A stretch of 64,000 nt of DNA from contig CM060734.1 in the NCBI GenBank assembly GCA_030704615.1, positions 23,312,001 to 23,376,000 on the forward strand, read 5' to 3'. Shown piece by piece: positions 1-64,000 of this stretch. The translations under genes were made by a program, and so were the position numbers. The stretch comes from Takakia lepidozioides. Its lineage: Eukaryota; Plantae; Bryophyta. Numbering within the stretch: the first letter of the stretch is position 1; each line of letters starts with the position of its first letter. Under the pieces are notes generated by a model. That model saw only the letters and a list, made by a program, of their open reading frames with translations, was not told the DNA's origin and did no database searches.

Positions 1-3000
1 TTTGTATCGCATAATCCTCAGCCATGTCGAAATTCCCCTCCACAGAACCAGTAGTATCCGAATCATCTTCCCCCTGTTGGCCGTACTGTTTCCTGTCCTT
101 CGGTGGCTTTGCAGGAATCCTGACTGGCATACAGTGTATGCCCACCATGTCTGGAAGCTTATACTGTAAGACTTGTGTCAACCTCTTGTGGGCAAGATTA
201 GTGTATGCCCGCAGCTCATCTTTTGTATAGCTGAGTGGTGTGCCAATGACTTTGGAGAAGTGTAGCCACTTCCTGGCTTCATGCCCCTTGGGAAAAATGT
301 GGTCAAGACCCAAGTTCTCCTTGGCTAAGTTCTCCAGAGCAAAAATAAACCAAGAACGGAGTTGGGGGTCCTTCTGAAGCATGATCCTTACATCATACAT
401 ATATGTATGTGGTGGAACAGAAGGTAACGTCCAATGCTCCCCAGTGGAATAAGTTTGAAATCTCATCTGCACCTTCTGCTGCTCAATGTGATAGCGTGAA
501 ATAAAACAAGCAGCATAATATAGTCCACAACCCATGACCAAACTAAGTACCTCTTTGGTCTTGGTGTAAATGAATCCATGAACAATCTGGAAGGCAATTA
601 ATTCCTTCAGCATGGTTCCCGCTTCAGACCAGTACCGCGCAAAATGGTGATCTTCAATGGGTTTGTCAGTTGGAAGAACTTTAGTCCGAGTTTCCACTGG
701 CAACCAAATGCGCATAATCTGGTAATAGTGTGTCAAAGACTCTGGAGGACTGAATTCTTTCCAAGCCAAATCCATAACAATGGGGATTTGGTTGAAGGGT
801 AGAATCATAGCCCGATTGTATTCAAGTGCAGCAGGAGTAGTAGGTGGGTTAAAAGAAGCATCACCCCAAACCTCAGACAGTGATTGCTGCAGTGCCATGG
901 TATCAACACTGTCAACCTAGTGTGGTTGTTGTGATATTGTTGCCACAGTCCTCCTGATGTTGGCAAGTCCTGCACTTCCTGTGCTGAAGATTGAAAATCA
1001 AAGTCCTTGCCTGCAAATAAGTAGCCATGAGTTGTTCCTCAGGAACAAAGGCCCTTTTGTCAATGTTGGAGCTCAAGTCATCCACTTGAGTCTGCAGCCC
1101 TTCTACATCCTCCTGTAACTCAGCTATCTGACCATAGACATTGTCTATAGTGGTTGTGGCAGTGTTCTGCACTCGTAGCCTGAGATCATTCATCTCGTCT
1201 TGGGTGAGCTTTCTTGGTGCTTTCCCTTCCACTGGCCCTTGTGTTAACCACTCTTGCAAAAGATGATTATCCACTAAGTCCTGTGTAACACCACGGAGAT
1301 CCTGCTCCTCCTTGAGCCGATATGCTTCCAACTGCTGTTGTAAACTCTCCATGCGCTTTGCATGAGGCTCAACCAAAGCTGCACAGGCAGCTGACAGATT
1401 ATTGGCTTCTTTCCAGGCCCTTTCACTCACAGAAAGTTCATTCTCCCGTACTGTGATTGTTTGCTGCAATTCAAAGATGTACATGTCCTTCTGGGCATCG
1501 ACCTGGTGGAACTGCTGAATGGTATCCTCATTGCAACAGATAGTAGCCTTCATGTCAGCAATGAGTTTTCCCTGCTCCATTGACTCTATCTCCGCCGTTA
1601 TACATCTCTCAACTTGGTTCTTGACTTCCAGTGCAATCATCTCCAGATTAGTCGTTAGTGTGACACACTGTATGATCATTTTCTGATGGACTGCTTCCAA
1701 TTCTGTATGAAGCAACTTCACTTCATGCAACTTACCCTCATGCTGAATCTATATCTGATATAGCTGTTCCGCACTTCATGTAACTTCTCCTGCTCAAGAC
1801 CTGCTTCAATTAAATTTTCCTTCGCAAGCTGTAGGGCAGCTTTAGTGTCCTCCAACTCTTTCTACAACTTGAGGTTGGCCTCCACATCCACCCTATTTGC
1901 ACACTCAGTGGCAATTCTTTCCTCAAGCTCTTGCTTGAGCTCCTCCCGCAATGCTGCCAATTGAGTGGAAGGAACATGAGTCTTGACATAGGTGCCCAAC
2001 ATATTGAGAGTCCTGCTTATGGAACTCATGAGCATGGCCTGCTGTGGGTCTTCATGGAAAATTTGCTGTTGTTCTTCCTGATTCTCTATAGTTTGATGTT
2101 TCACAAACCAATCAGACCATGATCCCACAAGATCTTCTTCCTGAGCAACCTCATCTTCCACAAGTGCTGCAGTACCTTTGCCCTTTACCCCTTCAACCTC
2201 CGCCACAGGTTTGGGCATAACCTGCACAGCAGGGATTTCCTTGGGCAGACTCTGCATCTTTGGTACCATGGGGTCTCCGACCATGCCAGAGTTTTCATAG
2301 AGAAGGTCGCCCTTCTCAATTTCTGCCACTACTTGCTCTGTAGTGGGGATGTCCAATCCCTCTCTCTCCACAGTAAGAGGTTCTAGTGTAACAGCAACTC
2401 CAGTCTGAGTTACCACTGGGGCAACTTGGTCAGCTTGCTGTGCTGGCCGTGGTACTGAAGTGACTTCTATCTCCCTCTCTAATGGCCGTGCTTCCAGTAA
2501 TAACAACCCATTGTGCTGCTGCACCCCATCTTGTGCAGGAGCTATGGAAACATCATCGTGAGGGTTCCTTGTGGTCAGTGGATCCACCATTACAGTTGCG
2601 TCCCTCTTCTGTCTCTTGGACTGGTGCTACCTCTCTAATCCTCTTTCACTTTGTGAAGAGCCTTGCTCCTCAACTGCAGTTGTGGCTGCCTCAAACACCC
2701 CCATTACTTTGCGTTCTTGTGCATCAAGCAAGCAAGAATCAAAGATGATCTGTGCAATAATTGGGCCAGACACAATAATTGGAGACTTGGTAGTAGTATT
2801 TTGTAATCGTTTCATCTCCTCCACCAGACCACTGTGCATCATCTCTGCCCAAGCTGCATCCTCTCCTCTCAATGCTTTCAGAACCTCCTTCGTAAAAGAT
2901 CTGCTAAGATACTGTTGGTTCTGTTTCATGGCAAACAAAATGTTTAGTATCTGGCCAATTTCCCTCAACCCTGGATACTCGGCTTTGGTGCAAGTGAATC

Positions 3001-3290
3001 CCTGGTTCCTGAAGAAACTCGTTTCTTGGAAAAGATCCCCTACTTGCAATCTTGTCCTCGTCCACGCTCACATTACCAGATGGTAATTCAAAAAGCTGTT
3101 GCAAGTACTACGGAGTAACTTGTATATCTACACCCTTCACCTGGGTAACTCCCGTCTTTGGCTCAAAGTTCTTGATGAACTGGATCATCAATTCCCGATG
3201 ATGCAAAGACCACTCTTTGTGCAACACTCCCTCCAACCGCAATTCCTTCAGCAGCTGCACTGCCTGCGGTGTGGCGATTGTTTGCCTCTA
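1..3290 (-). pseudogene. Disrupted long extra ORF of the gypsy element: N-terminal region resembling Athila/Tat-type 3' ORFs, then coiled-coil, then an unknown C-terminal domain
   Basis: Manual translation near 3090-3290 gives LLKELRLEGVLHKEWSLHHRELMIQFIKNFEPKTGVTQVKGVDIQVT, similar in pattern to ORF 63053-63517. ORFs 912-1730 and 1862-2590 are heptad/E-Q-rich. Stops and frameshifts separate the pieces. Confidence 0.5.
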
Positions 3291-3860
3291 TAAGATTGTC
3301 ATGCTCTTCACTCGTAGATCCTCCATCTCTCTAATTCGCTTCATCCCGGACAAACAAAAAGGCCTTGTTTGGAATAATTGCAGGAAAACTTGTAATGCGT
3401 ATAGCATGAAAGTGTGATTAGTACAGAATGGAACAGACAAGTGGGTGTAAGCCTGCGGGGCTTGCAAATAGTGAGTGAGAGAAAAAGTACTTTCGACCTG
3501 TCTTTCCTTGCACCACTGCATAAGAAGTAGAGCTAGTGTATAGTCCGTGATATCCGCCATAGCTTCAAAGCTATAGCTTTGATTGCCCCTCCTGTCGAGA
3601 CATTGGTTATCCGGAATAACGCCTATTCTTCCGTTCATAATCTTCTTAGTTTCTTGTTCTTGTTTCTTGAATGGAGTCTCTTGCACAAAATTCACATTAC
3701 TGATTGGCCATTGCCTCATTAGGTAACTTCTCATTTTTACCCTAATCTGTTCACATTCCATCTTGGAATGACCACTAGGACTGCATATGTGGCAAAGGTT
3801 CCCCTTTGCCGGACGCGTTAAGTGTTCCATTACCTGTCCTCTTGATGCATTAATGGGCAC
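3288..3860 (-). CDS. CCHC zinc-knuckle-containing ORF within the retroelement
   Basis: Motif CHICSPSGHSKMEC (C-x2-C-x4-H-x4-C). Confidence 0.5.
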   Translation of the reverse strand: MPINASRGQVMEHLTRPAKGNLCHICSPSGHSKMECEQIRVKMRSYLMRQWPISNVNFVQETPFKKQEQETKKIMNGRIGVIPDNQCLDRRGNQSYSFEAMADITDYTLALLLMQWCKERQVESTFSLTHYLQAPQAYTHLSVPFCTNHTFMLYALQVFLQLFQTRPFCLSGMKRIREMEDLRVKSMTIL

Positions 3861-4164
3861 ATAATAAGTTTCGGCTGACGTACCGGGTAGGTACTTTGAC
3901 GGACCTATTTGTCTCTTTGTGCACGATGGCGCCCGTTATTGCAGTACATGCAATGCGGAGTGCTTTGCCCCTTAGGCCATGTATTTGAATTCAAACACTC
4001 TCATGTTTCCCTCTGTCCGCGTGACACATTCTCCGAGTTTGACTTCCAAACTGTCTTTACACTTACCGGCCACTTAACTGACGTTAACTCGTGTCTATCT
4101 GTCACTGCCCCTATGGACTGTGCGACCTGTGTGGGTTGTGTTGCCTGTGTTGGGCTCTGACAAG

Positions 4165-4280
4165 TTGTGGTAAGCTGTGATATGCTGTAATAGGCTGTGG
4201 TGGGCTGTGATATGCTGTGTTAGACTGTGGTGGGCTGTGGTATGCTGTGTTAGACTGTGGTGGGTTGTGATGGCTGTGTG
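4165..4280. repeat. Tandem minisatellite, 10-bp subunit with 30-bp higher-order period
   Basis: About 4 iterations of tgggctgtga-tatgctgtgt-tagactgtgg and variants. Confidence 0.85.
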
Positions 4281-4808
4281 AACACCTGTGTTCTGTGCTA
4301 TGGCCATACACATTCGGCTTTATGACAAGTGCTTCAAGCTCCGCTGGTGCTACCGGTGTAGTTTGTGACTGCATCTGTGTTTCAAATGCAAATCATGCTG
4401 CAATGGTCTATCATGGATACCACTGTATCCCTTCAACTTATTGGCATTGACTCTACCAAGCATCTCTTTGTTAATGGTTTGTAACATAGCTGTGTTGTTA
4501 TCATACATCTTATGTATGACATAAGCTCTTTTCCATGGTGATTTAAGCTTAAAAGCTTTAATCTTTCCTTTCTTCTGCAACCACAGTACCAAATCACCTG
4601 TCTTAAAAGTCTTCAATTTACCTTCATCAAACTGATCCTCCTCTTCATCTGAATTCTGGTCATGTTATCTGCTGCATTAGCACGTACTTCTTCCACATGA
4701 TATAGTTCATGTTTCCTTACTTTAATTGAATCATCCAATTCCATTCTCCTTCCCCATTCAGTTCTCATGGTAGGTAATAAGAATTCTACTGGAAGTAAAG
4801 CTTTCATA

Positions 4809-5337
4809 TGTCGTGCGCATACGCATCGCTACACAACTACATCGCTGTCCAAACCACACCACACATATATGCACAATAAAGTAGTCTGCCACAATGATAT
4901 GAAAACTAAACTCACACTGTCTTTGTTGACACAAAACACGAAATACAATACAATCACTCGTTAAAATAAGAGTTGAGCCAGGGGCACCCCAAGCTATGGG
5001 GAGTCCACCCCACAACATCCTACTCTCCCTCCATAAGTACACTTAGATGCTAAGCAGCAAGGGAGCTTGGTCGTGCATGCTCAACTCGAGAGAGATGAGC
5101 CACACGACTGACGAGCTCGTGAAGATAAGATGGTTCAGGTGTCAAGCTAAACTTGACACCTGACTTAACACTTGAACTAATTCCAAGTGTTAAATACAAA
5201 TAACTAGATTTATTCTAGTTAGTTTCACACTGTGTTTATTTAACTTGACAGCTGTCGTGCGCATACGTATCACTACACAACTACATCGCTATTCAAACCA
5301 CACCACACATATATGCACAATAAAGTAGTCTGCCACA
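4809..5337 (-). repeat. Probable 3' LTR of the methyltransferase-bearing gypsy element, with 85-bp direct repeats at both ends
   Basis: TG...CA termini. On the minus strand a purine tract (AGGGGGAC, ~5341-5348) sits just before TGTGGCAG at 5337. Segments 4809-4893 and 5253-5337 are near-identical. The unit interrupts the integrase of the older element at 4808. Confidence 0.65.
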
Positions 5338-5594
5338 ATTGTCCCCCTAGCTGGTGGTTAGGTCCCTCTAACTCCAGATAGCTACAAGATGTAATAGCCA
5401 CAACCGTACTAAGTCCTCTATCACTGTCCCTATTATACTCAAACTCTATAGACCAAGAGGCCGGGTACAAGAGCAACCCCATCGTTAGTCGCCGTCTTGC
5501 AATCTGTGAACTTGAGTCAGGATCTCGTGTGTTGGTCTCCTAGTAGCTTGGCCTTGCATTTCTTGTTAGTCTTCCATGGTTGTATCCACTCCCA

Positions 5595-5897
5595 CTATCC
5601 AATGCAATGCGGACATAACCAATCCCCATCAAGAACCATCTCAAAAGGTGGAATCAAGCATCCCATATGCCAACCTCTAGAGCATTGATCACACACCAGC
5701 ATGGTGGCTGCCCCTCTAGCAGACCCACACAACATGCACCTCAAACTTGCAGGTACCACTGCCAGGTTTGGGTCAACCCTTCCATCAACATTTGGAAGAT
5801 GACATGGTGCGCAATTACGCACCTGGTCCTTCCAAATCATGCCATCCTGACCCTCCAAGCTTAGGACTCCTGAGAGCAACACCTCTCGAACCCTCAA
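5595..5897 (-). pseudogene. Integrase C-terminal extension with PHD finger
   Basis: CMLCGSARGAATMLVCDQCSRGWHMGCLIPPFEMVLDGDWLCPHC is a C4-H-C3 PHD with the conserved W before the last CxxC. Confidence 0.9.
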
Positions 5898-6002
5898 AAT
5901 AGTACGTCATGCAGTCACATCCAAGGTCGTAAGAGTAGTCTGCGAGAAGGAGGCAAGTGATGCTTGCTTACTGAACCTGTAGCCCATGGCTAACCAAAGT
6001 AA

Positions 6003-6660
6003 CTAAAGGTCCCAATCTCCTAGGTGTCCCTTCTGCAAGCCATACTTGCGCAAACCCCACTTCACTGTCTGAACAACCCTCTCTGCCAAGCCATCGGCCT
6101 CAGGATGATCCCGAGAAGTGGTGCGGTGGTCTACCAAGGCCTTGTCACACAACGCCTGAAACTCCCCCAAGAACTCTCTCCCTTGGTCCGTGAGCACCTC
6201 AGCTGGAGCACCGAATCGGCTAAGTACACAATCCAAGAATGTATACGCAGCTCCCTCACTAGCCATATCAGGCAATGGAACCAACTCGATCCACTTGGAG
6301 AAGTGCTCCACCATCACTAACACGTACTTGTTGTGGCGCATGGTCAATGGCAACGGCCCTGCAAAGTCAAGACTCCACCTGTAGCCCAATCATATGATCG
6401 AAAGAGGGTGCAATTGTGGAGTAGGGGCATTGAATGAAGCACACACCCTGTCACACACCATGCACCTAGCCACAAATTGTTGCACCTTTGTGTACATACC
6501 ACGCCACCAATACTGCCCCCGCAGTAGACTATGAGTGCGTTGCACCCCAAAATGCCCCAACTCCTCATGGGCATGCCGTACTAACCGTGCCCGCTAGGTT
6601 GGGTGAGGCATAATCCTCACTCGACCATCTTCCCACACTCGGAGCACGTGTGTCCCTTCC
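6003..6660 (-). pseudogene. Retroviral-type integrase (H2C2 zinc-binding domain and rve core)
   Basis: In-frame HAHEELGHFG...YWWRGM...CMVC, followed by WSLDFAGPLP, VLTDQGREF and ADGLAERVVQTVK (D-D-E triad). Confidence 0.92.
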
Positions 6661-6950
6661 TACTTGAACCTCTTGGCTCGTTGTAGGATCCGATCCCTCT
6701 CCTTGGCAGTCACAGTGGCTGTCGTGCCCCCAGTGCGGAGATAGTCCAACACAGCTGAATCCTCATGTATATCTTTGGCGCCACCTTGCTCATTGTTGGC
6801 CTCAGGGTCCTCAGACACTCTGTTTATAGTCATCCCTGTTGTAGGTCCAACCTGGCCTTCCGCTACCAAGATACACAGAAATGCAGATGCATGCCATCCG
6901 GGCACCATCTCCTCGTCCGTCTCACCATGCAACCGAGCTCTAGTGTCATC

Positions 6951-8336
6951 CTACTGGCTCGTGCATGGATTGCGACTCAACCCATCCGCATCCCGATTGA
7001 CCAAACCCGGTCGATGCACAACCTGAAAGTCATACTCTTGAAGTATGAGTGCCCACCGTGCAAGCTTCCCCGTAAGCTTGTCTGACTCCATCAACCACTT
7101 GTATGGCTGGTGATCCGTGACAAGGGTGAAGAGATTGCCATATAGATAGCACCTGAAGTGTGCCACGGCCCACACTGCAGCTAAACACTCTCCCTCATAT
7201 GAGCTATACTTAGCCTCTGCAGCGTTGTTCGAGCGACTGGCATAAGCCACTACGAACTCTCTTTCCTCATCATCCACCTGTGTGAGCACCGCTCCAAGCC
7301 CCAGCATGCTCCAATCTGTATGCAGCTGAAAAGGACGCCCCCTGATAGGTCGTCTCAAGATGGGCGCCGAGGTCAACCTCGCCTTGAGCTCTTGGAAAGC
7401 TTGTTCTTGCTCATCTTCCCACTGCCACTCCTGATTCACCTTGGTCAGCTTGGTTAGAGCCTTTGCAATGGCACTAAATCCCTTGACAAACCGTCTATAA
7501 TAGTTTGTCAACCCCATGAAAGCTCGAACTCGGCTCACATCCGTGGGGCGTGGAATCTGTGTAATGGCCTCTACCTTAGTCTGCTGTACCCCCAATCCTC
7601 CAGGATATATCATGTGACCCAGATACTCAATCTGGTTATGGAAAAACTTGCACTTCCCCGGATGTAACTTCAATCTGCGCGTCCTCAAGCGCTCAAATAC
7701 CACCTGAAGATGTCTCTCATCCTCCTCCACCGTAGCACTAAAGATGATGATGTCATCTATGTAGCACCAAGCAAACTCCACCCCTACTAGAATCCTGTTC
7801 ATGACTCTCTGAAACTCTACAGGAGCGTTCTTAAGCCCAAATGGTAAGAACCGCCACTGGTATAGGCAATCATTTCCGTGCTCATTGATCCCCCATAATG
7901 TCGTCTTTTGCTTATCCGCCTCCTTGATCGGCAACTGGTGATATCCGGATCGTAAATCCAAAGTGCTAAAGACCTTGGCATGCCCAATGGCATCAAAGAT
8001 CTCCTCTGGTGTTGGCATGGCATACCTATCGGACTTGGTCTGACGATTTACAGGTCGGTAATCACCGCACATACGTCTCTCCGTCCAATTGCCATAGACA
8101 TCATTCTTGGCTGGCATCACTGTGGCTGAAGCATACTCTCCACCAGATAGCTCCACCAAACCAGCTTCCCAGAGGTCCTGAGTCCTCATCTGAATCAGGG
8201 ACCTCTCCATGTCACTGTATCTATAGGGTCTCTGAAAGATTGGCGTGTCAGTGGCCAATTCAATGCGAATCTCTTGACCCTTCAGTGCTCCCAAGTCCTT
8301 CAAACTGAAGGCAAAGCAGTTCCTGTAAGCCCTCAA
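6951..8336 (-). CDS. Ty3/gypsy reverse transcriptase and RNase H (segment of a disrupted polyprotein)
   Basis: RMCGDYRPVN, LDLRSGYHQ, LPFGLKNAP and YIDD for RT. LHTDWS, YSSYEGECLA, TDHQP and NRDADGLSR for RNase H. Confidence 0.96.
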   Translation of the reverse strand: MRAYRNCFAFSLKDLGALKGQEIRIELATDTPIFQRPYRYSDMERSLIQMRTQDLWEAGLVELSGGEYASATVMPAKNDVYGNWTERRMCGDYRPVNRQTKSDRYAMPTPEEIFDAIGHAKVFSTLDLRSGYHQLPIKEADKQKTTLWGINEHGNDCLYQWRFLPFGLKNAPVEFQRVMNRILVGVEFAWCYIDDIIIFSATVEEDERHLQVVFERLRTRRLKLHPGKCKFFHNQIEYLGHMIYPGGLGVQQTKVEAITQIPRPTDVSRVRAFMGLTNYYRRFVKGFSAIAKALTKLTKVNQEWQWEDEQEQAFQELKARLTSAPILRRPIRGRPFQLHTDWSMLGLGAVLTQVDDEEREFVVAYASRSNNAAEAKYSSYEGECLAAVWAVAHFRCYLYGNLFTLVTDHQPYKWLMESDKLTGKLARWALILQEYDFQVVHRPGLVNRDADGLSRNPCTSQ

Positions 8337-8639
8337 GAACCGCCGTATACGTCGTCTCTCTCCTCCAGTGACTATGGGTCCAACATCAGGCTCCCAGTTG
8401 TCCTCCGTGACTGCAACCTTGAGTCCAGCAGGCTTAGAGATAGAAGACGCGTCCCGTGGTTGCTATGCTGCAACCTCTTGAGCAGTGACCACTACCTGGT
8501 TTGTCAGTGATAATGTCTCATCCTGCCCCATCATCCCATCCTTAAGGACCTCCTCAACCCGAGAAAAATCCCCAACCTCATCCATCACCGCCGCCTTGGC
8601 TGCCAACTCCTTCTGAACCTTGAGCACCTCCCACGTGTG

Positions 8640-9635
8640 CTATGGATGCGGCCTGCACCTCGTGGTCCTCACCTGTTCGCCCCCACTCGCTGCCTGTACC
8701 GTCTCGGTAGGCAAAGAGACTATCAAGGGAAGTGTACTGCATACTCTGCGCTGCTCAGCCATAGCCAAGCTGATAATCCAGGTCAAGCAATTGAGATCCA
8801 TGGCTTGCCCCAACATCTGACGATGTGATGCCTCAGAAAGAGATGGCACCGCCGTGGTACCAGTGATAAAACCCATTGCCCACTCGCGCTCATCAGCATT
8901 GGGCTCCACTAACTGCTGCAACTGGCTATCCCACAAGAGGCCAGGTCCACCATCCCGGAAAGCATGAGATCCTGGAAAACTGAGCAGTGTAGGCAATGCT
9001 GCTCGTGGGTGACCCACCTTATTGACCACTGCCAAAGGTGATCAGTCATCGTGTCTCACACGCTGAGACTGCCTCCCTATGTCCAAAATGCTATTCACTG
9101 TCAGGTTTGGTGGCCGCTGCACCCCATCAAATGCACGCTTGAGCAATGCAGGTGGCATCAAGTTGGTCCACCATAGTCGTGGGTGATGAGCCCGTGACCC
9201 CACTGCAGCTGCATCCAACAACACTGCTGACCCAAGCCAAGACCGCACTTGATGTACAATGGCCATCACCTTGGCCCGAGAATCACCCATCGATGGCACG
9301 TTCTCCAAGATATATGCCGGAGAGTCTGTCTGCTGAAGCTGTAAATAGCGCATGACCCTCAACATCTCCCAAAACATGCGTGACCTTGAGTCTTGTAACC
9401 CATTGCCATACCCAGCTGATGAAAGCCCTTGGCAGGGCCAACCTACCACTACTAAGTGAATAGGGCCAACCCGCTCCAAATCATGCGCCCCCAGCAAGGA
9501 GATGTCTACTGGCAAGGCTTGTTGGTATCCACGAACTGCAGACACTGGCAACAAATCAGGGTACTACTGCACCAACTGAGCAACATGGCGCAGTGAGACG
9601 CGTCGTGCAGTCTCATCCCTCTCCACATATAAACA
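8640..9635 (-). pseudogene. DNA (cytosine-5)-methyltransferase domain, DNMT3-like, N-terminally truncated
   Basis: YVERDETARRV (motif II region), GPIHLVVVGWPCQGLS (motif IV, catalytic PC), YILENV (VI), SRAHHPRLWWTNL (VIII), EREWAMGF (IX), RQMLGQAMD (X). Motif I (FxGxG) is lost at the junction ~9635. In-frame stops at ~9564 and ~9042. Confidence 0.88.
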
Positions 9636-12600
9636 TGCATTCACCTTTTTGCCTTGGTTGTCCCATCATTGATTGGGGCAGAATAGTATTCATTCCACAA
9701 CTTCTCCTCATCTCTGTTACTTGTTTTTTGATACTTTCATGTTGTCACATTGGTAGTATCATGTCAAAGTCACTCCAAACTAGATTCACTCAACCAGCTA
9801 ACTTGCAGAATTCAACATGGAAATTTAGGGCCGATTCTGATTAGAGGGAAAAACAAGGTGAAATGTGTTGAATAAGATGGCCTTCATTAGCAGTGTCTGA
9901 TTTTATAAATTGTGCCGCTGCTGCCAGTTGACCATCTGCAGGTTTGTTGTAGCTATAGAGTCAATCTGGAGCTTGAAGCCCGACCCTCTTGGGTGAATCT
10001 GCACCCACACTCTATCCCTGCTCCTTCAACTATCTATGCCTCAGCACAAATCATGCATATATCATTGTCTTGCTGCTAGCAGCTGATGATGACAACCTAG
10101 CTTTGTTCTTACACCCCAACCCTATTTGGAAAAACAGGCTGAAATGTGTTGAGGAAGATGCCTTCGTTAGCAGCACCTCATTCCAATTGTGCTGCCGCTA
10201 CTGTTTCCACTTGCAACAATTGACCATCTACTCCAGCTGATTTCTTTTAGCTATTGATCCCTCAGCCTGAACCTAAACATGAATATGGACCTCTATCCCT
10301 GGTCCCTCAGCTATCCCTGCCCGTGTACAGATCATGAATACATCCCTCAGCCTTGCTGCTAGCAGCTGACAGTGACGGCGTGAAGTTCTTCCAAAAAAAT
10401 ACCCCAACCTAAGACTTAACAGTAGTTCCAATTCTGAATTGCAACTGCTTTTCTCTGTAGTCGAACAAGCACTCACCTTTTTGTCTCCATTGTCCCCCCA
10501 CTGACTGGGGTCGGAAAGTGTTCATCCCAAAGCTTCTCTTCATCTTGTTATCTATTTTTGGGTACTTTCCTGCTGCCACATCAGCAGTAACTTGTCAAAG
10601 TCACTCCAAACCACCCCACATCCACCCAACGAGCTAACTTACAACATTCAATATGCAAATTCAGGGCTGGGTCTGATGAGAGGGAAAAATAGGCTGAAAT
10701 ATGTCGAAGAAGAAGGTGCCTTCACCATATTGTCCTCGACCTTGTGTCATGACCCATGGAGGATTTGACTGACCATGCACCCAAGAGGACCTCTTGTGTG
10801 TGCGAAGTGTGTGCTGCTTCCACAGGGAATTGTAGGCGATCTGGACTTGAAATCCAGCCCTCTTGGATGAATCTGGACCCACACTGCTCCCTGCTCCGTC
10901 AGCTATCCATGCCTCTGAACAAATCATGCATACATCCTTGCCTTGATGCTAGCAGCTGACAATAACACTCTAGAATTATTCCAGCAAACACCCCAACCCT
11001 ACCTATCACACTAGTTCCTATGCTGACTTGCGTCTACTTCCAACATGCATTCACTTTTTTGCCTGGATTGTTCCACCATTGACTGGGGTCGGAACCGTAT
11101 TCATTCCAGAGCTTCTCCACATCTCTATTATCTGTTTTTTGATACTTTCATGTCGACCACATTGGCAGTAACATGTCAAAATCACTCCAACGCCACAATA
11201 GATCCACCAACGAGCTAACTTGTAGAATTCAACATGAAAATTTAGGGACGACTCTGATAGTAGGGGAAAACAAGGTGAAATATGTTGAAGAAGGTACCTT
11301 CATTAGCAGTGGGCCTTGTTCTATCAATTGTGCTGCTGCCATTGCTATTTCCAGTTGACCATCTACCCACTTGTAGCCGTTGTGCTATTGAAGAAGGTGC
11401 CCCCCCTTCCCCCATCATTTGATCATAGGTCTCCAAAGCCTGCATACCATGTCCCTGCTGTGCATACCCTGCAAGCATCGCGTTCCATGACACCACATTT
11501 GGTTCAGCCATAGTGTTGAAAACTCCCTTCGCATCCTTAATGCACCCACATTTGGCATAGACGTCGACCAGGGGAGTGTTCAGGATGACATCTGGTACAA
11601 TTCTAGCTTTGATGATGTCACCATGGACCTCTTTCCCCTTTTCCAGAGGTCCCAGGCTTGCACACGCATTGCAAACATGCGGAAGCGTGATGTGGTTGTG
11701 CTTCACCCCTTTGCGCAACATTTGCTCATAGGTCGCCAAAGCATTCCTACCACACCCATGTTTGGTAAATCCTGCCAACATTATATTCCACATGATCAAA
11801 GATCGTTGAGGCACTCTGTAGAAATCTTGGCAAGCATCCATGATGCTCCCGCACTTAACATACATGTTGACAAGGGTGTTGAATAGAAAAAACATTTGGC
11901 ATGAATCCACTTTGGATAATGTGAGTGTGCACCTGATTCCAGCTTCCAGACCTAGAGCCTTTGTCAGTCTGCCTGCCTCACAAAGCATCTTCACATGCTC
12001 CGCAGAAAAGGCATTGTGCCCTCTCTTGATCCTCTTTCAGAAGCTGCGGTCATGGTTAAGGACGTGCCTGATTTTATCAACTGTGCCGCTGCAACTATTG
12101 CCTTTAGTTGACCATGTACCCATTTAGGTTTCTTGTAGCTATTGATCCACATGGAATCACAGGTAATCTAGAGCTTGAAGTCCGGCCCTCTTGGATGAAT
12201 CTGGACCCACACTCTATCATTTCTCCTTCAGCTATCCATGCCTCTGCACAAATCATGCATTCATCTTTGCCCTTGCTGCTAGCAGCTGACAATGACAACC
12301 TATGAAACACCCAATCACACTAGTTCCTATGCTGAATTACGTCTGCTACTCTCTGTCATCTAATAGGCATTCAACTTTTTGCCTCGGTTGTTCCACCATT
12401 CACTGGGGTCAACAAAGTATTCATTCCACACCTACTCCTCATCTCTGTTATCTGTTTTGGATACTTTCCTGCTGCCACATCGGCAGTTACTTGCCATAGT
12501 CATTCCAAACCACCACAGATCCACCCAAAACTTATAGAATTCAATATACATCTAAGAGCCGAGTCTGATGAGAGGGCAAAACAGGCTGAAATAGGTCGAA

Positions 12601-13200
12601 GAAGAAGGTGCCCTCACCACATTGTCCTTGACGATTCAATATGTAAATTCAGGGCCGAGTCTGATGAGAGGGAAAAACAGGCTGAAATAGGTCGAAGAAG
12701 GAGGTGCCCTCACCACATTCTCCAAGGCCTCCATACCACGCCCCTGTTGTGCACACCTTGCAAGCATCGTGTTCCACGTGATGAAATATCGTTGAGGCAT
12801 TCTGTTGAACACTTGGTGAGCATCCATGATGCTCCCGCACATAACATATATGTTGACAAGGGTGTTGAGTAGAAAAATATTTGGCGTGCACTTTGGATAA
12901 TGTGAGTGTGCACCTGCTTTCTAGCTTCGCTTGGCCTTTCATCTTGATGCACTTATGCAAGAGACAGACATACGTATCTGAATCTGCTGAAATGCCTCCT
13001 TGGTTTAAAGTCAGTAGAGCCTCTTTCAGTCTGCCTGCCAAAGCATCTTCACATGCCTAAGTGCCAGAAGAGGCATTGTGGACTCCCTCTCTTGACCTCT
13101 TCCAGAAGTTGTGGTCATGGTTGAGGTGCCTGACTTTATCAACTGTGCCGCTGCAGTTGCTGCCTTTGGCGATGCAACCATGCACCTCTTTGCATCTGGT
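9636..13200. repeat. Diverged tandem segmental duplications (about 4 copies of a modular 0.3-0.6 kb unit) interleaved with PPR fragments
   Basis: The block gcattcaccttttt...gtcaaagtcactccaaac...ctgatgagagggaaaa recurs at ~9636, ~10469, ~11046 and ~12367. The block ctcttggatgaatctggacccacac...gctagcagctga recurs at ~9985, ~10860 and ~12188. Confidence 0.8.
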
Positions 13201-14430
13201 AATCTGACAGGCATTCACCTTGGTACAATTCTAGCTCTGAAGATGTCACCATGTGGACCTCTTTCCCCTTTTCCAAAGCTGCCAGGGCAGTGTTCAGATT
13301 GACATTTGGTACAATTCCAGCTTTGATGATATCCCCATGCACCTCTTTGCCCTTCTCCAGGTCGGTTGCTAGGCTTGCACAAGCATTGCAAATGCACACA
13401 AACATGATGTGCTTCCATTGCTCATAGGTCTCCAAAGCCTCCATTCCACATCCCTGTTGTGCATACCCTGCAAGCACATCATATCGCACTCCATGACACC
13501 ACATGTCGTTCAGCCATAGTGTCGAACACTCCCCTTTGAATCCTAGATGCACCCACATTTTGCAAACATGTTCACCAGGGTATTGTTCAGAATGTCATCT
13601 GGTACAATTCCAGCTCTGAAGATGTCGCCATGCACATCTTTCCCCATTTCCAAAGCTGCAAGGGCAGTGTTCAGATTGACATTTGGCACAATTCCAGCTT
13701 TGATGATATCCTCATGCATCTCTTGCCCTTCTCCAGGGCTGCCAGGCTTGCACGCACATTGCAAATGCACACCACATCTCGTTCAGCCATAGTGTCGAAC
13801 ACTCCATTTGCATCCTAGATGCACCCACATTTTGCAAACATGTTCACCAGGGTTTTGTTCAGAATGACATTTGGTACAATTCCAACTCTGAAGATGTCAC
13901 CATGGACCTCTTTCCCCTTTTCCAAAGCTGCCAGGGCAGTGTTTAGATTGACATTTGGCACAATTCCAGCTTTGATGATATCCCCATGCACCTCTTGCCC
14001 TTCTCTAGGCCGGCTGCCAGGCTTGCACAAGCATTGCAAATGCACACAAACATGATGTGCTTCCCCCATCATTTGCTCAAAAGCTCTCCAAATGTCCTTG
14101 CCGTGCATACCCTGCAAGCATCGCACTCCACGACACCACATCTCGTTCAGCCATAGTGGCGAACACTCCCTTTGCATCCTAGATGCACCCACATTTTGCA
14201 AACATGTACACCAGGGTATTGTTCAGAATGACATCTGGTAGAATTCCAGCTCTGAAGATGTCGCCATGGACCTCTTTCCCCTTTTCCAAAGCTGCTAGGG
14301 CAGTGTTCAGATTGACATTTGGCACAATTTCAGCTTTGATGATATCCCCATGCACCTCTTGCCCTTCTCCAGGGCTGCCAGGCTTGCACAAGCATTGCAA
14401 ATGCACACAAACATGATGTGTTTCCCCCAT
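11242..14430 (-). pseudogene. PLS-class pentatricopeptide repeat (PPR) pseudogene fragments, tandemly amplified
   Basis: Repeated NTLVNMYVKCGSIMDA, VVSWNAMLAGYAQQGHGMQALETY and ACASLGPLEKGKEVHGDIIKA motifs. Two LCEAGRL-type N-termini (~11990, ~13040). Near-identical 270-360 bp units at 13290-14420. Frameshifts throughout. Confidence 0.9.
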
Positions 14431-14444
14431 CCTTTGTTGACACT

Positions 14445-17400
14445 GATCCCCTGCAACTAAACTTTTTAACTGAGACCCTTTCACTGATCCCCCCATGCAG
14501 AACTAGATAAGGCAATGAAAGTGCATTGGCCAGCACAAGAGTACTGCAACACCACTACAAGACTGATACAAGTCTGATACAAGTCTGATTTTTGGATCAC
14601 CAATCCCCTGCTCCTGATCCCCTGATCCCCTGCGCCTCCTGGACCCCCGAACACTGATCCTCTGCAACTAAACCTTTAAACTGATCCCCTGCAACTAAAC
14701 CCTTTAAAACTGATCCCCTAATCCCCTAATCCCCTTCCACTGTCCCCTCATGCAGAACTAGGTCAAGAAAGTGTATTGGCCACTACGTCAAGAGCAGTAC
14801 AAGACCACAACAAGACTGTTTATCTGATGAGTGTTCCCGTGCTTCTCATCCCCTGATCCCCTGAGCCTCCTGGTCCCCTGAACATGGATCGCCTACAACG
14901 AAACCTTCTAAGTGATCCCCTCTCCCTGATCCCCCCATGCAGAACTAGGCAAGACAATGGCAGCGGGAAGGGGAGTGACCACAAACCAAAATGGCGTTAA
15001 TCTCAGCATCGGCATCGTCCACAATGAATGTGTTGGGACGCCAATCTGGCTGAGCGGCATGGAGCCTTTGGCGAAGAACCAACATCCAACTTGACAAATC
15101 GTTGGCAGTGTTTCTTGAAGATATTATGTATGCAACAGGGATGTCATTCAGCCAAATGTCGAACACCATAAGAGTATATATGGCATACTGCACAAAAAGA
15201 CAAAATGTGCAACGTAAGTACGTTTGTTTGAAATGTACCAGACATTTTACTGAAATTAATGATACGAAACTACAACAGATCAAACCAAATAACATTCAGT
15301 ACATGTGGATGATAAGTGGGACGTGACCCATGTCATTGCTCCCCCTAATCCCCAAGGCATTAATTTTATTATTCTGTGATCCCCCTTGTGGGGTATGCCA
15401 TGATCCCCTGCAAATGGTCCCAACATGTACAGAGTAGTCTACAAAAATGCGGGTGTTGGCCCATGTGTCTGGCCCCCTAATGGGCTGAAAGCTGCCGTGC
15501 TCTCCAATCCGATACGTCTGTGGCCGTAATGACCCAAGTGCCGTGATCCCCTTCACATTGGATCATGCTATGCTCTCATGCTCCCAGGAGTCTTGTTGTC
15601 ATAACATACTACAACAAAAACCATGTTGATAGAGCTGACAAGGTCTGCCATGGCGACATTGACCCGAGTTCAAATAACACCCGTTCCGCGCACACACCTC
15701 ACCTTAGTGAAGAGGTAAAGAGGTGATAACGGATAGCACACGCGTTGGTTTGTCGCCCGCTGAAAGAATGTCCCAACATGAGCAACAGGTATTTGGCAGC
15801 AAGCTCAATGGATTAGAGAAGTGGTGTCGCGATGATGTTGCATGTAAGACTTTCAAGCGGCATAAGGACGAGGGGACCAGTCTGAAGATGTGGAAGGATG
15901 CCCAGCCACAAAGTGTTTTCTTCTATCAAGAGGACACGTCCAATACCCCTGCTGAAGGAATACGGCGGGGCAATGTTGACCTCAAATTTGCCATTGGCAT
16001 ACAAACAAAATTTCAGAAAAAAAAAACAATGCTCGAATTGGGTGACAAACGAATCGTATCTTGTGATGTGACCTTCGGAACCAATGAACATAAGCCATTG
16101 TGTGTACTCGAAGGCTTGAGAAGGATCCAGGTAGCATCGACCTATCCTAAACTGACAAAGACAACCCCTCTTGATGGACTCTCCCTGAACGACTTTCTTC
16201 CGTCTCGGCCCAGGCTTATGGTTGTTGTAAGAAGGCGATGAAGCATCCAGCACACACCCTCTTCTCCCGTTCCTTCTTTCAAAGAATTTTTATTGACAAG
16301 TATGACATTTATGCGCTTGTCCTCAGGTCCATAGGAACAATGGAACCTGAACAATGATGAAATCTAAGTCAGTGGAGTGAATACTCAGAGCAAGAGAGCA
16401 TAGTACAGAACAGAAGAGCAAACAATGTAAACAAGCAGCATGCCATGAGAAAGAACACAGTGAGACCATCCAGAAACCACAAAGGAGAAGGCGGACTTTA
16501 TCACAAGAGAGCAACTATTGGCCCTTGGAGCTAAGAGTTCGCCCTCCTCATGCTTTCCCTTTTTAGGCACCGTTCTGTTGAAGTGAGTGGGTGCCTCTGG
16601 CCTTTCTTCCTCCCCTCTCACAAAATCGTCGATCCTCATCCAAGGAATAACTGCAACATCCGTATTGACACGATGTCCACCTCCACTTGAAATAGTCGGA
16701 GTCCATAGAAGGCTCTTGTGGTTGAAGGAACCATCCGGGGGGATTTGCAAAGTGCTACGAAGCTGTGACAGAAGGAATGACGTGCGCAACTCCGAAGATG
16801 CACTCATGATGCCTAGCAGCCCTGCAGGAACAGTACACACCAGCAAACTTACTCGCAAGTGCAGCATACACACGCGCAAAGAGGAACAAACCTGAGAATA
16901 GCAGGAAACCCTAAATTTGGATACATCCACTCCATTCATCTCGCAGACCAAAATGGCGGGGGACGTGCATGGCTGTTGGATGAGAGACGTTGGATGGACG
17001 GCACGGATGAACGGGATCACAACGACGTGGGAAATAGCCGTGTCAGTTGACACGTAGTAGGGGGATTGCCGGAGGGGGGTCAGCCCCTGCAAAGGAGGGG
17101 GATCGGCAGCTGGGGGAGCAGATGGAGGGGGGATCCCGCCAGGTGGTGTGGGGGATCGACGGAGAGGGGAGCGCCACGTGCCTATCCAGATGTGGGGGAC
17201 GAGGGGGGGTCCCGCCATTGAGGGGCGGGAGGATCGAGGGCGGGGGACGGGCACGTGGCATGGCGGTGGACCCGGGGGATCAGCCCCTACAAAGGAGGGG
17301 GATCACCAACGGGGGAGCGGACGGAGGGGGGATCCCGCCAAGTGGTGCGGGGGATCGACGGAGAGGGGAGCGCCATGTGCCTATCCAGATGGGGGACGGG

Positions 17401-18250
17401 CACGTGGCATGGCGGCGGACCGGGGGGATCAGTCCCTGCAAAAGAGGGGGATCGCCAGGGGGGGAGGAGCGGAGGTAGATGATCCTACGGTGGTGCGGTG
17501 AAGGAAGGGAGATCGGCGGCGGGGGAGCGCCACGTGGCTCGAGATCGGGCGGTGGTGATGGGGCGCGGGGGGGGGGGGGTGGAGATCGACGGCGAGGGGA
17601 TCGCCATGTGGCCTTGCGGTGTCATCCGCCCTTCATCGGACCGTCATCCATCCCCTACGCAAGAGGATGACGGGGGATGAGGGGCGGATGATCCACATCA
17701 TCCATGTTTTTAAGGTTGGATGGATGTGCAGGGGATCGAGGGTTGGGGGGACCACCACCGGATAACTCGAGGGGGATCAATCTCCAAATTGGAGGGGGAT
17801 CAACCGAGGGGGGAGCGGAGTGGAAGGGCATCCCGCCGTTGATGGGAGTGGGGGATCAACGGTGAGGGGACCGCCACGTGGCCATTTGGTGTCATCTTCC
17901 GTTCATCCTACCCTCATCCATCCCTTTGCATGGGGGTATCAACGGAGGGGATGTGGACGGCGCGGGGGAGCACATGGCGGGATCCCCTGGGCTGGGGGAT
18001 CAGTCCTGTATGGGAGGGGGATCAACGTAGGGGGAGCGCCACGTGGGGGTGATGGGGGAGAGCAGTCCCTGCTAGGCGGGGGGATTGGAGCGGTGGGGGA
18101 TCGGGCGTTTCAAAGAGGTGGGGATTGACGGTGGAGGGATCGGCACGTGGTGGGAGATGGGGAGGGGACGGGCGAGCGAGGGGACGGGTGGGCAGGGGCT
18201 GGCGGGGGCAGAGGGGCCGGGCCGGGGTAGAGGGGGCGGGCGGGAGGGGG
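14445..18250 (-). mobile_element. MULE/SWIM-family transposase relic resembling the Arabidopsis At4g13970/At1g60560 family, with an internal inversion and GATCCCC/GGGGATC repeat arrays at either end
   Basis: Minus strand: IPWMRIDDFVRGEE, FHCSYGPED, SIKRGCLCQF. Plus strand (inverted): NHVDRADKVCHG...FAIGIQTKFQ...CDVTFGTN. Minus strand again: YAIYTLMVFD...IPVAYII...WRPNTFIVDD. Confidence 0.75.
17060..18250. repeat. Very G-rich degenerate repeat array (GGGGATC, GCCACGTG motifs; ~200-bp internal duplications)
   Basis: Many GGGGATC copies. The block gggggatcccgccargtggtg...ggggatcgacggagaggggagcgcca...tgcctatccagatg occurs at ~17125 and ~17325. Confidence 0.85.
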
Positions 18251-18627
18251 GTGGGGAGGATTTGACATGGGGCTTCCAGCCTGCCGGAGGTGTCAGCTCA
18301 AGCGTGCGTAATAAAATCAAGCTACTGCCCTCCGTTGAGCAGCAACTGCCTCCAAGCAAAAGGAATGATTGGTCTGACGTTATTGACCGGGACAGTTTCC
18401 GTTCAAGCAAGAATAGGAGACACTTTGCAGGACCTAGAGAATGGAACCGAGTAGCAGATCACTAGATCCTCAGACACCAAGTGCATGTCTTCTTTCGGAG
18501 TTAACTAGAATATGCCAAGGCCAGAAAATGTTGTCTAATCTGTCAGGAAACTAACAGATTAGACAGATATCAATGTCTTCAACCGACCTACCTATGACAC
18601 CCCAAGCTGACAGGAGGTCAAAAGAAT

Positions 18628-21600
18628 CTAGTCACCTGTCCTGTTCAGACGATTTCCATTATTTTTATTTCGTAGGTGTTTTCTCCCCAGCCTGAATGGC
18701 GAGAAAAAACCATGGCCTCTGTGCCTCAGATTGGCTGGCAGCTCAGCATGTGAAGTGTTTGACCCTACATCAGTCACCTTGCCTTTAGCAAACTTGTCAC
18801 CATCCTGATGTGTTGACCTTGTAACAGATTCTACTCTTCCGCATTCCATCTTGTCTTCTAAAGTTGCTGCTGGTCGTAACCTTGATGTCCCGAACATTAG
18901 CTGCTCTAAAGTGGTCACTTCTCCTGCCCCACTCTGTGAGCCCACCTTGGGAGGCACTGACATATTCTCAGCAGAACATGCTGGAGGATCCGTGTCTGCA
19001 CTAAGAGTTACCTTATTGTTATGTGGTGATGGGGAGGATCCAGTAGGTTGAGAGTTGGCCTTTTGCTGTTTAACCAAAGCAATAAGCTTATCCAACACAT
19101 CGATGGCCCAAGCCACCTCCACATCTGAAGATTTCTCCAACTTGTCCTCAGGTCTCAACTGCTCTTGAAGCTCATGCATAGGTGATGCTTCAACCAAAGC
19201 TCCAACCGAAGATAAGCCATTCCATAAGGGGCAGGGCGCCCTCTTTTCTGCTTCATTTGACAGTGTGCGATGTGTCTCAATAAAAGAAAGTTGGTCATGA
19301 GAATAATTTCTCCCATTTTCCAGCTCCTCATATCTGTTTGTACAACTTCCTTGCGAAGGCCTTTCTGTCTCCGTCAATGTCTCCTTTCCAAAATCTTGCT
19401 GCTCCTTTTCTGCCTCCTTTATTGTGTTTTGTGGTCTCCTGTCAGACAAGCTACTGAAAGCAAACTCCAATGAGTCAAATTCCTCTTTAAAAGGGAATCC
19501 TAAGAAATTCTGAGTGTCTTTCCCTGGAGACATCATGTGCATTGGAGATGGAGCTCCTACGTACGCCCCTCTGGGCACAGAATCCAGGGCAGCCTTGATG
19601 CGGAGGTACATGGGTTCTGTCTCGATGAGCTCCTCAAATGCACTGCCCTTCACTGCTGAGATCGCCTGCCACAGACATGATCCAGTACTACAAATGTCAT
19701 CAGCAATCACCCTGACTGAGTGTGACAAATTCAAACTTGGCCAATGCCATGTAGAGGACTCCAACAATTATCATCGTTTAGTAAGCATAATCAATGAAGA
19801 TCCTCCTTTTGCACATTCTGAAGATCAACAATGAAACCTCCCCAGAACCTAGGCTTCCCATGTTACAGAACAGCCAGGGAGGCCATGGATCAGACATCCA
19901 TGGTTATCTGGATCCTTGAAAATTCAGGGGCTTTCCTATCAAATTTGTCAGTCATATGTGATTCTTCCAGATTTGAGGATGTTCAATTTGGCTGAAAGCA
20001 GAGCTGAAGAGGATAAAAAGAGAGAATCTGAGTACCTTCTGATACAGCTTATATCCAAGCCCTGCAAGCTGCCTAGCGACAAAATTGATGAGCCATGGAG
20101 GAACAAAATCCAATTTCATATCCAAATCGGCAACCAACCTGTGGATTTCCCAGAATGTAATGAGAATGTAGTTCACTATTGTCTGGAATGACACAATGCA
20201 AATTTTGCATCGACCTTTCAAATAACAAGGGCCACAGCTGTGCTAGCCTCCAACCGAAGAGATGTACACTTGTTCAAGAGGAGAGGGGTACCTGAAGTAT
20301 AGACTGTCGGGGCCGATTTTCTGAAGAACAAACCCACCCACAAGATCCATACGCACCACATTTGGTTCCAACTTGGGGATATCACCAGCACTGAAACCAT
20401 TCAGATTTGCATCAGGCTCATCTGGTGCCTGAATGTGCATGAACACACAAGAATTTGTTATGGAACTTCACATGAAGCAGCAATGGAACAGACTTGCATC
20501 AATAGCCTTTCATCTACTTCAGGATCTAGCTTATGGTGTAGTGTTGACATCCAATAGATAGCCCAGTGGTTCGGGCATAATGCCAATTCACTAGTAAACA
20601 ACCACATAAGTGTGTTGGATGTCGTAAAGGTGTCCACCTTCCCATCGGAAGGCAGTAGCCCTTCGGAGTCAAGTGACACCATTACAATTGCTTCGGGAAG
20701 AGTACACTATTTTTTTTGTAGTGTAGTGTTGGCATGTGCTGAGATTATAAACACTAAGACAACCAAATCTACAGCTCCCAATATTTCTACAAAAAATATA
20801 GCAATTTTAGAAGCACCTATCATAGCAGTCTTCCCCAAGTCACCTATCTCCTCATTTTCACTCCGATCCCAACAACTTCCAAAGTTAATTCTTCAGGTTA
20901 ACCTACCAGTATTCTATTGCACTAAGTCAATTGGCTAATCAACTGACAGAAACGTGGCAAAGAAGAACAAATGACGTGGACTTACGATCGCAGTCGTTTT
21001 GATTTGGCATCTATTCTGGGAACGTGGGGCGTACTCAATTCTGGACCATACACTCAGCAGCAGTGGGCCAGAGCTAAAGACAGATAGCTAGTGGGCCAGA
21101 GCTGACGAGAGATAGAGAAGATTAAGGGATAGCTAGCGGTAAAGTTTCTGGGTCAAATACTGAAATTTAGCCAGATCTTGCAAGGTCATCATCCAGTTCA
21201 AGGGGAGTTGGCTGAACTAGCTAGTGGGACGTGAGAATCAAGTGGGGGCCGGGTTGGGTTCCTTGGCATGGGACGCCATGGCTTGGGAACCAACTCCTTG
21301 GTGTGAGACACCACACCTTGGAAATTAGTTCCTGCAATAAAAAACAAGTCGGTGAGGACATCGCCTCATTGTTGGTAGGAGTGTGTGTCGTGACACTTTG
21401 CCTTGAGGGCAAGGGGTTGGGACACAAGAGGGACTGCCCGTGTAGTGGGCGCATCGGCAGCAGTGGAAGTGGAGTAAAATGTGCACATGAGAAGAAACTT
21501 AGTCTCTACATCAGTAGTCCCTCAAATTTGCGCAGCTCCTGAAACTGATACTGCTACCTGCATTATATTACCTACCTGCCAAACAAGTGGGAGTTCATGA

Positions 21601-24600
21601 AGCTTACCGAACTTAGAAGTACAACAATAAGGTCATCCTCAAAGTAGTCCAGCTCATATGCTGACAGTAAAATCTCACGCATTGCCAAGGGCCAGGGCAC
21701 TTTGACCCTTTCAACAGCAACCCACCACGAAATTATTCGACTACAAAGGATGAGACCACAGCTACAACACATACATTTGTGTCCCATAAGGATTTTCCAT
21801 AGAGTCCATTGCTTTCTTTCACAAGTGACATCCCCATTTGTCCTCTGGGATAGTATGTGCACATTTCAAATGCTATGCTAAGTGTTTCCTTGAGCCAATC
21901 TGCAACCAAAATCAGCTTCATTCTTCCCTGGTAAATGTTATCACTAGACCCACTATTCAAACAAGATTAAGCACAGGTATCTCAGAGTGTATGAACACCA
22001 CATAGGAGCAACTGTGCCTGAAACATGCCTAGGTCAACTGGTAGTCTGATGGAAATAGGTGAAAATGATGTCTCAAGGGGAATTTGAAGTTTGAGAAGAT
22101 AGACATGTAAGATAGCTCCATTCCTATGACAGCAACTCATCTGGTTCGTCAAGACATTTTTCACAGAATAGAAACTTAGACCCAAGAGTCCCTCACCTGA
22201 GCAATGAAAGGTCCCCACCAACACTACTTCTTTGAAGCCAGCAGGATTCCACGATCTTGAATGAGGGGGCCACAAATTGTGGCCACCTGCACAAAGGCGC
22301 AGCTTGGATTAGAGAATGTATGCCAAAGGGTTGATGCACGTATGTCTGGAAGTCCCTTCAATTGAAAGAAATGCCTATAAATTTGTACAAATGTAATTGA
22401 TATTACCTCATTTCGAAGTGTATCGATGTGCAACACGATTGATATGCCTCAATCAGCAAGCTGTGGGCCTACATAGTGCAGGCTAACCAAGACATGGGCA
22501 TAAATATATCCTGAAACAACAGAAGTCTGGAATGAAGCCAATGTTCTGCTCACCATTCCTTATACTCTGGAGCCTCCCATGCCACGCATAAAGCTGCCTC
22601 CCCTCACACCCAGCCAAAGCAAGAACAATATGATACAGCTGTACTCATGGGTTAATTTCAAGACTATAGGCATGGCAGATTCACCACATCAGCTCTACGA
22701 TCGAATCTAAAGATTGCAGACATGATATGTTCTGATTTCATTGCTCTGTCCTTGATGAGGATCAACATTATGGTAGCAGGACCAACAGGATCCCTAGCAA
22801 CAATCAACTCAAGATAACTTCAAGTTGCATTGCAAGTAACTGGCCAAGTAAAGGTATTGTGAAGCACAGAAAGGAAATACTTGCACCTTCTGAGAAACAA
22901 TATCACAAACATTTTATGCGACCATCATATCTTCACTGCCAAGCAACATGGCTGAAGATCCGGCTTTAACGCAATTCACACATTATATTAGGATTCCTGT
23001 GCAACTGCCATTCTGTTCATGTTAACATGATGGACTTCGTCTATACATGTAAAGTTAGAAAGGAAAGAGGACAAGGACACAGAGATTTCTGAGAAAGGGA
23101 AGAGGATGGGGATCAAGAGATATTTGAGACGGAGGGACTACAGAGAGGCCAGTGCTCACCACTTGTCATCGGCCCGTCAATGAGGCCTTCTATACACAGA
23201 GAATGGTATGGAGTGCCCTCGGGACCTTCACAGTACATGACCCGGGATTCTGAAGTGTCTTGCTTGAGCTGAACCACCACACATGGAAAATCAAGCTATC
23301 AAAAGTTTTGAACAGGTAGCTAATGTCCCGCACCTTAACGGCCTACTTAATAATCTGCCGTGTATTATGGAGTCTCTCGGATCCAATGATACAAGAATGA
23401 AGTTACTCATTACTATACCCTTATTAATGGTTGGTAATCACTAATTTGTAGGTCAACAATGCAGGCTCTCCAATGAAGTGTTTGTAGGCCAACAATGTGA
23501 TAAGGACTGAGCATCATGGTTTAACATACCGACGATGCCACGATCACCCCTAGACCATACTCCAGCATAGCAACTCCTTTGTGTTGTCATACAATGGACT
23601 TTAAAATGAGTGTGCGGTTGTAGAAGAAACATAAGGTGAATAATGTGAATCCAGCTTGTTCAATGAGATTGGCTGTGAAACTGGATTAGGAGATTCAATT
23701 CAACCAGTCAGTTTTCAATAATGGTCTCCTAATACATGGAAAGAACTCAACCCATGCATTACACTTCAGAATCAAAAGTGAATGTGTGACCAGAGATTAA
23801 CAAAAAAAAAGGAGGCTTGTGATGACTCAGAGATACTGATAACTCATTTACTTTAATTACTAAAGCCTTCCCAGCATAGAAACCGTGCCCAAATGAGTGA
23901 ACAGTATAATGAGGGCCACTATATACAATAGACCACTCTGGACCACACAATAGAGTCCTTGTGAAACCTGTACTCTGTGGAAGTTGTGTCCAAATTAGTA
24001 GTTCTAGTGGTTCCCAAATACTTTTCTGAGTGGCAATAGGGCATAGAGTTTGGGCAATCCTCATGCTTGAAATCCTTCCAAAGAACCCAGCCAATCTTCC
24101 TGATCTTACATGGAGCAGCAAACATCTCTTTCGTATCCTCTCAGTCAGTTGCAGAAAAAGAACCGAGACAACAGAAACACATCACATGGCACTCCAGTCT
24201 ACTTTGACAACCTTGCAATTATGTCTGACTTTCACAAATTCAAGGGTTTGGGAATCTCATATATTTTCTGACAGAAATGTCTTGAAAGGGTCATCAAGTC
24301 CCGTCTCCTCATCCATAAAAGTCCAATGGTTTCAGCACCTATCGTAAGCCCATGCCATCTAGACCAACATGCGGAACTTCAAGTTCAGACACAAATGTCA
24401 GGTTAGCAGTTTTAGAAGAAGCTTACTATTCTCAAGGGCAGGATACTGTACTGATTGCTGGCTTCCTACACTGAATTCTCCACTCAAACAACTTGAACAT
24501 AAATGTGAGCCTGGTCAAATGCTACGGGAACCAGAAAAGCGCAGATTTGAACTTCAGTGTTAACATAGTGACTAAGAAGTTTTTTTGTGGCTGCTTTAAT

Positions 24601-25874
24601 CACATTTCAACTTGGGAGCCCAGCTTGATCCATTAAAAGAACTTGAACCCAAATAGTGGAAAGATGGAAGTCAAATACCCTCTCAGCTCGCCACTGGCAT
24701 GGATGACTTGGCGTTCTCTTACCTACATCTAGCTTCTGCCATCAGGATGACAAAATAACTGTTGACACTGTCAAAATACCACTGGAGACTTGATGGTCGT
24801 CCACCTAGGTTGGCACTGAGTTCCTTCGCTATCACCAGAACAGGGAGGGACACAGAGAATGTCCTCATAAGATGTTGTTTGCCCTGGCCTTGTGGCCATA
24901 GACCCCGCGCCCAGTTTGGGGGAAACAAGGGAACAGACACTACCTTTGTGAGCAGTAGTGTGACTTACCATGATAAAGACAATTTGTTTGATTTTCCAGA
25001 TATCCTCTAGAAAGCCCTTCACACAAGCATCAACTTGGTGAGTGTGAACTCCCCAGCAATTAGACTCCAACAGGGCCATTAGGCTGAGCCTCAAGATTTT
25101 CGAAGTTGGTGAACAGAGATGCGGGGACAGTGTTCTTGATGTTCCTGAAGAGGATCACTGTCTGGTGAGATATATCCCGGACAATGTACCAGAAAATGGA
25201 TATTGTCTTCAGGCTGCCCGTACATCTGGCAATTACAATTGCCTCTTCCTCTCTGCATCTGCTAATTGTTCAAAGGTAAGTTTTGCGCCCCGAGTTTAAA
25301 TTTCAGTCTAGTGCCAAGGGTAGGTCGGCCCTTGAGATCATCCTTAGGGTCCTCACTCATGTCACAGACTTAAAACAAGTTCAGGGAAGTTTTATGCCTA
25401 ACTTCATTTCATCGACAGTCTTCAGGCATCTGACATGGCACATTGGTTGCTGTAGCCTTCTTGTGGCCATAGAAACCCCGCCAAGTTTGGGTGGAACAAG
25501 AGGGAACAGACCCTACCTTTGTGAGGGGCTCACTCTGGTAGTGGGACTTACCTTGGTGCAAGCAGGCAATAGGTTTATACACACGGGCATACCCTAGCCC
25601 AAGTGCAAGCAAGCAAGACAGAGCATGCAACTGCCCACTTTGAGTGGAGGGGCTGCCCCCACATAGGGATCAGCTTGTTACCATTCAGAGATCATCACTC
25701 TATAGGAGCTGCAGGGAATGGCTTGCGTAGATGATAGAGAGAGAAAGAGAATGTACTCACAAGACATTGTTTGCCGTAGCCTTAGAGAGAGAATGTACTC
25801 ATAAGACGTTGTAGCCTTAGAGATTGTACTCATAAGACATTGTTTGCCGTAGCCTTGTGGCCATTGTGTAGCCT

Positions 25875-25915
<41 letters not shown>

Positions 25916-26934
25916 TTAAGGGTGGATCTTCTGGTCGAAGAGAGAGGATCTACCTTCCACTCCCGCATGCCATCAGCGTTGTCTGGGGTTACAACCTTGC
26001 TTGTCCTTTCCCCCTTTGCACTCCTCAGGGATTCCAACAAGTTAAACAACATTTTGCTCTTCTTGTCAACCACCTGGTCAAATTGCTTGCCTCCATGAAC
26101 TGGTCTGCTGTTGAGGACCTTCCCATCTGAGAGAGGGGGTAACAGATTAAGACGACAAAAAAGAAAAATCAGTTTGACAGATCATGATACAGATGATCAT
26201 GTTAGAAAGCATGAAACAGCACATGAAAGGAAGCCCACAGTCTTCTGTTCTGTCTAACCACGAGCAATAGTCCACCAAAATTGTTTTCTCAGTATGAAAT
26301 ATGGATAATGGAGTTTACATCTAAACTGGAGTAGTTCCTCAGTGAAACAGCCTGAACTACTCAAGGGTTGTCTGATCCAGGGACGATTTAACATTCCTCT
26401 GATCAACTGCTCAACGTACGAAAAAGCTGTCACTCTCAGGCTACCAGGGTCTAGAATAAAAGAAAGACGAGAACAATTTCCCCGCTCCATACAACTTTAC
26501 CATCTGTACAATTTCCCCTGCGAAATTGCAGTTTCGGGGCAATGGGCAGAGAACTCCACGGTGAAGAGACGAACTGGAGCGACAGAAAGAAAGCATAGAG
26601 ATACCAAGGAGAGCCGCACTGCACAGTCGTTTGAAAAGTGACTCACAATAGAAACACGGATGATCGAGGGTTCACTACAAATCGACCATACACAAGAATT
26701 CGCAGTTCAAGAGAGAGATTGGAAATCCAAGTCAATATCGTGCTTAAGCATTTACGAATGCTCAACTGAGACTGCTTCAGAGTTGAGAGAGCAAAAAGAG
26801 AGAGAACCTTCGGCAGCGCGGGAGGAATTATGCAGCTGACTGCGTATGAGTCCTCGAAGGCACGTCTTATCAGACAGAGTAGGCGAAGCCAAAGTCTTGT
26901 CCAACCTTTGTCTGGCCTCAATTACTTTCGTCAT
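18628..26934 (-). CDS. Multi-exon START/polyketide cyclase-dehydrase lipid-transport superfamily protein (At3g11720/At5g06440-like)
   Basis: Approximate exons with GT-AG ends: 26808-26934 (MTKVIEARQRLDKTLASP), 25954-26127 (...MREWK), 23160-23269 (LKQDTSESRVMYCEGPEGTPYHSL), 22554-22594 (LCVAWEAPEYKEW), ~22195-22288 (WPQFVAPSFK), ~21610-21710 (VKVPWPLAMREI...DDLIVVLLSS), ~20291-20428 (VRMDLVGGFVLQK), ~20035-20137 (DMKLDFVPPWLINFVARQL), and the terminal exon ending at 18628. Confidence 0.85.
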
Positions 26935-27275
26935 CCTTGCTTCATGGATAGCAGCTCAACACAGTGACATCTCTGCCGCAATGGCAATGGTCGCGTCCAA
27001 TCTCTACCCCGCCTCAATCATCTGTGATTCTTCCTTCATGCAACAGTCAATCCGTCGAGCCTCAAAAAACAACATAAGGCTCTACCCGGTCAACCTCATG
27101 CCTCTAGAAAAACATGCTGAGCTGTGCACCAAGCAAGTCTATGGCGGATGTCACAGTGGCATGTTGACTATCTTCCTCTCTCTCCCTTTGTGCTCCGCTC
27201 AAACTGGGCGCGGGTCAATGGCCACAAGGCTACGGCAAACAACGTCTTATGAGTACATTCTCTCTCTCTCGCTCT
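24858..27275. repeat. Dispersed short repeat family: several intronic copies plus one inverted copy upstream of the START gene
   Basis: Core agaatgtactcataagacgttgtttgccgtagccttgtggccat at ~24855-24915, partially at ~25460, and tandem at ~25745-25870. Reverse complement at ~27200-27265. Confidence 0.75.
25877..25910. repeat. (GA)n microsatellite
   Basis: Uninterrupted GA run in an intron. Confidence 0.95.
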
Positions 27276-27737
27276 TCTCCTTCATCAGAGATTCAGCACA
27301 ACACCTACAAAATGTTTTCTCTCGTACAAATCATAGCACGACTTGCTGCTCACAATCTTCCTCCTCTGTACCATCCACCCACTTTCCCAAGTGTGTGTGT
27401 GTCTCTCTCTCCCTTCCTGCGTCAGTCGTCCGACTCTGCATGATTGCGTGGATGGCTGGCCCACTCTCATAATTCACACCTGTAAAAGACTCCGGTGACC
27501 GTCATATTGTCCCTCGGGTTTCACTGCAGTCTGCAGTTAAAAAAAAGCATAGTAACTACATAACATACAGCCTCTCATTTTTTAATATTAGCGTCTTCAA
27601 TGCACCTATGGGCCTCGCCAGTACCGCCCATGGGGTAGCTCATAAGCCCACCGGCCATTCACTGGGTGGGCCAGATCCTGAAAATTTTCTAAGTCCTTGT
27701 TAATCTACCACGGCGGACCTTCTAGCGGACTGGGCAC

Positions 27738-27858
27738 ACCCTCCAACAGACTCCAACCTTCGAGCGGACTAGCAGACCCTCCAACAGACCGACTCCAACC
27801 TTCGAGCATACCGACAGACCCTCCAACAGACCGACGAGTGGACTGACTCCAACCTTCT
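27738..27858. repeat. Short tandem repeat, ~40-bp unit
   Basis: About 3 copies of gaccctccaacagaccgactccaaccttcgagc. Confidence 0.75.
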
Positions 27859-28453
27859 AAGGTAGACAATTGTATGAATCAAGCATCAACAGTTCGTTTC
27901 TCCTCCTCCACTGCGCTCTCCATCCCTCAGCTCCAGATCGTCCTTCCCTTTAAGAAATGCAGGCAATTTCAGCTGTGCAGCGTCCTTATATACATTTATC
28001 CCATGTAGGCACAAGAAAATGAAATTTATTGAAAAAAAAAACAAAAAAATCCAAAGTTATACATAATATCGGTGAATTTTCAAGCTGAAAACACATAATA
28101 ATCCTTGAATGTACCAGTGAGGGGGTACTATTTTGAACAGCAAGTGCATTGTATCAAGAGCGCATGGGTCCCAAAAGGTGTACATCACCATTCACTTTAC
28201 TGATTACGCTGCACAGTAGTATGGACCATGTCATTTAGTTAAACTACTCATCAATTACATAAACTTGACTATTTACTGAGCTTTACGTATCTGACTACGC
28301 AGATCAAAGCGTCCTCGGTGACTACGAGATGTGTCCCTGGACTAATTGAAAAATGAACAGTCATGATCTGCAAAACTAATCGTTAGTGGAGAATAAACAA
28401 ATCTTCAGCTTGTCCAACATGAGAACCATTTGATCCCAAAACTGATCGGCTTC

Positions 28454-30140
28454 TCAACGATCACCGGCTCTGCTTACGCTTCTGTAAACCCATGGAGGTT
28501 CGATAAGGACGAACCCTGATGTATCCAGACCCGCCTTCTTCGCTTTCTGTTTTTGAATTGTCACTTTCATGTTGCGGCGACAAATAGGTGGATCCACAGA
28601 AAACTCCTCGGTAAGCTGTGGTCGGAATGGAAGCATCAAATCGGATGGCAGCATGGAGTCGCTCTCCAATCGCTGAACAATTTTTGGCGGACCAGAGATT
28701 ATCGAACTGTTTTCTGGCCTCCCGCTCCTCCACCTTTTTGCGCTTCAGCTCCTCTTTTTCCACCTTATCGAGAGCACACTTTTGCTTATTCAATTCGCGC
28801 TCTTTTTTACGCTGCTCCCGCACTTTCAGGGCTTCTTCTTTCCTAGAAATATTTTGCTCCAAAGTTAGCAAGTACTCATCTGAGGTCATGAGAATGGACT
28901 TGTTGTAGTCAATTATTGGCTCCGAGCCATCTCCATTCAATCGTCGTCGAGGTGCTACTGGTATTTGTGGTAGACTCAAAAATTGAGTGGTAGAGTACCG
29001 TTGAATGGGTGCTCCTGCAACTATTTCCAGCTCCGGTGAGGATCCAGTGTCGCTAGATTGGCTGGAGGATAATCGCTCTGTACCTGGCGGGACCAACTCA
29101 TTTTCGTCCTCTTCCTCCACGAAGTAGTGGTGCGTACCTACCTCATCATGTGTCTTGGATATGTTATTTTCCAAAATTTCCTCAACTTGCAAGTCAACAG
29201 TGGCAGTCCTTATATCTTCTTGACCAGGATGGGTGTCGTCCTCCGGGACCTCCATCCTATAACCCTTGCTGGCCCATGCGGTTCTACATGGCATCCGGAT
29301 TGAGAGGCTTGATCCCAATCACGGCAAAACTTTTTCTTACATTTTCAAGACTCTTCGTTTTTTTCAAAGCTAGTGAAACCCAATGTGCGAGATCCTCTTT
29401 CAAGGCTGTGCCTCCCTTGTGTGCCATCGTCTAAACATCACGGTAAGCCCTGAATGTGCTCTGTCTGTCACTGTTACATACATGTACCGATATGTATTGT
29501 GAAGATTTACAGACATGCAGACTGTAAATGACCTTTAATGCACTAGTGGTTGTCGGTGCTATCATGAATGAATGCTGGAGGGACCTACATTCCGAATTTC
29601 TATATTTTCAAGGGGAAGAGGTTCAAACGTAACTATATTTTCAAGTGTGAAAGTGGTGCTACGATGGCCATGCAACCGAAGGCCTGGATGACGGGTTTTC
29701 TCTCTTCATGAAATGGATCTCCCATTTTATCAAAGCAGCATAGAAGGTCGACAATCCAATTACTCCAGAGAACAGACACTTGTTGATTATGGACGGTCAT
29801 AACAGCCATGTTACCATTCAGGTCGTTAAACAAGCGAAAGCCGTGGGGCTGGATCTGATCACGCTCCCCTCGCACACCTCCCATGCACTCCAGCCTCTTG
29901 ATGTCTCAGTGTTTAAACCTTAATGTACAATGCGGGACCCTTTCTTTGCAAGAACCAACGCTCCTCCATTCCGGCCTGCCTGGGCCTTTGACTCGTCACA
30001 ATTCCAGATTTTATCCGGTGTATTTGTTCAGCTCATAAATTTTAGCAAGATTCTCGTAAAACATTTCCACATTAGATGGACACAAGCCCTTCGCCCGGCC
30101 AGTCTCAAATCCTTGTGCATTCTTCCTAGGCCGCCCAAGT
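28454..30140 (-). mobile_element. pogo/Tc1-superfamily (DDE_1) DNA transposon relic with an inverted catalytic segment
   Basis: Minus strand: GRAKGLCPSNVEMFYENL...IWNCDE (29930-30140). Plus strand: MNAGGTYIPNFYIFKG...KAWMT and HLLIMDGHNSH...LPSHTSHALQPLDVSVFKP (29546-29921). Minus strand again: STFRAYRDV...KEDLAHWVSLAL...GIKPLNP and a K/E/R-rich tail. Confidence 0.85.
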
Positions 30141-30189
30141 TCGTCACTCAAGTGCCTGGAAATACCTGTCCTGCATATACTAAGATAAG

Positions 30190-33100
30190 CTATGATACCC
30201 AGCACCTTTAAGTTGGGTCTTAATAAGACCCAAGAGGCACTGATCAGTGAGTCTGCCTCTCCAATCACTGAATTCCATCCCTGTCTAACTCTTCTAACAG
30301 AAAGCTGCTGCTCAGCCATATCAGCAGAAATCAAAGAGCTGGAAGCTTCATCCCAAAAATGCAAGATATGTGCCAATCCTGCAGCTTCCCATTCCGCCCA
30401 TCTTTTATCACATGGAATTAAAACCTCACTATCCCGGTTATAGTTACCAAAGAGAGGTTGCCTCAACACCTCACTGAAGGTAGAGGGACTTATCTGAACC
30501 AGGAAAGGGCATAACTTGCACCACACCAACCAGATAGATTGCCAAGCCCGAGATCCCTGTCGAGGCTTTGCATTGAGCTTACCACCTTGAACAATCCATC
30601 TTAATGAATGTGCCCACTTATCACTGGTACGAGGCGTTAGCCAGCAGATGTTGCCTGACCAGGCGGCTCCAAGGGCTTGAAAGATGAGTTAGAGTTCGAG
30701 GCACCCATTTAGCAAGCAGTGCAGTTATCTGTGCTTGAGGGTCCAACACACCCAACCCTCCATTCTTTTTACTTTGCGTCAGCTGATCCCAGCTCACAAG
30801 GGCTCTTTTGGTGGAAGAAGGAGTTGCTCCCCAGATGAAATTTCTCATCAGCGATTTAACCTTCTTTATAATCTCTGATCCAGGAGACCATACAGATGCC
30901 AGGAACCACAAGGAGGCCAAAAGAACCTGATTTACAATCAGCGCTCTGCCAACTACCGAGAGATGCAGGGAACACCAGTGGGCAAGTTTCCTTCTCAACT
31001 TAGAAAGGACAGTAGCAAACCTGACATCGATCAGTTCCCACCAGCTGTCCCAGCAGCTCATGTGACTCTCCATCCAAGAGCCATCTCAGGGCCAGCTCAA
31101 TACCCCACGGCGCAATGTGACTAGCAGAAGTGGTGTCCGATAACTGGCTCAGCAAGCCCACCGACTTTTTCCAATTAATTCTGAACCCGAGGCTCCACAG
31201 AATGCCTTAAGCAAACTGAGCGCAGCATTAACATTGGATAGGGAAGAGTTGTTAATGAATAAGGAAGTATCATCAGCATACAGCAAGGATCTAATGGAAG
31301 ATGCAATGTAGTTACCTTGGGAATTAGGGATAACCAACCCCAAAGAGTCTTGCCTCTTATCCATCAGATGGTCCAGCCCGTCCGCTGCGACCAGGAAAAG
31401 GAAGGGAGCCAGCGGGCAGCCCTGTCGGACTGACTTGAAGAGAGGGAAGGCTTTGGAGAGCACTCCGTTAACCATTACTCTGCTCGAGGCTGAAGACAGC
31501 AGAATTTGGATCCACTTTAAGAAGCTCCCATTGATTCCTGTCGCTTTCAAAGCCCCTAAAAGATAATTCCAGCTTATATTATCAAAGGCTTTCTCGAAGT
31601 CTAACATCAGCAATGCTAGAGGTTGGTTATCAGTCCGAGCCAGATGCAGTGCCTCATTGGTAAGGAGGATATTATCAAGTATCATCCTACCTTTCAAGAA
31701 TCCAGATTGCTCTGGTCTTATCAACTTAGAAAGCAAGGGTTACAAACGGCGAGCAAGAGCCTTAGCAATAATTTTATAAGCAGAATTCAATAAAGTTATG
31801 GGTCTGTAGTTAGAAAGCTGATCTCTGTCACCTTTTTTGTACACGAGGGTTATGACACCCTGCGACAACTGTGAGGGCATTATCCCTTTTTCCAAGATAT
31901 CATTGGCCATGCGCAGGAAGTCATCCCCAGCCACCTCCCACAGGGCAGTGAAGAACTCCACCGGCAGCCCATCCAATCCAGGGGTCTTCAGGGGACTCAA
32001 GGCTTCAGCAGCCTCCAAGAGCTCAAAATCAGAAAAGGGTTCAGATAGGGCAGTCTTTTCAGAGCTAGAGAGAATATTAGGAAAGGATTGCAGGACCTGG
32101 ATCATCCACTTCCTCATAGAACAAATGAGTAAAATGCTCTGCAGCTGCAGCAGCCATTTTCTTTGGCTCAGTGACTGTGAGACCGCTGGGGATCGCAATG
32201 GCATGTAGGTGAGTAGCCTCCCTTCTCTGCCTTGCTTTCTGAAAAAAGTAACCCGTCATCTTTTCACCCTTCAATGACCAGTTAACCCCAGCTTTAATAC
32301 GCAAGAATTTTTCCTCATCATCATCAACTTCAGCCAGATTTCTTTTGGCAGTAAGGTAAGACTCCATTGTCATTGCACCATGATTACCCTCTTCAATTCG
32401 TCTTTGACAGTGCAGAAGGCATTTAGACAAAGCATTACGATGTTGAGCTCTTTCCAAGGCTATAGCACGAGTGAGGGCTTGAGCCAGCCTTCTTGTAGCT
32501 TGCAGCTTATGCAAGAACGAGATGGAAGGGGATTGGAATCCATTGCCAGCAGAAGTCCATTCAAGCTTCAACTTCTGCAGACAGTCAGCCTTTTTTAAAA
32601 TTCCAGGGTTTAGTTTGAAATAACCTCTGCCTCTAGAATGCAATCCAGGCGGTTTAAAGTCGGCTGAAACCACTGCATGATCAAAGTCAGCTAGGATGGG
32701 TGACTGCGGCATACCTTTGGCCCATGAGAGGGGGGAATGTGAACAGTAGATCCTGTCCAGACGGGCCATACACAGATGTGGAGGATTCCTCAAATTAGAC
32801 CACGTGAATCTTAAGCCAGAGGGAGAGTCTGAAAAAATATCCACCAAACCCACTGAGAAACAAAGCATATCCCATGCAATTTGTTCCTCATCCGATAAAG
32901 AATGAGAGGCATGCACCAATCTATGATTGTAATTGTCAACCATATTGAAATCCCCCGCTAGTACCCAGTTAAGGATATTGGGAAAGCTTGTAATCTTATC
33001 TCTGATAGCACTGAGCACGGTCATGGGACTGGTTAGGCGCATAGACATTGATAAAAGCAGTCTGTCCAAAGGGGGAGGCAGGTTCAGGGAAGAGGCACTG

Positions 33101-33420
33101 CACACGGCCCTGAACCCAGATTTGGACATCATTGATAGAGCTAGCAATAGTGGGTGAGACCAAAATCGCCGTACCCCCACGGGAGGAGGATATAGTAGGG
33201 TTCCACCAAGCAGCCTGCGATGGCCAGAAACTGTTCCCTATGGATCTAATTTTATTGTCATCCAATTTGGTCTCTTGGAGGAAGATGATAGCAGCGGTTG
33301 AAAGAAAGGAAGAAGCCCAAAGCTTGACACGCCTTCTTTTTGGCATGGTGGTATCAGAGCCCATACCACGTATATTCCAAGAATGCAAGGACCAAGTCAT
33401 GAGGGAAATCGATGGCAACC
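30190..33420 (-). mobile_element. L1-like non-LTR retrotransposon ORF2 relic (APE endonuclease and RT), frameshifted, 3' end lost
   Basis: SWNIRG, IFLQETK, GDFN and RLDRIY for the endonuclease. PGLDG, NYRPITLLN, LDFEKAFD, VRQGCPLAP and YADD for RT. Downstream GGLGVLD. Confidence 0.93.
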
Positions 33421-35390
33421 CGTAGATAAATCTCTACGATTTGATGGCCGTGATGACAAAGCAAGAGTAAGATGAATATGAAGGAAAGGAGAGGAGGATC
33501 TTAGGCTAATGAGCCAGTTATTCAGTCTGGATTTCCCTCCTTCCCACCAACAACAGTAGATGGTAATCATTGACTTTGGGTTTATCAGTTGCCAATGAGC
33601 AGTCTCTTCCAAACCAAAAGTGCAGGGATCACCTTTCAAGGCCAAATTTCCAGACTTCAGATATATGACCAGGGCACTAGCTGCACACCCAGCCGGCAGG
33701 TCCCAATTGAGAGCAGAGACGTGAGGAAAGATAGGTCCTTGAATGCAAAAAGGGTGGTTTGAGCTTACCGGTGATGGGGACGTTGTAGCCAAATCCATTA
33801 TAGTGAAGAATTTGTCAGTTGATGGAGGGTCATCCTCAGCGGGCATGTTCCTTTGGGAGTAGTAGAATTCCTCCACAATGTTCATCGCCGCCTCGTACAC
33901 CGCCGACAAAAATTTCTTGTTTCCCCTATCACCAATTCCCCTGGGATCTGCTTCCCCTGCAGCCAGGTTAGAGAGGAAGAGGAGCTATCAAGCAAATTGA
34001 GATCAGAGAGACGAATTGTAGGGAGCAGCTGGATACAATAATCGCCAGAGGTGCATTGGTGCTTGAAGGCACCGAAGAGAAGATAGGGGTATTAGAATTA
34101 AGAACCAGATTGGGCATATAATGCAAAAATATGCTATGAATCTTAAGTGTGAAACTCTCGTAGACGTGCTCACTGGGCAAATTGCTGTTTCGGAAGAAAA
34201 AGATAATTGTTTTGATTTGACGGTGCTGATAAATATGCTTGTCATGTACAGTTGGTTGACTCAACCGTTTTGGTAAAGACTTCCGAGTCTTGGAATGTGT
34301 CGTGGTATACAACGGAACATTTGATCAGACTGAGAGTAGACGGTAGGCATGTGATCCCCCGATAATACAACTGTTGAATCCATAACAAAGTTTATCACTA
34401 CAGCAGCACACTCTTGCTTATTTCTTGAATGGACTTTTGCAAATGAATGTAACGTGTGAAATTTGAATGCAGAAGAGCATGTAGATTTCCAACTTATAAT
34501 TACTCCAGTATGCACTTATGAAATTGAGTTGATAGGATGGTAGAACCATGAGGTGCATAGAAATACTGCTGTCAACTTGGAAGGTGCAACATGTGCGAGG
34601 GAAGCAGCCGGTTCTTGTTAAGCTTTTTCTTAGGCTCTCGATCAGCAATTATCAATAGGCGTAATTGATATCCAGCTAAGAACTGGCTTTGTGCTAAGTA
34701 TCTGGTTGGCAATAGTGTGCAACGATCAAGATGAGACCAACCCATCCCCCATTCATAACATTGTGAAAACCACCCACATACTTGGGACTTTCGCTTGGCC
34801 TGAAGAAGCAGTGTGCAGGTATCAAGGGTTACAGTACCCAGATTGGGCGGGTCTCATAGAACAGAGAAGTCCCAATGCCCGCAGCCACTAAAGGCCGACA
34901 AGCCCAAAAGACGATATGAGGTCAAGTGTTTCCCAGCGCCTTCAAGGTGGTGTGAAACTCACTCTGGTATTAGTAGCCTCACTGCAGCTCCACTAACTCA
35001 TCAAGGATAGCGTAGTTAAATGGGAGAAAGAAAAAGCCCACGCCCTTGCCTAAAGGTGGAGAAGGCCCAGAAAAAGCGGGCAATGGTATTTCCGGCAGGA
35101 GAGAAGCTCCTCACTGCACACCCCCAAATCGAGAGTGCAATAGGGCACAGCAACTGTAGCAAGGTTGTGAGAGTAAACTTCATGTCACTTTACCCTGTTC
35201 AAGCGTCTAAGCAAAGGCTTCAAAAGGTCTACATGGAAGATAGTTCCTGCACCCTGGAGATATCCTTTAAGAACACCACTGGTGACTACTTGGCCGTCAT
35301 AATCCACTAAAGCCAGGGACAACAATGTTGATGTGATCCCAAACACAAACTCCAGAAAAGCAAATAAAGGTTACCAGATACAAACCTAAC

Positions 35391-35651
35391 ACAACTAGTA
35401 AAGGTTGTCTGATAGGTATATATTTTTGTATCAACGAGGACTATGTCCTTGCAGTCCTTTGGATGTTATGTGTTTCCAGACAGCTAAGAAACTACAATAT
35501 CCGAAATGGAAAGTAGACGACACAACTAGTAAAGGTTGACTGATATGTATATGTTTTTGTATCAACGAGGACTGTCCTTGCAGTCCTTTGGATGTTATGT
35601 GTTTCCAGACAGCTAAGAAACTACAATATCCGAAATGGAAAGTAGACGACA
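35391..35651. repeat. Tandem duplication of ~130 bp (2 copies)
   Basis: caactagtaaaggttg...gaaagtagacgacac at ~35391-35522 and ~35523-35651, near-identical. Confidence 0.9.
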
Positions 35652-37883
35652 CCAATTCCCACATGTGCAACATATAGAAGTAGCTGGAGAGACCATTCAC
35701 ATACAGGGTGTATATGTGACAGTAAAATTCCAAGTGAACGATGTTGTTTTACCTTGTTGCATCAGTTCTACTATAAGAGGAAGATCTTTGCCAAGCATTA
35801 ACCCCAGATTCTGCTGACGATAAGCTTCTATGGCTTGTCACCTCACCCGCTCATACGATGCTACGATGCTTTCCGCGTACGTTATAAAGTACCATTTCTT
35901 TCACTGTAATCTGCATCAACATCTATACCTCATGTCTTTAAATCAAAACCAACTGCACAAACCGACTTAAGCTTACAGCAAGAGATACAATAAAAAAAAT
36001 ATGAAAGGCTAGGTTTTTCTAAAATGCGCCGACTCTGACAAACCCAAATTTTTAAACTCGCTGGAACTTCCTTCACATCAAAGCCCCACACCCTTACCCT
36101 TCACATGCCCTGTGAAAAATCCACGAAAACTCTCTGGTTAGTGGAGAGACTTTCAGAACAGTTGCCAGCTGGTTCTTGAAGTACAAAGAATATTGAAGAT
36201 GTAGTCTAACTTGCAGTTTTCCACTGCGGTCTTTGCTCCTTAAGGCACTGGCAAGGCATGAGTCCCAGGGACTTTTACTTCATCCTTGTAAATGCCCCTT
36301 TTCAACAATATAGATCACACGCCATTCAAATTGGGCAGCAACTCAAATGTCGTAACTTTACCTGGCAACCCTCAATGGGAGCACTGCCAAAACCTTTACT
36401 ATATGGGTTGCAGCTGTGGAAAGAAGCTTGCCTGTGTCCACCCCGTAAACGTGTCACTGATGATGCAAGTCAGGGCCACTGCCTCATTCTCAGTGGTCAG
36501 CTTCTCCAGCAACTGTTCAGTCACACCCTCCAGGTCATGCATATACAAATGGCAGCCCTCGATCTCCTGCTGAGTGTACTGGCTGCCCTCCTAGCCCTAC
36601 TATATGATTGCAATCAAGGCTGTTAAATGTACAGACTTCTCTCTGTCTAGTGTCTTTTTTGTATGCTGTGTGAACAGTCGACATGGGTGCGGGCATCATT
36701 GTTCGATGGAGAAAGCTACCACCTGCATGTTCAAGGGACAATTCACCAATGGAACAGTGTACCAAAAGATTTCAGCAGTGTATCTCAAATCTGACTATGA
36801 AGAGAAGAGTTGTGGTTACATATGTGAAGAGAGTCTCCAAAGTTCAGAATAAAGTTTGAAACTATGTCCAGGAAAAGCCCAAAGAGTGTCGTTAATTGGG
36901 TGGGGGGGGGAGTTTGTCAGCACCTACAATCTCCTCCACGGGCCAGATTGACAGTCTCTGCTGGAGACAATGGGAATGTCCCGTGAGGTGGACGGTTATT
37001 GGCCACACCAAGAAATCTCCTCCGTGGACCAGGTCTTGTTTACACTCATAAACCTCTGGAGGTAAGTATGGCTACTCAATTCAATGACCACTACTCGTCG
37101 GACCAAGTTGTCAGTTTAAGTGATAAAGACAAGTGATCCTGCAGTTTATGATCCTCTGAAAGGTCTTGAACACCAAGTACCGACTTGCTAAGGTCCAAAC
37201 TTTGGTTTGCACACTTGAAGCAAATTGTTGAAGGTCTGAAACACCAACCTTGACACAGAGAAATGGTTTCTTCTTCACTCATCCAGCTGAATGGCCATAC
37301 CAAATTGTTTGTCCTAACAAAATTCTTGCAGCGGACACATACGCCACTGGAGGTGGACAACTGCTGCTCCTTGGACAGTCAGTGCTACTCACCAAAAACC
37401 AGTCAGGGGTCTACCGAGATTGGACCATTTTACAACTGCCTTCACGTCTTTGGCCAGCATACCCTGCTGAATGCATGGACTGAGTGGCTCTCATATGGGA
37501 TCCTCCCTCCTCAATTTCTATGATGAAACGGAAGCCATTGGTCAGGAGCTCATAGACAACTCATGCTTAATGAACTGAAGTTCTGCTCTCAGCATAACCC
37601 ACATGTAGTCTATGGTCTGGAACAAACCAGCGGTGATATATATCTGGTCTGCTTTTGAGTGAGGAACTGAAGGTCGCAACGCCCAGTTGTAGCCACCAAT
37701 CCAAGTGCGAGGGGCAGCAAACCACCTCCAGAAGTCACAGCCTAGGCGCAGGCACCGGCGGGAGCTTAAGTACCAAAACACCTCAAAAAAAGGCAGAGAG
37801 GGGGCGAGGCAGGATCAGCTGTCAAAGTGGAGTCGAGAGTGGGAGGATCCCCTGAGATTACGTAGTTCACCTCTCTTTCAAAT

Positions 37884-40800
37884 TTACGACCATGACGCTC
37901 GTGTGTTGACCTTTTCCAACTGACTGGGTTGCAGCCCTGAAAACGGCACCTCTGCTGGCTGCTTGGCAAAACAACCAATACCCCCAGCAGCTGCAATCTC
38001 TGCCATGTGCCCTTCAATTATGTCTCGTACTACCTGCGAATGGTATGCATGTGGCCACACGCTAAATACATGCAGCATATCCATGAGATGAATCATGGAG
38101 TAAAATGATAGTAACACATGGTTGTATTATACCTTCACATCTGCCAAGATGTATGGAACATGAAGAAGCTAAACTTTCTAACAAATATTAGAGACTAACA
38201 CTATGTTCGTGAATAATCTGATTCACTAACTTGCTCATTTGAATATCCAACCCTCCAACTCTACAGGCAATGCAACGATGTAACACACCTGCGTGGGTGT
38301 CCGTTTGAGCTTCTTGCCTCTGTAAGACATCCGCCGACGCTTGTAGTCCCGCTCTTCAGCCAATAATTCTTCCTTCGTCTTGTTTTTTTTGTTCTCCTGC
38401 AGCAAGATGACAGCAACAAAATGTCATTAAAGTCTCCTTAGTAATGCAACTTTTCTTACAGAAAGCAAGAGAGGCGAGAAACATCTAGAGAGAACACCTG
38501 CTGTTGAGAACGCTGCCAAGTGAGGCCATCGTGCTCAGACACAGCCCGGTAGTTGGGGCGCTTGCCTCGCTCATCCACTGCCATCTTCAAAGCAGCCTCA
38601 TGCTCCTTGATACTACACCCCACCCAGTAAATGTCTGCTTCCTTAACACTGAATCCATGTTCCTTCTGCTTTGGTACATACCATTCAATACAAAGCAGAA
38701 ATTAACAATCATCTGCAGTGTAAGATTGCCATACCAACTTCGAGACATTCCACTCAACCACCCTAACTCCCATTCTCAAAAACCTCCCTCACAGGATTAC
38801 TCACAATTCAGATTTGGTCAGCTTGTTGAGGCGGATGCTAGCTTTAAGATATTGCTCAAAAGTGTCTCTCTCGCACAAGGCAGCCATGGCTGCTTCCACT
38901 TGCCATACCTCCACACAACCCACAAGTCTTTCTACATCCGCTTCTTTTGTCCCCACCTCCTCTGCCTTCTCCTTGGAGTGAGGTTCTCTTGCCATCCAAG
39001 GACGTCCTCCCTCTTGCTTACCATCACCTAAGTGGAGGGGAATAGCTTGACATACGTCCCTTCCTGTGGCACCGTCACTGATTTCTCCCTTAGCTAATTG
39101 GGCTGATTTGGTCTCAGTATTTTTCTTCTCCAAGGAAGATTTCAGAAAAGGGGAGGCAAGCAATCGGCCTGAAGACATTATGCAAAACTTCAACAGTCCA
39201 AGAACAAGACTCTTGCTTTGAGCAGGTTCATAGAGAGAAGCTAGCTCTGATGATATCCAAATACATCCTTCCCTTAACCTCGGGCACCCCACACAAAACC
39301 CTCTTTCTGGTTCTTGTTTTACCTTGGCTGGTTGTGTGCCTCCTGTCATTGTACATTTCAATAGCTCTCTGTCTCCCTGAAGAGATTTATCAATCTGTGC
39401 ACCTGTGGGAAACCTCGTGTCTCTCTCCACAGCAATACGTCTGCAACCTCTGTTTCCTCTCTCACAAGGTTCTTGCTCATACAAAATACACGATTCTCTT
39501 CCCACAGCTTTCAATACAAGCTTTAGAAGAGAGTATATATGACTGGCCATGGCCACATCCAGGACTATCCCATGGGAAGGTGAGTGCAGAAGAAGCCACT
39601 CTACAATCACAATTTTTGTGACTCTTCCTAAAACCCTGACAGCTTCAAGGACTACCCATGTATAGAATGCCGGAAAGTCATTCCATGCCTCCACTTCCCT
39701 ATGCAAGAGCCAGACTGTTGAAGGCAGGAAAGGTTTTGTTGTCTCTATCCCCACCATCTCGGAAATAGGGGTTCTTGTAATCTCCCCAACCTCTCTTGAA
39801 TCTCTCAAGGATGCTGTTTCTACTAACCCTGGACCTTGCTTCCGTACAACCACTCCTCCATGTGCCTTTTCATCTCCTTTAAAACCACCCTGATCCTTCT
39901 CTCGAGTGCTCAATGACTCCACCTTGGGGGATGACTCTGTGAACAAATTATCACCAGCTCCTCCACCTTTCTCCGCTTCGGATTTTAACCCCAATTCAAC
40001 CCGTAGAAAAAGTGGCAGCGATAAGGAATCCTCTGCCCGGGGAGGAGGAGCTGCTAGAAGCACCACGGCTGGGGCATCCTTGTAGAAAAACTGTCCACCC
40101 GATGGATCAAAACAATCCAGAGAAGTGGACACTTGCCTTCCAGTACCAAAAACAGAAACATGGGGAAAATTAGTGCTTCTACTTGACAGCGTACTCGCCG
40201 AGCACAGAGCCTCGTCTTCAAAAGAAACGGTGGGATTGCCTCCCATCAAAACATAATCTCCACCAAATTGGGTCCTCCAACCAGCTTTTCCAGACAAGCT
40301 CTTTTTGATGGGAGGGTCCGCAGTTGCAGTGTGTGGGTACTTCAGCAAGTCGAGACCACTAAAATCGCTCAAGTTTCCAGCAGGGGAGGAAGGACACTGA
40401 AGAAAGTGACGGAAAAGAGCATATGGAGGGACATGGTGAGAAGGATTGTAGGGGCAGACACCTAGCGAGGTTCCAGGCTTCAAGTTCACCATTTTCCAGA
40501 TCTGATTGACTGTATCTTCCACCTGGCCAACAAGCCATTGACTTTGCAACACCGGCACTTCTAGATCTCTACTGTCCTCAGCCTTCGGATGCAAAGAATA
40601 TGTACTCCTATATTGAGAACCCTGTTGAAGGCTTGAATCCCGGAGCTCGTTGTGAAGTACTTCCGGCCCAGCCACCATTCTTGAATTCTTATGAGTGGAA
40701 ATCAGCAAACCAGATGAACTACCATGTTGCACAGAGCTTGGCAATGGCGGCAGTCTAGGAGACCCATGAGGTGAGGTCCCTCTTGCTTCACTATAATGAC

Positions 40801-41209
40801 CTAAACCTGGTAATAAAGGCAACTGTGGCACTCCCTGAGGCCCAAAATTGGACAGTGGTGTACCCATGCGATAACCCATTTGCTCAGCAGCAGGTAAGCC
40901 ATACGCTGGACTGTGAAGCATTGCTGGAAAACCCCCAGGACTGTATCTCGGAGAAGGGCCCAATCCAGTAGAACCCTGCGTACTATGTCCTGGCACTGAA
41001 GGCAAATGCAGAACACCGTACAAGCCACCATTCCCAGATCCTGGAGCCATGTTTGGACCTGAAAACCCTAAATTGGAAGTTTGCTCGTGGGGCGATGACT
41101 GTGGACCATAGGACCCGGGCCTCAGTAGACCTTGATCTGTATCATTGAAGCTCCCTGTGGCTTTCTGAGATAAGTGTGAGGGCCACTGCAGGCAAGGACG
41201 GTTTGTCAT
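37884..41209 (-). CDS. SNRNP48: U11/U12 small nuclear ribonucleoprotein 48 kDa protein homologue (minor spliceosome), multi-exon; 3' end uncertain
   Basis: CHHC zinc finger CPYNPSHHVPPYALFRHFLQC in a long first exon. Later exons encode ERGKRPNYRAVSEHDGL (~38499-38612), KTKEELLAEERDYKRRRMSYRGKK (~38290-38397) and VVRDIIEGHMAEIAAAGGIGCF (~38034 downward). Confidence 0.85.
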
Positions 41210-41518
41210 GGCCTTCTTCCCCTAGACTCTTTCTTCTGAGTGCACAACCCTTCTCTTCTGCGCTACACCCTCCTGGACCACCTCCAGTACCTACCTCTAT
41301 GGCCTTTCCACACAGCGACCACTATACCGCCCTCCTTCCAAATGGCCTCAAATCTGGGAAGGGCTTCGGAATACTAAACAGCTCTACTCCCCAAGATTCC
41401 CACCCTACCCCAAGATTCCAACAGCCACATGCCAATATCAGGCCGAGATGTCCCGAGGCCCAAGCCAATACCACGGCTTCAAAACCACAATTTTTACCTC
41501 ACTCCTGTACTGTCCCGG

Positions 41519-44500
41519 TTTTTCTTTTTTTTCTTTTCTTTTTTTCTTTTTTCTTTTTTTTAACGTTAAATATTGCATTTATTCCAGAATTGAGGGAAAA
41601 AAAATAAAACCCCTTTTGCACCATGAGGGCTACACACTATAGTCAGTGAAGGGAGATCCATTGCTTGGTGCTAAAGTGCAGCAATGTGCTGAAAGAGAGC
41701 GAACCTCTCACAGCTGACCGAGAGACTTCCAAAAAGTTAAGCCTGCAGCTGAGATTATCGAGGAGCTAATCTACAACTACACTTAACGAAAATTTAGCCT
41801 GGAACGTGTTTCCAGTTCACGTCTCTCTCAAATTCCGGCGAGGCCGTGGAGTGGAGCTCTGAGGTCTCTCCAGCGCTGAGGGGGGAGAGCGTTCCAAATA
41901 CAGTGTTCATGCTCGTCGCTTTGACAAATGACGCCATGGCAGGCCCACGTCGTCCTGAATGATGCATGGATTGCTGGCGCCTGCCTTGGAGTCCTGTGAC
42001 AGTCTGCAACACATTTTGCCCAAGCTTTTTTCGACTCTCTTAAAAGATCTTTGTACACCATAGCCAACAAAGCTGAGGTACTGATTGTCTCCTTGCTAAA
42101 GGTCTTTTTACATCTAGCATGCCATAGGTGCCATAACGTAGAAGTGCGAAGAGTCTCGAAGACCGGACATGGAAAGGATCGGCCCTTGGTTGTTTTGTTG
42201 TAATTAAGTAGCAGATCCAGAGGGCCAATATTTGAGAGACTCCAATGTCTGTAGAATACCTTGATGAAGGGCCAGATTTTGGCTGGAGCTATACAGGTCA
42301 GAAGGCAGTGCTCATGAGATTCAATGGTACTCGAGGAGCAGCATCGACATAGAAGAGCTTCATGGAATTGCAGCCATTCTCCCACTTTTAGGGCTCTGTT
42401 CGCTACTTGCCATAAAAACGTTGAGATCTTGGCCAGCCTAATTTTTAGCCAGATAGAAGACCAGATTGCTGACCAGTTCTCATTCAAGGAACCAAAGTGA
42501 CTCCATTTGCTATTCCACTTAGTGGAGAGGGCTGGCTGTGTGTCATCTTGGGGTGTAGGTAAGAAGGGGTGATGCAGCGCGGCCAAAGGTCCATTCCCAT
42601 TCCTTGGGGTCAAGCTGGAGGTCCGCCAGAGGTCTTCCCAGGATCCAAACAAATGTGGAGGTATTGACCCAGGACAGGTATGGTATGGTAAGAGGTGGTT
42701 GGGGATCAAACTCTTTGAACTTAGATGACCAGTTGCATATTCTCACTGGGGTATGAATGAAACGGGGGAAGAGGGTTTGGGATTGCGAAACCAAGATCAG
42801 CACAAGAGTTTCGGGATTTATATGGTAAGCGAACCTTGAGAAGTGAGTGTCTGTGGCAAAAATCACCAAAATGATGGTGAGCCCGTTGCTTATGACTCCT
42901 AATGTCCAAAAGTTCGTGGAGGGGGTCAGTGGTCCCGCCTGCAGCGATAGGGACCAAGTTTGAGGTATAGAATTTATGACCGCCTGCAGCCCGGCCTTGG
43001 CTCTGATTGACCCCAGAATAGGGCAAATTGTGTCAATATGCAGGAAGCCTGTAGGTGACCACAGGTGTTTTAGTTGACTGATGCCCCTGCTGTCCCAGGC
43101 AGACCACTTTTTTGCCAACAATTTTTCAGAATGTGTGGGCATGTTGGTGTTCAAAAAAATGTGCTAGCGGAGGGTTTCCTCGAATGTTTCTGGCTCTTTT
43201 TTGCAAAGAAAAGGTCTCGGTGTAGCCCAAGCTTTCCAGATGACGTTCCAAAGGGACGATCCCACCATTTTGTGCTTGAATCCCTGTGTGATCCAGCGAA
43301 TGGAGGGGTGTTATCTAGAGGTCTTTAGGGGACTTGCCATCATCAGATTACCCACCACCAAATACTTCCACCAGCCACCTTCTGGGCCTAAGAATCTTGG
43401 CAACCATTTTTCGAGGAGTGCTGTAATTTGGATTTCTAGGTCCAGAACCCCCAGTCCTCCCTGTTTTTTTGGCTGGCAGATCTCTCTCCAGGAGACCTGT
43501 GGCCTGACTTTTTGGCCCACTTTGCTAGCTCCCCAAACGAAATTCCGCAATAAGGCTTTGTATTCTCCAATTTGCCTTTTAGAAGGGCGCCATGATGCTG
43601 CGTAGAACCATAGGCCAGCTGAGAGAATCTGGTTGGCCACAAGTGCCCGACCTGTGATTGAGAGGAACTTAGAGCCCCAGAAAGTGAGGTTTCTTTTAAT
43701 CTTGGAAAGAATGGGTGCGAATCGTTGTTCATCGGTGATATCAAGCCCATAGGTGTATCCTAGCAACGTTGTCGTCTGGTTAGGTTGCAGCCATGATAGG
43801 CCCCAGGCCTGGCCCCAAGAGGGCAGTCGTCTCAGAGTGGATTTGTATTTATCTCTAGCGAGGATGACACAGGTTTTGTTCCAGTTGACCTTGAAACCGG
43901 AAGCTTCGCAGAACTTCCCCAAAGTTGCTGCAGTTCTGTCCAGGTTGGTTTGGCTTGCTTGCAGCATAAGGAAAGTATCATCTACATACATGGATTCCCT
44001 GATGTAAGCAGGCTGGTTAGTTATGTAGTTTGTGATTCTAAGACCCAGAATCTGTGTGTCTGCTTGTAGCATGTAACCAAGTGTGTCGGCGGCAATAATG
44101 AAGAGGAAAGGAGCCAAGGGGCAGCCTTGACGGACAGATCGAAACAAGTTGAATGGCATTGACACTGCACCGTTGATGATCACCCTGCTGGTTGACCTCT
44201 GCAATAGAATGCGCACCCATCGACAAAAGGAGGGAGGCACACCGATCTTGGCCAGGGTGCCCATGAGGAAAGGCCATTCTACCCTGTCAAACGCTTTCTC
44301 AAAGTCTAGAAGGACTAGGGCAGTAGCCTACTGGGTTTGAAGGGCATACTGGGGAAGCTCCTGTGCCAGAAGAAGATTATCCATGATATATCTTCCCTTA
44401 ATAAAGCCCGACTGGCTAGGTCTAATGATTGACGGGAGCAGAGGCTGAAGACGTAGAGCCAAGCATTTGGCTATAATCTTATAAGCAACATTGAGGAGAG

Positions 44501-45020
44501 TTATGGGCCTGTAGTTGCTTAAGTCCGTCCTGTCACCCTTTTTGAAAATCAGAGAGATGACTCCCTGTGACATGCTCCCCGACGTATGGTTCGCATGAAA
44601 GATGTGGTTGGCCATGGCCCCAAAGTCAAGCGAGATGTCAGGCCACAGCTTTTTGTAAAATTCCACCGGGACTCCATCTATCCCTGGACATTTCCCGTCT
44701 TTCAGCTTGGAAAGGGCCAGCTCAAGCTCTCATTCCGAGAGAGGCCCTTCTAGAGCCTCGACTATAGGCGGGGCAATGAGAAGAGGGGAGTGCGCCAGGC
44801 AAGCATCAAGTGTGGTTGCTTCTACAGGTTTGTCACTCATAAAGAGGGTCTGAAAGTGGCTGGCAACGACTGAAGCCATGGGTTTGGGGTCTGTGAATGT
44901 CAGTCCCGTTGCCCTGTCAGCTAGTTCAGAAATTGTCTGCCCTGCCTTTCTAAGCCTGGTTTTTGCAAAGAAATACTTGGACATTTTTTCTCCCTTGGAT
45001 GACCAGTTAACACCTGCTGT
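41519..45020 (-). mobile_element. 5'-truncated L1-like LINE with RT, C-terminal zinc-binding region and A-rich tail
   Basis: NYRPITLLN, LDFEKAFD, VRQGCPLAP and YVDD, then CRCC...ESHEHCLLTC (zf-RVT-like). The T-rich run at 41519-41561 is an A-rich tail on the minus strand. Confidence 0.9.
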
Positions 45021-45441
45021 ATCCCAAGTGATCAGAGGTTCCTCATGTTCTTTATGTGTTCTACTCGAGCCCACAATGCCAATTTTTTTTTCCCCTCATT
45101 GCCAAAAAGACAGGTGATAAATTATGAATGAGGACATAATATAATATGAAAATATATATGTAATATGCTATAATAAACAATACATATATTTTCGTATTTT
45201 TATTTTTATTTTTATGATTTTTTCGGTTTTTTCCTTTTAAAAATAGAGACCAGTGTTGTATTGGTATATAACTTAGGAGACTCATATGTGCACGATATAT
45301 GCACTGCTATTAAATACCAAATTAGTCAACAACAGGGCTTAAGTGTATGTCACGCTGGCCTTGTTAGGCATAACATCATTCCATAAAACTTCATATCAGT
45401 TAAACAATGGCAGGGCCTCCGTGTATCTCACGCCTTGTTAA

Positions 45442-46265
45442 CCCTTAAGTTCCCAAGCCCTTTTTTGACTTTTTACCAATTTTGGGTACCCAGCTGCAGT
45501 ACATTGCCCCTAGAAACCTACCGAAAATCATCCAGAGATTCCAGCCTTATAGCAATGGGCCTAGCTCATTTATGCATGACATACCAAAAAATGAGTCAAG
45601 TCCACCGTGGAAATTGTGAGATTATAGCGTTGGCCCGGACCTCAAATATCAGGTCCCAAGGAAAAAGTGAGAAAGAAATTGGTTTGACCAAATCAAAACC
45701 TAGCTTTATCCAATTTTGCTTGCCCCAAGACCCACCATTTCCAAATCAATAGTGGAGTGGCTATGACCCCACTAAATTGCAGGTCCAACTGTTTTTTTCA
45801 CCTATGGTTGCTATTCATGCAATTACATAGGGGTTGAAATCTCAAAATTGACAAGAGAAAATGTGCCTCCAAATGAAGTACTTTTTTTTCTACAAAATTT
45901 TTAAAAGCCAATGGTGGATGTGTGTATGTAATGCTCACACACCGCAAGGTGAAGTGCTTTTTCCAAAATTTCTAATTTCTTGCCAAAAATGGGCTTTGGA
46001 GTGCAATCTGTTCTGGGCTTGTTTACCTGCCACATCAGCGGTCAACAAGCCCTTTTCAGACCCCAAAACGTAAATGAGAAATCTAAGATATTTTTTGTAG
46101 GTCGCAGCTTTTGTTTTTTTTTAGTTTTGTTTTTTGCATCATACTCGAGACAAATCCCTTGTCATTAAAGCTTCAAGAGTGGGCCCCATCAGATTAGATC
46201 TGCAAAAATTAGGTCGACCTGCAAATTCAAAGTGACCCGATTCAGGTCACTTGGGAACTTAAGGG
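45442..46265. mobile_element. Non-autonomous TIR element (MITE) with piggyBac-like termini
   Basis: Perfect 16-bp TIRs: CCCTTAAGTTCCCAAG (45442-45457) and CTTGGGAACTTAAGGG (46250-46265). Flanked by TTAA on the left and TAAA on the right. AT-rich non-coding interior. Confidence 0.65.
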
Positions 46266-46374
46266 TAAAGTTTTCAGGGCTACAATCCCCCTGTTCTTTT
46301 TTTTTTTAATGATATTTAATTATATAAACAAATGCGGGGGTTTTATGAACAGTTGGTTACGCGAGTAAGGGAAA

Positions 46375-46376
<2 letters not shown>

Positions 46377-46426
<50 letters not shown>
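46377..46426. repeat. Poly(T) tract of about 50 nt
   Basis: Homopolymer run. Confidence 0.95.
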
Positions 46427-48437
46427 CGCGCAAGAGGGACTCTGGCCTGGAAAAGTAACGCGGGGCAGCGGCAGAGATGGTCAGGCTGCTAATGTGGGGG
46501 GCCTATCTTGAGCTGCAAGTGTGTAGCGTGCTTTTTGCTCATTCTTGCGCACTCCCTCTCCTTTTCCATCTGGGTCGTTGTCCTGGCAGAGGCCCTCTCG
46601 GTTCTTCATGTGATTTGATTTTCTGTTGAATTGATGGCCTTTGCAATAAGTTGGATCTGAGGACGTCTAATCTCGCTCTCTCCCTCGCTGTTTTGTTGTT
46701 TTTTTTTTGTGAAGTTTTCTCTCAGCTCGTTTTTTTTTTCTGCCGTGCACGTGGTTGGCGCACATGCCCCACAGACACACTAGGGTCCAAACACCGTCTC
46801 TTTCTTGCTCTAGAGCTGTCTCGAGTGTTGTGCTATGGGTTTTCGAGTCTCTTGCTCCATGTGACTGTCCAGAGCTGGAATTGCCATCCGGTGATCAAAA
46901 GTAACTCATGTGTCTGAGCTTCATAGTTGTTGTGTGCTTAGCATTTTGGCATGTAGTTATGTGTCGACTCTTTGCAGCTATGTTTAAAGTAGAAAGGATG
47001 GCAATGGGTTGTAGGGCGGCAGAGATGCATGAATTGCAAGCGTGCAAGGCCGACCAAGTCTGTAGTAGGAGTAATTCGTTGGGCCTTTGGTGGATAGGAT
47101 TTAGGCCAGTCATTCAGCTGGTACGACTCTCTTTTTGCAGATGGTAGAGTGAGCTAGCAGAGATGAAGGGGTTGAGAAGATGGTTAGATGAGGGGGAGAG
47201 AAGATCTATGCAGAACTTTAGGCACGGATGTGCTGAACTCTGGTTGGAGATAATTGGAGTGGATGCCCTTTGACTCATTGCCTTAGACTTTAGGATTGCA
47301 TCAGCATCATTGGAATGCTTGCTTGAGTCTAGCATTGTCAATTGGAAGCATGGTAAACTAGGGAGACAGTGGGTGTAGGCTGCATTGTCGAGTGGATGTT
47401 GATGTAGCTCTTCCCTTGGTCACTGCATTCCTATAGCAAACATTGGCTTTGCATTGAGGGTTCATGAATTAGAGAAAGAAAAAGTCATGCTTGGGGTTTA
47501 GGGCATTTGGGCTCTCATCCTTCTCATCTTTTCTCCTGCACCATAGTGTAGAGCATGACATAGTTCTGCTCCAATGATGCATCTATAGGCTGTTTTCTGC
47601 CGCGCTGTGTTGGAATTGTGAGGATCCTGCCAACCAGAAAAGGGGAGAGTCAATATAATGAGCGAGAAGATTTGAGAGTGCCGGATAGGCATCACGTAGT
47701 GGCCTCCTTGCTCTGAATTATGAAGGAATAATCCGGATAGGTATTTGACAACTTGTCATGGGCATCACCGCCCATGAGTGTGCATTTGTGGGGTGGATGT
47801 AGGGGCCTAGCTCCATAAGCAATCACAGGTGATCGTGGAATATCGCAGCACACCCGGCCCTGTCCATGTCTTCCCTTCCGCTGCGGCATGGGTGGGGTTC
47901 ACGTATCTCTGGTCATTCTAATACTTAGTGGGCATGCATAGTGGAGCCCCTTTCTTTGGTATCAAAGCTCATGTCGTTCTTGTGGTGGTGGAATGAGCTT
48001 GTTGCAATGATTTTCTGTGTTTTTCTGTGAGTAAGCCCTTTAATGGCCGGTAGGGATCACACACTGATACCCAATGAACCGAGCATTGGGGACATCTTAG
48101 TCTGCTTCAGTCAGCATGCTGGCAGTGTCAATTCCGAGCCTAGGTTCTATTTCTTTAATCCTACTTGGAGGTTGAGGGATGGTGACCTTTGTCTGCGAGT
48201 CATACATGTAGGAGGTCGTAGCACCATAGCCCTGTGGATGAGAGAAGCAGGAACGTGGGAGAGGATTAACACGATGGCTAGGGAGGTTACCTGGGGTGGT
48301 CGTGTTGAGATGTTGCGCAATGGCATCTGGGAGTGGTACAGAGGCCAAAACTGACTATGGATTTTGGATGTGTGTGATTTTCTTTCCTGTGTTTTCTCTT
48401 TGTATTTTCCTGTTTGACTGCTTTGTTTTCACTTAGG

Positions 48438-49140
48438 ATGACAATCCCAGCAGGCATTGATGCCCCATTCTTTGGTAGAGAGAATGAGGACGTCAATGAC
48501 TGGATAGACCGAATCAAAATGGCAGGGGATGTACAAGACCTCACTGAGGATAAAATGTTTAAGGTTGCGCGGTTGAACCTCCGTTCGAAGGTGGATGAGT
48601 GGTTCCGCAAGCAAAATCCACGACCAGATAATTGGCCAGCTTTTCAGGCCGCAATTACTGCCAAGTTTGGTGTAGTGGACATGGCAGAGTAAAAATGAGG
48701 CTTGATGCTATCAAGCAGGAGCATAAGCAGCGGGTACAAGCATATTACGATAAGCTCAGTAGATTGTTCCTGAAGGGAGGCATTGCTGACTTGGAGCAAC
48801 GCAAAAGATTTGTGGGAGGACTGAGGCCTGAGATAATGAGGGCCATGCTTGGTAGAAGGTTTAATGACGTTAAGGAAGCCTTGGAGACGGCCATAGAGAT
48901 TGGGAGAGGACTGGGTAAGTTGGGGGAAACACCTTTGGAACCATTGGAAGGAGAAGACCATGATGATGTTACGTTTGTGTGCCCTATTGACAAGAGAATC
49001 AACGTCTTACCAACACTCTGCAGAAGTATTTTGAGAAGGGGACGGTCATTGGAGAGACCTCTAGGAGTAGGACACCACCAAGGGGGATACGCACCTGCAA
49101 TCTGTGCAAGGAGGATGGACACATAGTTGCCAACTGTCCG
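48438..49140 (+). pseudogene. Ty3/gypsy gag relic with zinc knuckle
   Basis: FFGRENEDVNDWI...EWF...WPAFQAAITAKF, IKQEHKQRVQAYY and RFVGGLRPEI. Manual translation at ~49097-49140 gives CNLCKEDGHIVANC. Confidence 0.8.
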
Positions 49141-49303
49141 ACAGGAAGAGCATCAATCACCTTCCACTCCTCACTCATTCATTCCAAAACCACAATCAGA
49201 TATTGCATGAGTAATACTCTCTAAACCCTAAACTTTGTGGAATATACTTTACATGCATCGAGAAGATTAAAGAAAGTAATTTCCATGCGAGGGGGAATGA
49301 CCC

Positions 49304-49950
49304 TTATACCTTGCGTGATACTTTTTTCCCTTGGACATCATCCCGATATCGGTCTTTCTTGCACTTTGGGCACTTGGTGAGACGCGAATCATCTCCGTAG
49401 TATAGGGTTTTATCACATGGACATGCATGAAAAATCTTATAGCCTATCCCTACAGAGTCCAAGACTTCACGCGCCTCTTTCCGCGACCGTGGCATCTTGG
49501 GTTTCAAGTGTGGAGCAAGGATATAGTCTGCAATAGTTCGCATTATGACAAACTCTCCCAACATTACTTATGCCAAATCGAATTTGAAGATTGAGCAAAA
49601 GTAAGATTGTTGAAAGTCGACTCACTTTCGCCCCTTCGTACAAGGGAGTTCTCGCCTCCCTCTCCATGTCATTTGAGGGGGCCATTTCAGGATCATCGAT
49701 TGGCTGGGTTCCCTCTCCATGGGATGCATCAGCGCCCACATGATGCATTAAGAGATCCTCCATGGCTTGCACATCCTCCTGGTTAATTCCATGCTCATTG
49801 TTGTTGTCACTGTCACTGTCACTGTCATCGCCATCATCGTCCGGTACCGTGGGGGCGGCGTCTCGCCCAGGCTCCCGCCTGATGTATTTGGGTTGTTTTC
49901 GGATGGGGTGCCAAGAAAAAGGACCGGGAAGGGAGGGACAAAATCCTAAT
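49304..49950 (-). mobile_element. CACTA/En-Spm (TnpD/Tnp2-like) transposase N-terminal fragment
   Basis: ARTPLYEGAKVSRLSTILLLLNLQIRFGISN, then MPRSRKEAREVLDSVGIGYKIFHACPCDKTLY...TKCPKCKKDRY. Confidence 0.75.
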
Positions 49951-51029
49951 GCGAACAAATGAACATACAAACATATATTATAATGTGTCATTGCAACCAT
50001 ACAACTTATTATAAGCGAAATGCAAACAACAACCTTCAATGTGTGAATGCATCAAATATGTCATTCAATAATTACATGTATGTGCGCAACGTCACGCATG
50101 CAAAGTTTCAAACCCAAACAAAATCATTTGCCCCCCCAAGGACGCGTTCCTATCAACCAATTTTTGTTTATTAATGTGAAAGAAAATCCTCTCATGCCAT
50201 TGCACCCATCAAACGGATGTGGCTCAAGCTTCATTTTTTCCCACATGTGCTTAAATATGTGTGCAACACATGTGCAAAGATCCAACAGATTTTATTTTAT
50301 TTTATTTTTAAAAAAAAACATTTGTCTCCCCAACGACACACTCACCCTTGAACCAATTTTGAATTAAATCGAAATTAAATGAATTTAAAATAAATATTTG
50401 CACTTAGAAAATATAGGATTGCGGTTTTGAGGGGCGTAATGATTTTATTTTGTGACATCGGGGTTTGCACCACTACATCCATGCAAAAAATTGGACAAAA
50501 AAAAATCGAAAAACAAAAGTGTGTTTCTAGGGTCACTTTTGCATAACTCTCTCTATGAAGAGTGTATGAAGTTGAAGATAACTCAACTTTGGAGTGCAAA
50601 TGAGAGAACAAAATATGGTTCTGGGTCCAAATAACTTTTGTTTACTCCCAAATTTTGCACGCACATTGCATATGCTGTCATGAAGCATATGGCTTGAAAA
50701 TAGAATTTTAAAAAAAAAATCATGTGCAGGCGAAACGCAATTTTCCGTCTCTACGACACGTAGCTGCGTTCAACACTAGAATGACCCATTGAATGAACTT
50801 GGTTCAAGCTCATATTTGGTCCACATGTGCATGAGTATGTTCAGATCACATATGCAAAGTTGCAACCCACACGAGCAACAAGAAAAATATTTACATCAAT
50901 CGATTAATCGGATGTATACAAAGTACATCATGAGAATATCTACAATGCCCCTCTACGCGATCCCTGTCTCAAAAGAACCTTATTTCTATCATACACATCC
51001 CACTCATGCTGTAACCGAAGGTCCCAATC

Positions 51030-51985
51030 ATCCCGAGAGAACTTGTATGAGGCAAATAGCTTGTTGCCAGCCCTAATAGTCCTACTATGTGCATCCTCTC
51101 ACAATATACCGACGTATGACCACAAAAGCTCTCATGCCCATCGCTTCGCTCGTCCCATACTACATTGGTTATCCTAGGATGACCAAAAAAACTGTTGATG
51201 AGCCCAGCAACATTGCCGAAGATATCAGGGTCACCATCACAAAATCTGATCTCAATAGGAGACAACCCCCGTCTACGTATATCATGTCCGTTGACACACA
51301 AAATGTAAGGTAGGATGTATGGGGCTTCGAGGCGTAATGTACGGAACTTCCCGGAGGTGTAGTATGGACAGTAATAGGGAAACAAGTCCACCATGTTGTT
51401 TCTCCGAGGAGGAACCACAATATCATTGACCGTGAATAAACCCCGACCAGGGTTAGTAGCGGCTCTCACAACATACCGTCTACCCCAATACTCGAACTCC
51501 ACATTCTCTCGGATGGGGGTAGGAGGGTCGAGATGATTCCCCCAACAACAAAGCTGGACGGTCCTCAGTAACATAGTCCTATGCGCTTCCCATCAGGGGC
51601 GAGGATCCGGCTCAGGCCGCCCAAGCCGAAGGGGAGGAAAACTAGGGCAAAGCCGACCCTTCATAGGGGTTCGGGGGGCACATGCACGTGGAGGTGGAGG
51701 TGGAGGTGGAGGTGGTACTGCTGGCGGAGGAGATGAAAGTGGAGGTGGTTGAGGATGTAATGTCGGAGGCACAGCCGGGGGTACAACGTCCGGATCAGGT
51801 ACTACCGGAGGTGAATCAGACAAAGAAACAGATAGGGGGGGGGGAGGGGGCACAATCGGCCTGCAAGCTGCTACTGCATGTACGGCATGGAGAATCCTCA
51901 AATGAGGACACTGGATAGGGGGACCGCCTAAAGAAACCGGAGGGGGGGGGGGGGGGGGGGGGGGGTTTTGCTCACCGCCAGCCAT
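51030..51985 (-). pseudogene. Proline-rich N-terminus plus SET-domain-like protein, disrupted
   Basis: ORFs 51593-52030 and 50969-51574 are in the same frame with one TGA between them. Motifs GRGLFT and DGDPDIFGNVAGLINS, then after a frameshift RTIRAGNKLFASY (~51042-51086). Confidence 0.6.
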
Positions 51986-52034
51986 AATGCATGTGACACC
52001 TACGATACCCCTCGACCCTACGCAGCTCATCTAA

Positions 52035-53850
52035 GTGGTGCTGGGGGAACCAACTGGTCACATCAGGCACACGCTCTGGCACAAATTCATCAAGCAAACC
52101 GGCGCGAAATTCGAGAATGTGTGTAGTCGCAAACTGGAGCAGACCAGCGCTGGTACCCCTGCAACAAACTTTGTGGAAGTATGTTGGGATGATGAGGATG
52201 AGATCTTGGCAGAGATGACAACTCTAATGAAGGAACAAAGCATCAACGAGGTTCTAGGCTTCCTAGGAACCGAACTCCCTTACCACTACCTTTGCGGTAA
52301 GTGCTGGGCGGTCCAGGGGTGCAGATGATATCAGTAATGAGCCAGGGAACTCTGGAGAAATATCCACTCCAGCTCGGACCCCTTGCAATGTGGAGACACA
52401 ACCCAAATCTAAGATTTTGAGTCATTTATATAAGGGGAGAATCTCCCTCTCCCCTATGGATGTGATCATGTCTGTTCCAGGGGAGCTTGAGAAGCTCAAA
52501 GGTTTGGTGAAGGTTGTAGAACGGGCCATGGGGCAGCAAAGAGATGCTGTATCATCCTTGACGGCAGTCAAGGAGCCTGCAACGAAAGCTGCAGTAAAGG
52601 CTCTATATCCGCATGAGATGGAATCCAGTGCCATCTCATATGCTTACTCTGGAAGGGTAAAGCCTTCCATGCAATGATCACAGTGGGGGAACATCAGGTA
52701 CTGGGACAAGTCAACACTGGTGCCACGCTGTCTGTCATGCCAGCCAACACAGCTCGAGACTTGGGGCTTATGGGGTCTGTAGTCAGTGACAAGGATGTCA
52801 CTTATAGGGTGGCATCAGGAGCAGTAGAGACTGCCATGGGGAGACTTGAGGATCTGAAGGTCACTGTGGGGGAGCTCACTAACAGGCTCTCCTTCATAGT
52901 GGTTGACACGGATACTTACAACATGCTGTTGGGGATGGATTTCTTGAAGAAGTTTGGAGCCGTGGTTGACACCGAAAATGAGACAATCAGTGTGAGGTAT
53001 GGTCCAGGAAAGGCAGTGGCTCATTTTCCCTTGCATACTATAAACCAAGTTGAATCTGTGAGTGATGAGGAACAGGATGAAGCACATATGGGGAAGAGAA
53101 GGCCCAGCCAAGTCATGACAACCACTTTACTGCAGGAGGATCATGCCGCAAGGAGGTCAAAGGTGAGGAAATTCTGGCTGTTCGCTTTGAAGCAGAAGTA
53201 GGGTGTGAAAAACCCACCAATGCATCTGAAATCACATGTGATCAGAGAAAGGTCATGTGTATGAAAAGGATGAGAAGAGAGACTGAAACTCTGGAAGAAA
53301 GAAAAGTACAGAGGCAGATCAGAAGCCAGGTACAGCAAGAGAGAAGGAGCAACTCTGACTTCTCCAAGCCAGTCAATTCCACAGATGCTAAAAATGGGGC
53401 TACATGCATTTATGGGGGGTTTGGCATTACCCATCGTGACAACAAGGCTGGACGGTGCACCCTTACCATGGACACGGGGTGTTATCAATCAATCAGCGAG
53501 CTCTGCATGGCTATCTGTCATAGACCTCCAGAGTGGGTCTTACCGACCTAAAAGCCATGATGGTAACAAGGAAGTTGTAGATGAAATCATCATCTACCGG
53601 ATCGCAAGACGAGTCAACATGCGTTCCCCCTTTCAGGACCTCGAACTCCTTCAGGGATGACGGTGTCGATGGGTGGTGTTCTCTTACGAGACAGTGCGCG
53701 TCAAAAGCTTATGTCTACGAAATCAAAACACAGGAGTCAGTGGAGAGAGCACCGAGGGAAGACCAAGGGAATGAGCTGAGGACACCATTGAACCATGTTT
53801 GCGTCAACACAAGGATGGAAGAGGAGATGGACAGCGCAAGAGAAAAATAG
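52035..53850 (+). pseudogene. Continuation of the gypsy gag-pol: aspartic protease relic and decayed downstream sequence
   Basis: VLGQVNTGATLSVM (DTGA-type motif with D>N) and YNMLLGMDFLKKFGAVVD. Confidence 0.75.
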
Positions 53851-53909
53851 AGCAATCCAAACATGGAAAACATTTCCACATGATTGATTGTAATGGAGGA
53901 TATTACATA

Positions 53910-56900
53910 CCTTCTGGCTTGGGAAGTCCCCCTTTGTAAGTGGGGGACTGTTAACTCCATTCTAGCTTTTAATCACCTTCATCCCACCAGACTTCAGAAA
54001 ACTGGCCAGTAGTCGTCTGCACTTTGAATTGGCTGCTTGGAGGATGAGCAAACACCTATTGTCAGCCAAGAAGTTCCCACAAAATTTGAAGACCCAAGGC
54101 CAGTAGCGCTCGTCCCATTCATTCCAGGACAGAGTGACACCTTTCGGAGGGAGATCTGGGACTGGAAGCCCGTCTGGAATGTCCACAACAACGAGCTCGC
54201 AGGCAAAGGGTTTCTTCTCTCCGTTCACCCAGGATGGACCTTTCCCAGCCTTCACACAAAAAAAAAAAACAATCCCACTTACAGGACTTGTGAACACACT
54301 GCAAAAATAAAATGACAAGGAGGGTGGAATGTAGAGGGAATTTACCAAAGTGAGGAATGAAGATAGTGTCTCCCAAGTCGGGGACTTCTCGTTGACTGTG
54401 CCGCCTTTCCTCCTTGATTCCATCATGTCCAAGAAGCTTTCGTTCACAGTCTTATGTTGGAATCCCGTGGCCACACCTCTGCCAGGGTTAGGTAGGGCCT
54501 CGTTTGGCCGATCTGACAGAGTGAGTTGTGACCCCCTCTGAGCCCCTCCTGCCACAGCAGCCGCTGCCTGGCTTTGTTCACCCTTTTTCTTTTTATCCTT
54601 CTTCTTTCCACCCTTCTTTTTTGGGCTCGGATTCACAACCGGTTCCTTTGCTCTCAAAAGCCGGAGATCTCTCAACTGCAGCTGCCTATCTATAAGTGGA
54701 GCAAGAGCCTCGGCATTGTCATTCAAGTTCCGAAGGACGTTCTCCTCCCAGGGTGTGGATTGTTTCACGCAGTCCAGGTACCAGCCACAGTCTTTCAAAT
54801 GGGACCTGCTCCAGTCCTCCAGAATTCCCGCTGTGTACATAGTTATGTCCGGATTTGTCTTTGCCCAACTGTCAATGAAGAATGGGTATGCGCTTAGAAA
54901 CCCCCCTGGAAAAAGCACTCTGTGGATATATCTGCGGTGATAGCCAGAACAGAAATCAATATAAGTACAAGACATACATGATAGCAGTTACAAAACCTTC
55001 GCTGTAACAATTTACAAAACATTCATACAGTCATTCTTGCATCAACGAAAGCCTAATCCTGGTTCAGGAACATGAGCCTTGACACCCAAGAAGTTGTTTT
55101 CCCTGTCACTTCAACAAAACTGATGGCTGTCATGAACCAGGCTTGCGTTAACGCAAGCCTGCTGCAGACCCGAAAATAGACCCATCCCTCACAGTCTAGA
55201 GGGACCCTGAATCCACCAACTATGAACTCCACAGCCTCACAACAGACCCCTAACACACTCAACTGGATACACCAAGCTCCATTACACCCAAAATCAGGCT
55301 TCCGTCAACGCAAGCCTTATCCCTGCCCCAAGGTAAACGGAGACTACAAGCCATGATGAGCAGGGTCGGCAGGCTTGCTTTAACACAAGCCTCAATAGAG
55401 GCAGTTTCTGTCTATGAAAATAGCACTCGAAAATGTTAATGCATGAATAACAAACCTGTATATGACTCGTTTCATCACCTGCTCGCCATTGTGCTGCGCA
55501 TCGAACATGTTAGAGCGATTTATGCCACCTTCCACAGCAAATTCCTGGAAGAACGCATGGTTCCAAACGACCCCTTTCACCTCCTTATCTAGGTCTCGAA
55601 TGACTCTTCCGGTGTACCAATCACGATCTTGAAATCTGTGAGTGATTTCTCCATAACCTCCTCAGCCCTCTCCTCCAACTTGCACGTGGAACACTCTGTT
55701 AGAATGTACTATATAGCTCAAACACATTCAGTCCAAGTAATGAAGAGTACACAAATTCTTACCTCAGCCCAGAATGTGGCTTTATGTAGCCAGATGTCCC
55801 AAACTTGATCACTGAAAGGGGTTACAACTCCAGTGGTGGCGTTTCTCTCGCCCATGGGAAAACTATTTGTCTGGCGGAGAACAGGCTCGGAGTTCCAAAT
55901 CTGAAGCCAACGCACTTTTACTGCAGGCTCTACCATTGCCATAGCAAGCCGGTGCAGCTTCTCCTGTGTCATTTCAGGCTTCGTGTTCTTGCTCCAATGA
56001 ATGCGGACCTCTTCCAAAAACTGTAAGCCAAGACCAGGATCAGCTATACACAGCTGTTTGGTGAACGCAGTCACCACCTTCCCTCGGAATTCGTTCATGT
56101 GGAAGGTCATTGCCGTTTCTATTCCGAAAGCAGTGCGTTCACTCTCTGGAGTCTTTCCGTAGTACTCCGCTTTCCCCCGCTCACCCGCATCAGCAATTTC
56201 TTGCTACCCAACACAAGGACAAGGTGAAAAGAGAGGTCAGTCACCCAAATGTGGACTGGAAAACCTGAGCCCAAACTCCACAGTGAATTAGGCTTGCGTC
56301 AACGTAAACCTGACCAGATGTTCTGGTATGAAAAGAAAACAACTCTCAAATGCAGGACTTACCGTGTACATGTACTCCAGGAATGCATCCCTAGTGAGTG
56401 TGTACCATGTCTCTGCCCTTTTGGAGGTTTCGCACTTCTCGAAGGCCTCAGGTGACAGAATAGTCTTGAAGCTGGACAGCGGCATTCTTCCGAGCTTTTG
56501 CATCCTGAATAATGTGTGCACCAGGTTTGTTGTAACATGGGAAGACTCTGTCTGCCCGCACAATCAAACCCAGTGTGAAAAAATGAAAGACAGGGTCCTC
56601 ACGACAATGAGTTCGTAGTAGAATCTGGTGAATGTAGAGAGAACTCACTTGTTTATATCATGCATGGCTGGTAGCAGCTGGGTGTAGTTCCCCCTCCAAT
56701 CCAAAACACATGCCGCAACTGAGTAGTGCCAATCTTTCTCCTCTTGATGCATATTGTCGATGTACTCCTTCCAAGCAAGCAGGCGGTGGTTCCCGTCCCA
56801 AACAAAGAACATCTTGTTACTGTACACCTGTAACTCGGGAATCCTGGACAGAGACTGTTCGAACTCCAAATTCACTTCCTTCCACCAAGTCATCCCACTT

Positions 56901-57245
56901 GCCCATGATCTCCTCGTCAACCACTTTCTCGTTCCTTGGAATCACCAACAGAAACGTAAAACACTGGGGTTCCAAACACATACCCGTGCACAAAATCTCC
57001 CTGGAGTTTCCTGATATCCCCCGTCAAGGCAGGACGAATAGCGGGCATTGAAATCATCTTGCAGAGGGGTATCATTAGGTTTGCCTCCATAACCATCATG
57101 GACCGGATTACTTGTCCTGATTTCACCTTGGACCCCGACCTGATCTTGATGGCCATGCCCTTGTAATCCATATCAGTGTCCTGCACTTCTGTCTAGACAG
57201 CTTGCGCCACTGCAGGTTCTTTGCCCTTCCTCCTCTTCTTCTGCT
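53910..57245 (-). pseudogene. Multi-exon gene: ParB/Srx-like N-terminal domain and C-terminal amino(N6A/N4C)-methyltransferase-like domain; truncated at both ends
   Basis: FFVWDGNHRLLAW (ParB/Srx GxxR-type motif) in 56645-56920. CELVVVDIPDGLP...WNEWDERYWPWVFKFCGNFLADNRCLLIL in 53962-54250. GT donors at ~56648, ~56361, ~55761 and ~53910. Confidence 0.6.
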
Positions 57246-57344
57246 TGACACAAGAAACAGAAAAAAAACAGAAGCAGTGAGAACTCCCATTCAAATATGG
57301 GTTCCTTCCAGCCTCAGAAATCAGGCTTGCGTCAAAGCAAGAAT
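55138..57344. repeat. Five dispersed copies of a 22-bp palindrome (consensus AGGCTTGCGTYAACGCAAGCCT)
   Basis: Copies at 55139-55160 (perfect palindrome), 55296-55317, 55371-55392, 56290-56311 and 57323-57344. Confidence 0.85.
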
Positions 57345-57376
57345 GAAATGGAGGTCTTGCAAGCACTCTGAATGCT

Positions 57377-59814
57377 TTGCCTTCAGCCATCGCCCTTGCA
57401 GCAAGCATGACGTTCTTGCAAAAACATATTCTTGGGGAACCAGATGCCACCTCATCGAAGCTGGAATCCTCAAACGTGGAGGCTGTGATGGATCATTTCT
57501 CAACTTTAAGCAGTCCCAATGTCCGGAACCATATCAACGCACAACGAATGGGCCCTGGGAACAGAGGTTTTGTTGATAGCATTTTGGACTTGAAGCGTAG
57601 AAGCAAATATGACTTCACTCAGGATAGTGTCTTCCCAGGCCAGGGATCCATGAAAGTGTACTTATTCAAAATGTCGACGGTGGGGGAAGGTAGTGGGGTT
57701 AGCCTGGTCCGTAGAATGCAGCCCGGAGGAGATATGGAGAAATCGTGGCTGATGTTCGATCATGTCAAACGTGTTAAGGACTGGACAACCATGGCTTGTC
57801 ATGTGTACGATCCAACTTACCAAAGAGTCATGACTATAGCAGTTTGCGACATGCAATCCGAGGACATCGAATCTCAAATTTTGATGTGGAAGTCTCTTGT
57901 CAACGTGATGATATTGAATGGTGTGCCTGATCCAAACTTCAATGGATTCATGGCTGACAGTGCACAAACAAACTGGAATGCAGTGAGCTGTGTGTTTGGT
58001 TCTGGAGACCCCAAAACACCTATGGAAGGTAGGGAGCGCATCTGTCTCTTTCATTGGACACAGTCCCTTCGAAGGCATACAAAGAGTTGTATAAAAGTGG
58101 AATTGCAGGACGAGCATATGAGACTTTGCCGCTTGTACAAAGATGCATCGACTGAGCATGAAGCAAACTCATTGTATCAAACTATCCGAGCATGGTGGTA
58201 CTCCTCAGATGCAACAAGCCAGGAAGGTCTCAAAGAGCTTGATGACTAATTTGGGTTTTGGCATTTCCGGTACAGACAGTGGGGACAGTAAGTTCTGGGA
58301 CTCTGAGGGTTTTTTTTTCTTCACTTGTCAGGAGGGATTGATTCATTTGATGTTGGCTGTTGTCCACTACAACTGCACTTCAAACAAGAAAACTCACTGG
58401 AAAAGCTCATTGCTTGCAGAATATGACGCTGGAGGAAATTGCGGATATGCCCTCTTGCAATCTTTCGAAGATAGTGCACAGTGTTTGGATGAAGCAATCC
58501 GGGAAGAACGAGCGGGATCTGTACGTTGCAACATCTGATGACATGGTCCGCACGCTATCGCAACAAACACGGTACCGAAATTTCCTTCGGGCACGGGGTG
58601 CAGGCAAGGGCCAGACAGGGCAGAGTTGCTGCTCAGGGCTGCAAACAGATTTAAATATCCTACTAAGATGGCACGGGCTGTGAACGAGTGCACAATTGGA
58701 ACACCATTGCAGTCACGGCTTGCACATCTGGAAGGAGAGGAGAGGTTTGGTTTGTGCAAACGCAAACTTGACACCCCACCAGACTCAGATGCAGATTCGC
58801 ACCGGCACGATCGGGACAACTTCTCGGTACCACGTGTGCCTGTGCCCCCCACTTTTGGGTTGCCACCCCTTTGTGGGGGAGTCTTCTTTGCCTCCATTCC
58901 CTCAGGAGTCTCCAACCACCACAGTCCCCGGTGAAGGGGAGAACATGCTGCCGGTAGAGGTAGAGGAGCAGACTGTACAGACGCAATGTGGCATATCGAA
59001 CGGACTCCCCATGGATCAAAAGTCAAATGTGCCGCTATTAGGGCCCCCTCGTTCTAGAAGTGTAAGTCCCAAATTTCCAAAGGGACTTGCGGAACTCCTG
59101 CCCCGACATTCACCGGGTTGTTCAAGCATTACCAGTCGCGGGAGTCTAGGCCTCACAAGTTTTGGTTCTGTCCGGATGACATTGTGCGTTGTGTCATGGG
59201 GACCGTTCGGGAATCTGTGATAATGAAGCCTCAAATTCCAGCCGTGTGGCCAGTGAGGTTAGGAACCGCACTCTCCAGACTGGAAATTGACATGCTAGAG
59301 GAGGTCGGGTTTCGCCTTCCAAGAGTCCATCATGTCGTAACACCGGTTAACCCAATGGCTTTCCCTTTCAACTTTCCGGCACGTCCTCGACATGGCAACG
59401 ATAGGCCCACAAAAAGGAATGGAAAGGCGGTACGTCAGGTTGAGGCTGGTGCAGACAATGAGTGCAAGATGGAGTCTGCTAGAACCCTACAGTGTCGCGT
59501 CACCCAAATTGTGAATGTTCCTTTGCCAGGGTATGGGCGAGTGTACCATGGCGACTTCTAGATCGGTTGTTCATGTCAGGACCTATGAGATTACTATTGG
59601 CGATTTCCCTAACTGCACTTGTCCGGACTTTCAGAACACACTCTCAAGCTCTCTTGGGAAGAGAGTGAAATTTGTCCCGTGTAAGCATCTTTACTACATC
59701 TACATTTGGAGGATGTTTTGCGATCCTAAACGAGACACGTACATTCACCAATGTACGATAGGACCCAGTGACGTTCATACACTGCTACAGAGAGATACTT
59801 CGGGTATAAATTGA
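57377..59814 (+). mobile_element. MULE-like DDE transposase with C-terminal SWIM zinc finger, disrupted and intron-containing
   Basis: WLMFDHVKR, GFMADSAQTNWNAV and CLFHW (CxxH). Putative intron gtaag...ttgcag at ~58288-58420. SWIM motif CTCPDF...CKHLY. Confidence 0.8.
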
Positions 59815-60407
59815 GATGTAGTCGGGATTTAAATTGCAACTCTGCCGGTTTGCCGTCCTTGTCATTGTTACCCAAACCTGGCTGACTCGGACTTTGGAGA
59901 TGGCTACCTTTGCTTAATGGGAACATTTTTTGAATGAGATCAATGTTGTTTTGCAATCAATATTTGTTTTCAATCTTGTTTTCCAATGCATGTTTGTCTT
60001 ACAACCACGTGGACTTGTACCGGGCTTAGTGCTGGTTAATAATGGCAATACTTTCTTGAATAAGATCAATCTTGTATTGCAGAATTGGCTTATGACTTCA
60101 CTTTGTATGAGATGAATGGGATCATGTCATGAATGGCCTTTTACAAGCAATCCTATTTCACTCATTCACGCCACATTCATCCAGTCATTATCATCAACAT
60201 TCATCCGCATTCATCCATTTCCTAAACCCAATCAATCCATGCTTACTTCGTCGAGAAGTTTTTTGTACACATTCGTCCCACATTTTCTGTCATGGAGGTC
60301 GGCGTCTTTGGTCCCAGCATGGTATGTTAGCTTCCAATAGGCACCGGGTTGCGTCCACGACAACTAGGCCCTGCTTCTTCCACGGTTATACATTCCACTT
60401 CCAATTT

Positions 60408-60505
60408 GTGCTCACGCTTAACTTGTGCTCACGCTTAAGGGAATCTGCTCATGATTAGTGGAATTTGCTCACGCTTAGTGCGCTCACGTGAGCGCGCTCA
60501 CGCCG
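60408..60505. repeat. Cluster of GCTCACG(CTTA) short repeats downstream of the transposase
   Basis: About 6 copies, including the palindromic gcgctcacgtgagcgc. Confidence 0.7.
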
Positions 60506-60604
60506 CAGCTGCTCTCAAATTATGGGAGACGGTGCATGTTACCACACACTATCTGCCTATAAACCAACCCTCTATGATTACTAGTTTGTGGGATCCATTA
60601 ACAG

Positions 60605-62480
60605 TTGCGCTTGGCAAGTGCTTATCCCCCAGCTACGTACCAGCCTGAAGCGGTAGGCATGTATGCTCCAGTTTCGGTGCAGGAGAGAGCGCCCAAAACT
60701 TTAGCTTTACGAGCCCCAGGGTCACAGGAAGATGCAATTATGGCATTCGCTAAGAAATTTGGAGAATTGGAGGTGAAAATGGCCGAGAAGAGAGAAGGCC
60801 GACCCAAATCCAATAATCAAAGGCCAAATTCTTGGTGTGGAAATTGTAAAGGCTATGGTCATATTGCTACAGAATGCCCTTCACCTCCTAGTGTTGCCAA
60901 TGCGGAGATTGATAAATGCGGGTTATGCGGGAAACATCATTCTATATTGCAGTGCTGGCATCTTAAAGCTGCAATGGGAGTACCACCGGAGAACTCCAAT
61001 AATCAGAAGGCTGCTCAACAGACAGCTGGTTGGGGTGTTAATCAGGGTGGAGTTTAGACCCCAGGAAATTGGCAAAGATAGACCCAAGGTCCACAAATGG
61101 GAGGCAACTTTTGGCAGAATCGACCGCCCAAGAATTGGACACAATCTCCAAGTCAACTTAATAGACCACCAGTTTGGAGAGGAGCTCCATTTCAACAACC
61201 GGAGAATCCATCACCAGGAGAGCAACAACCGTACACTTAGTATGGAGGACCTGTGAGGCAGACCAGGAATGGCCAATATCATGTGTGTTATCGAAATAGG
61301 ACATTATGCAAATGAATGCCCCAACCCGAGAGCGCAGGAAGAGTACATGCCGCTTTGTGGAAGGTGTGGATTGCAAGGCCATACGGCTAATAACTGTAGA
61401 GCAGCAGCTCCAGTTGTTAGGCAGAGACCGTATCCGGTGACAGAAACCATGGGGACTCCATCTTTACATTCAACCCCATCGAATCCACCAACTACTGCTC
61501 AAACTGGTGTCGACGTGCGGAGGATTGAGTTGGTTGCAGAGATGGGGTGTGCCTATGATTGTAGAAAAGGGAAGGAGAAATTGGAGGATGACTTCCTTAC
61601 ACAAGTGGGGGAGCAGTATCCCATTCATACGGTGTTGACCCGAGGGCAGAAGAGGGCTCGACCCTATAATCGGTGACGGAAAGAGCAGGGGGAAGGGAGT
61701 GCGCAAAAATTGGATGAAGTAACATCGATTTCTGAACGATTACATCATCCAGTAGATGTAAAGTTGTAGCCCAATTTTCGTATGAAAATATAATATCGAG
61801 GTTTGGCTGTCCATTGGAATTGGTTAGTGATCGAGGTACCCATTTCATAAATGAAACAATTGCCCCATTGACGGAACGATATGTGATTAAGCATCGAAAG
61901 ACTACTCATCATCCTCGAGCCAAGGGGCAGACAGAACGAACCAATGGGCTATTATGTGGCATTTTAACTCGCACAGTTATGGGTGTGGGTTATGATTGGG
62001 TTACTAAATTGTTTGGCGCTTTATGGGCCTATCGCACAGCTTTTAAAATCACTACTGGGCAAACCCCATTTCAATTGGTTTATGGATTGGAAGCTATCCT
62101 CCCAGTGGAATTGGAACTCCCTACTTTGCGAATTATTATACATGAACGTCTTTCTGATGACGAGTCTTTGTCCTTATGCTTAGCCCGATTGGAACAATTG
62201 GATGAAATTTGAAGGCAGGCGTTACAAAATATTGAAGTTATCCAAAGACGGCGGAAAGATTATTATGACAGCAGGCTCAAACCTAAATCCTTTAAAGTTA
62301 ATGATTTGGTTCTTCTTTATGACAGTCGGTTCCAGAAGTTTCTTGGCAAGTTAAAAATGAGGTGGCTGGGCCCCTATCGAGTAAAAGAAGCATTATCTAA
62401 TGGATCCGTCCAATTTCATGGGAAGGCGAGGATTTACCTACTCGCATTAATGGGGATCGAATAAAAATATACTATCATTA
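60605..62480 (+). mobile_element. Ty3/gypsy relic: gag C-terminus with multiple zinc knuckles joined directly to integrase (PR/RT/RH deleted)
   Basis: Knuckles CGNCKGYGHIATEC, CGLCGKHHSILQC, GHYANEC and CGRCGLQGHTANNC. Integrase LVSDRGTHF, GQTERTN, LWAYRTAFK and GPY-type tail WLGPYRV. Confidence 0.85.
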
Positions 62481-62519
62481 ATCCCGAGGGCGGGATTAAT
62501 AATAAAAGGGGGGGAATTC

Positions 62520-62830
62520 TTCATTAATTCAGTCATTACTTAGTATTCAATATTCAATATTCATTCTTCAATATCCAATATTCATTACTCAATATCCATT
62601 CTTCGATATTCAGTATTCAATTATAACTACCTGTTCTTCAATATTCAATAGTCAATTATAACGACATGTTCTTCGATATTCAGTATTCAATTATTCATTT
62701 ATAACTACCTGATATCGTTCTCTAAATATTCAATATTCATATTCAACTTTAACTACTGCATCTTCATCATTTATTATTCACTATTCAATACTTAACTACC
62801 TATTATATAATATTTAAACTGTCCAATAAT
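62520..62830. repeat. AT-rich low-complexity (TATTCAA)n spacer
   Basis: Many tattcaa/ttcaatat repeats between the integrase and the extra ORF. Confidence 0.75.
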
Positions 62831-63052
62831 AATTTATTCTTTCTGACCAGGATATCTTTTAGAGATTATTATTATTTTCATAATAATATGTATTTTTGTA
62901 TTAGTCTTTAGACGGTTAAGGCGGTTATAATTTTAAGATTTTTAGTTTTCTTTCTCTCATAAGTTGAAAAGGGGGATATGGTGAGAGATAGGAGCGGGGC
63001 AACCTCCTTATAAATATTTCTTTCTTGAGATATCTTTGAAACAAATTATAAG

Positions 63053-63517
63053 ATGTTAAGCAAATACATGACGATTGAGAGAAGAGCAAGTGAGGATGTA
63101 GAGTTGTCAACAATACCGATGAAGGTGGTGAAATCAATAGAGGGATTGAACGTGGATGCTTTATTACTGGGGCCAGAGCAGCGTCAATTGTTTAGACGGG
63201 CTGGATTGTATGAATTTTTGCAATGGTCCAGGCAATTACCAAACTCTTCTACTTTGATCAGTGAATTCATGCATAATTATAATACCATAGATGGAGAGAG
63301 CAAAGTAGGAGATAAGACGATCTTGGTGAGTGCTGAGATGCTCCACAAGATCATGTTTCTACCAATTTCAGACATGCATGTGGAAAGCGAGAGGTTCAAA
63401 GAAATGGAAGATCCGGGGAAATTTTTCCAGAAAGGCTCTTTAAGTCCAAAACATTCAAATGGTTGGGACGGTGGCCGAGGAGGGCGTGATTTGAAGCCAA
63501 TCTATTTGGAAGGATGA
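63053..63517 (+). CDS. Extra 3' ORF of the gypsy element (Athila/Tat 3'-ORF-like fragment)
   Basis: LFRRAGLYEFLQW...LISEFMHNYN...SKVGDKTILVSAEMLHKIMFLP. Same position relative to integrase and similar pattern to the ORF at ~3090-3290. Confidence 0.5.
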   Translation: MLSKYMTIERRASEDVELSTIPMKVVKSIEGLNVDALLLGPEQRQLFRRAGLYEFLQWSRQLPNSSTLISEFMHNYNTIDGESKVGDKTILVSAEMLHKIMFLPISDMHVESERFKEMEDPGKFFQKGSLSPKHSNGWDGGRGGRDLKPIYLEG

Positions 63518-64000
63518 GGGTTTTGTGGAATAGTAGGTGGTCTTCTGATAACGGCTAAAGTGCTAGGATCTACTTCACACTCTCCGGCCACGAGGCAGAA
63601 ATGGCTAAGTGCTCGGCACTTTCAAAAACAGCAGAGGACGGGCCACACCACCACGTGGAGCAGTAGTGGGGAGTGTAGCAGCCATGGGCTGTGAACCACG
63701 ATATCACACGACCACGTCGCAATTAGGCTTATTGGTAGGAGAAGTAGTGAGGGACCGTGGGCCGCCCCTGTACCACTAAGGCACACGACACACGATACGC
63801 AGCCACTACACGGGCCACTTTTTTGGCAAAACCTTTTTAGGTTTGCGTAGGCAGTTAGCAACAGACAGTAACGACCGTTATAGATGTAAAATGGCTCTTT
63901 CGAGCAGAGTAGAAAAGGACTGCACGTAACTTAGGAAATATCAGTGTATCAGTGTGGAATCAGAGCGATTCAATGTGTACTTATGCTATGATGTGGGGAC

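Follow-up and report, generated by a model that had tools for sequence, protein, structure and literature searches.

The locus examined here raises two questions: whether a cytosine methyltransferase and a PHD finger that share a reading frame with retrotransposon enzymes belong to one protein, and what the element would gain from them.

Structure and Integrity of the Element

The window is the whole 64-kb stretch of Takakia lepidozioides DNA that was analyzed (CM060734.1, positions 23,312,001 to 23,376,000). From 9629 to 5595 on its minus strand, a single frame carries a DNMT3-type methyltransferase (DNMT), reverse transcriptase (RT), RNase H (RH), integrase (INT), and a PHD finger. The first-pass annotation had placed six starts (9554, 9035, 8336, 6932, 6389, and 5897) in one minus-strand frame. 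This was confirmed. Between 9563 and 5597, where it terminates, the frame showed 9 stops, versus 72 and 81 in the other two frames over 5400–9800. The annotated features are as follows.

9044, 8642, 8465, 6953, 6662, 6596, 6392, 6005, 5909, minus strand: in-frame stops
8760..9629, minus strand: DNMT3-type C5 cytosine methyltransferase domain, motifs II–X, 3′ part of ORF1 (Pfam DNA_methylase 6e-10; best PDB matches DNMT3A/B)
8466..8759, minus strand: C-terminal tail of ORF1, interrupted by a private stop at 8642 (read depth; annotated ORF1 ends)
8457..8465, minus strand: conserved TAG with CAA CCA downstream (UAG-CAR-YYA), putative signal for readthrough from ORF1 into ORF2
7500..8366, minus strand: reverse transcriptase, YIDD at 7763 (RVT_1 1e-29)
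6954..7499, minus strand: connection and RNase H (RT_RNaseH 7e-35)
5910..6593, minus strand: integrase with H2C2 zinc finger, DDE core, and a C-terminal part with a deletion of ~267 nt (Integrase_H2C2 6e-17, rve 1e-14)
5595..5740, minus strand: PHD finger, end of ORF2 (PHD 3e-10)
5341..5350, minus strand: polypurine tract (PPT), CTAGGGGG core as in relatives
5253..5339, minus strand: repeat B, first copy, 87 nt (95% identity to 4809–4895)
5247..5256, minus strand: palindromic B/A junction GACA-GC-TGTC, putative internal integrase attachment site
4896..5250, minus strand: repeat A, second copy, the first having been lost with the 5′ end (between B copies, as in L035, L052, L064, and L066)
4809..4895, minus strand: repeat B, second copy, right element end (GACA)

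The four profiles that the first-pass annotation had proposed to search (DNA_methylase, RVT_1, rve, and PHD) were all matched. The PC and ENV motifs were present, in agreement with its description of the catalytic motifs as intact, together with YIDD and the integrase D-D-E. It had also held that only in-frame stops break the frame. Stops do so, including an extra one at 9566 in the DNMT part, but alignment to relatives also showed an in-frame deletion near 5944 that removed part of the integrase C-terminal domain, and the stop at 8465 is not a lesion. The stop at 8642 is private to this copy, as position 8641 differs in 419376/419612 of the summed read depth (run X1); those at 9044, 6392, and 6005 were judged private from protein alignments only. 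The motif flavor that had been quoted holds in part, since AHHPR and EREWAM deviate from most relatives at conserved positions, probably because of decay in the window copy. The copy is truncated at its 5′ end near 9629, and gag, protease, and motif I were not found anywhere within the 64-kb window. The locus is a dead, decayed, 5′-truncated copy of a high-copy Ty3/gypsy family.

PPR repeats, which we take to be of the plant-restricted PLS class, adjoin the element and suggest a land-plant host. A host gene search returned two matches, both in Sphagnum clusters, at 32–42%.

Relatives and Phylogenetic Position

Relatives were found in Marchantia, Calypogeia, Sphagnum, Coleochaete, Closterium, Klebsormidium, and Tetraselmis, so methyltransferase-bearing retrotransposons do occur in land plants. 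ORF1 of the relatives contains a gag-like region and an aspartic protease (PR). With gag and PR taken from relatives, the order is gag-PR-RT-RH-INT with a DDE integrase, which supports the Ty3/gypsy assignment. The association of DNMT and Pol is family-wide in the relatives; the fusion is thus ancestral rather than a chance neighborhood.

In the RT tree, from which the Tf1 and Tcn1 sequences were left out, 37 DNMT/PHD-family rows fell on one side of a branch with support of 100/99. The sampled angiosperm elements lay outside this clade, as did P0191/P0193, in which the PHD precedes the integrase. A scan of viral contigs returned 30 loci with weak matches only (25–48%, short stretches), and no viral donor was found among them.

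The Methyltransferase

The domain was closest to DNMT3A in the profile search (E 6e-22, versus 2e-10 for DRM and 1e-6 for HhaI), and its predicted fold matched DNMT3B with a TM of 0.69. The DNMT3-type assignment made earlier is therefore supported. The hallmarks of DNMT3 were found, namely unpermuted motifs I–X (motif I from relatives) and a compact target-recognition region. The window DNMT is 60–70% identical to ORF1 proteins of Marchantia and Calypogeia.

Motifs I, IV, VI, VIII, and X are kept by the majority of the 97 family domains that are near-complete, and dN/dS was 0.08–0.18 in the seven DNMT comparisons with unsaturated dS. Judging from these sequence comparisons, the DNMT is under purifying selection family-wide.

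The CpG observed/expected ratio of the element was 0.50, versus 0.30–0.65 in six neighboring regions, so no CpG depletion was seen as a signature of self-methylation in this comparison. The 29 best-supported transitions private to the window copy, a tool-selected subset of ~560 differences that does not allow interpretation, comprised 12 in CHG, 12 in CHH, and 5 in CG contexts. Self-methylation by the putative enzyme is plausible.

The enzyme might also be kept for another role, such as self-damping, nucleic acid binding in the particle, or methylation of host DNA. The absence of CpG depletion is consistent with this. In yeast, no methylation was obtained with the enzyme of Klebsormidium, a result that its authors regarded as inconclusive, and the same paper raised a self-limiting role (PMC5890265). 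The retention of the motifs across the family argues against it, as does the CG methylation produced in yeast by DIRS-borne DNMT3 enzymes (PMC5890265). We regard such a role as rather doubtful and favor methylation of the element's own cDNA.

A Conserved Stop and Predicted Readthrough

An equivalent of the stop at 8465 was found in 56 of 59 linkers (40 TAG, 16 TAA, and 0 CAG or TGG), a tally whose offsets were picked after a first look at the stop alignment. CARYY followed it in 54/56 and full CARYYA in 6. Among equal-length linkers, 36 of 37 had the stop, and any other stop occurred in at most 9. As a single Sphagnum-type family, duplicates included, supplies most of the loci, the number of independent families behind the stop is approximately six. 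Across families with saturated synonymous sites, the residue encoded in the hexamer varies (CCA, TTA, TCA) and the nucleotide pattern is constant. In eight loci, CARYYA followed 8 of 1165 TAGs, and 4 of the 8 were the conserved site itself. No variants were listed at 8457–8468 in four read runs at an 8% threshold, and the read depth peaks at these positions. The otherwise intact relative L040 consists of 1369 aa, the stop, and then 1047 aa. Annotated ORF1 proteins stop 47–162 aa past motif X, those of Marchantia 96–97 aa past it. Exceptions were seen: P0090, inside the subclade, has DNMT and RT in one open frame, and L031/L042 (one insertion) has TAC at the stop position.

By these alignments, the stop at 8465 is conserved and is not a product of decay. 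The uninterrupted MTase-RT-RH-INT-PHD polyprotein of the first-pass annotation thus does not hold for this subclade, in which the stop parts DNMT from RT. ORF1 comprises Gag, protease, and DNMT, and readthrough is the likely source of Pol-PHD. UAG-CAR-YYA is the type I readthrough motif of tobamoviruses (PMC3542737), and it lies here between two in-frame conserved coding regions. The full context occurs in the window, L012, L040, L043, and L047. Unlike the tobamovirus signal as described in that source, the predicted signal separates a Gag-PR-DNMT frame from RT, and the commonest (Sphagnum-type) family has CAA CCC instead of YYA after the stop, with ATG as the third codon. The predicted fold 3′ of the stop has −16 to −21 kcal/mol; without a shuffle control, these energies were given no weight.

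Methionines lie 3–14 codons past the stop in several families, which makes reinitiation possible. The stop could then be the true end of ORF1, with Pol expressed by reinitiation, leaky scanning, or splicing and the DNMT still at Gag level. The Met at 3–5 codons in the Sphagnum-type family, L043, L044, P0079, and P0080 fits this reading, as does the YYC at +4 to +6 in the main family. However, the first Met is at 117 in the second ORF of L040 (inside RT), at 85 in the window, and at 48 in L012, that is, inside or at the N-terminus of RT; moreover, the frame is preserved in all undamaged linkers, and CARYY is nearly constant. We consider a true end unlikely. With readthrough, the enzyme would be made at Gag level and would likely be untethered from the PHD.

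The PHD Finger

A PDB search placed the PHDs of CHD4, KDM5B/5A (PHD1), PHF21A, and ATXR5 nearest to that of the element. These are readers of unmodified H3 tails, which the ADD domain of DNMT3 also reads. The element does not carry the chromodomain that ends the integrase of chromoviruses; a PHD is present instead.

It had been suggested that the two domains form a self-contained read/write module, in which the PHD of one polyprotein reads H3 and guides the methyltransferase to the insertion site. Both domains are indeed in one frame, and both occur across the family; the algal members P0107 and P0118 are single ORFs, and the PHD resembles unmodified-H3 readers. Against this, the conserved stop lies between DNMT and PHD, ORF1 encodes an aspartic protease, and the PHD occupies the place of the chromovirus chromodomain. 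Since the DNMT and the PHD, which ends the integrase of the readthrough product, lie ~1000 residues apart and a protease is among the encoded proteins, the module appears quite improbable. We favor separate roles, in which the PHD would steer integration via unmodified H3 tails.

Terminal Repeats and Integration

Relatives supplied gag-PR and motif I. No two colinear full LTRs were found at the ends. The relatives L035, L052, L064, and L066 have the full layout A-coding-B-A-B, the window has B-A-B, and other relatives have A-coding-B. With the PPT immediately preceding B and the predicted primer site immediately following A, the unit corresponds to an ordinary B-A LTR, and we read the layout as a permuted one. 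Complete relatives have TGTC...GACA ends. The window has the right end only, and TATG of the interrupted neighboring element follows its GACA directly. All 9 relatives in which both ends are available had 4-bp target duplications, of which 6 were perfect and 3 carried a single transition. The window, L047, and the Sphagnum-type family all have the palindrome GACA-GC-TGTC at the B/A junction; in L040 it is one base off.

Following the 5′ A repeat is a stretch of 16 nt complementary to the middle of A. This leader pairs with A 164–179 in 7/12 5′ ends (16/16 in two), and no tRNA-type TGG primer site was seen after A. Repeat A is predicted to fold into three hairpins in its first 130 nt. The predicted self-priming site, PPT, repeats with a palindrome, and target duplications together suggest that integrase opens circularized cDNA at an internal site.

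Copying of the DIRS/PAT type would give a similar layout: the transcript would reach the second B, the A/B joint would be inherited, and no end-joined two-LTR circle would form. The A/B joint is identical (AG, or AA by decay) in 6/8 distinct relatives, and mirror-image A-B-A-coding-B insertions, which a two-LTR circle should yield, were seen in 0/17 distinct 5′ ends. A-B is lacking altogether in 9/17 distinct 3′ ends. The layout has also been compared to DIRS (PMC5890265). However, the PPT and the predicted primer site delimit an ordinary B-A LTR, and the aberrant A/B joints of L064 and L063 retain PPT- or leader-derived bases. No match to the tyrosine recombinase that marks DIRS/PAT/Ngaro elements was found in the window segments or the intact L040; the integrase is of the DDE type and leaves 4-bp duplications. 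We think DIRS-type copying less probable than opening of a circle, a minority possibility.

We propose that the leader paired with A would serve Tf1-type self-priming, that linear cDNA with B-GC-A at both ends would be joined into a circle, and that integrase would open this circle at the internal GACA-GC-TGTC, giving the permuted LTR. Foamy virus integrase is known to cleave two-LTR circle junctions (PMC1180852); the junction is palindromic, and opening the circle there yields processed ends. In that virus the LTR-LTR joint itself is cut, whereas in the present family the cut would fall within the LTR.

Comparison with Known Elements

A gypsy element with DNMT3, KnitGypsy-Dnmt3 of Klebsormidium nitens, has already been published (de Mendoza et al. 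2018; PMC5890265). Like the present family, it has gypsy domains and DIRS-like A-coding-B-A-B repeats, and its DNMT3-type enzyme is unpermuted and under purifying selection. According to the text of that paper, its DNMT lies inside the Pol ORF, whereas here the DNMT closes the Gag-PR ORF at a conserved UAG. Because of this in-frame stop between DNMT and RT, we classify the Takakia element as a related variant and not a member. The text mentions no PHD, readthrough, primer, or attachment site, although Fig. 4c may show a PHD or ORF split (PMC5890265). A K. nitens pol protein (P0170), whose gene model lacks a DNMT, is in the same RT clade.

The present family also differs from KnitGypsy-Dnmt3 in having land plants among its hosts. 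No land-plant or readthrough description was found in the open-access literature; two later papers use 'streptophytes' for Gypsy-DNMT3, a term that could include land plants.

SymbioDIRS-Dnmt3 and EpiLTRs are also retrotransposons with a cytosine methyltransferase (PMC5890265; bioRxiv 10.64898/2026.05.21.726589). DIRS elements use a tyrosine recombinase in place of the DDE integrase seen here. EpiLTRs likewise combine methyltransferases with a chromatin reader, but their DNMTs are described as sister to DNMT4 and occur with Dam and a chromodomain, compared with DNMT3 and PHD here (bioRxiv 10.64898/2026.05.21.726589). The self-priming chromoviruses Tf1/Sushi and Tcn1 likewise have a leader complementary to part of the 5′ repeat; the present family differs from their description in PMC6317226 by a PHD in place of the chromodomain, a permuted LTR, and DNMT cargo. 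Gypsy-7a_cRei of Chlamydomonas also carries a PHD, proposed as an insertion guide, and its legend places the PHD before INT and lists no DNMT (PMC9940879).

REM1 of Chlamydomonas is reportedly another PHD-bearing gypsy element, and its PHD is said to have been proposed as an insertion guide.

Proposed Mechanism and Significance

The explanation we consider the most probable, with reasonable but not high confidence, is that the Gag-protease frame closes with DNMT3 at a conserved UAG, leaky readthrough of which likely yields Pol (RT-RNase H-integrase-PHD). The DNMT would then be packaged at Gag level, in bulk, and would likely methylate the element's cDNA ahead of insertion.

Since 2018 it has been an open question why retrotransposons carry their own silencing enzyme, and the known hosts had been algae that are difficult to handle. 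Several full-length ORF1 genes of the family are annotated in the tractable Marchantia polymorpha, which opens the question to testing. From the conserved stop, the site and amount of enzyme production can be predicted, and from the end structure an unusual route of integration. As no paired LTRs are left, standard LTR finders likely miss or misclassify such elements, and such copies inflate the DNMT3 annotation counts of bryophytes.

More tentatively, the family may represent an unnamed LTR clade of the green lineage, abundant in bryophytes, that would make DNMT3 at capsid stoichiometry via a leaky stop, prime itself, circularize its pre-methylated cDNA, insert via an attachment site inside the LTR, and use its PHD to pick unmodified-H3 chromatin. 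If this is true, the clade would offer a case of an LTR element that uses a circle as its regular integration substrate and is already methylated on arrival.

Frame and Domains of the Window Copy

Translation and Pfam searches showed that window 9629-5595 on the minus strand is a single reading frame with matches to DNA_methylase, RVT_1, RNase H, rve and PHD. Nine stops interrupt the element frame from 9563 to its terminal stop, versus 72 and 81 in the other two frames (over 5400-9800). This confirms the single minus-strand frame from methyltransferase to PHD proposed by the first-pass annotation, including a C5-methyltransferase among its domains. The window copy is dead. The sequence upstream of approximately 9629 (gag, protease and motif I) is missing, and the integrase tail is short by approximately 89 codons through an in-frame loss.

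The element is bordered on one side by an interrupted gypsy-like element and on the other by decayed PPR repeats. The former (912-4808, minus strand) is high-copy. It has a piece resembling an integrase tail and then ORFs of zinc-knuckle-like, helical and coiled-coil character, which lack a firm Pfam match. In the latter (9630-14500, minus strand), decayed PPR fragments in tandem alternate with a repeated W-W-N-N-rich segment. Window 9652-9835 is high-copy in the host. An open frame of 806 aa (38801-41221, minus strand) encodes a U11-48K CHHC zinc finger, and the only relatives found were in Sphagnum clusters. Inspection of the translations by eye suggested four further remnants, two of them LINE-like, one of a MULE-like transposase and one of another gypsy element, at 30011-33237, 41828-44327, 57347-58249 and 60602-62251; the gypsy remnant (60602-62251) also had a tblastn match.

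Distribution and Phylogeny of the Family

In the best-matching sequencing run, 51,637 contig pieces matched window 4500-10000 and covered all 30 bins, the summed depth not being a copy number. The protein search found 49 relatives; identity was 60-70% for those of Marchantia and Calypogeia, against 53% for Sphagnum. Through the RT search the family gained named members in Coleochaete (a transcript), Closterium, Klebsormidium and Tetraselmis. No named vascular-plant member was among the rows listed. The host is probably a land plant. The metagenome scan retained 80 of 165 loci, in which the order after the DNMT was RT-RNase H-integrase-PHD wherever further domains were present. An IQ-TREE tree was built from a 47-row subset of a 141-row set (9 short rows dropped). 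Its 37 DNMT/PHD-family rows were separated from 10 other gypsy rows by a 100/99 branch, and the window clustered with the metagenome locus L012, Marchantia and Sphagnum-type loci (100/98). The shared domain order and the family branch bear out the earlier view of an ancestral fusion; the relatives also carry the DNMT, so the fusion is not unique to this locus. The element is a family member, not a chance fusion.

In one branch of the family, the proteins P0041, P0043-P0048, P0177 and P0194 (3 tree rows, 100/100), the DNMT sits between RNase H and integrase, indicating that the domain moved within the polyprotein. The P0080 cluster comprises 226 proteins, many of them full length. One of them, P0199, is a family Pol protein deposited as "uncultured Synechococcales cyanobacterium", which probably reflects plant DNA binned as bacterial. 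The metagenome loci L031/L042 and L063/L065 have internal deletions, yet both ends and target duplications are kept, which suggests that they were likely mobilised in trans.

Characteristics of the Methyltransferase

A profile of 15 family domains matched the solved structures of DNMT3A (6e-22), DRM (2e-10) and HhaI (1e-6). The predicted structure of the domain from locus L040 (pLDDT 82) had a TM score of 0.69 to DNMT3B, and all rows shown were DNMT3. The E-values and predicted fold agree with the DNMT3 character first assigned to the enzyme. Motifs I, IV, VI, VIII and X were retained in most of 97 near-complete domains, and the DNMT dN/dS was 0.08-0.18 in 7/10 pairs, those with finite dS. The element showed no CpG depletion relative to its neighbours (0.50 vs. 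0.30-0.65); therefore, composition gives no sign of self-methylation.

C-terminal tails past the PHD in P0041, P0047, P0075, P0076, P0172, P0178 and P0194 carry DPWxG and SPW/APP motifs resembling amino (N6A/N4C) methyltransferases. The P0076 tail alone had a weak PHROG methyltransferase match (0.008). These proteins may belong to elements that combine the PHD with two methyltransferases, one of them DNMT3, as a parallel to EpiLTRs.

Conserved Stop and Predicted Readthrough

The first-pass annotation took all stops as breaks in an ancestral frame. Among the stops shown in the variant tables, host copies vary from the window at 9566, 8642, 6953, 6662, 6596 and 5909, and no variants are listed for them at 8457-8468. 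We compared 59 DNMT-RT linkers, from the window and 58 of the 80 loci; of the remaining loci, 2 were excluded for insertions and in 20 one side was missing. An in-frame stop occupied the equivalent site in 56/59, with TAC in 2 (which represent a single insertion) and a nearby indel in 1. The following bases were CAA CCC (45), CAA CCA (3), CAG TTA (2), CAA TCA (1) and near variants (5). UAG-CAR-YYA is described as the readthrough signal of tobamovirus (PMC3542737). L040 has a Gag-protease-DNMT frame of 1369 aa, TAG CAG TTA, and a Pol frame of 1047 aa whose first Met is residue 117. Annotated Marchantia ORF1 (Gag-protease-DNMT) proteins end 96-97 residues past motif X. The 8465 stop, conserved in host copies and relatives, is not a mere break, and the comparison indicates that it is part of the element design. 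We infer that every Gag product would include the DNMT and that predicted readthrough would yield Pol-PHD at a few per cent.

Several points count against readthrough: most linker loci are one family including duplicates, leaving approximately six independent families; a Met lies near downstream of the stop in several families; and the linker of the relative P0090 is open throughout. Many algal members are single ORFs, and the stop is therefore a feature of the window's subclade.

PHD Finger

The PHD lies at the integrase end, and its nearest solved PHDs are those of CHD4, KDM5 PHD1 and PHF21A, which are readers of unmodified H3 tails. Its predicted role is most likely to guide integration, not the methyltransferase. 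PHD and methyltransferase had been read as one read/write module; the PHD is indeed family-wide and in frame, but the conserved stop intervenes and the PHD closes the integrase. PHDs in retrotransposons are already known. Outside the clade, the gypsy elements P0191 and P0193 encode a Dam domain (PF05869), and their PHD precedes the integrase.

Terminal Repeats and Proposed Integration Route

Features at the 3′ end of the window copy:
5350-5341, minus strand, polypurine tract (PPT), kept in this copy
5339-5253, minus strand, first copy of repeat B, followed by GC and then A
5250-4896, minus strand, repeat A, after B and GC
4895-4809, minus strand, second copy of repeat B, directly after A

Complete relatives have the layout A-coding-B-A-B, as does KnitGypsy-Dnmt3 according to one legend line (PMC5890265). 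Elements start with TGTC and finish with GACA, and their internal B|A joint reads GACA-GC-TGTC. Duplications of 4 bp flank 9/9 elements with both ends. The 16 nt past the 5′ A are complementary to A 164-179 in 7/12 cases; such leader-repeat pairing is expected in Tf1-type self-priming (PMC6317226). With the predicted primer site after A and the PPT before B, the ordinary LTR would have the order B-A. The two cDNA ends would be joined and the integrase would cut the palindrome inside the upstream LTR, which would yield the integrated A-coding-B-A-B form. Aberrant A|B joints (n = 2) retain PPT or leader bases, and so do circle joints. Foamy virus integrase is described as cleaving circle palindromes (PMC1180852). 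Counting against the circle route, the mirror product was found at 0/17 distinct 5′ ends, and 9/17 distinct 3′ ends were A-coding-B only. Repeat recombination or short-read collapse could explain both.

Relation to Known Elements

Gypsy-borne DNMT3 was already described in K. nitens (PMC5890265), and two later papers name "streptophytes". In the open-access literature, no description was found of land-plant members, the conserved stop, the primer site or the attachment site. The observed feature is genuine, and its kind is already known. We regard its identity as nearly certain and the whole proposed mechanism as somewhat favoured. What is new is a bryophyte-wide family, a predicted readthrough that would place the enzyme at the Gag level, and a permuted LTR with a putative internal attachment site.

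Follow-up and report, generated by a model that had tools for sequence, protein, structure and literature searches.

Accessory genes of ParB-like design have already been sketched in print for algal transposons. In the brown alga Ectocarpus, the accessory gene of Sola1-1_Ec32 joins a ParB-like N-terminus to an N4/N6 amino-methyltransferase domain, and its protein, as proposed in the accessible account, would bind the element that carries it and modify it (Dinatale et al. 2025, PMC12477816). In red-algal Plavaka elements (EnSpm/CACTA), the ParB-like accessory protein PAG3 is described as having inverted-repeat arrays beside its gene (Petroll et al. 2025, 10.1101/2025.02.11.637652). In Arabidopsis, anti-silencing by VANC of VANDAL elements has been shown experimentally (PMC5735166; PMC10398659), and the motifs which VANC binds lie, in its own family, both in introns and in tandem repeats between genes (PMC5735166). 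The bacterial ParB proteins, finally, are CTP clamps marked by the motifs GxxRxxA and EN(I/L)QRE (PMC11229316).

We describe here a locus of the moss Takakia lepidozioides, lying in a stretch of 64,000 nucleotides which we call the window. It resembles Sola1-1_Ec32, with which it was compared by description, in that the accessory gene stands on the strand opposite to the transposase and combines ParB-like and amino-methyltransferase parts, a protein of about 1100-1200 aa being a further likeness (PMC12477816). It differs in its host, a land plant, and in its transposase, which is MULE-like and not of the Sola type; moreover, the main text of PMC12477816 names no repeats, "palindrom" having 0 occurrences there. 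With PAG3 it shares a ParB-like protein bearing a domain of DNA-modifying type, arrays of inverted repeats and the proposal of self-binding. However, in the accessible description PAG3 carries a putative 2OG oxygenase, the methylase being encoded by the separate gene PAG2, whereas here a methyltransferase-like end is fused to the protein; and the PAG3 arrays are adjacent and tandem, whereas here the words are also dispersed in introns, specific to each family and built on a shared CG frame. Of the features of the PAG3/Sola1-1_Ec32 kind, we found a ParB-like N-terminus fused to a DNA-modification-type domain, a neighbouring transposase and inverted-repeat arrays. With VANC the locus has in common a Mutator-like element, an accessory gene and short family-specific motifs, placed both in introns and in tandem repeats between genes. 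The VANC motifs, however, are 8-9 bp long, non-palindromic and in a single orientation (PMC5735166), whereas ours are palindromes of 18-26 bp, of mixed orientation in several families; the accessible text of PMC5735166 and PMC10398659 describes no ParB or methyltransferase domain in VANC, Pfam scans of our accessory protein named no VANC family, and the role that we propose here is a predicted one. ParB/parS, Noc/NBS and KorB/OB share with it the ParB/Srx fold, the GxxRxxA motif and palindromic sites near the gene, but the present protein is eukaryotic, encoded by an intron-bearing gene and borne by a transposon; it reads IN-x-x-E in place of EN(I/L)QRE, has a long insertion in the domain and shows no recognised HTH; nor was a ParA seen. 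Marchantia DN4MT1 (10.1101/2021.02.12.428880) has the beta-class motif order and a land-plant host, and its CG context, as described there, would match our frame; it has TSPPY, in contrast to the DIP/DYP/DVP/DLP of the accessory family, whose SAM motif appears altered and which is ParB-fused and transposon-borne.

Results

Palindromic words in the window

A sequence-only reading had claimed five copies of a 22-bp palindrome. All five were found, at 55139, 55296, 55371, 56290 and 57323 (with 0, 2, 2, 3 and 4 mismatches to the 22-mer), and the first is indeed perfect and reaches 24 bp with its flanks, which makes it the longest of the 7 perfect palindromes of at least 14 bp in the window (Table 1). 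The same reading placed the copies in introns or at the gene/transposase junction and had noticed none elsewhere. Their placement stands, but two copies had been missed, at 55033 (5 mismatches) and 53795 (6 mismatches), for a total of seven; the next-best place in the 64 kb, at 58748 in transposase coding sequence, has 7 mismatches. Four matches with at most 3 mismatches were observed in the window, whereas 100 dinucleotide shuffles gave 0.00 on average. The predicted exons are avoided by 7/7 palindromes (p ~1.7e-4 under random placement, 1109 of 3844 possible starts being non-coding). The mean pairwise identity of the seven copies is 0.78, a value inflated by the fact that they were picked by likeness, against 0.25 for their flanks. 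Because the copies are alike and their flanks are not, the palindromes are dispersed words and not pieces of a longer repeat. The right arm of the copy at 57323 is truncated where it meets transposase coding sequence. The exact word had 0 matches in prokaryote genomes.

The transposon family of the window copy is present in many copies in the plant genome. Over 55010-55420, two of the 15 major differences between the window and the other copies fall in palindromes, and both restore the consensus: 12 contigs, making up about 85% of the depth, have the consensus base at 55302, the outer mismatch of the 55296 copy, and 13 contigs have it at 55385, a mismatch of the 55371 copy (the entire depth in run X1).

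Table 1. Features of the locus (positions in the window; ~ marks approximate limits)
Feature	Position	Strand	Remarks
Gag-aspartyl-protease piece of LTR retroelement	52617..53198	+	PF13975, E 4e-14
Broken multi-exon accessory gene	53535..57243	-	ParB/Srx domain, helical middle, basic linker, beta-class methyltransferase-like end
Predicted exons of accessory gene	57243-56649, 56555-56363, ~56202-55763, 55695-55479, 54931-54346, 54249-53911, 53714-~53535	-
Palindrome copy, degenerate (6 mismatches)	53795..53816	.	Intron between two methyltransferase-like exons
Methyltransferase-like exon	53911..54249	-	Motif-IV-like strand ELVVVDIPDG, one stop; matches C-terminus of P0435
Palindrome copy, degenerate (5 mismatches)	55033..55054	.	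Intron 4 of ParB-MTase-like gene
Perfect 24-bp palindrome	55138..55161	.	Intron 4 of ParB-MTase-like gene
Palindrome copy	55296..55317	.	Intron 4 of ParB-MTase-like gene
Palindrome copy	55371..55392	.	Intron 4 of ParB-MTase-like gene
Palindrome copy	56290..56311	.	Intron 2 of ParB-MTase-like gene
ParB/Srx-fold domain, frameshifted	56627..57210	-	Family profile iE 3e-22 and 3e-35; fold searches
Palindrome copy	57323..57344	.	Intron 5' of ParB exon
Putative internal-deletion junction	57342..57355	.	Transposase profile begins at 57356
MULE-like DDE transposase relic, C-terminal SWIM finger	57356..59811	+	Intron ~58295-58410; stops, frameshifts
Likely right element end	60403..60516	+	Direct repeats of GCTCACGC; predicted end position

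The accessory gene

The ParB-like gene announced from the letters is real. The window copy lacks its 5' exons and its last exon, that of the SAM-binding motif; exons 2 and 3 are matched by two contigs of run X6, in which their separation is shorter by about the length of an intron. A model of the family (pLDDT 85), made on P0002, a relative which shares 49% identity with the window piece, found the ParB/Srx superfamily in 13/13 matches of a VIA structure search, the best being KorB (Z 8.0, rmsd 2.5, 90 aligned), with Noc, ParB, PadC and Srx also present; the leading Foldseek matches were proteins of the same superfamily (best E 0.011). No ParB domain was named by sequence searches of Pfam and PDB, and it is by its fold that the domain is recognised; against Pfam, the protein showed a weak likeness to DndB (E 0.046). 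As modelled, the N-terminus of the accessory protein thus carries a ParB/Srx fold. Its GxxRxxA motif is intact in the window (GNHRLLA, within WDGNHRLLAW) and nearly invariant in the sequences compared (G 113/115, R 113/115, A 114/115). The second motif departs from the canon: the first E of EN(I/L)QRE is replaced by I or V in 106/115 while N is retained in 110/115, and the window, read across an intron, has INKQTE. A model of the middle region, made on a liverwort relative (pLDDT 68), is helical throughout, and fold searches with it listed no HTH and no standout family. Full-length relatives of the protein are annotated in Riccia and in ferns.

The C-terminal end matches PF01555 in the full-length relative P0435 (E 5e-5), in P0433 (E 9e-6, just below the curated cut-off) and in exons of the related loci L017 and L019 (E 0.004 and 0.02). 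The motif order IV ... X-I of beta-class N4C/N6A methyltransferases is present. Pfam and PDB sequence searches named the C-terminal exons but not the exon of motif IV. The canonical beta-class catalytic motif is (D/S/N)PP(Y/F); in its place the window has DIPD and the relatives DYPE, DIPE, DVPR, DVPS, DIPW, DLPT and DVPF. At the position of the SAM motif (FxGxG), on an exon which the window copy lacks, the relatives have DFAGGWG, QMYAGCG, DCHAMTG and DWNASTG.

The transposase and the state of the element

The transposase and the accessory gene, the only two genes recognised in the element, stand head to head. The transposase relic lacks positions 1-377 of the 703 of its profile. In its family, the conserved positions (D 71/86, D 74/86, CxFHW 67/86) are those which we take to be the DDE/CxxH motif of MULE-type transposases, and a SWIM match was obtained (E 0.0026). 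PF10551 gave no match, Transposase_mut appeared in 2/68 at E 0.034, and nothing was found with the transposase profile against PDB. A finger resembling that of GCM may be suspected, but a GCM-like regular expression matched 0/86 transposases. By definition, MULEs include TIRs or non-TIR ends and a target duplication of 8-11 bp (PMC6446971, accessible text); a search for terminal inverted repeats in 7 long loci found none, and no left end matching the right end was found within the window. At the likely right end, repeats of GCTCACGC, a word different from the palindromes, lie at 60410, 60427, 60467 and 60496 and are candidate transposase sites.

Next to the putative deletion junction, X1 and X2 each gave a single contig which matched 57320-57341 only. 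We infer that an internal deletion removed the two promoters together with the 5' portion of each gene. The LTR-retroelement piece adjoins the truncated 3' end of the accessory gene and lies outside the element. The frameshifts, the internal deletion and the neighbouring LTR elements mean that the window copy is dead. The deletion-derivative state of this copy and the methyltransferase-like C-terminus of its accessory gene had no part in the finding of the sequence-only reading.

Words of related families

The word of the window is present in 0/80 related loci. The transposase is present in 10/80 of them, upstream on the opposite strand in 10/10 (and in 7/25 of the loci with at least 5 kb upstream). 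A blind search nevertheless found at least four copies of a near-palindromic 18-mer around the accessory gene in 15/24 families (those with at least 2 kb upstream, the window included), against 0/20 in far flanks, none in shuffles and 1/8 in other chunks of the window; the other 9/24 well-covered families had no array. The words differ between families and sit in the same places, upstream of the accessory gene or in its introns, and many share the frame N5-CG-N4-CG-N5. The element zone (230 kb) holds 21 near-palindromes whose positions 6-7 and 12-13 are CG, against 0 in 159 kb outside it and 0 at window positions 1-52000. Only 6/15 arrays fit the frame by seed, and about 10 by eye. A test on 31 held-out families counted 13 cases of YG-N4-CR flanked by perfect 5-bp arms for 1.3 expected, whereas the controls gave 1/1.0 (seen/expected) for a spacer of 3, 3/1.5 for 5, 0/1.7 for 6 and 3/0.8 in far flanks. 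Counted by family, this strict pattern is found in only 3/21 for upstream regions and in only 3/19 for introns.

In L024, which has up to 17 sites across 3 kb plus intron sites, the word is conserved at 0.95 over 12 tandem units, against 0.80 for the rest of the unit (p 2e-5). Within families, conservation is lower in the CG core (0.6-0.75) than in the arms (0.93-0.97), which most likely reflects deamination in dead copies but also fits a core which is not read. Close relatives have arms in common; over 13 families, the distance between outer arms did not correlate significantly with the distance between proteins (Mantel rho 0.16, p 0.16).

Discussion

We propose, with a probability of about one half, that the palindromes are cis words of the transposon family, likely bound by its own ParB-MTase-like protein, and likely for anti-silencing. 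The idea of parS-like sites, raised by the sequence-only reading, gains from the confinement of the words to the non-coding accessory-gene side, from their better conservation in other copies and in tandem units, and from the fact that related families carry words of their own in the same places; the lack of a ParB-type HTH among our matches counts against it. The accessory protein, and not the transposase, is probably the reader. It would load on the palindromes as a dimer. Specificity for the family may come from the outer arms, and the two CG steps may serve as shared contacts or as modified or sensed bases, an assignment which we make tentatively. More tentatively still, a nucleotide bound at the intact GxxRxxA pocket might close a clamp, which would spread from the sites over the element; as the glutamate of EN(I/L)QRE is replaced, hydrolysis may be absent or different. 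The methyltransferase-like domain, having no DPPY/SPPY, is slightly more likely to bind, flip or shield cytosines than to methylate classically. Once loaded, the protein would likely protect the family to which it belongs from silencing by the host, as VANC does for VANDAL, and the sites of the dead window copy would be served in trans.

A more ambitious version, which we consider unlikely, is that land-plant Mutator-like transposons have adopted a nucleotide-gated sliding clamp of bacterial ParB/parS type. Loading at CG-framed palindromes specific to its family, this clamp would take a methyltransferase-fold domain with it along the whole element in order to write (4mC) or shield CG sites, the five outer bases of each arm being the specificity code. 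If true, this would be a programmable, self-spreading and family-specific epigenetic mark.

What is new here is the land-plant MULE-like carrier, the family-specific words and the shared CG frame. Searched for a land-plant report, the open literature yielded only the algal papers and general reviews, to which subscription papers and supplements may add. The algal ParB-like accessory genes were proposed in passing, with undefined sites, whereas candidate sites are given here base by base for several families. As these are defined, with varied arms on one frame, cognate and non-cognate binding, CTP dependence, spreading and sensitivity to CG methylation become testable. If our reading is true, it brings a mechanism of CTP-clamp type into plant chromatin and offers a natural set of sequence-specific epigenetic effectors.

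Among the alternatives, the one which survives best, while being improbable, is that binding of the words by the accessory protein serves to autoregulate or insulate the gene which encodes it, in the manner of a KorB- or DndB-like operator, and not to counter silencing. KorB and DndB repress at palindromic operators; the sites crowd upstream of the accessory gene and within it, and KorB is the best structural match, the likeness to DndB being weak. The number of sites in L024 nevertheless exceeds the need of an operator and recalls the layout of VANC targets, and the fused DNA-modification-type domain would be left unexplained.

It is less probable again that the transposase binds the words as internal sites, as the sequence-only reading had also suggested. 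Both belong to the same element, and a Mutator transposase is described as binding and de-silencing its own family (10.64898/2026.08.24.746577); family specificity alone cannot separate the accessory protein from the transposase since the two travel together. However, 7/7 palindromes are on the accessory-gene side and 0/7 on the transposase side (p ~0.03, the region of both promoters being deleted in the window copy, so that any sites at the transposase start fall outside the view). The different word of the right end, GCTCACGC, also argues against it, as do the AtMu1 transposase peaks, which are reported at TIRs (10.64898/2026.08.24.746577), and the arrays persisting at L056, L058 and L068, where no transposase lies within 6-10 kb. 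Furthermore, the described red-algal arrays adjoin the ParB-like gene of another transposase superfamily (10.1101/2025.02.11.637652).

We give little credence to a captured host transcription or chromatin factor as the reader of the words. One such reader could account for the CG-N4-CG frame common to distant families, but not easily for the outer arms, the best-kept positions, which vary between families; in addition, a plant factor would usually have a site shorter than 18-26 bp.

Still less credible are pre-mRNA hairpins (acting on splicing or giving small RNAs) or DNA cruciforms, and the earlier suggestion of hairpins affecting splicing received no support. Intron 4 folds better than its shuffles (z -4.5), but this is accounted for by the pairing of its four palindromes. 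Pairing is preserved in 17/19 two-sided changes, but 16/17 of the compensated ones are at single-family sites, of C>T/G>A type or at a consensus tie, and we set this count aside since they are mostly of deamination type or due to the tie. One-sided changes on the sense strand give G-U (35) no more often than A-C (38). The asymmetric centre of the words is in mixed orientation in L049, L056, L068 and L070, the dispersed copies keep their sequence and not merely their symmetry, many copies lie upstream of the gene, and an Rfam search gave no match.

Least probable of all is a neutral origin, in which the words would be relic ends of an unrelated MITE or a by-product of the turnover of tandem repeats: tandem units do hold many of the copies in the relatives L021, L024 and L068, but the flanks of the seven window copies are unrelated, no contig pile-up was seen above the palindrome intron, where only ~10% of contigs continue into unlike sequence, and no other part of the tandem unit is kept as well as the word, whose placement recurs across many families.

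The palindromic words and their element

An earlier sequence-only reading had claimed five copies of a palindrome in non-coding parts of the accessory gene, the ParB/Srx-fold and methyltransferase-like gene of the window: the perfect 24-bp palindrome is present at 55138-55161 and its variants were confirmed at 55296, 55371, 56290 and 57323. The count was too low, as two further copies lie at 55033 and 53795. In the window, 4 matches with at most 3 mismatches were found versus 0.00 expected, and the identity is 0.78 among the seven copies versus 0.25 among their flanks. The non-coding placement holds for all of them, 7/7 being either intronic or at the gene/transposase junction (p ~1.7e-4), and CG is counted 9 times in 154 bases of palindromes versus 13 times in 1106 bases of the rest of the introns. 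The palindromes are a real, selected-looking feature, which sits in a dead copy of the element.

Main features of the element (window positions)
Feature	Position	Strand	Remark
Broken accessory gene	57243 to ~53535	minus	seven exons
Transposase relic	57356-59811	plus	SWIM finger
Direct repeats of GCTCACGC	60410-60503		word other than the palindrome; likely marks the right end of the element

The transposase has 86 longer relatives. Its profile match begins at profile position 378 of 703, directly past the cut right arm of the copy at 57323; this indicates that an internal deletion removed both promoters. The breakpoint, 57342-57355, falls within that palindrome copy. A short match, GCAAG, occurs on either side of it, and the palindromes may be deletion hot spots. 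The accessory gene is truncated at its 3' end, where it adjoins an LTR-retroelement protease piece. The element is flanked on both sides, at 52000-53500 and 60600-62500, by decayed remnants of LTR retroelements with protease, zinc-knuckle and integrase-like sequence.

Transposase motifs are conserved among the 86 relatives (D in 71, D in 74, CxFHW in 67); as the Pfam MULE model gave no match to the transposase, the label "MULE-like" rests on our reading of these motifs. At the presumed third catalytic residue (58430-58470) the window has SKIVH versus AETVH in the relative protein P0037. Contigs pile up very high over the transposase core (57599-57845), which means that the transposase superfamily is far commoner than the two-gene family.

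Words in related families

We took the best 80 of 259 ParB-profile matches as related loci, which form 34 clusters at 80% identity apart from the window. The exon order of the accessory gene is preserved across them. A transposase is present in 10/80 loci, head-to-head in every case, and is missing from 18/25 of the loci with at least 5 kb upstream. The window's own word is absent from 80/80. A blind search found other words, 5' of the accessory gene and in its introns: GGTGCCGGTAACGGCACC (17 copies in L024), ATTGGCGGCACCGCCAAT (8 in L021), GCATTCGGCGCCGAATGC (6 in L023), ACTTTCGGCACCGAAAGT (11 in L068) and ACTTTTGGCACCAAAAGT (9 in L056). At least 4 copies of a word occur in 15/24 families with at least 2 kb upstream, some of these 15 arrays being other palindromes or long tandem arrays; the search gave no such array in the other 9/24. 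The far flanks, used as controls, gave 0/20, shuffles none and other chunks of the window 1/8. Across the 12 tandem units of L024, conservation is highest in the word (0.95 versus 0.80).

Arms are common to close relatives (TGTCT in L002, L006, L012 and L013; ACTTT/ACTCT in the low-GC clade). The window's nearest protein is that of L022 (52%), a locus with one word that shares its GCGTTAACG core with the window's. The overall Mantel test of words versus proteins was not significant (rho 0.16, p 0.16). Some families have two different words. Long tandem arrays (a 25-bp unit repeated more than 30 times; a 34-bp unit) swell accessory-gene introns at L038:4725-6230, L039:4032-5512, L048:4166-4320 and L061:7976-9310, as in the introns of VANC, of the Arabidopsis anti-silencing system.

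Many family words have CG at positions 6-7 and 12-13. Near-palindromes of this frame number 21 in element zones and 0 outside, a figure inflated by tandem copies counted singly. With the four families that supplied the frame omitted, perfect arms around YG-N4-CR number 13 versus 1.3 expected (far flanks, 3 versus 0.8). Spacer-2 palindromes are likewise enriched in this held-out test (7 versus 0.8) and form a second class. Repeated palindromes of this second class, with TCGA or GAGCTC-type centres, are seen by the same gene at L022:10-192, L021:1255-1574, L058:5344-5763 and upstream in L034.

Further genomic copies of the family

Over 53400-60800 we found 1371 contigs of sequencing run X1, 897 of them less than 95% alike; hence the element family is multi-copy. 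In 55010-55420 the window differs from other copies at 15 major positions, 13 in flanks and 2 in palindromes, runs X1 and X3 deriving from one sample; both differences in palindromes (55302, 55385) return the consensus base, in 12 and 13 contigs respectively. Single contigs link a 22-24 base palindrome match to other parts of the accessory gene by short, weak joints, as expected if diverged copies retain the word while introns change. No contig pile-up was found over the palindrome intron. In two contigs of run X6 (presumed RNA), the matches to exons 2 and 3 lie closer together than in the window, by 159 and 192 bases; the window's intron measures ~160 bases, which hints that diverged members are transcribed and spliced. 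X6 records 23, 24 and 25, over 55769-56449, resemble spliced transcripts of such members, one being 2863 bases long.

The accessory protein

A profile search with the accessory protein retrieved 1299 representatives at E <=0.001. Its named relatives are proteins of Riccia sorocarpa and two Adiantum ferns, and the host is probably a non-seed land plant. An N-terminal model built from 115 relatives (pLDDT 85) matches structures of the ParB/Srx superfamily only: Noc, ParB and sulfiredoxin rank first in Foldseek (best E 0.011), and 13/13 VIA matches belong there (KorB, Z 8.0, rmsd 2.5, 90 aligned). Of the two ParB motifs described in PMC11229316, GxxRxxA is retained (G 113, R 113, A 114 of 115 sequences) and EN(I/L)QRE is replaced by IN-x-x-E. 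The middle region is helical, and fold searches gave no recognised fold for it. At the C-terminus the fold is that of a beta-class amino-methyltransferase (PF01555, E 5e-5 for a 1207-aa liverwort relative), with DIP/DYP/DVP/DLP where DPPY/SPPY is expected. The Riccia relatives P0433, P0435 and P0436 carry the UniRef label "Trimethylguanosine synthase", likely a mis-annotation of this end.

What may read the words

The two-fold symmetry of the word, arms kept at the sequence level, the mixed orientation seen in several families and one-sided changes free of G-U bias (G-U 35 versus 38) point to a candidate site in double-stranded DNA that a protein dimer would recognise. All seven copies lie on the side of the accessory gene (7/7, p ~0.03); this, the persistence of words where no transposase is close by, and the ParB fold make the accessory protein the favoured candidate reader. 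The layout of the words is that of VANC targets (PMC5735166), so that anti-silencing or self-marking would, by analogy, be the likeliest outcome. A ParB clamp could carry the accessory protein outward from a small number of sites. The CG frame might be a substrate for the methyltransferase-like domain, or a methylation switch.

The same reader could instead repress its own gene, a rival that shares the accessory-side placement. The words may also be transposase sites: a Mutator transposase is able to de-silence, but it binds TIRs (10.64898/2026.08.24.746577). Further, less likely rivals are reading by a host factor, a role as hairpins and neutral relics.

Red-algal Plavaka elements have the ParB-like accessory gene PAG3 with inverted-repeat arrays adjacent (Petroll et al., 10.1101/2025.02.11.637652), Ectocarpus Sola1-1 has a ParB + N4/N6-methyltransferase gene opposite its transposase (Dinatale et al., PMC12477816), and chlorophytes and chytrids have ParB-HTH methyltransferase fusions (Iyer et al. 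2016). In the freely accessible main texts we found no account of such a system in land plants, nor any description of words specific to a family. The feature belongs to a barely described kind of system; it is valuable because it defines testable candidate cognate sites.

Other repeats of the window

Several nested duplications with an 84-base period occupy 9600-14400; we take them to resemble PPR-gene repeats. We also observed G-rich dispersed repeats (17050-18260), an inverted-repeat set of 29-64 bases (24840-27275), a long T run (46380-46426) and a TATTCAA-type tandem array (62537-62800).
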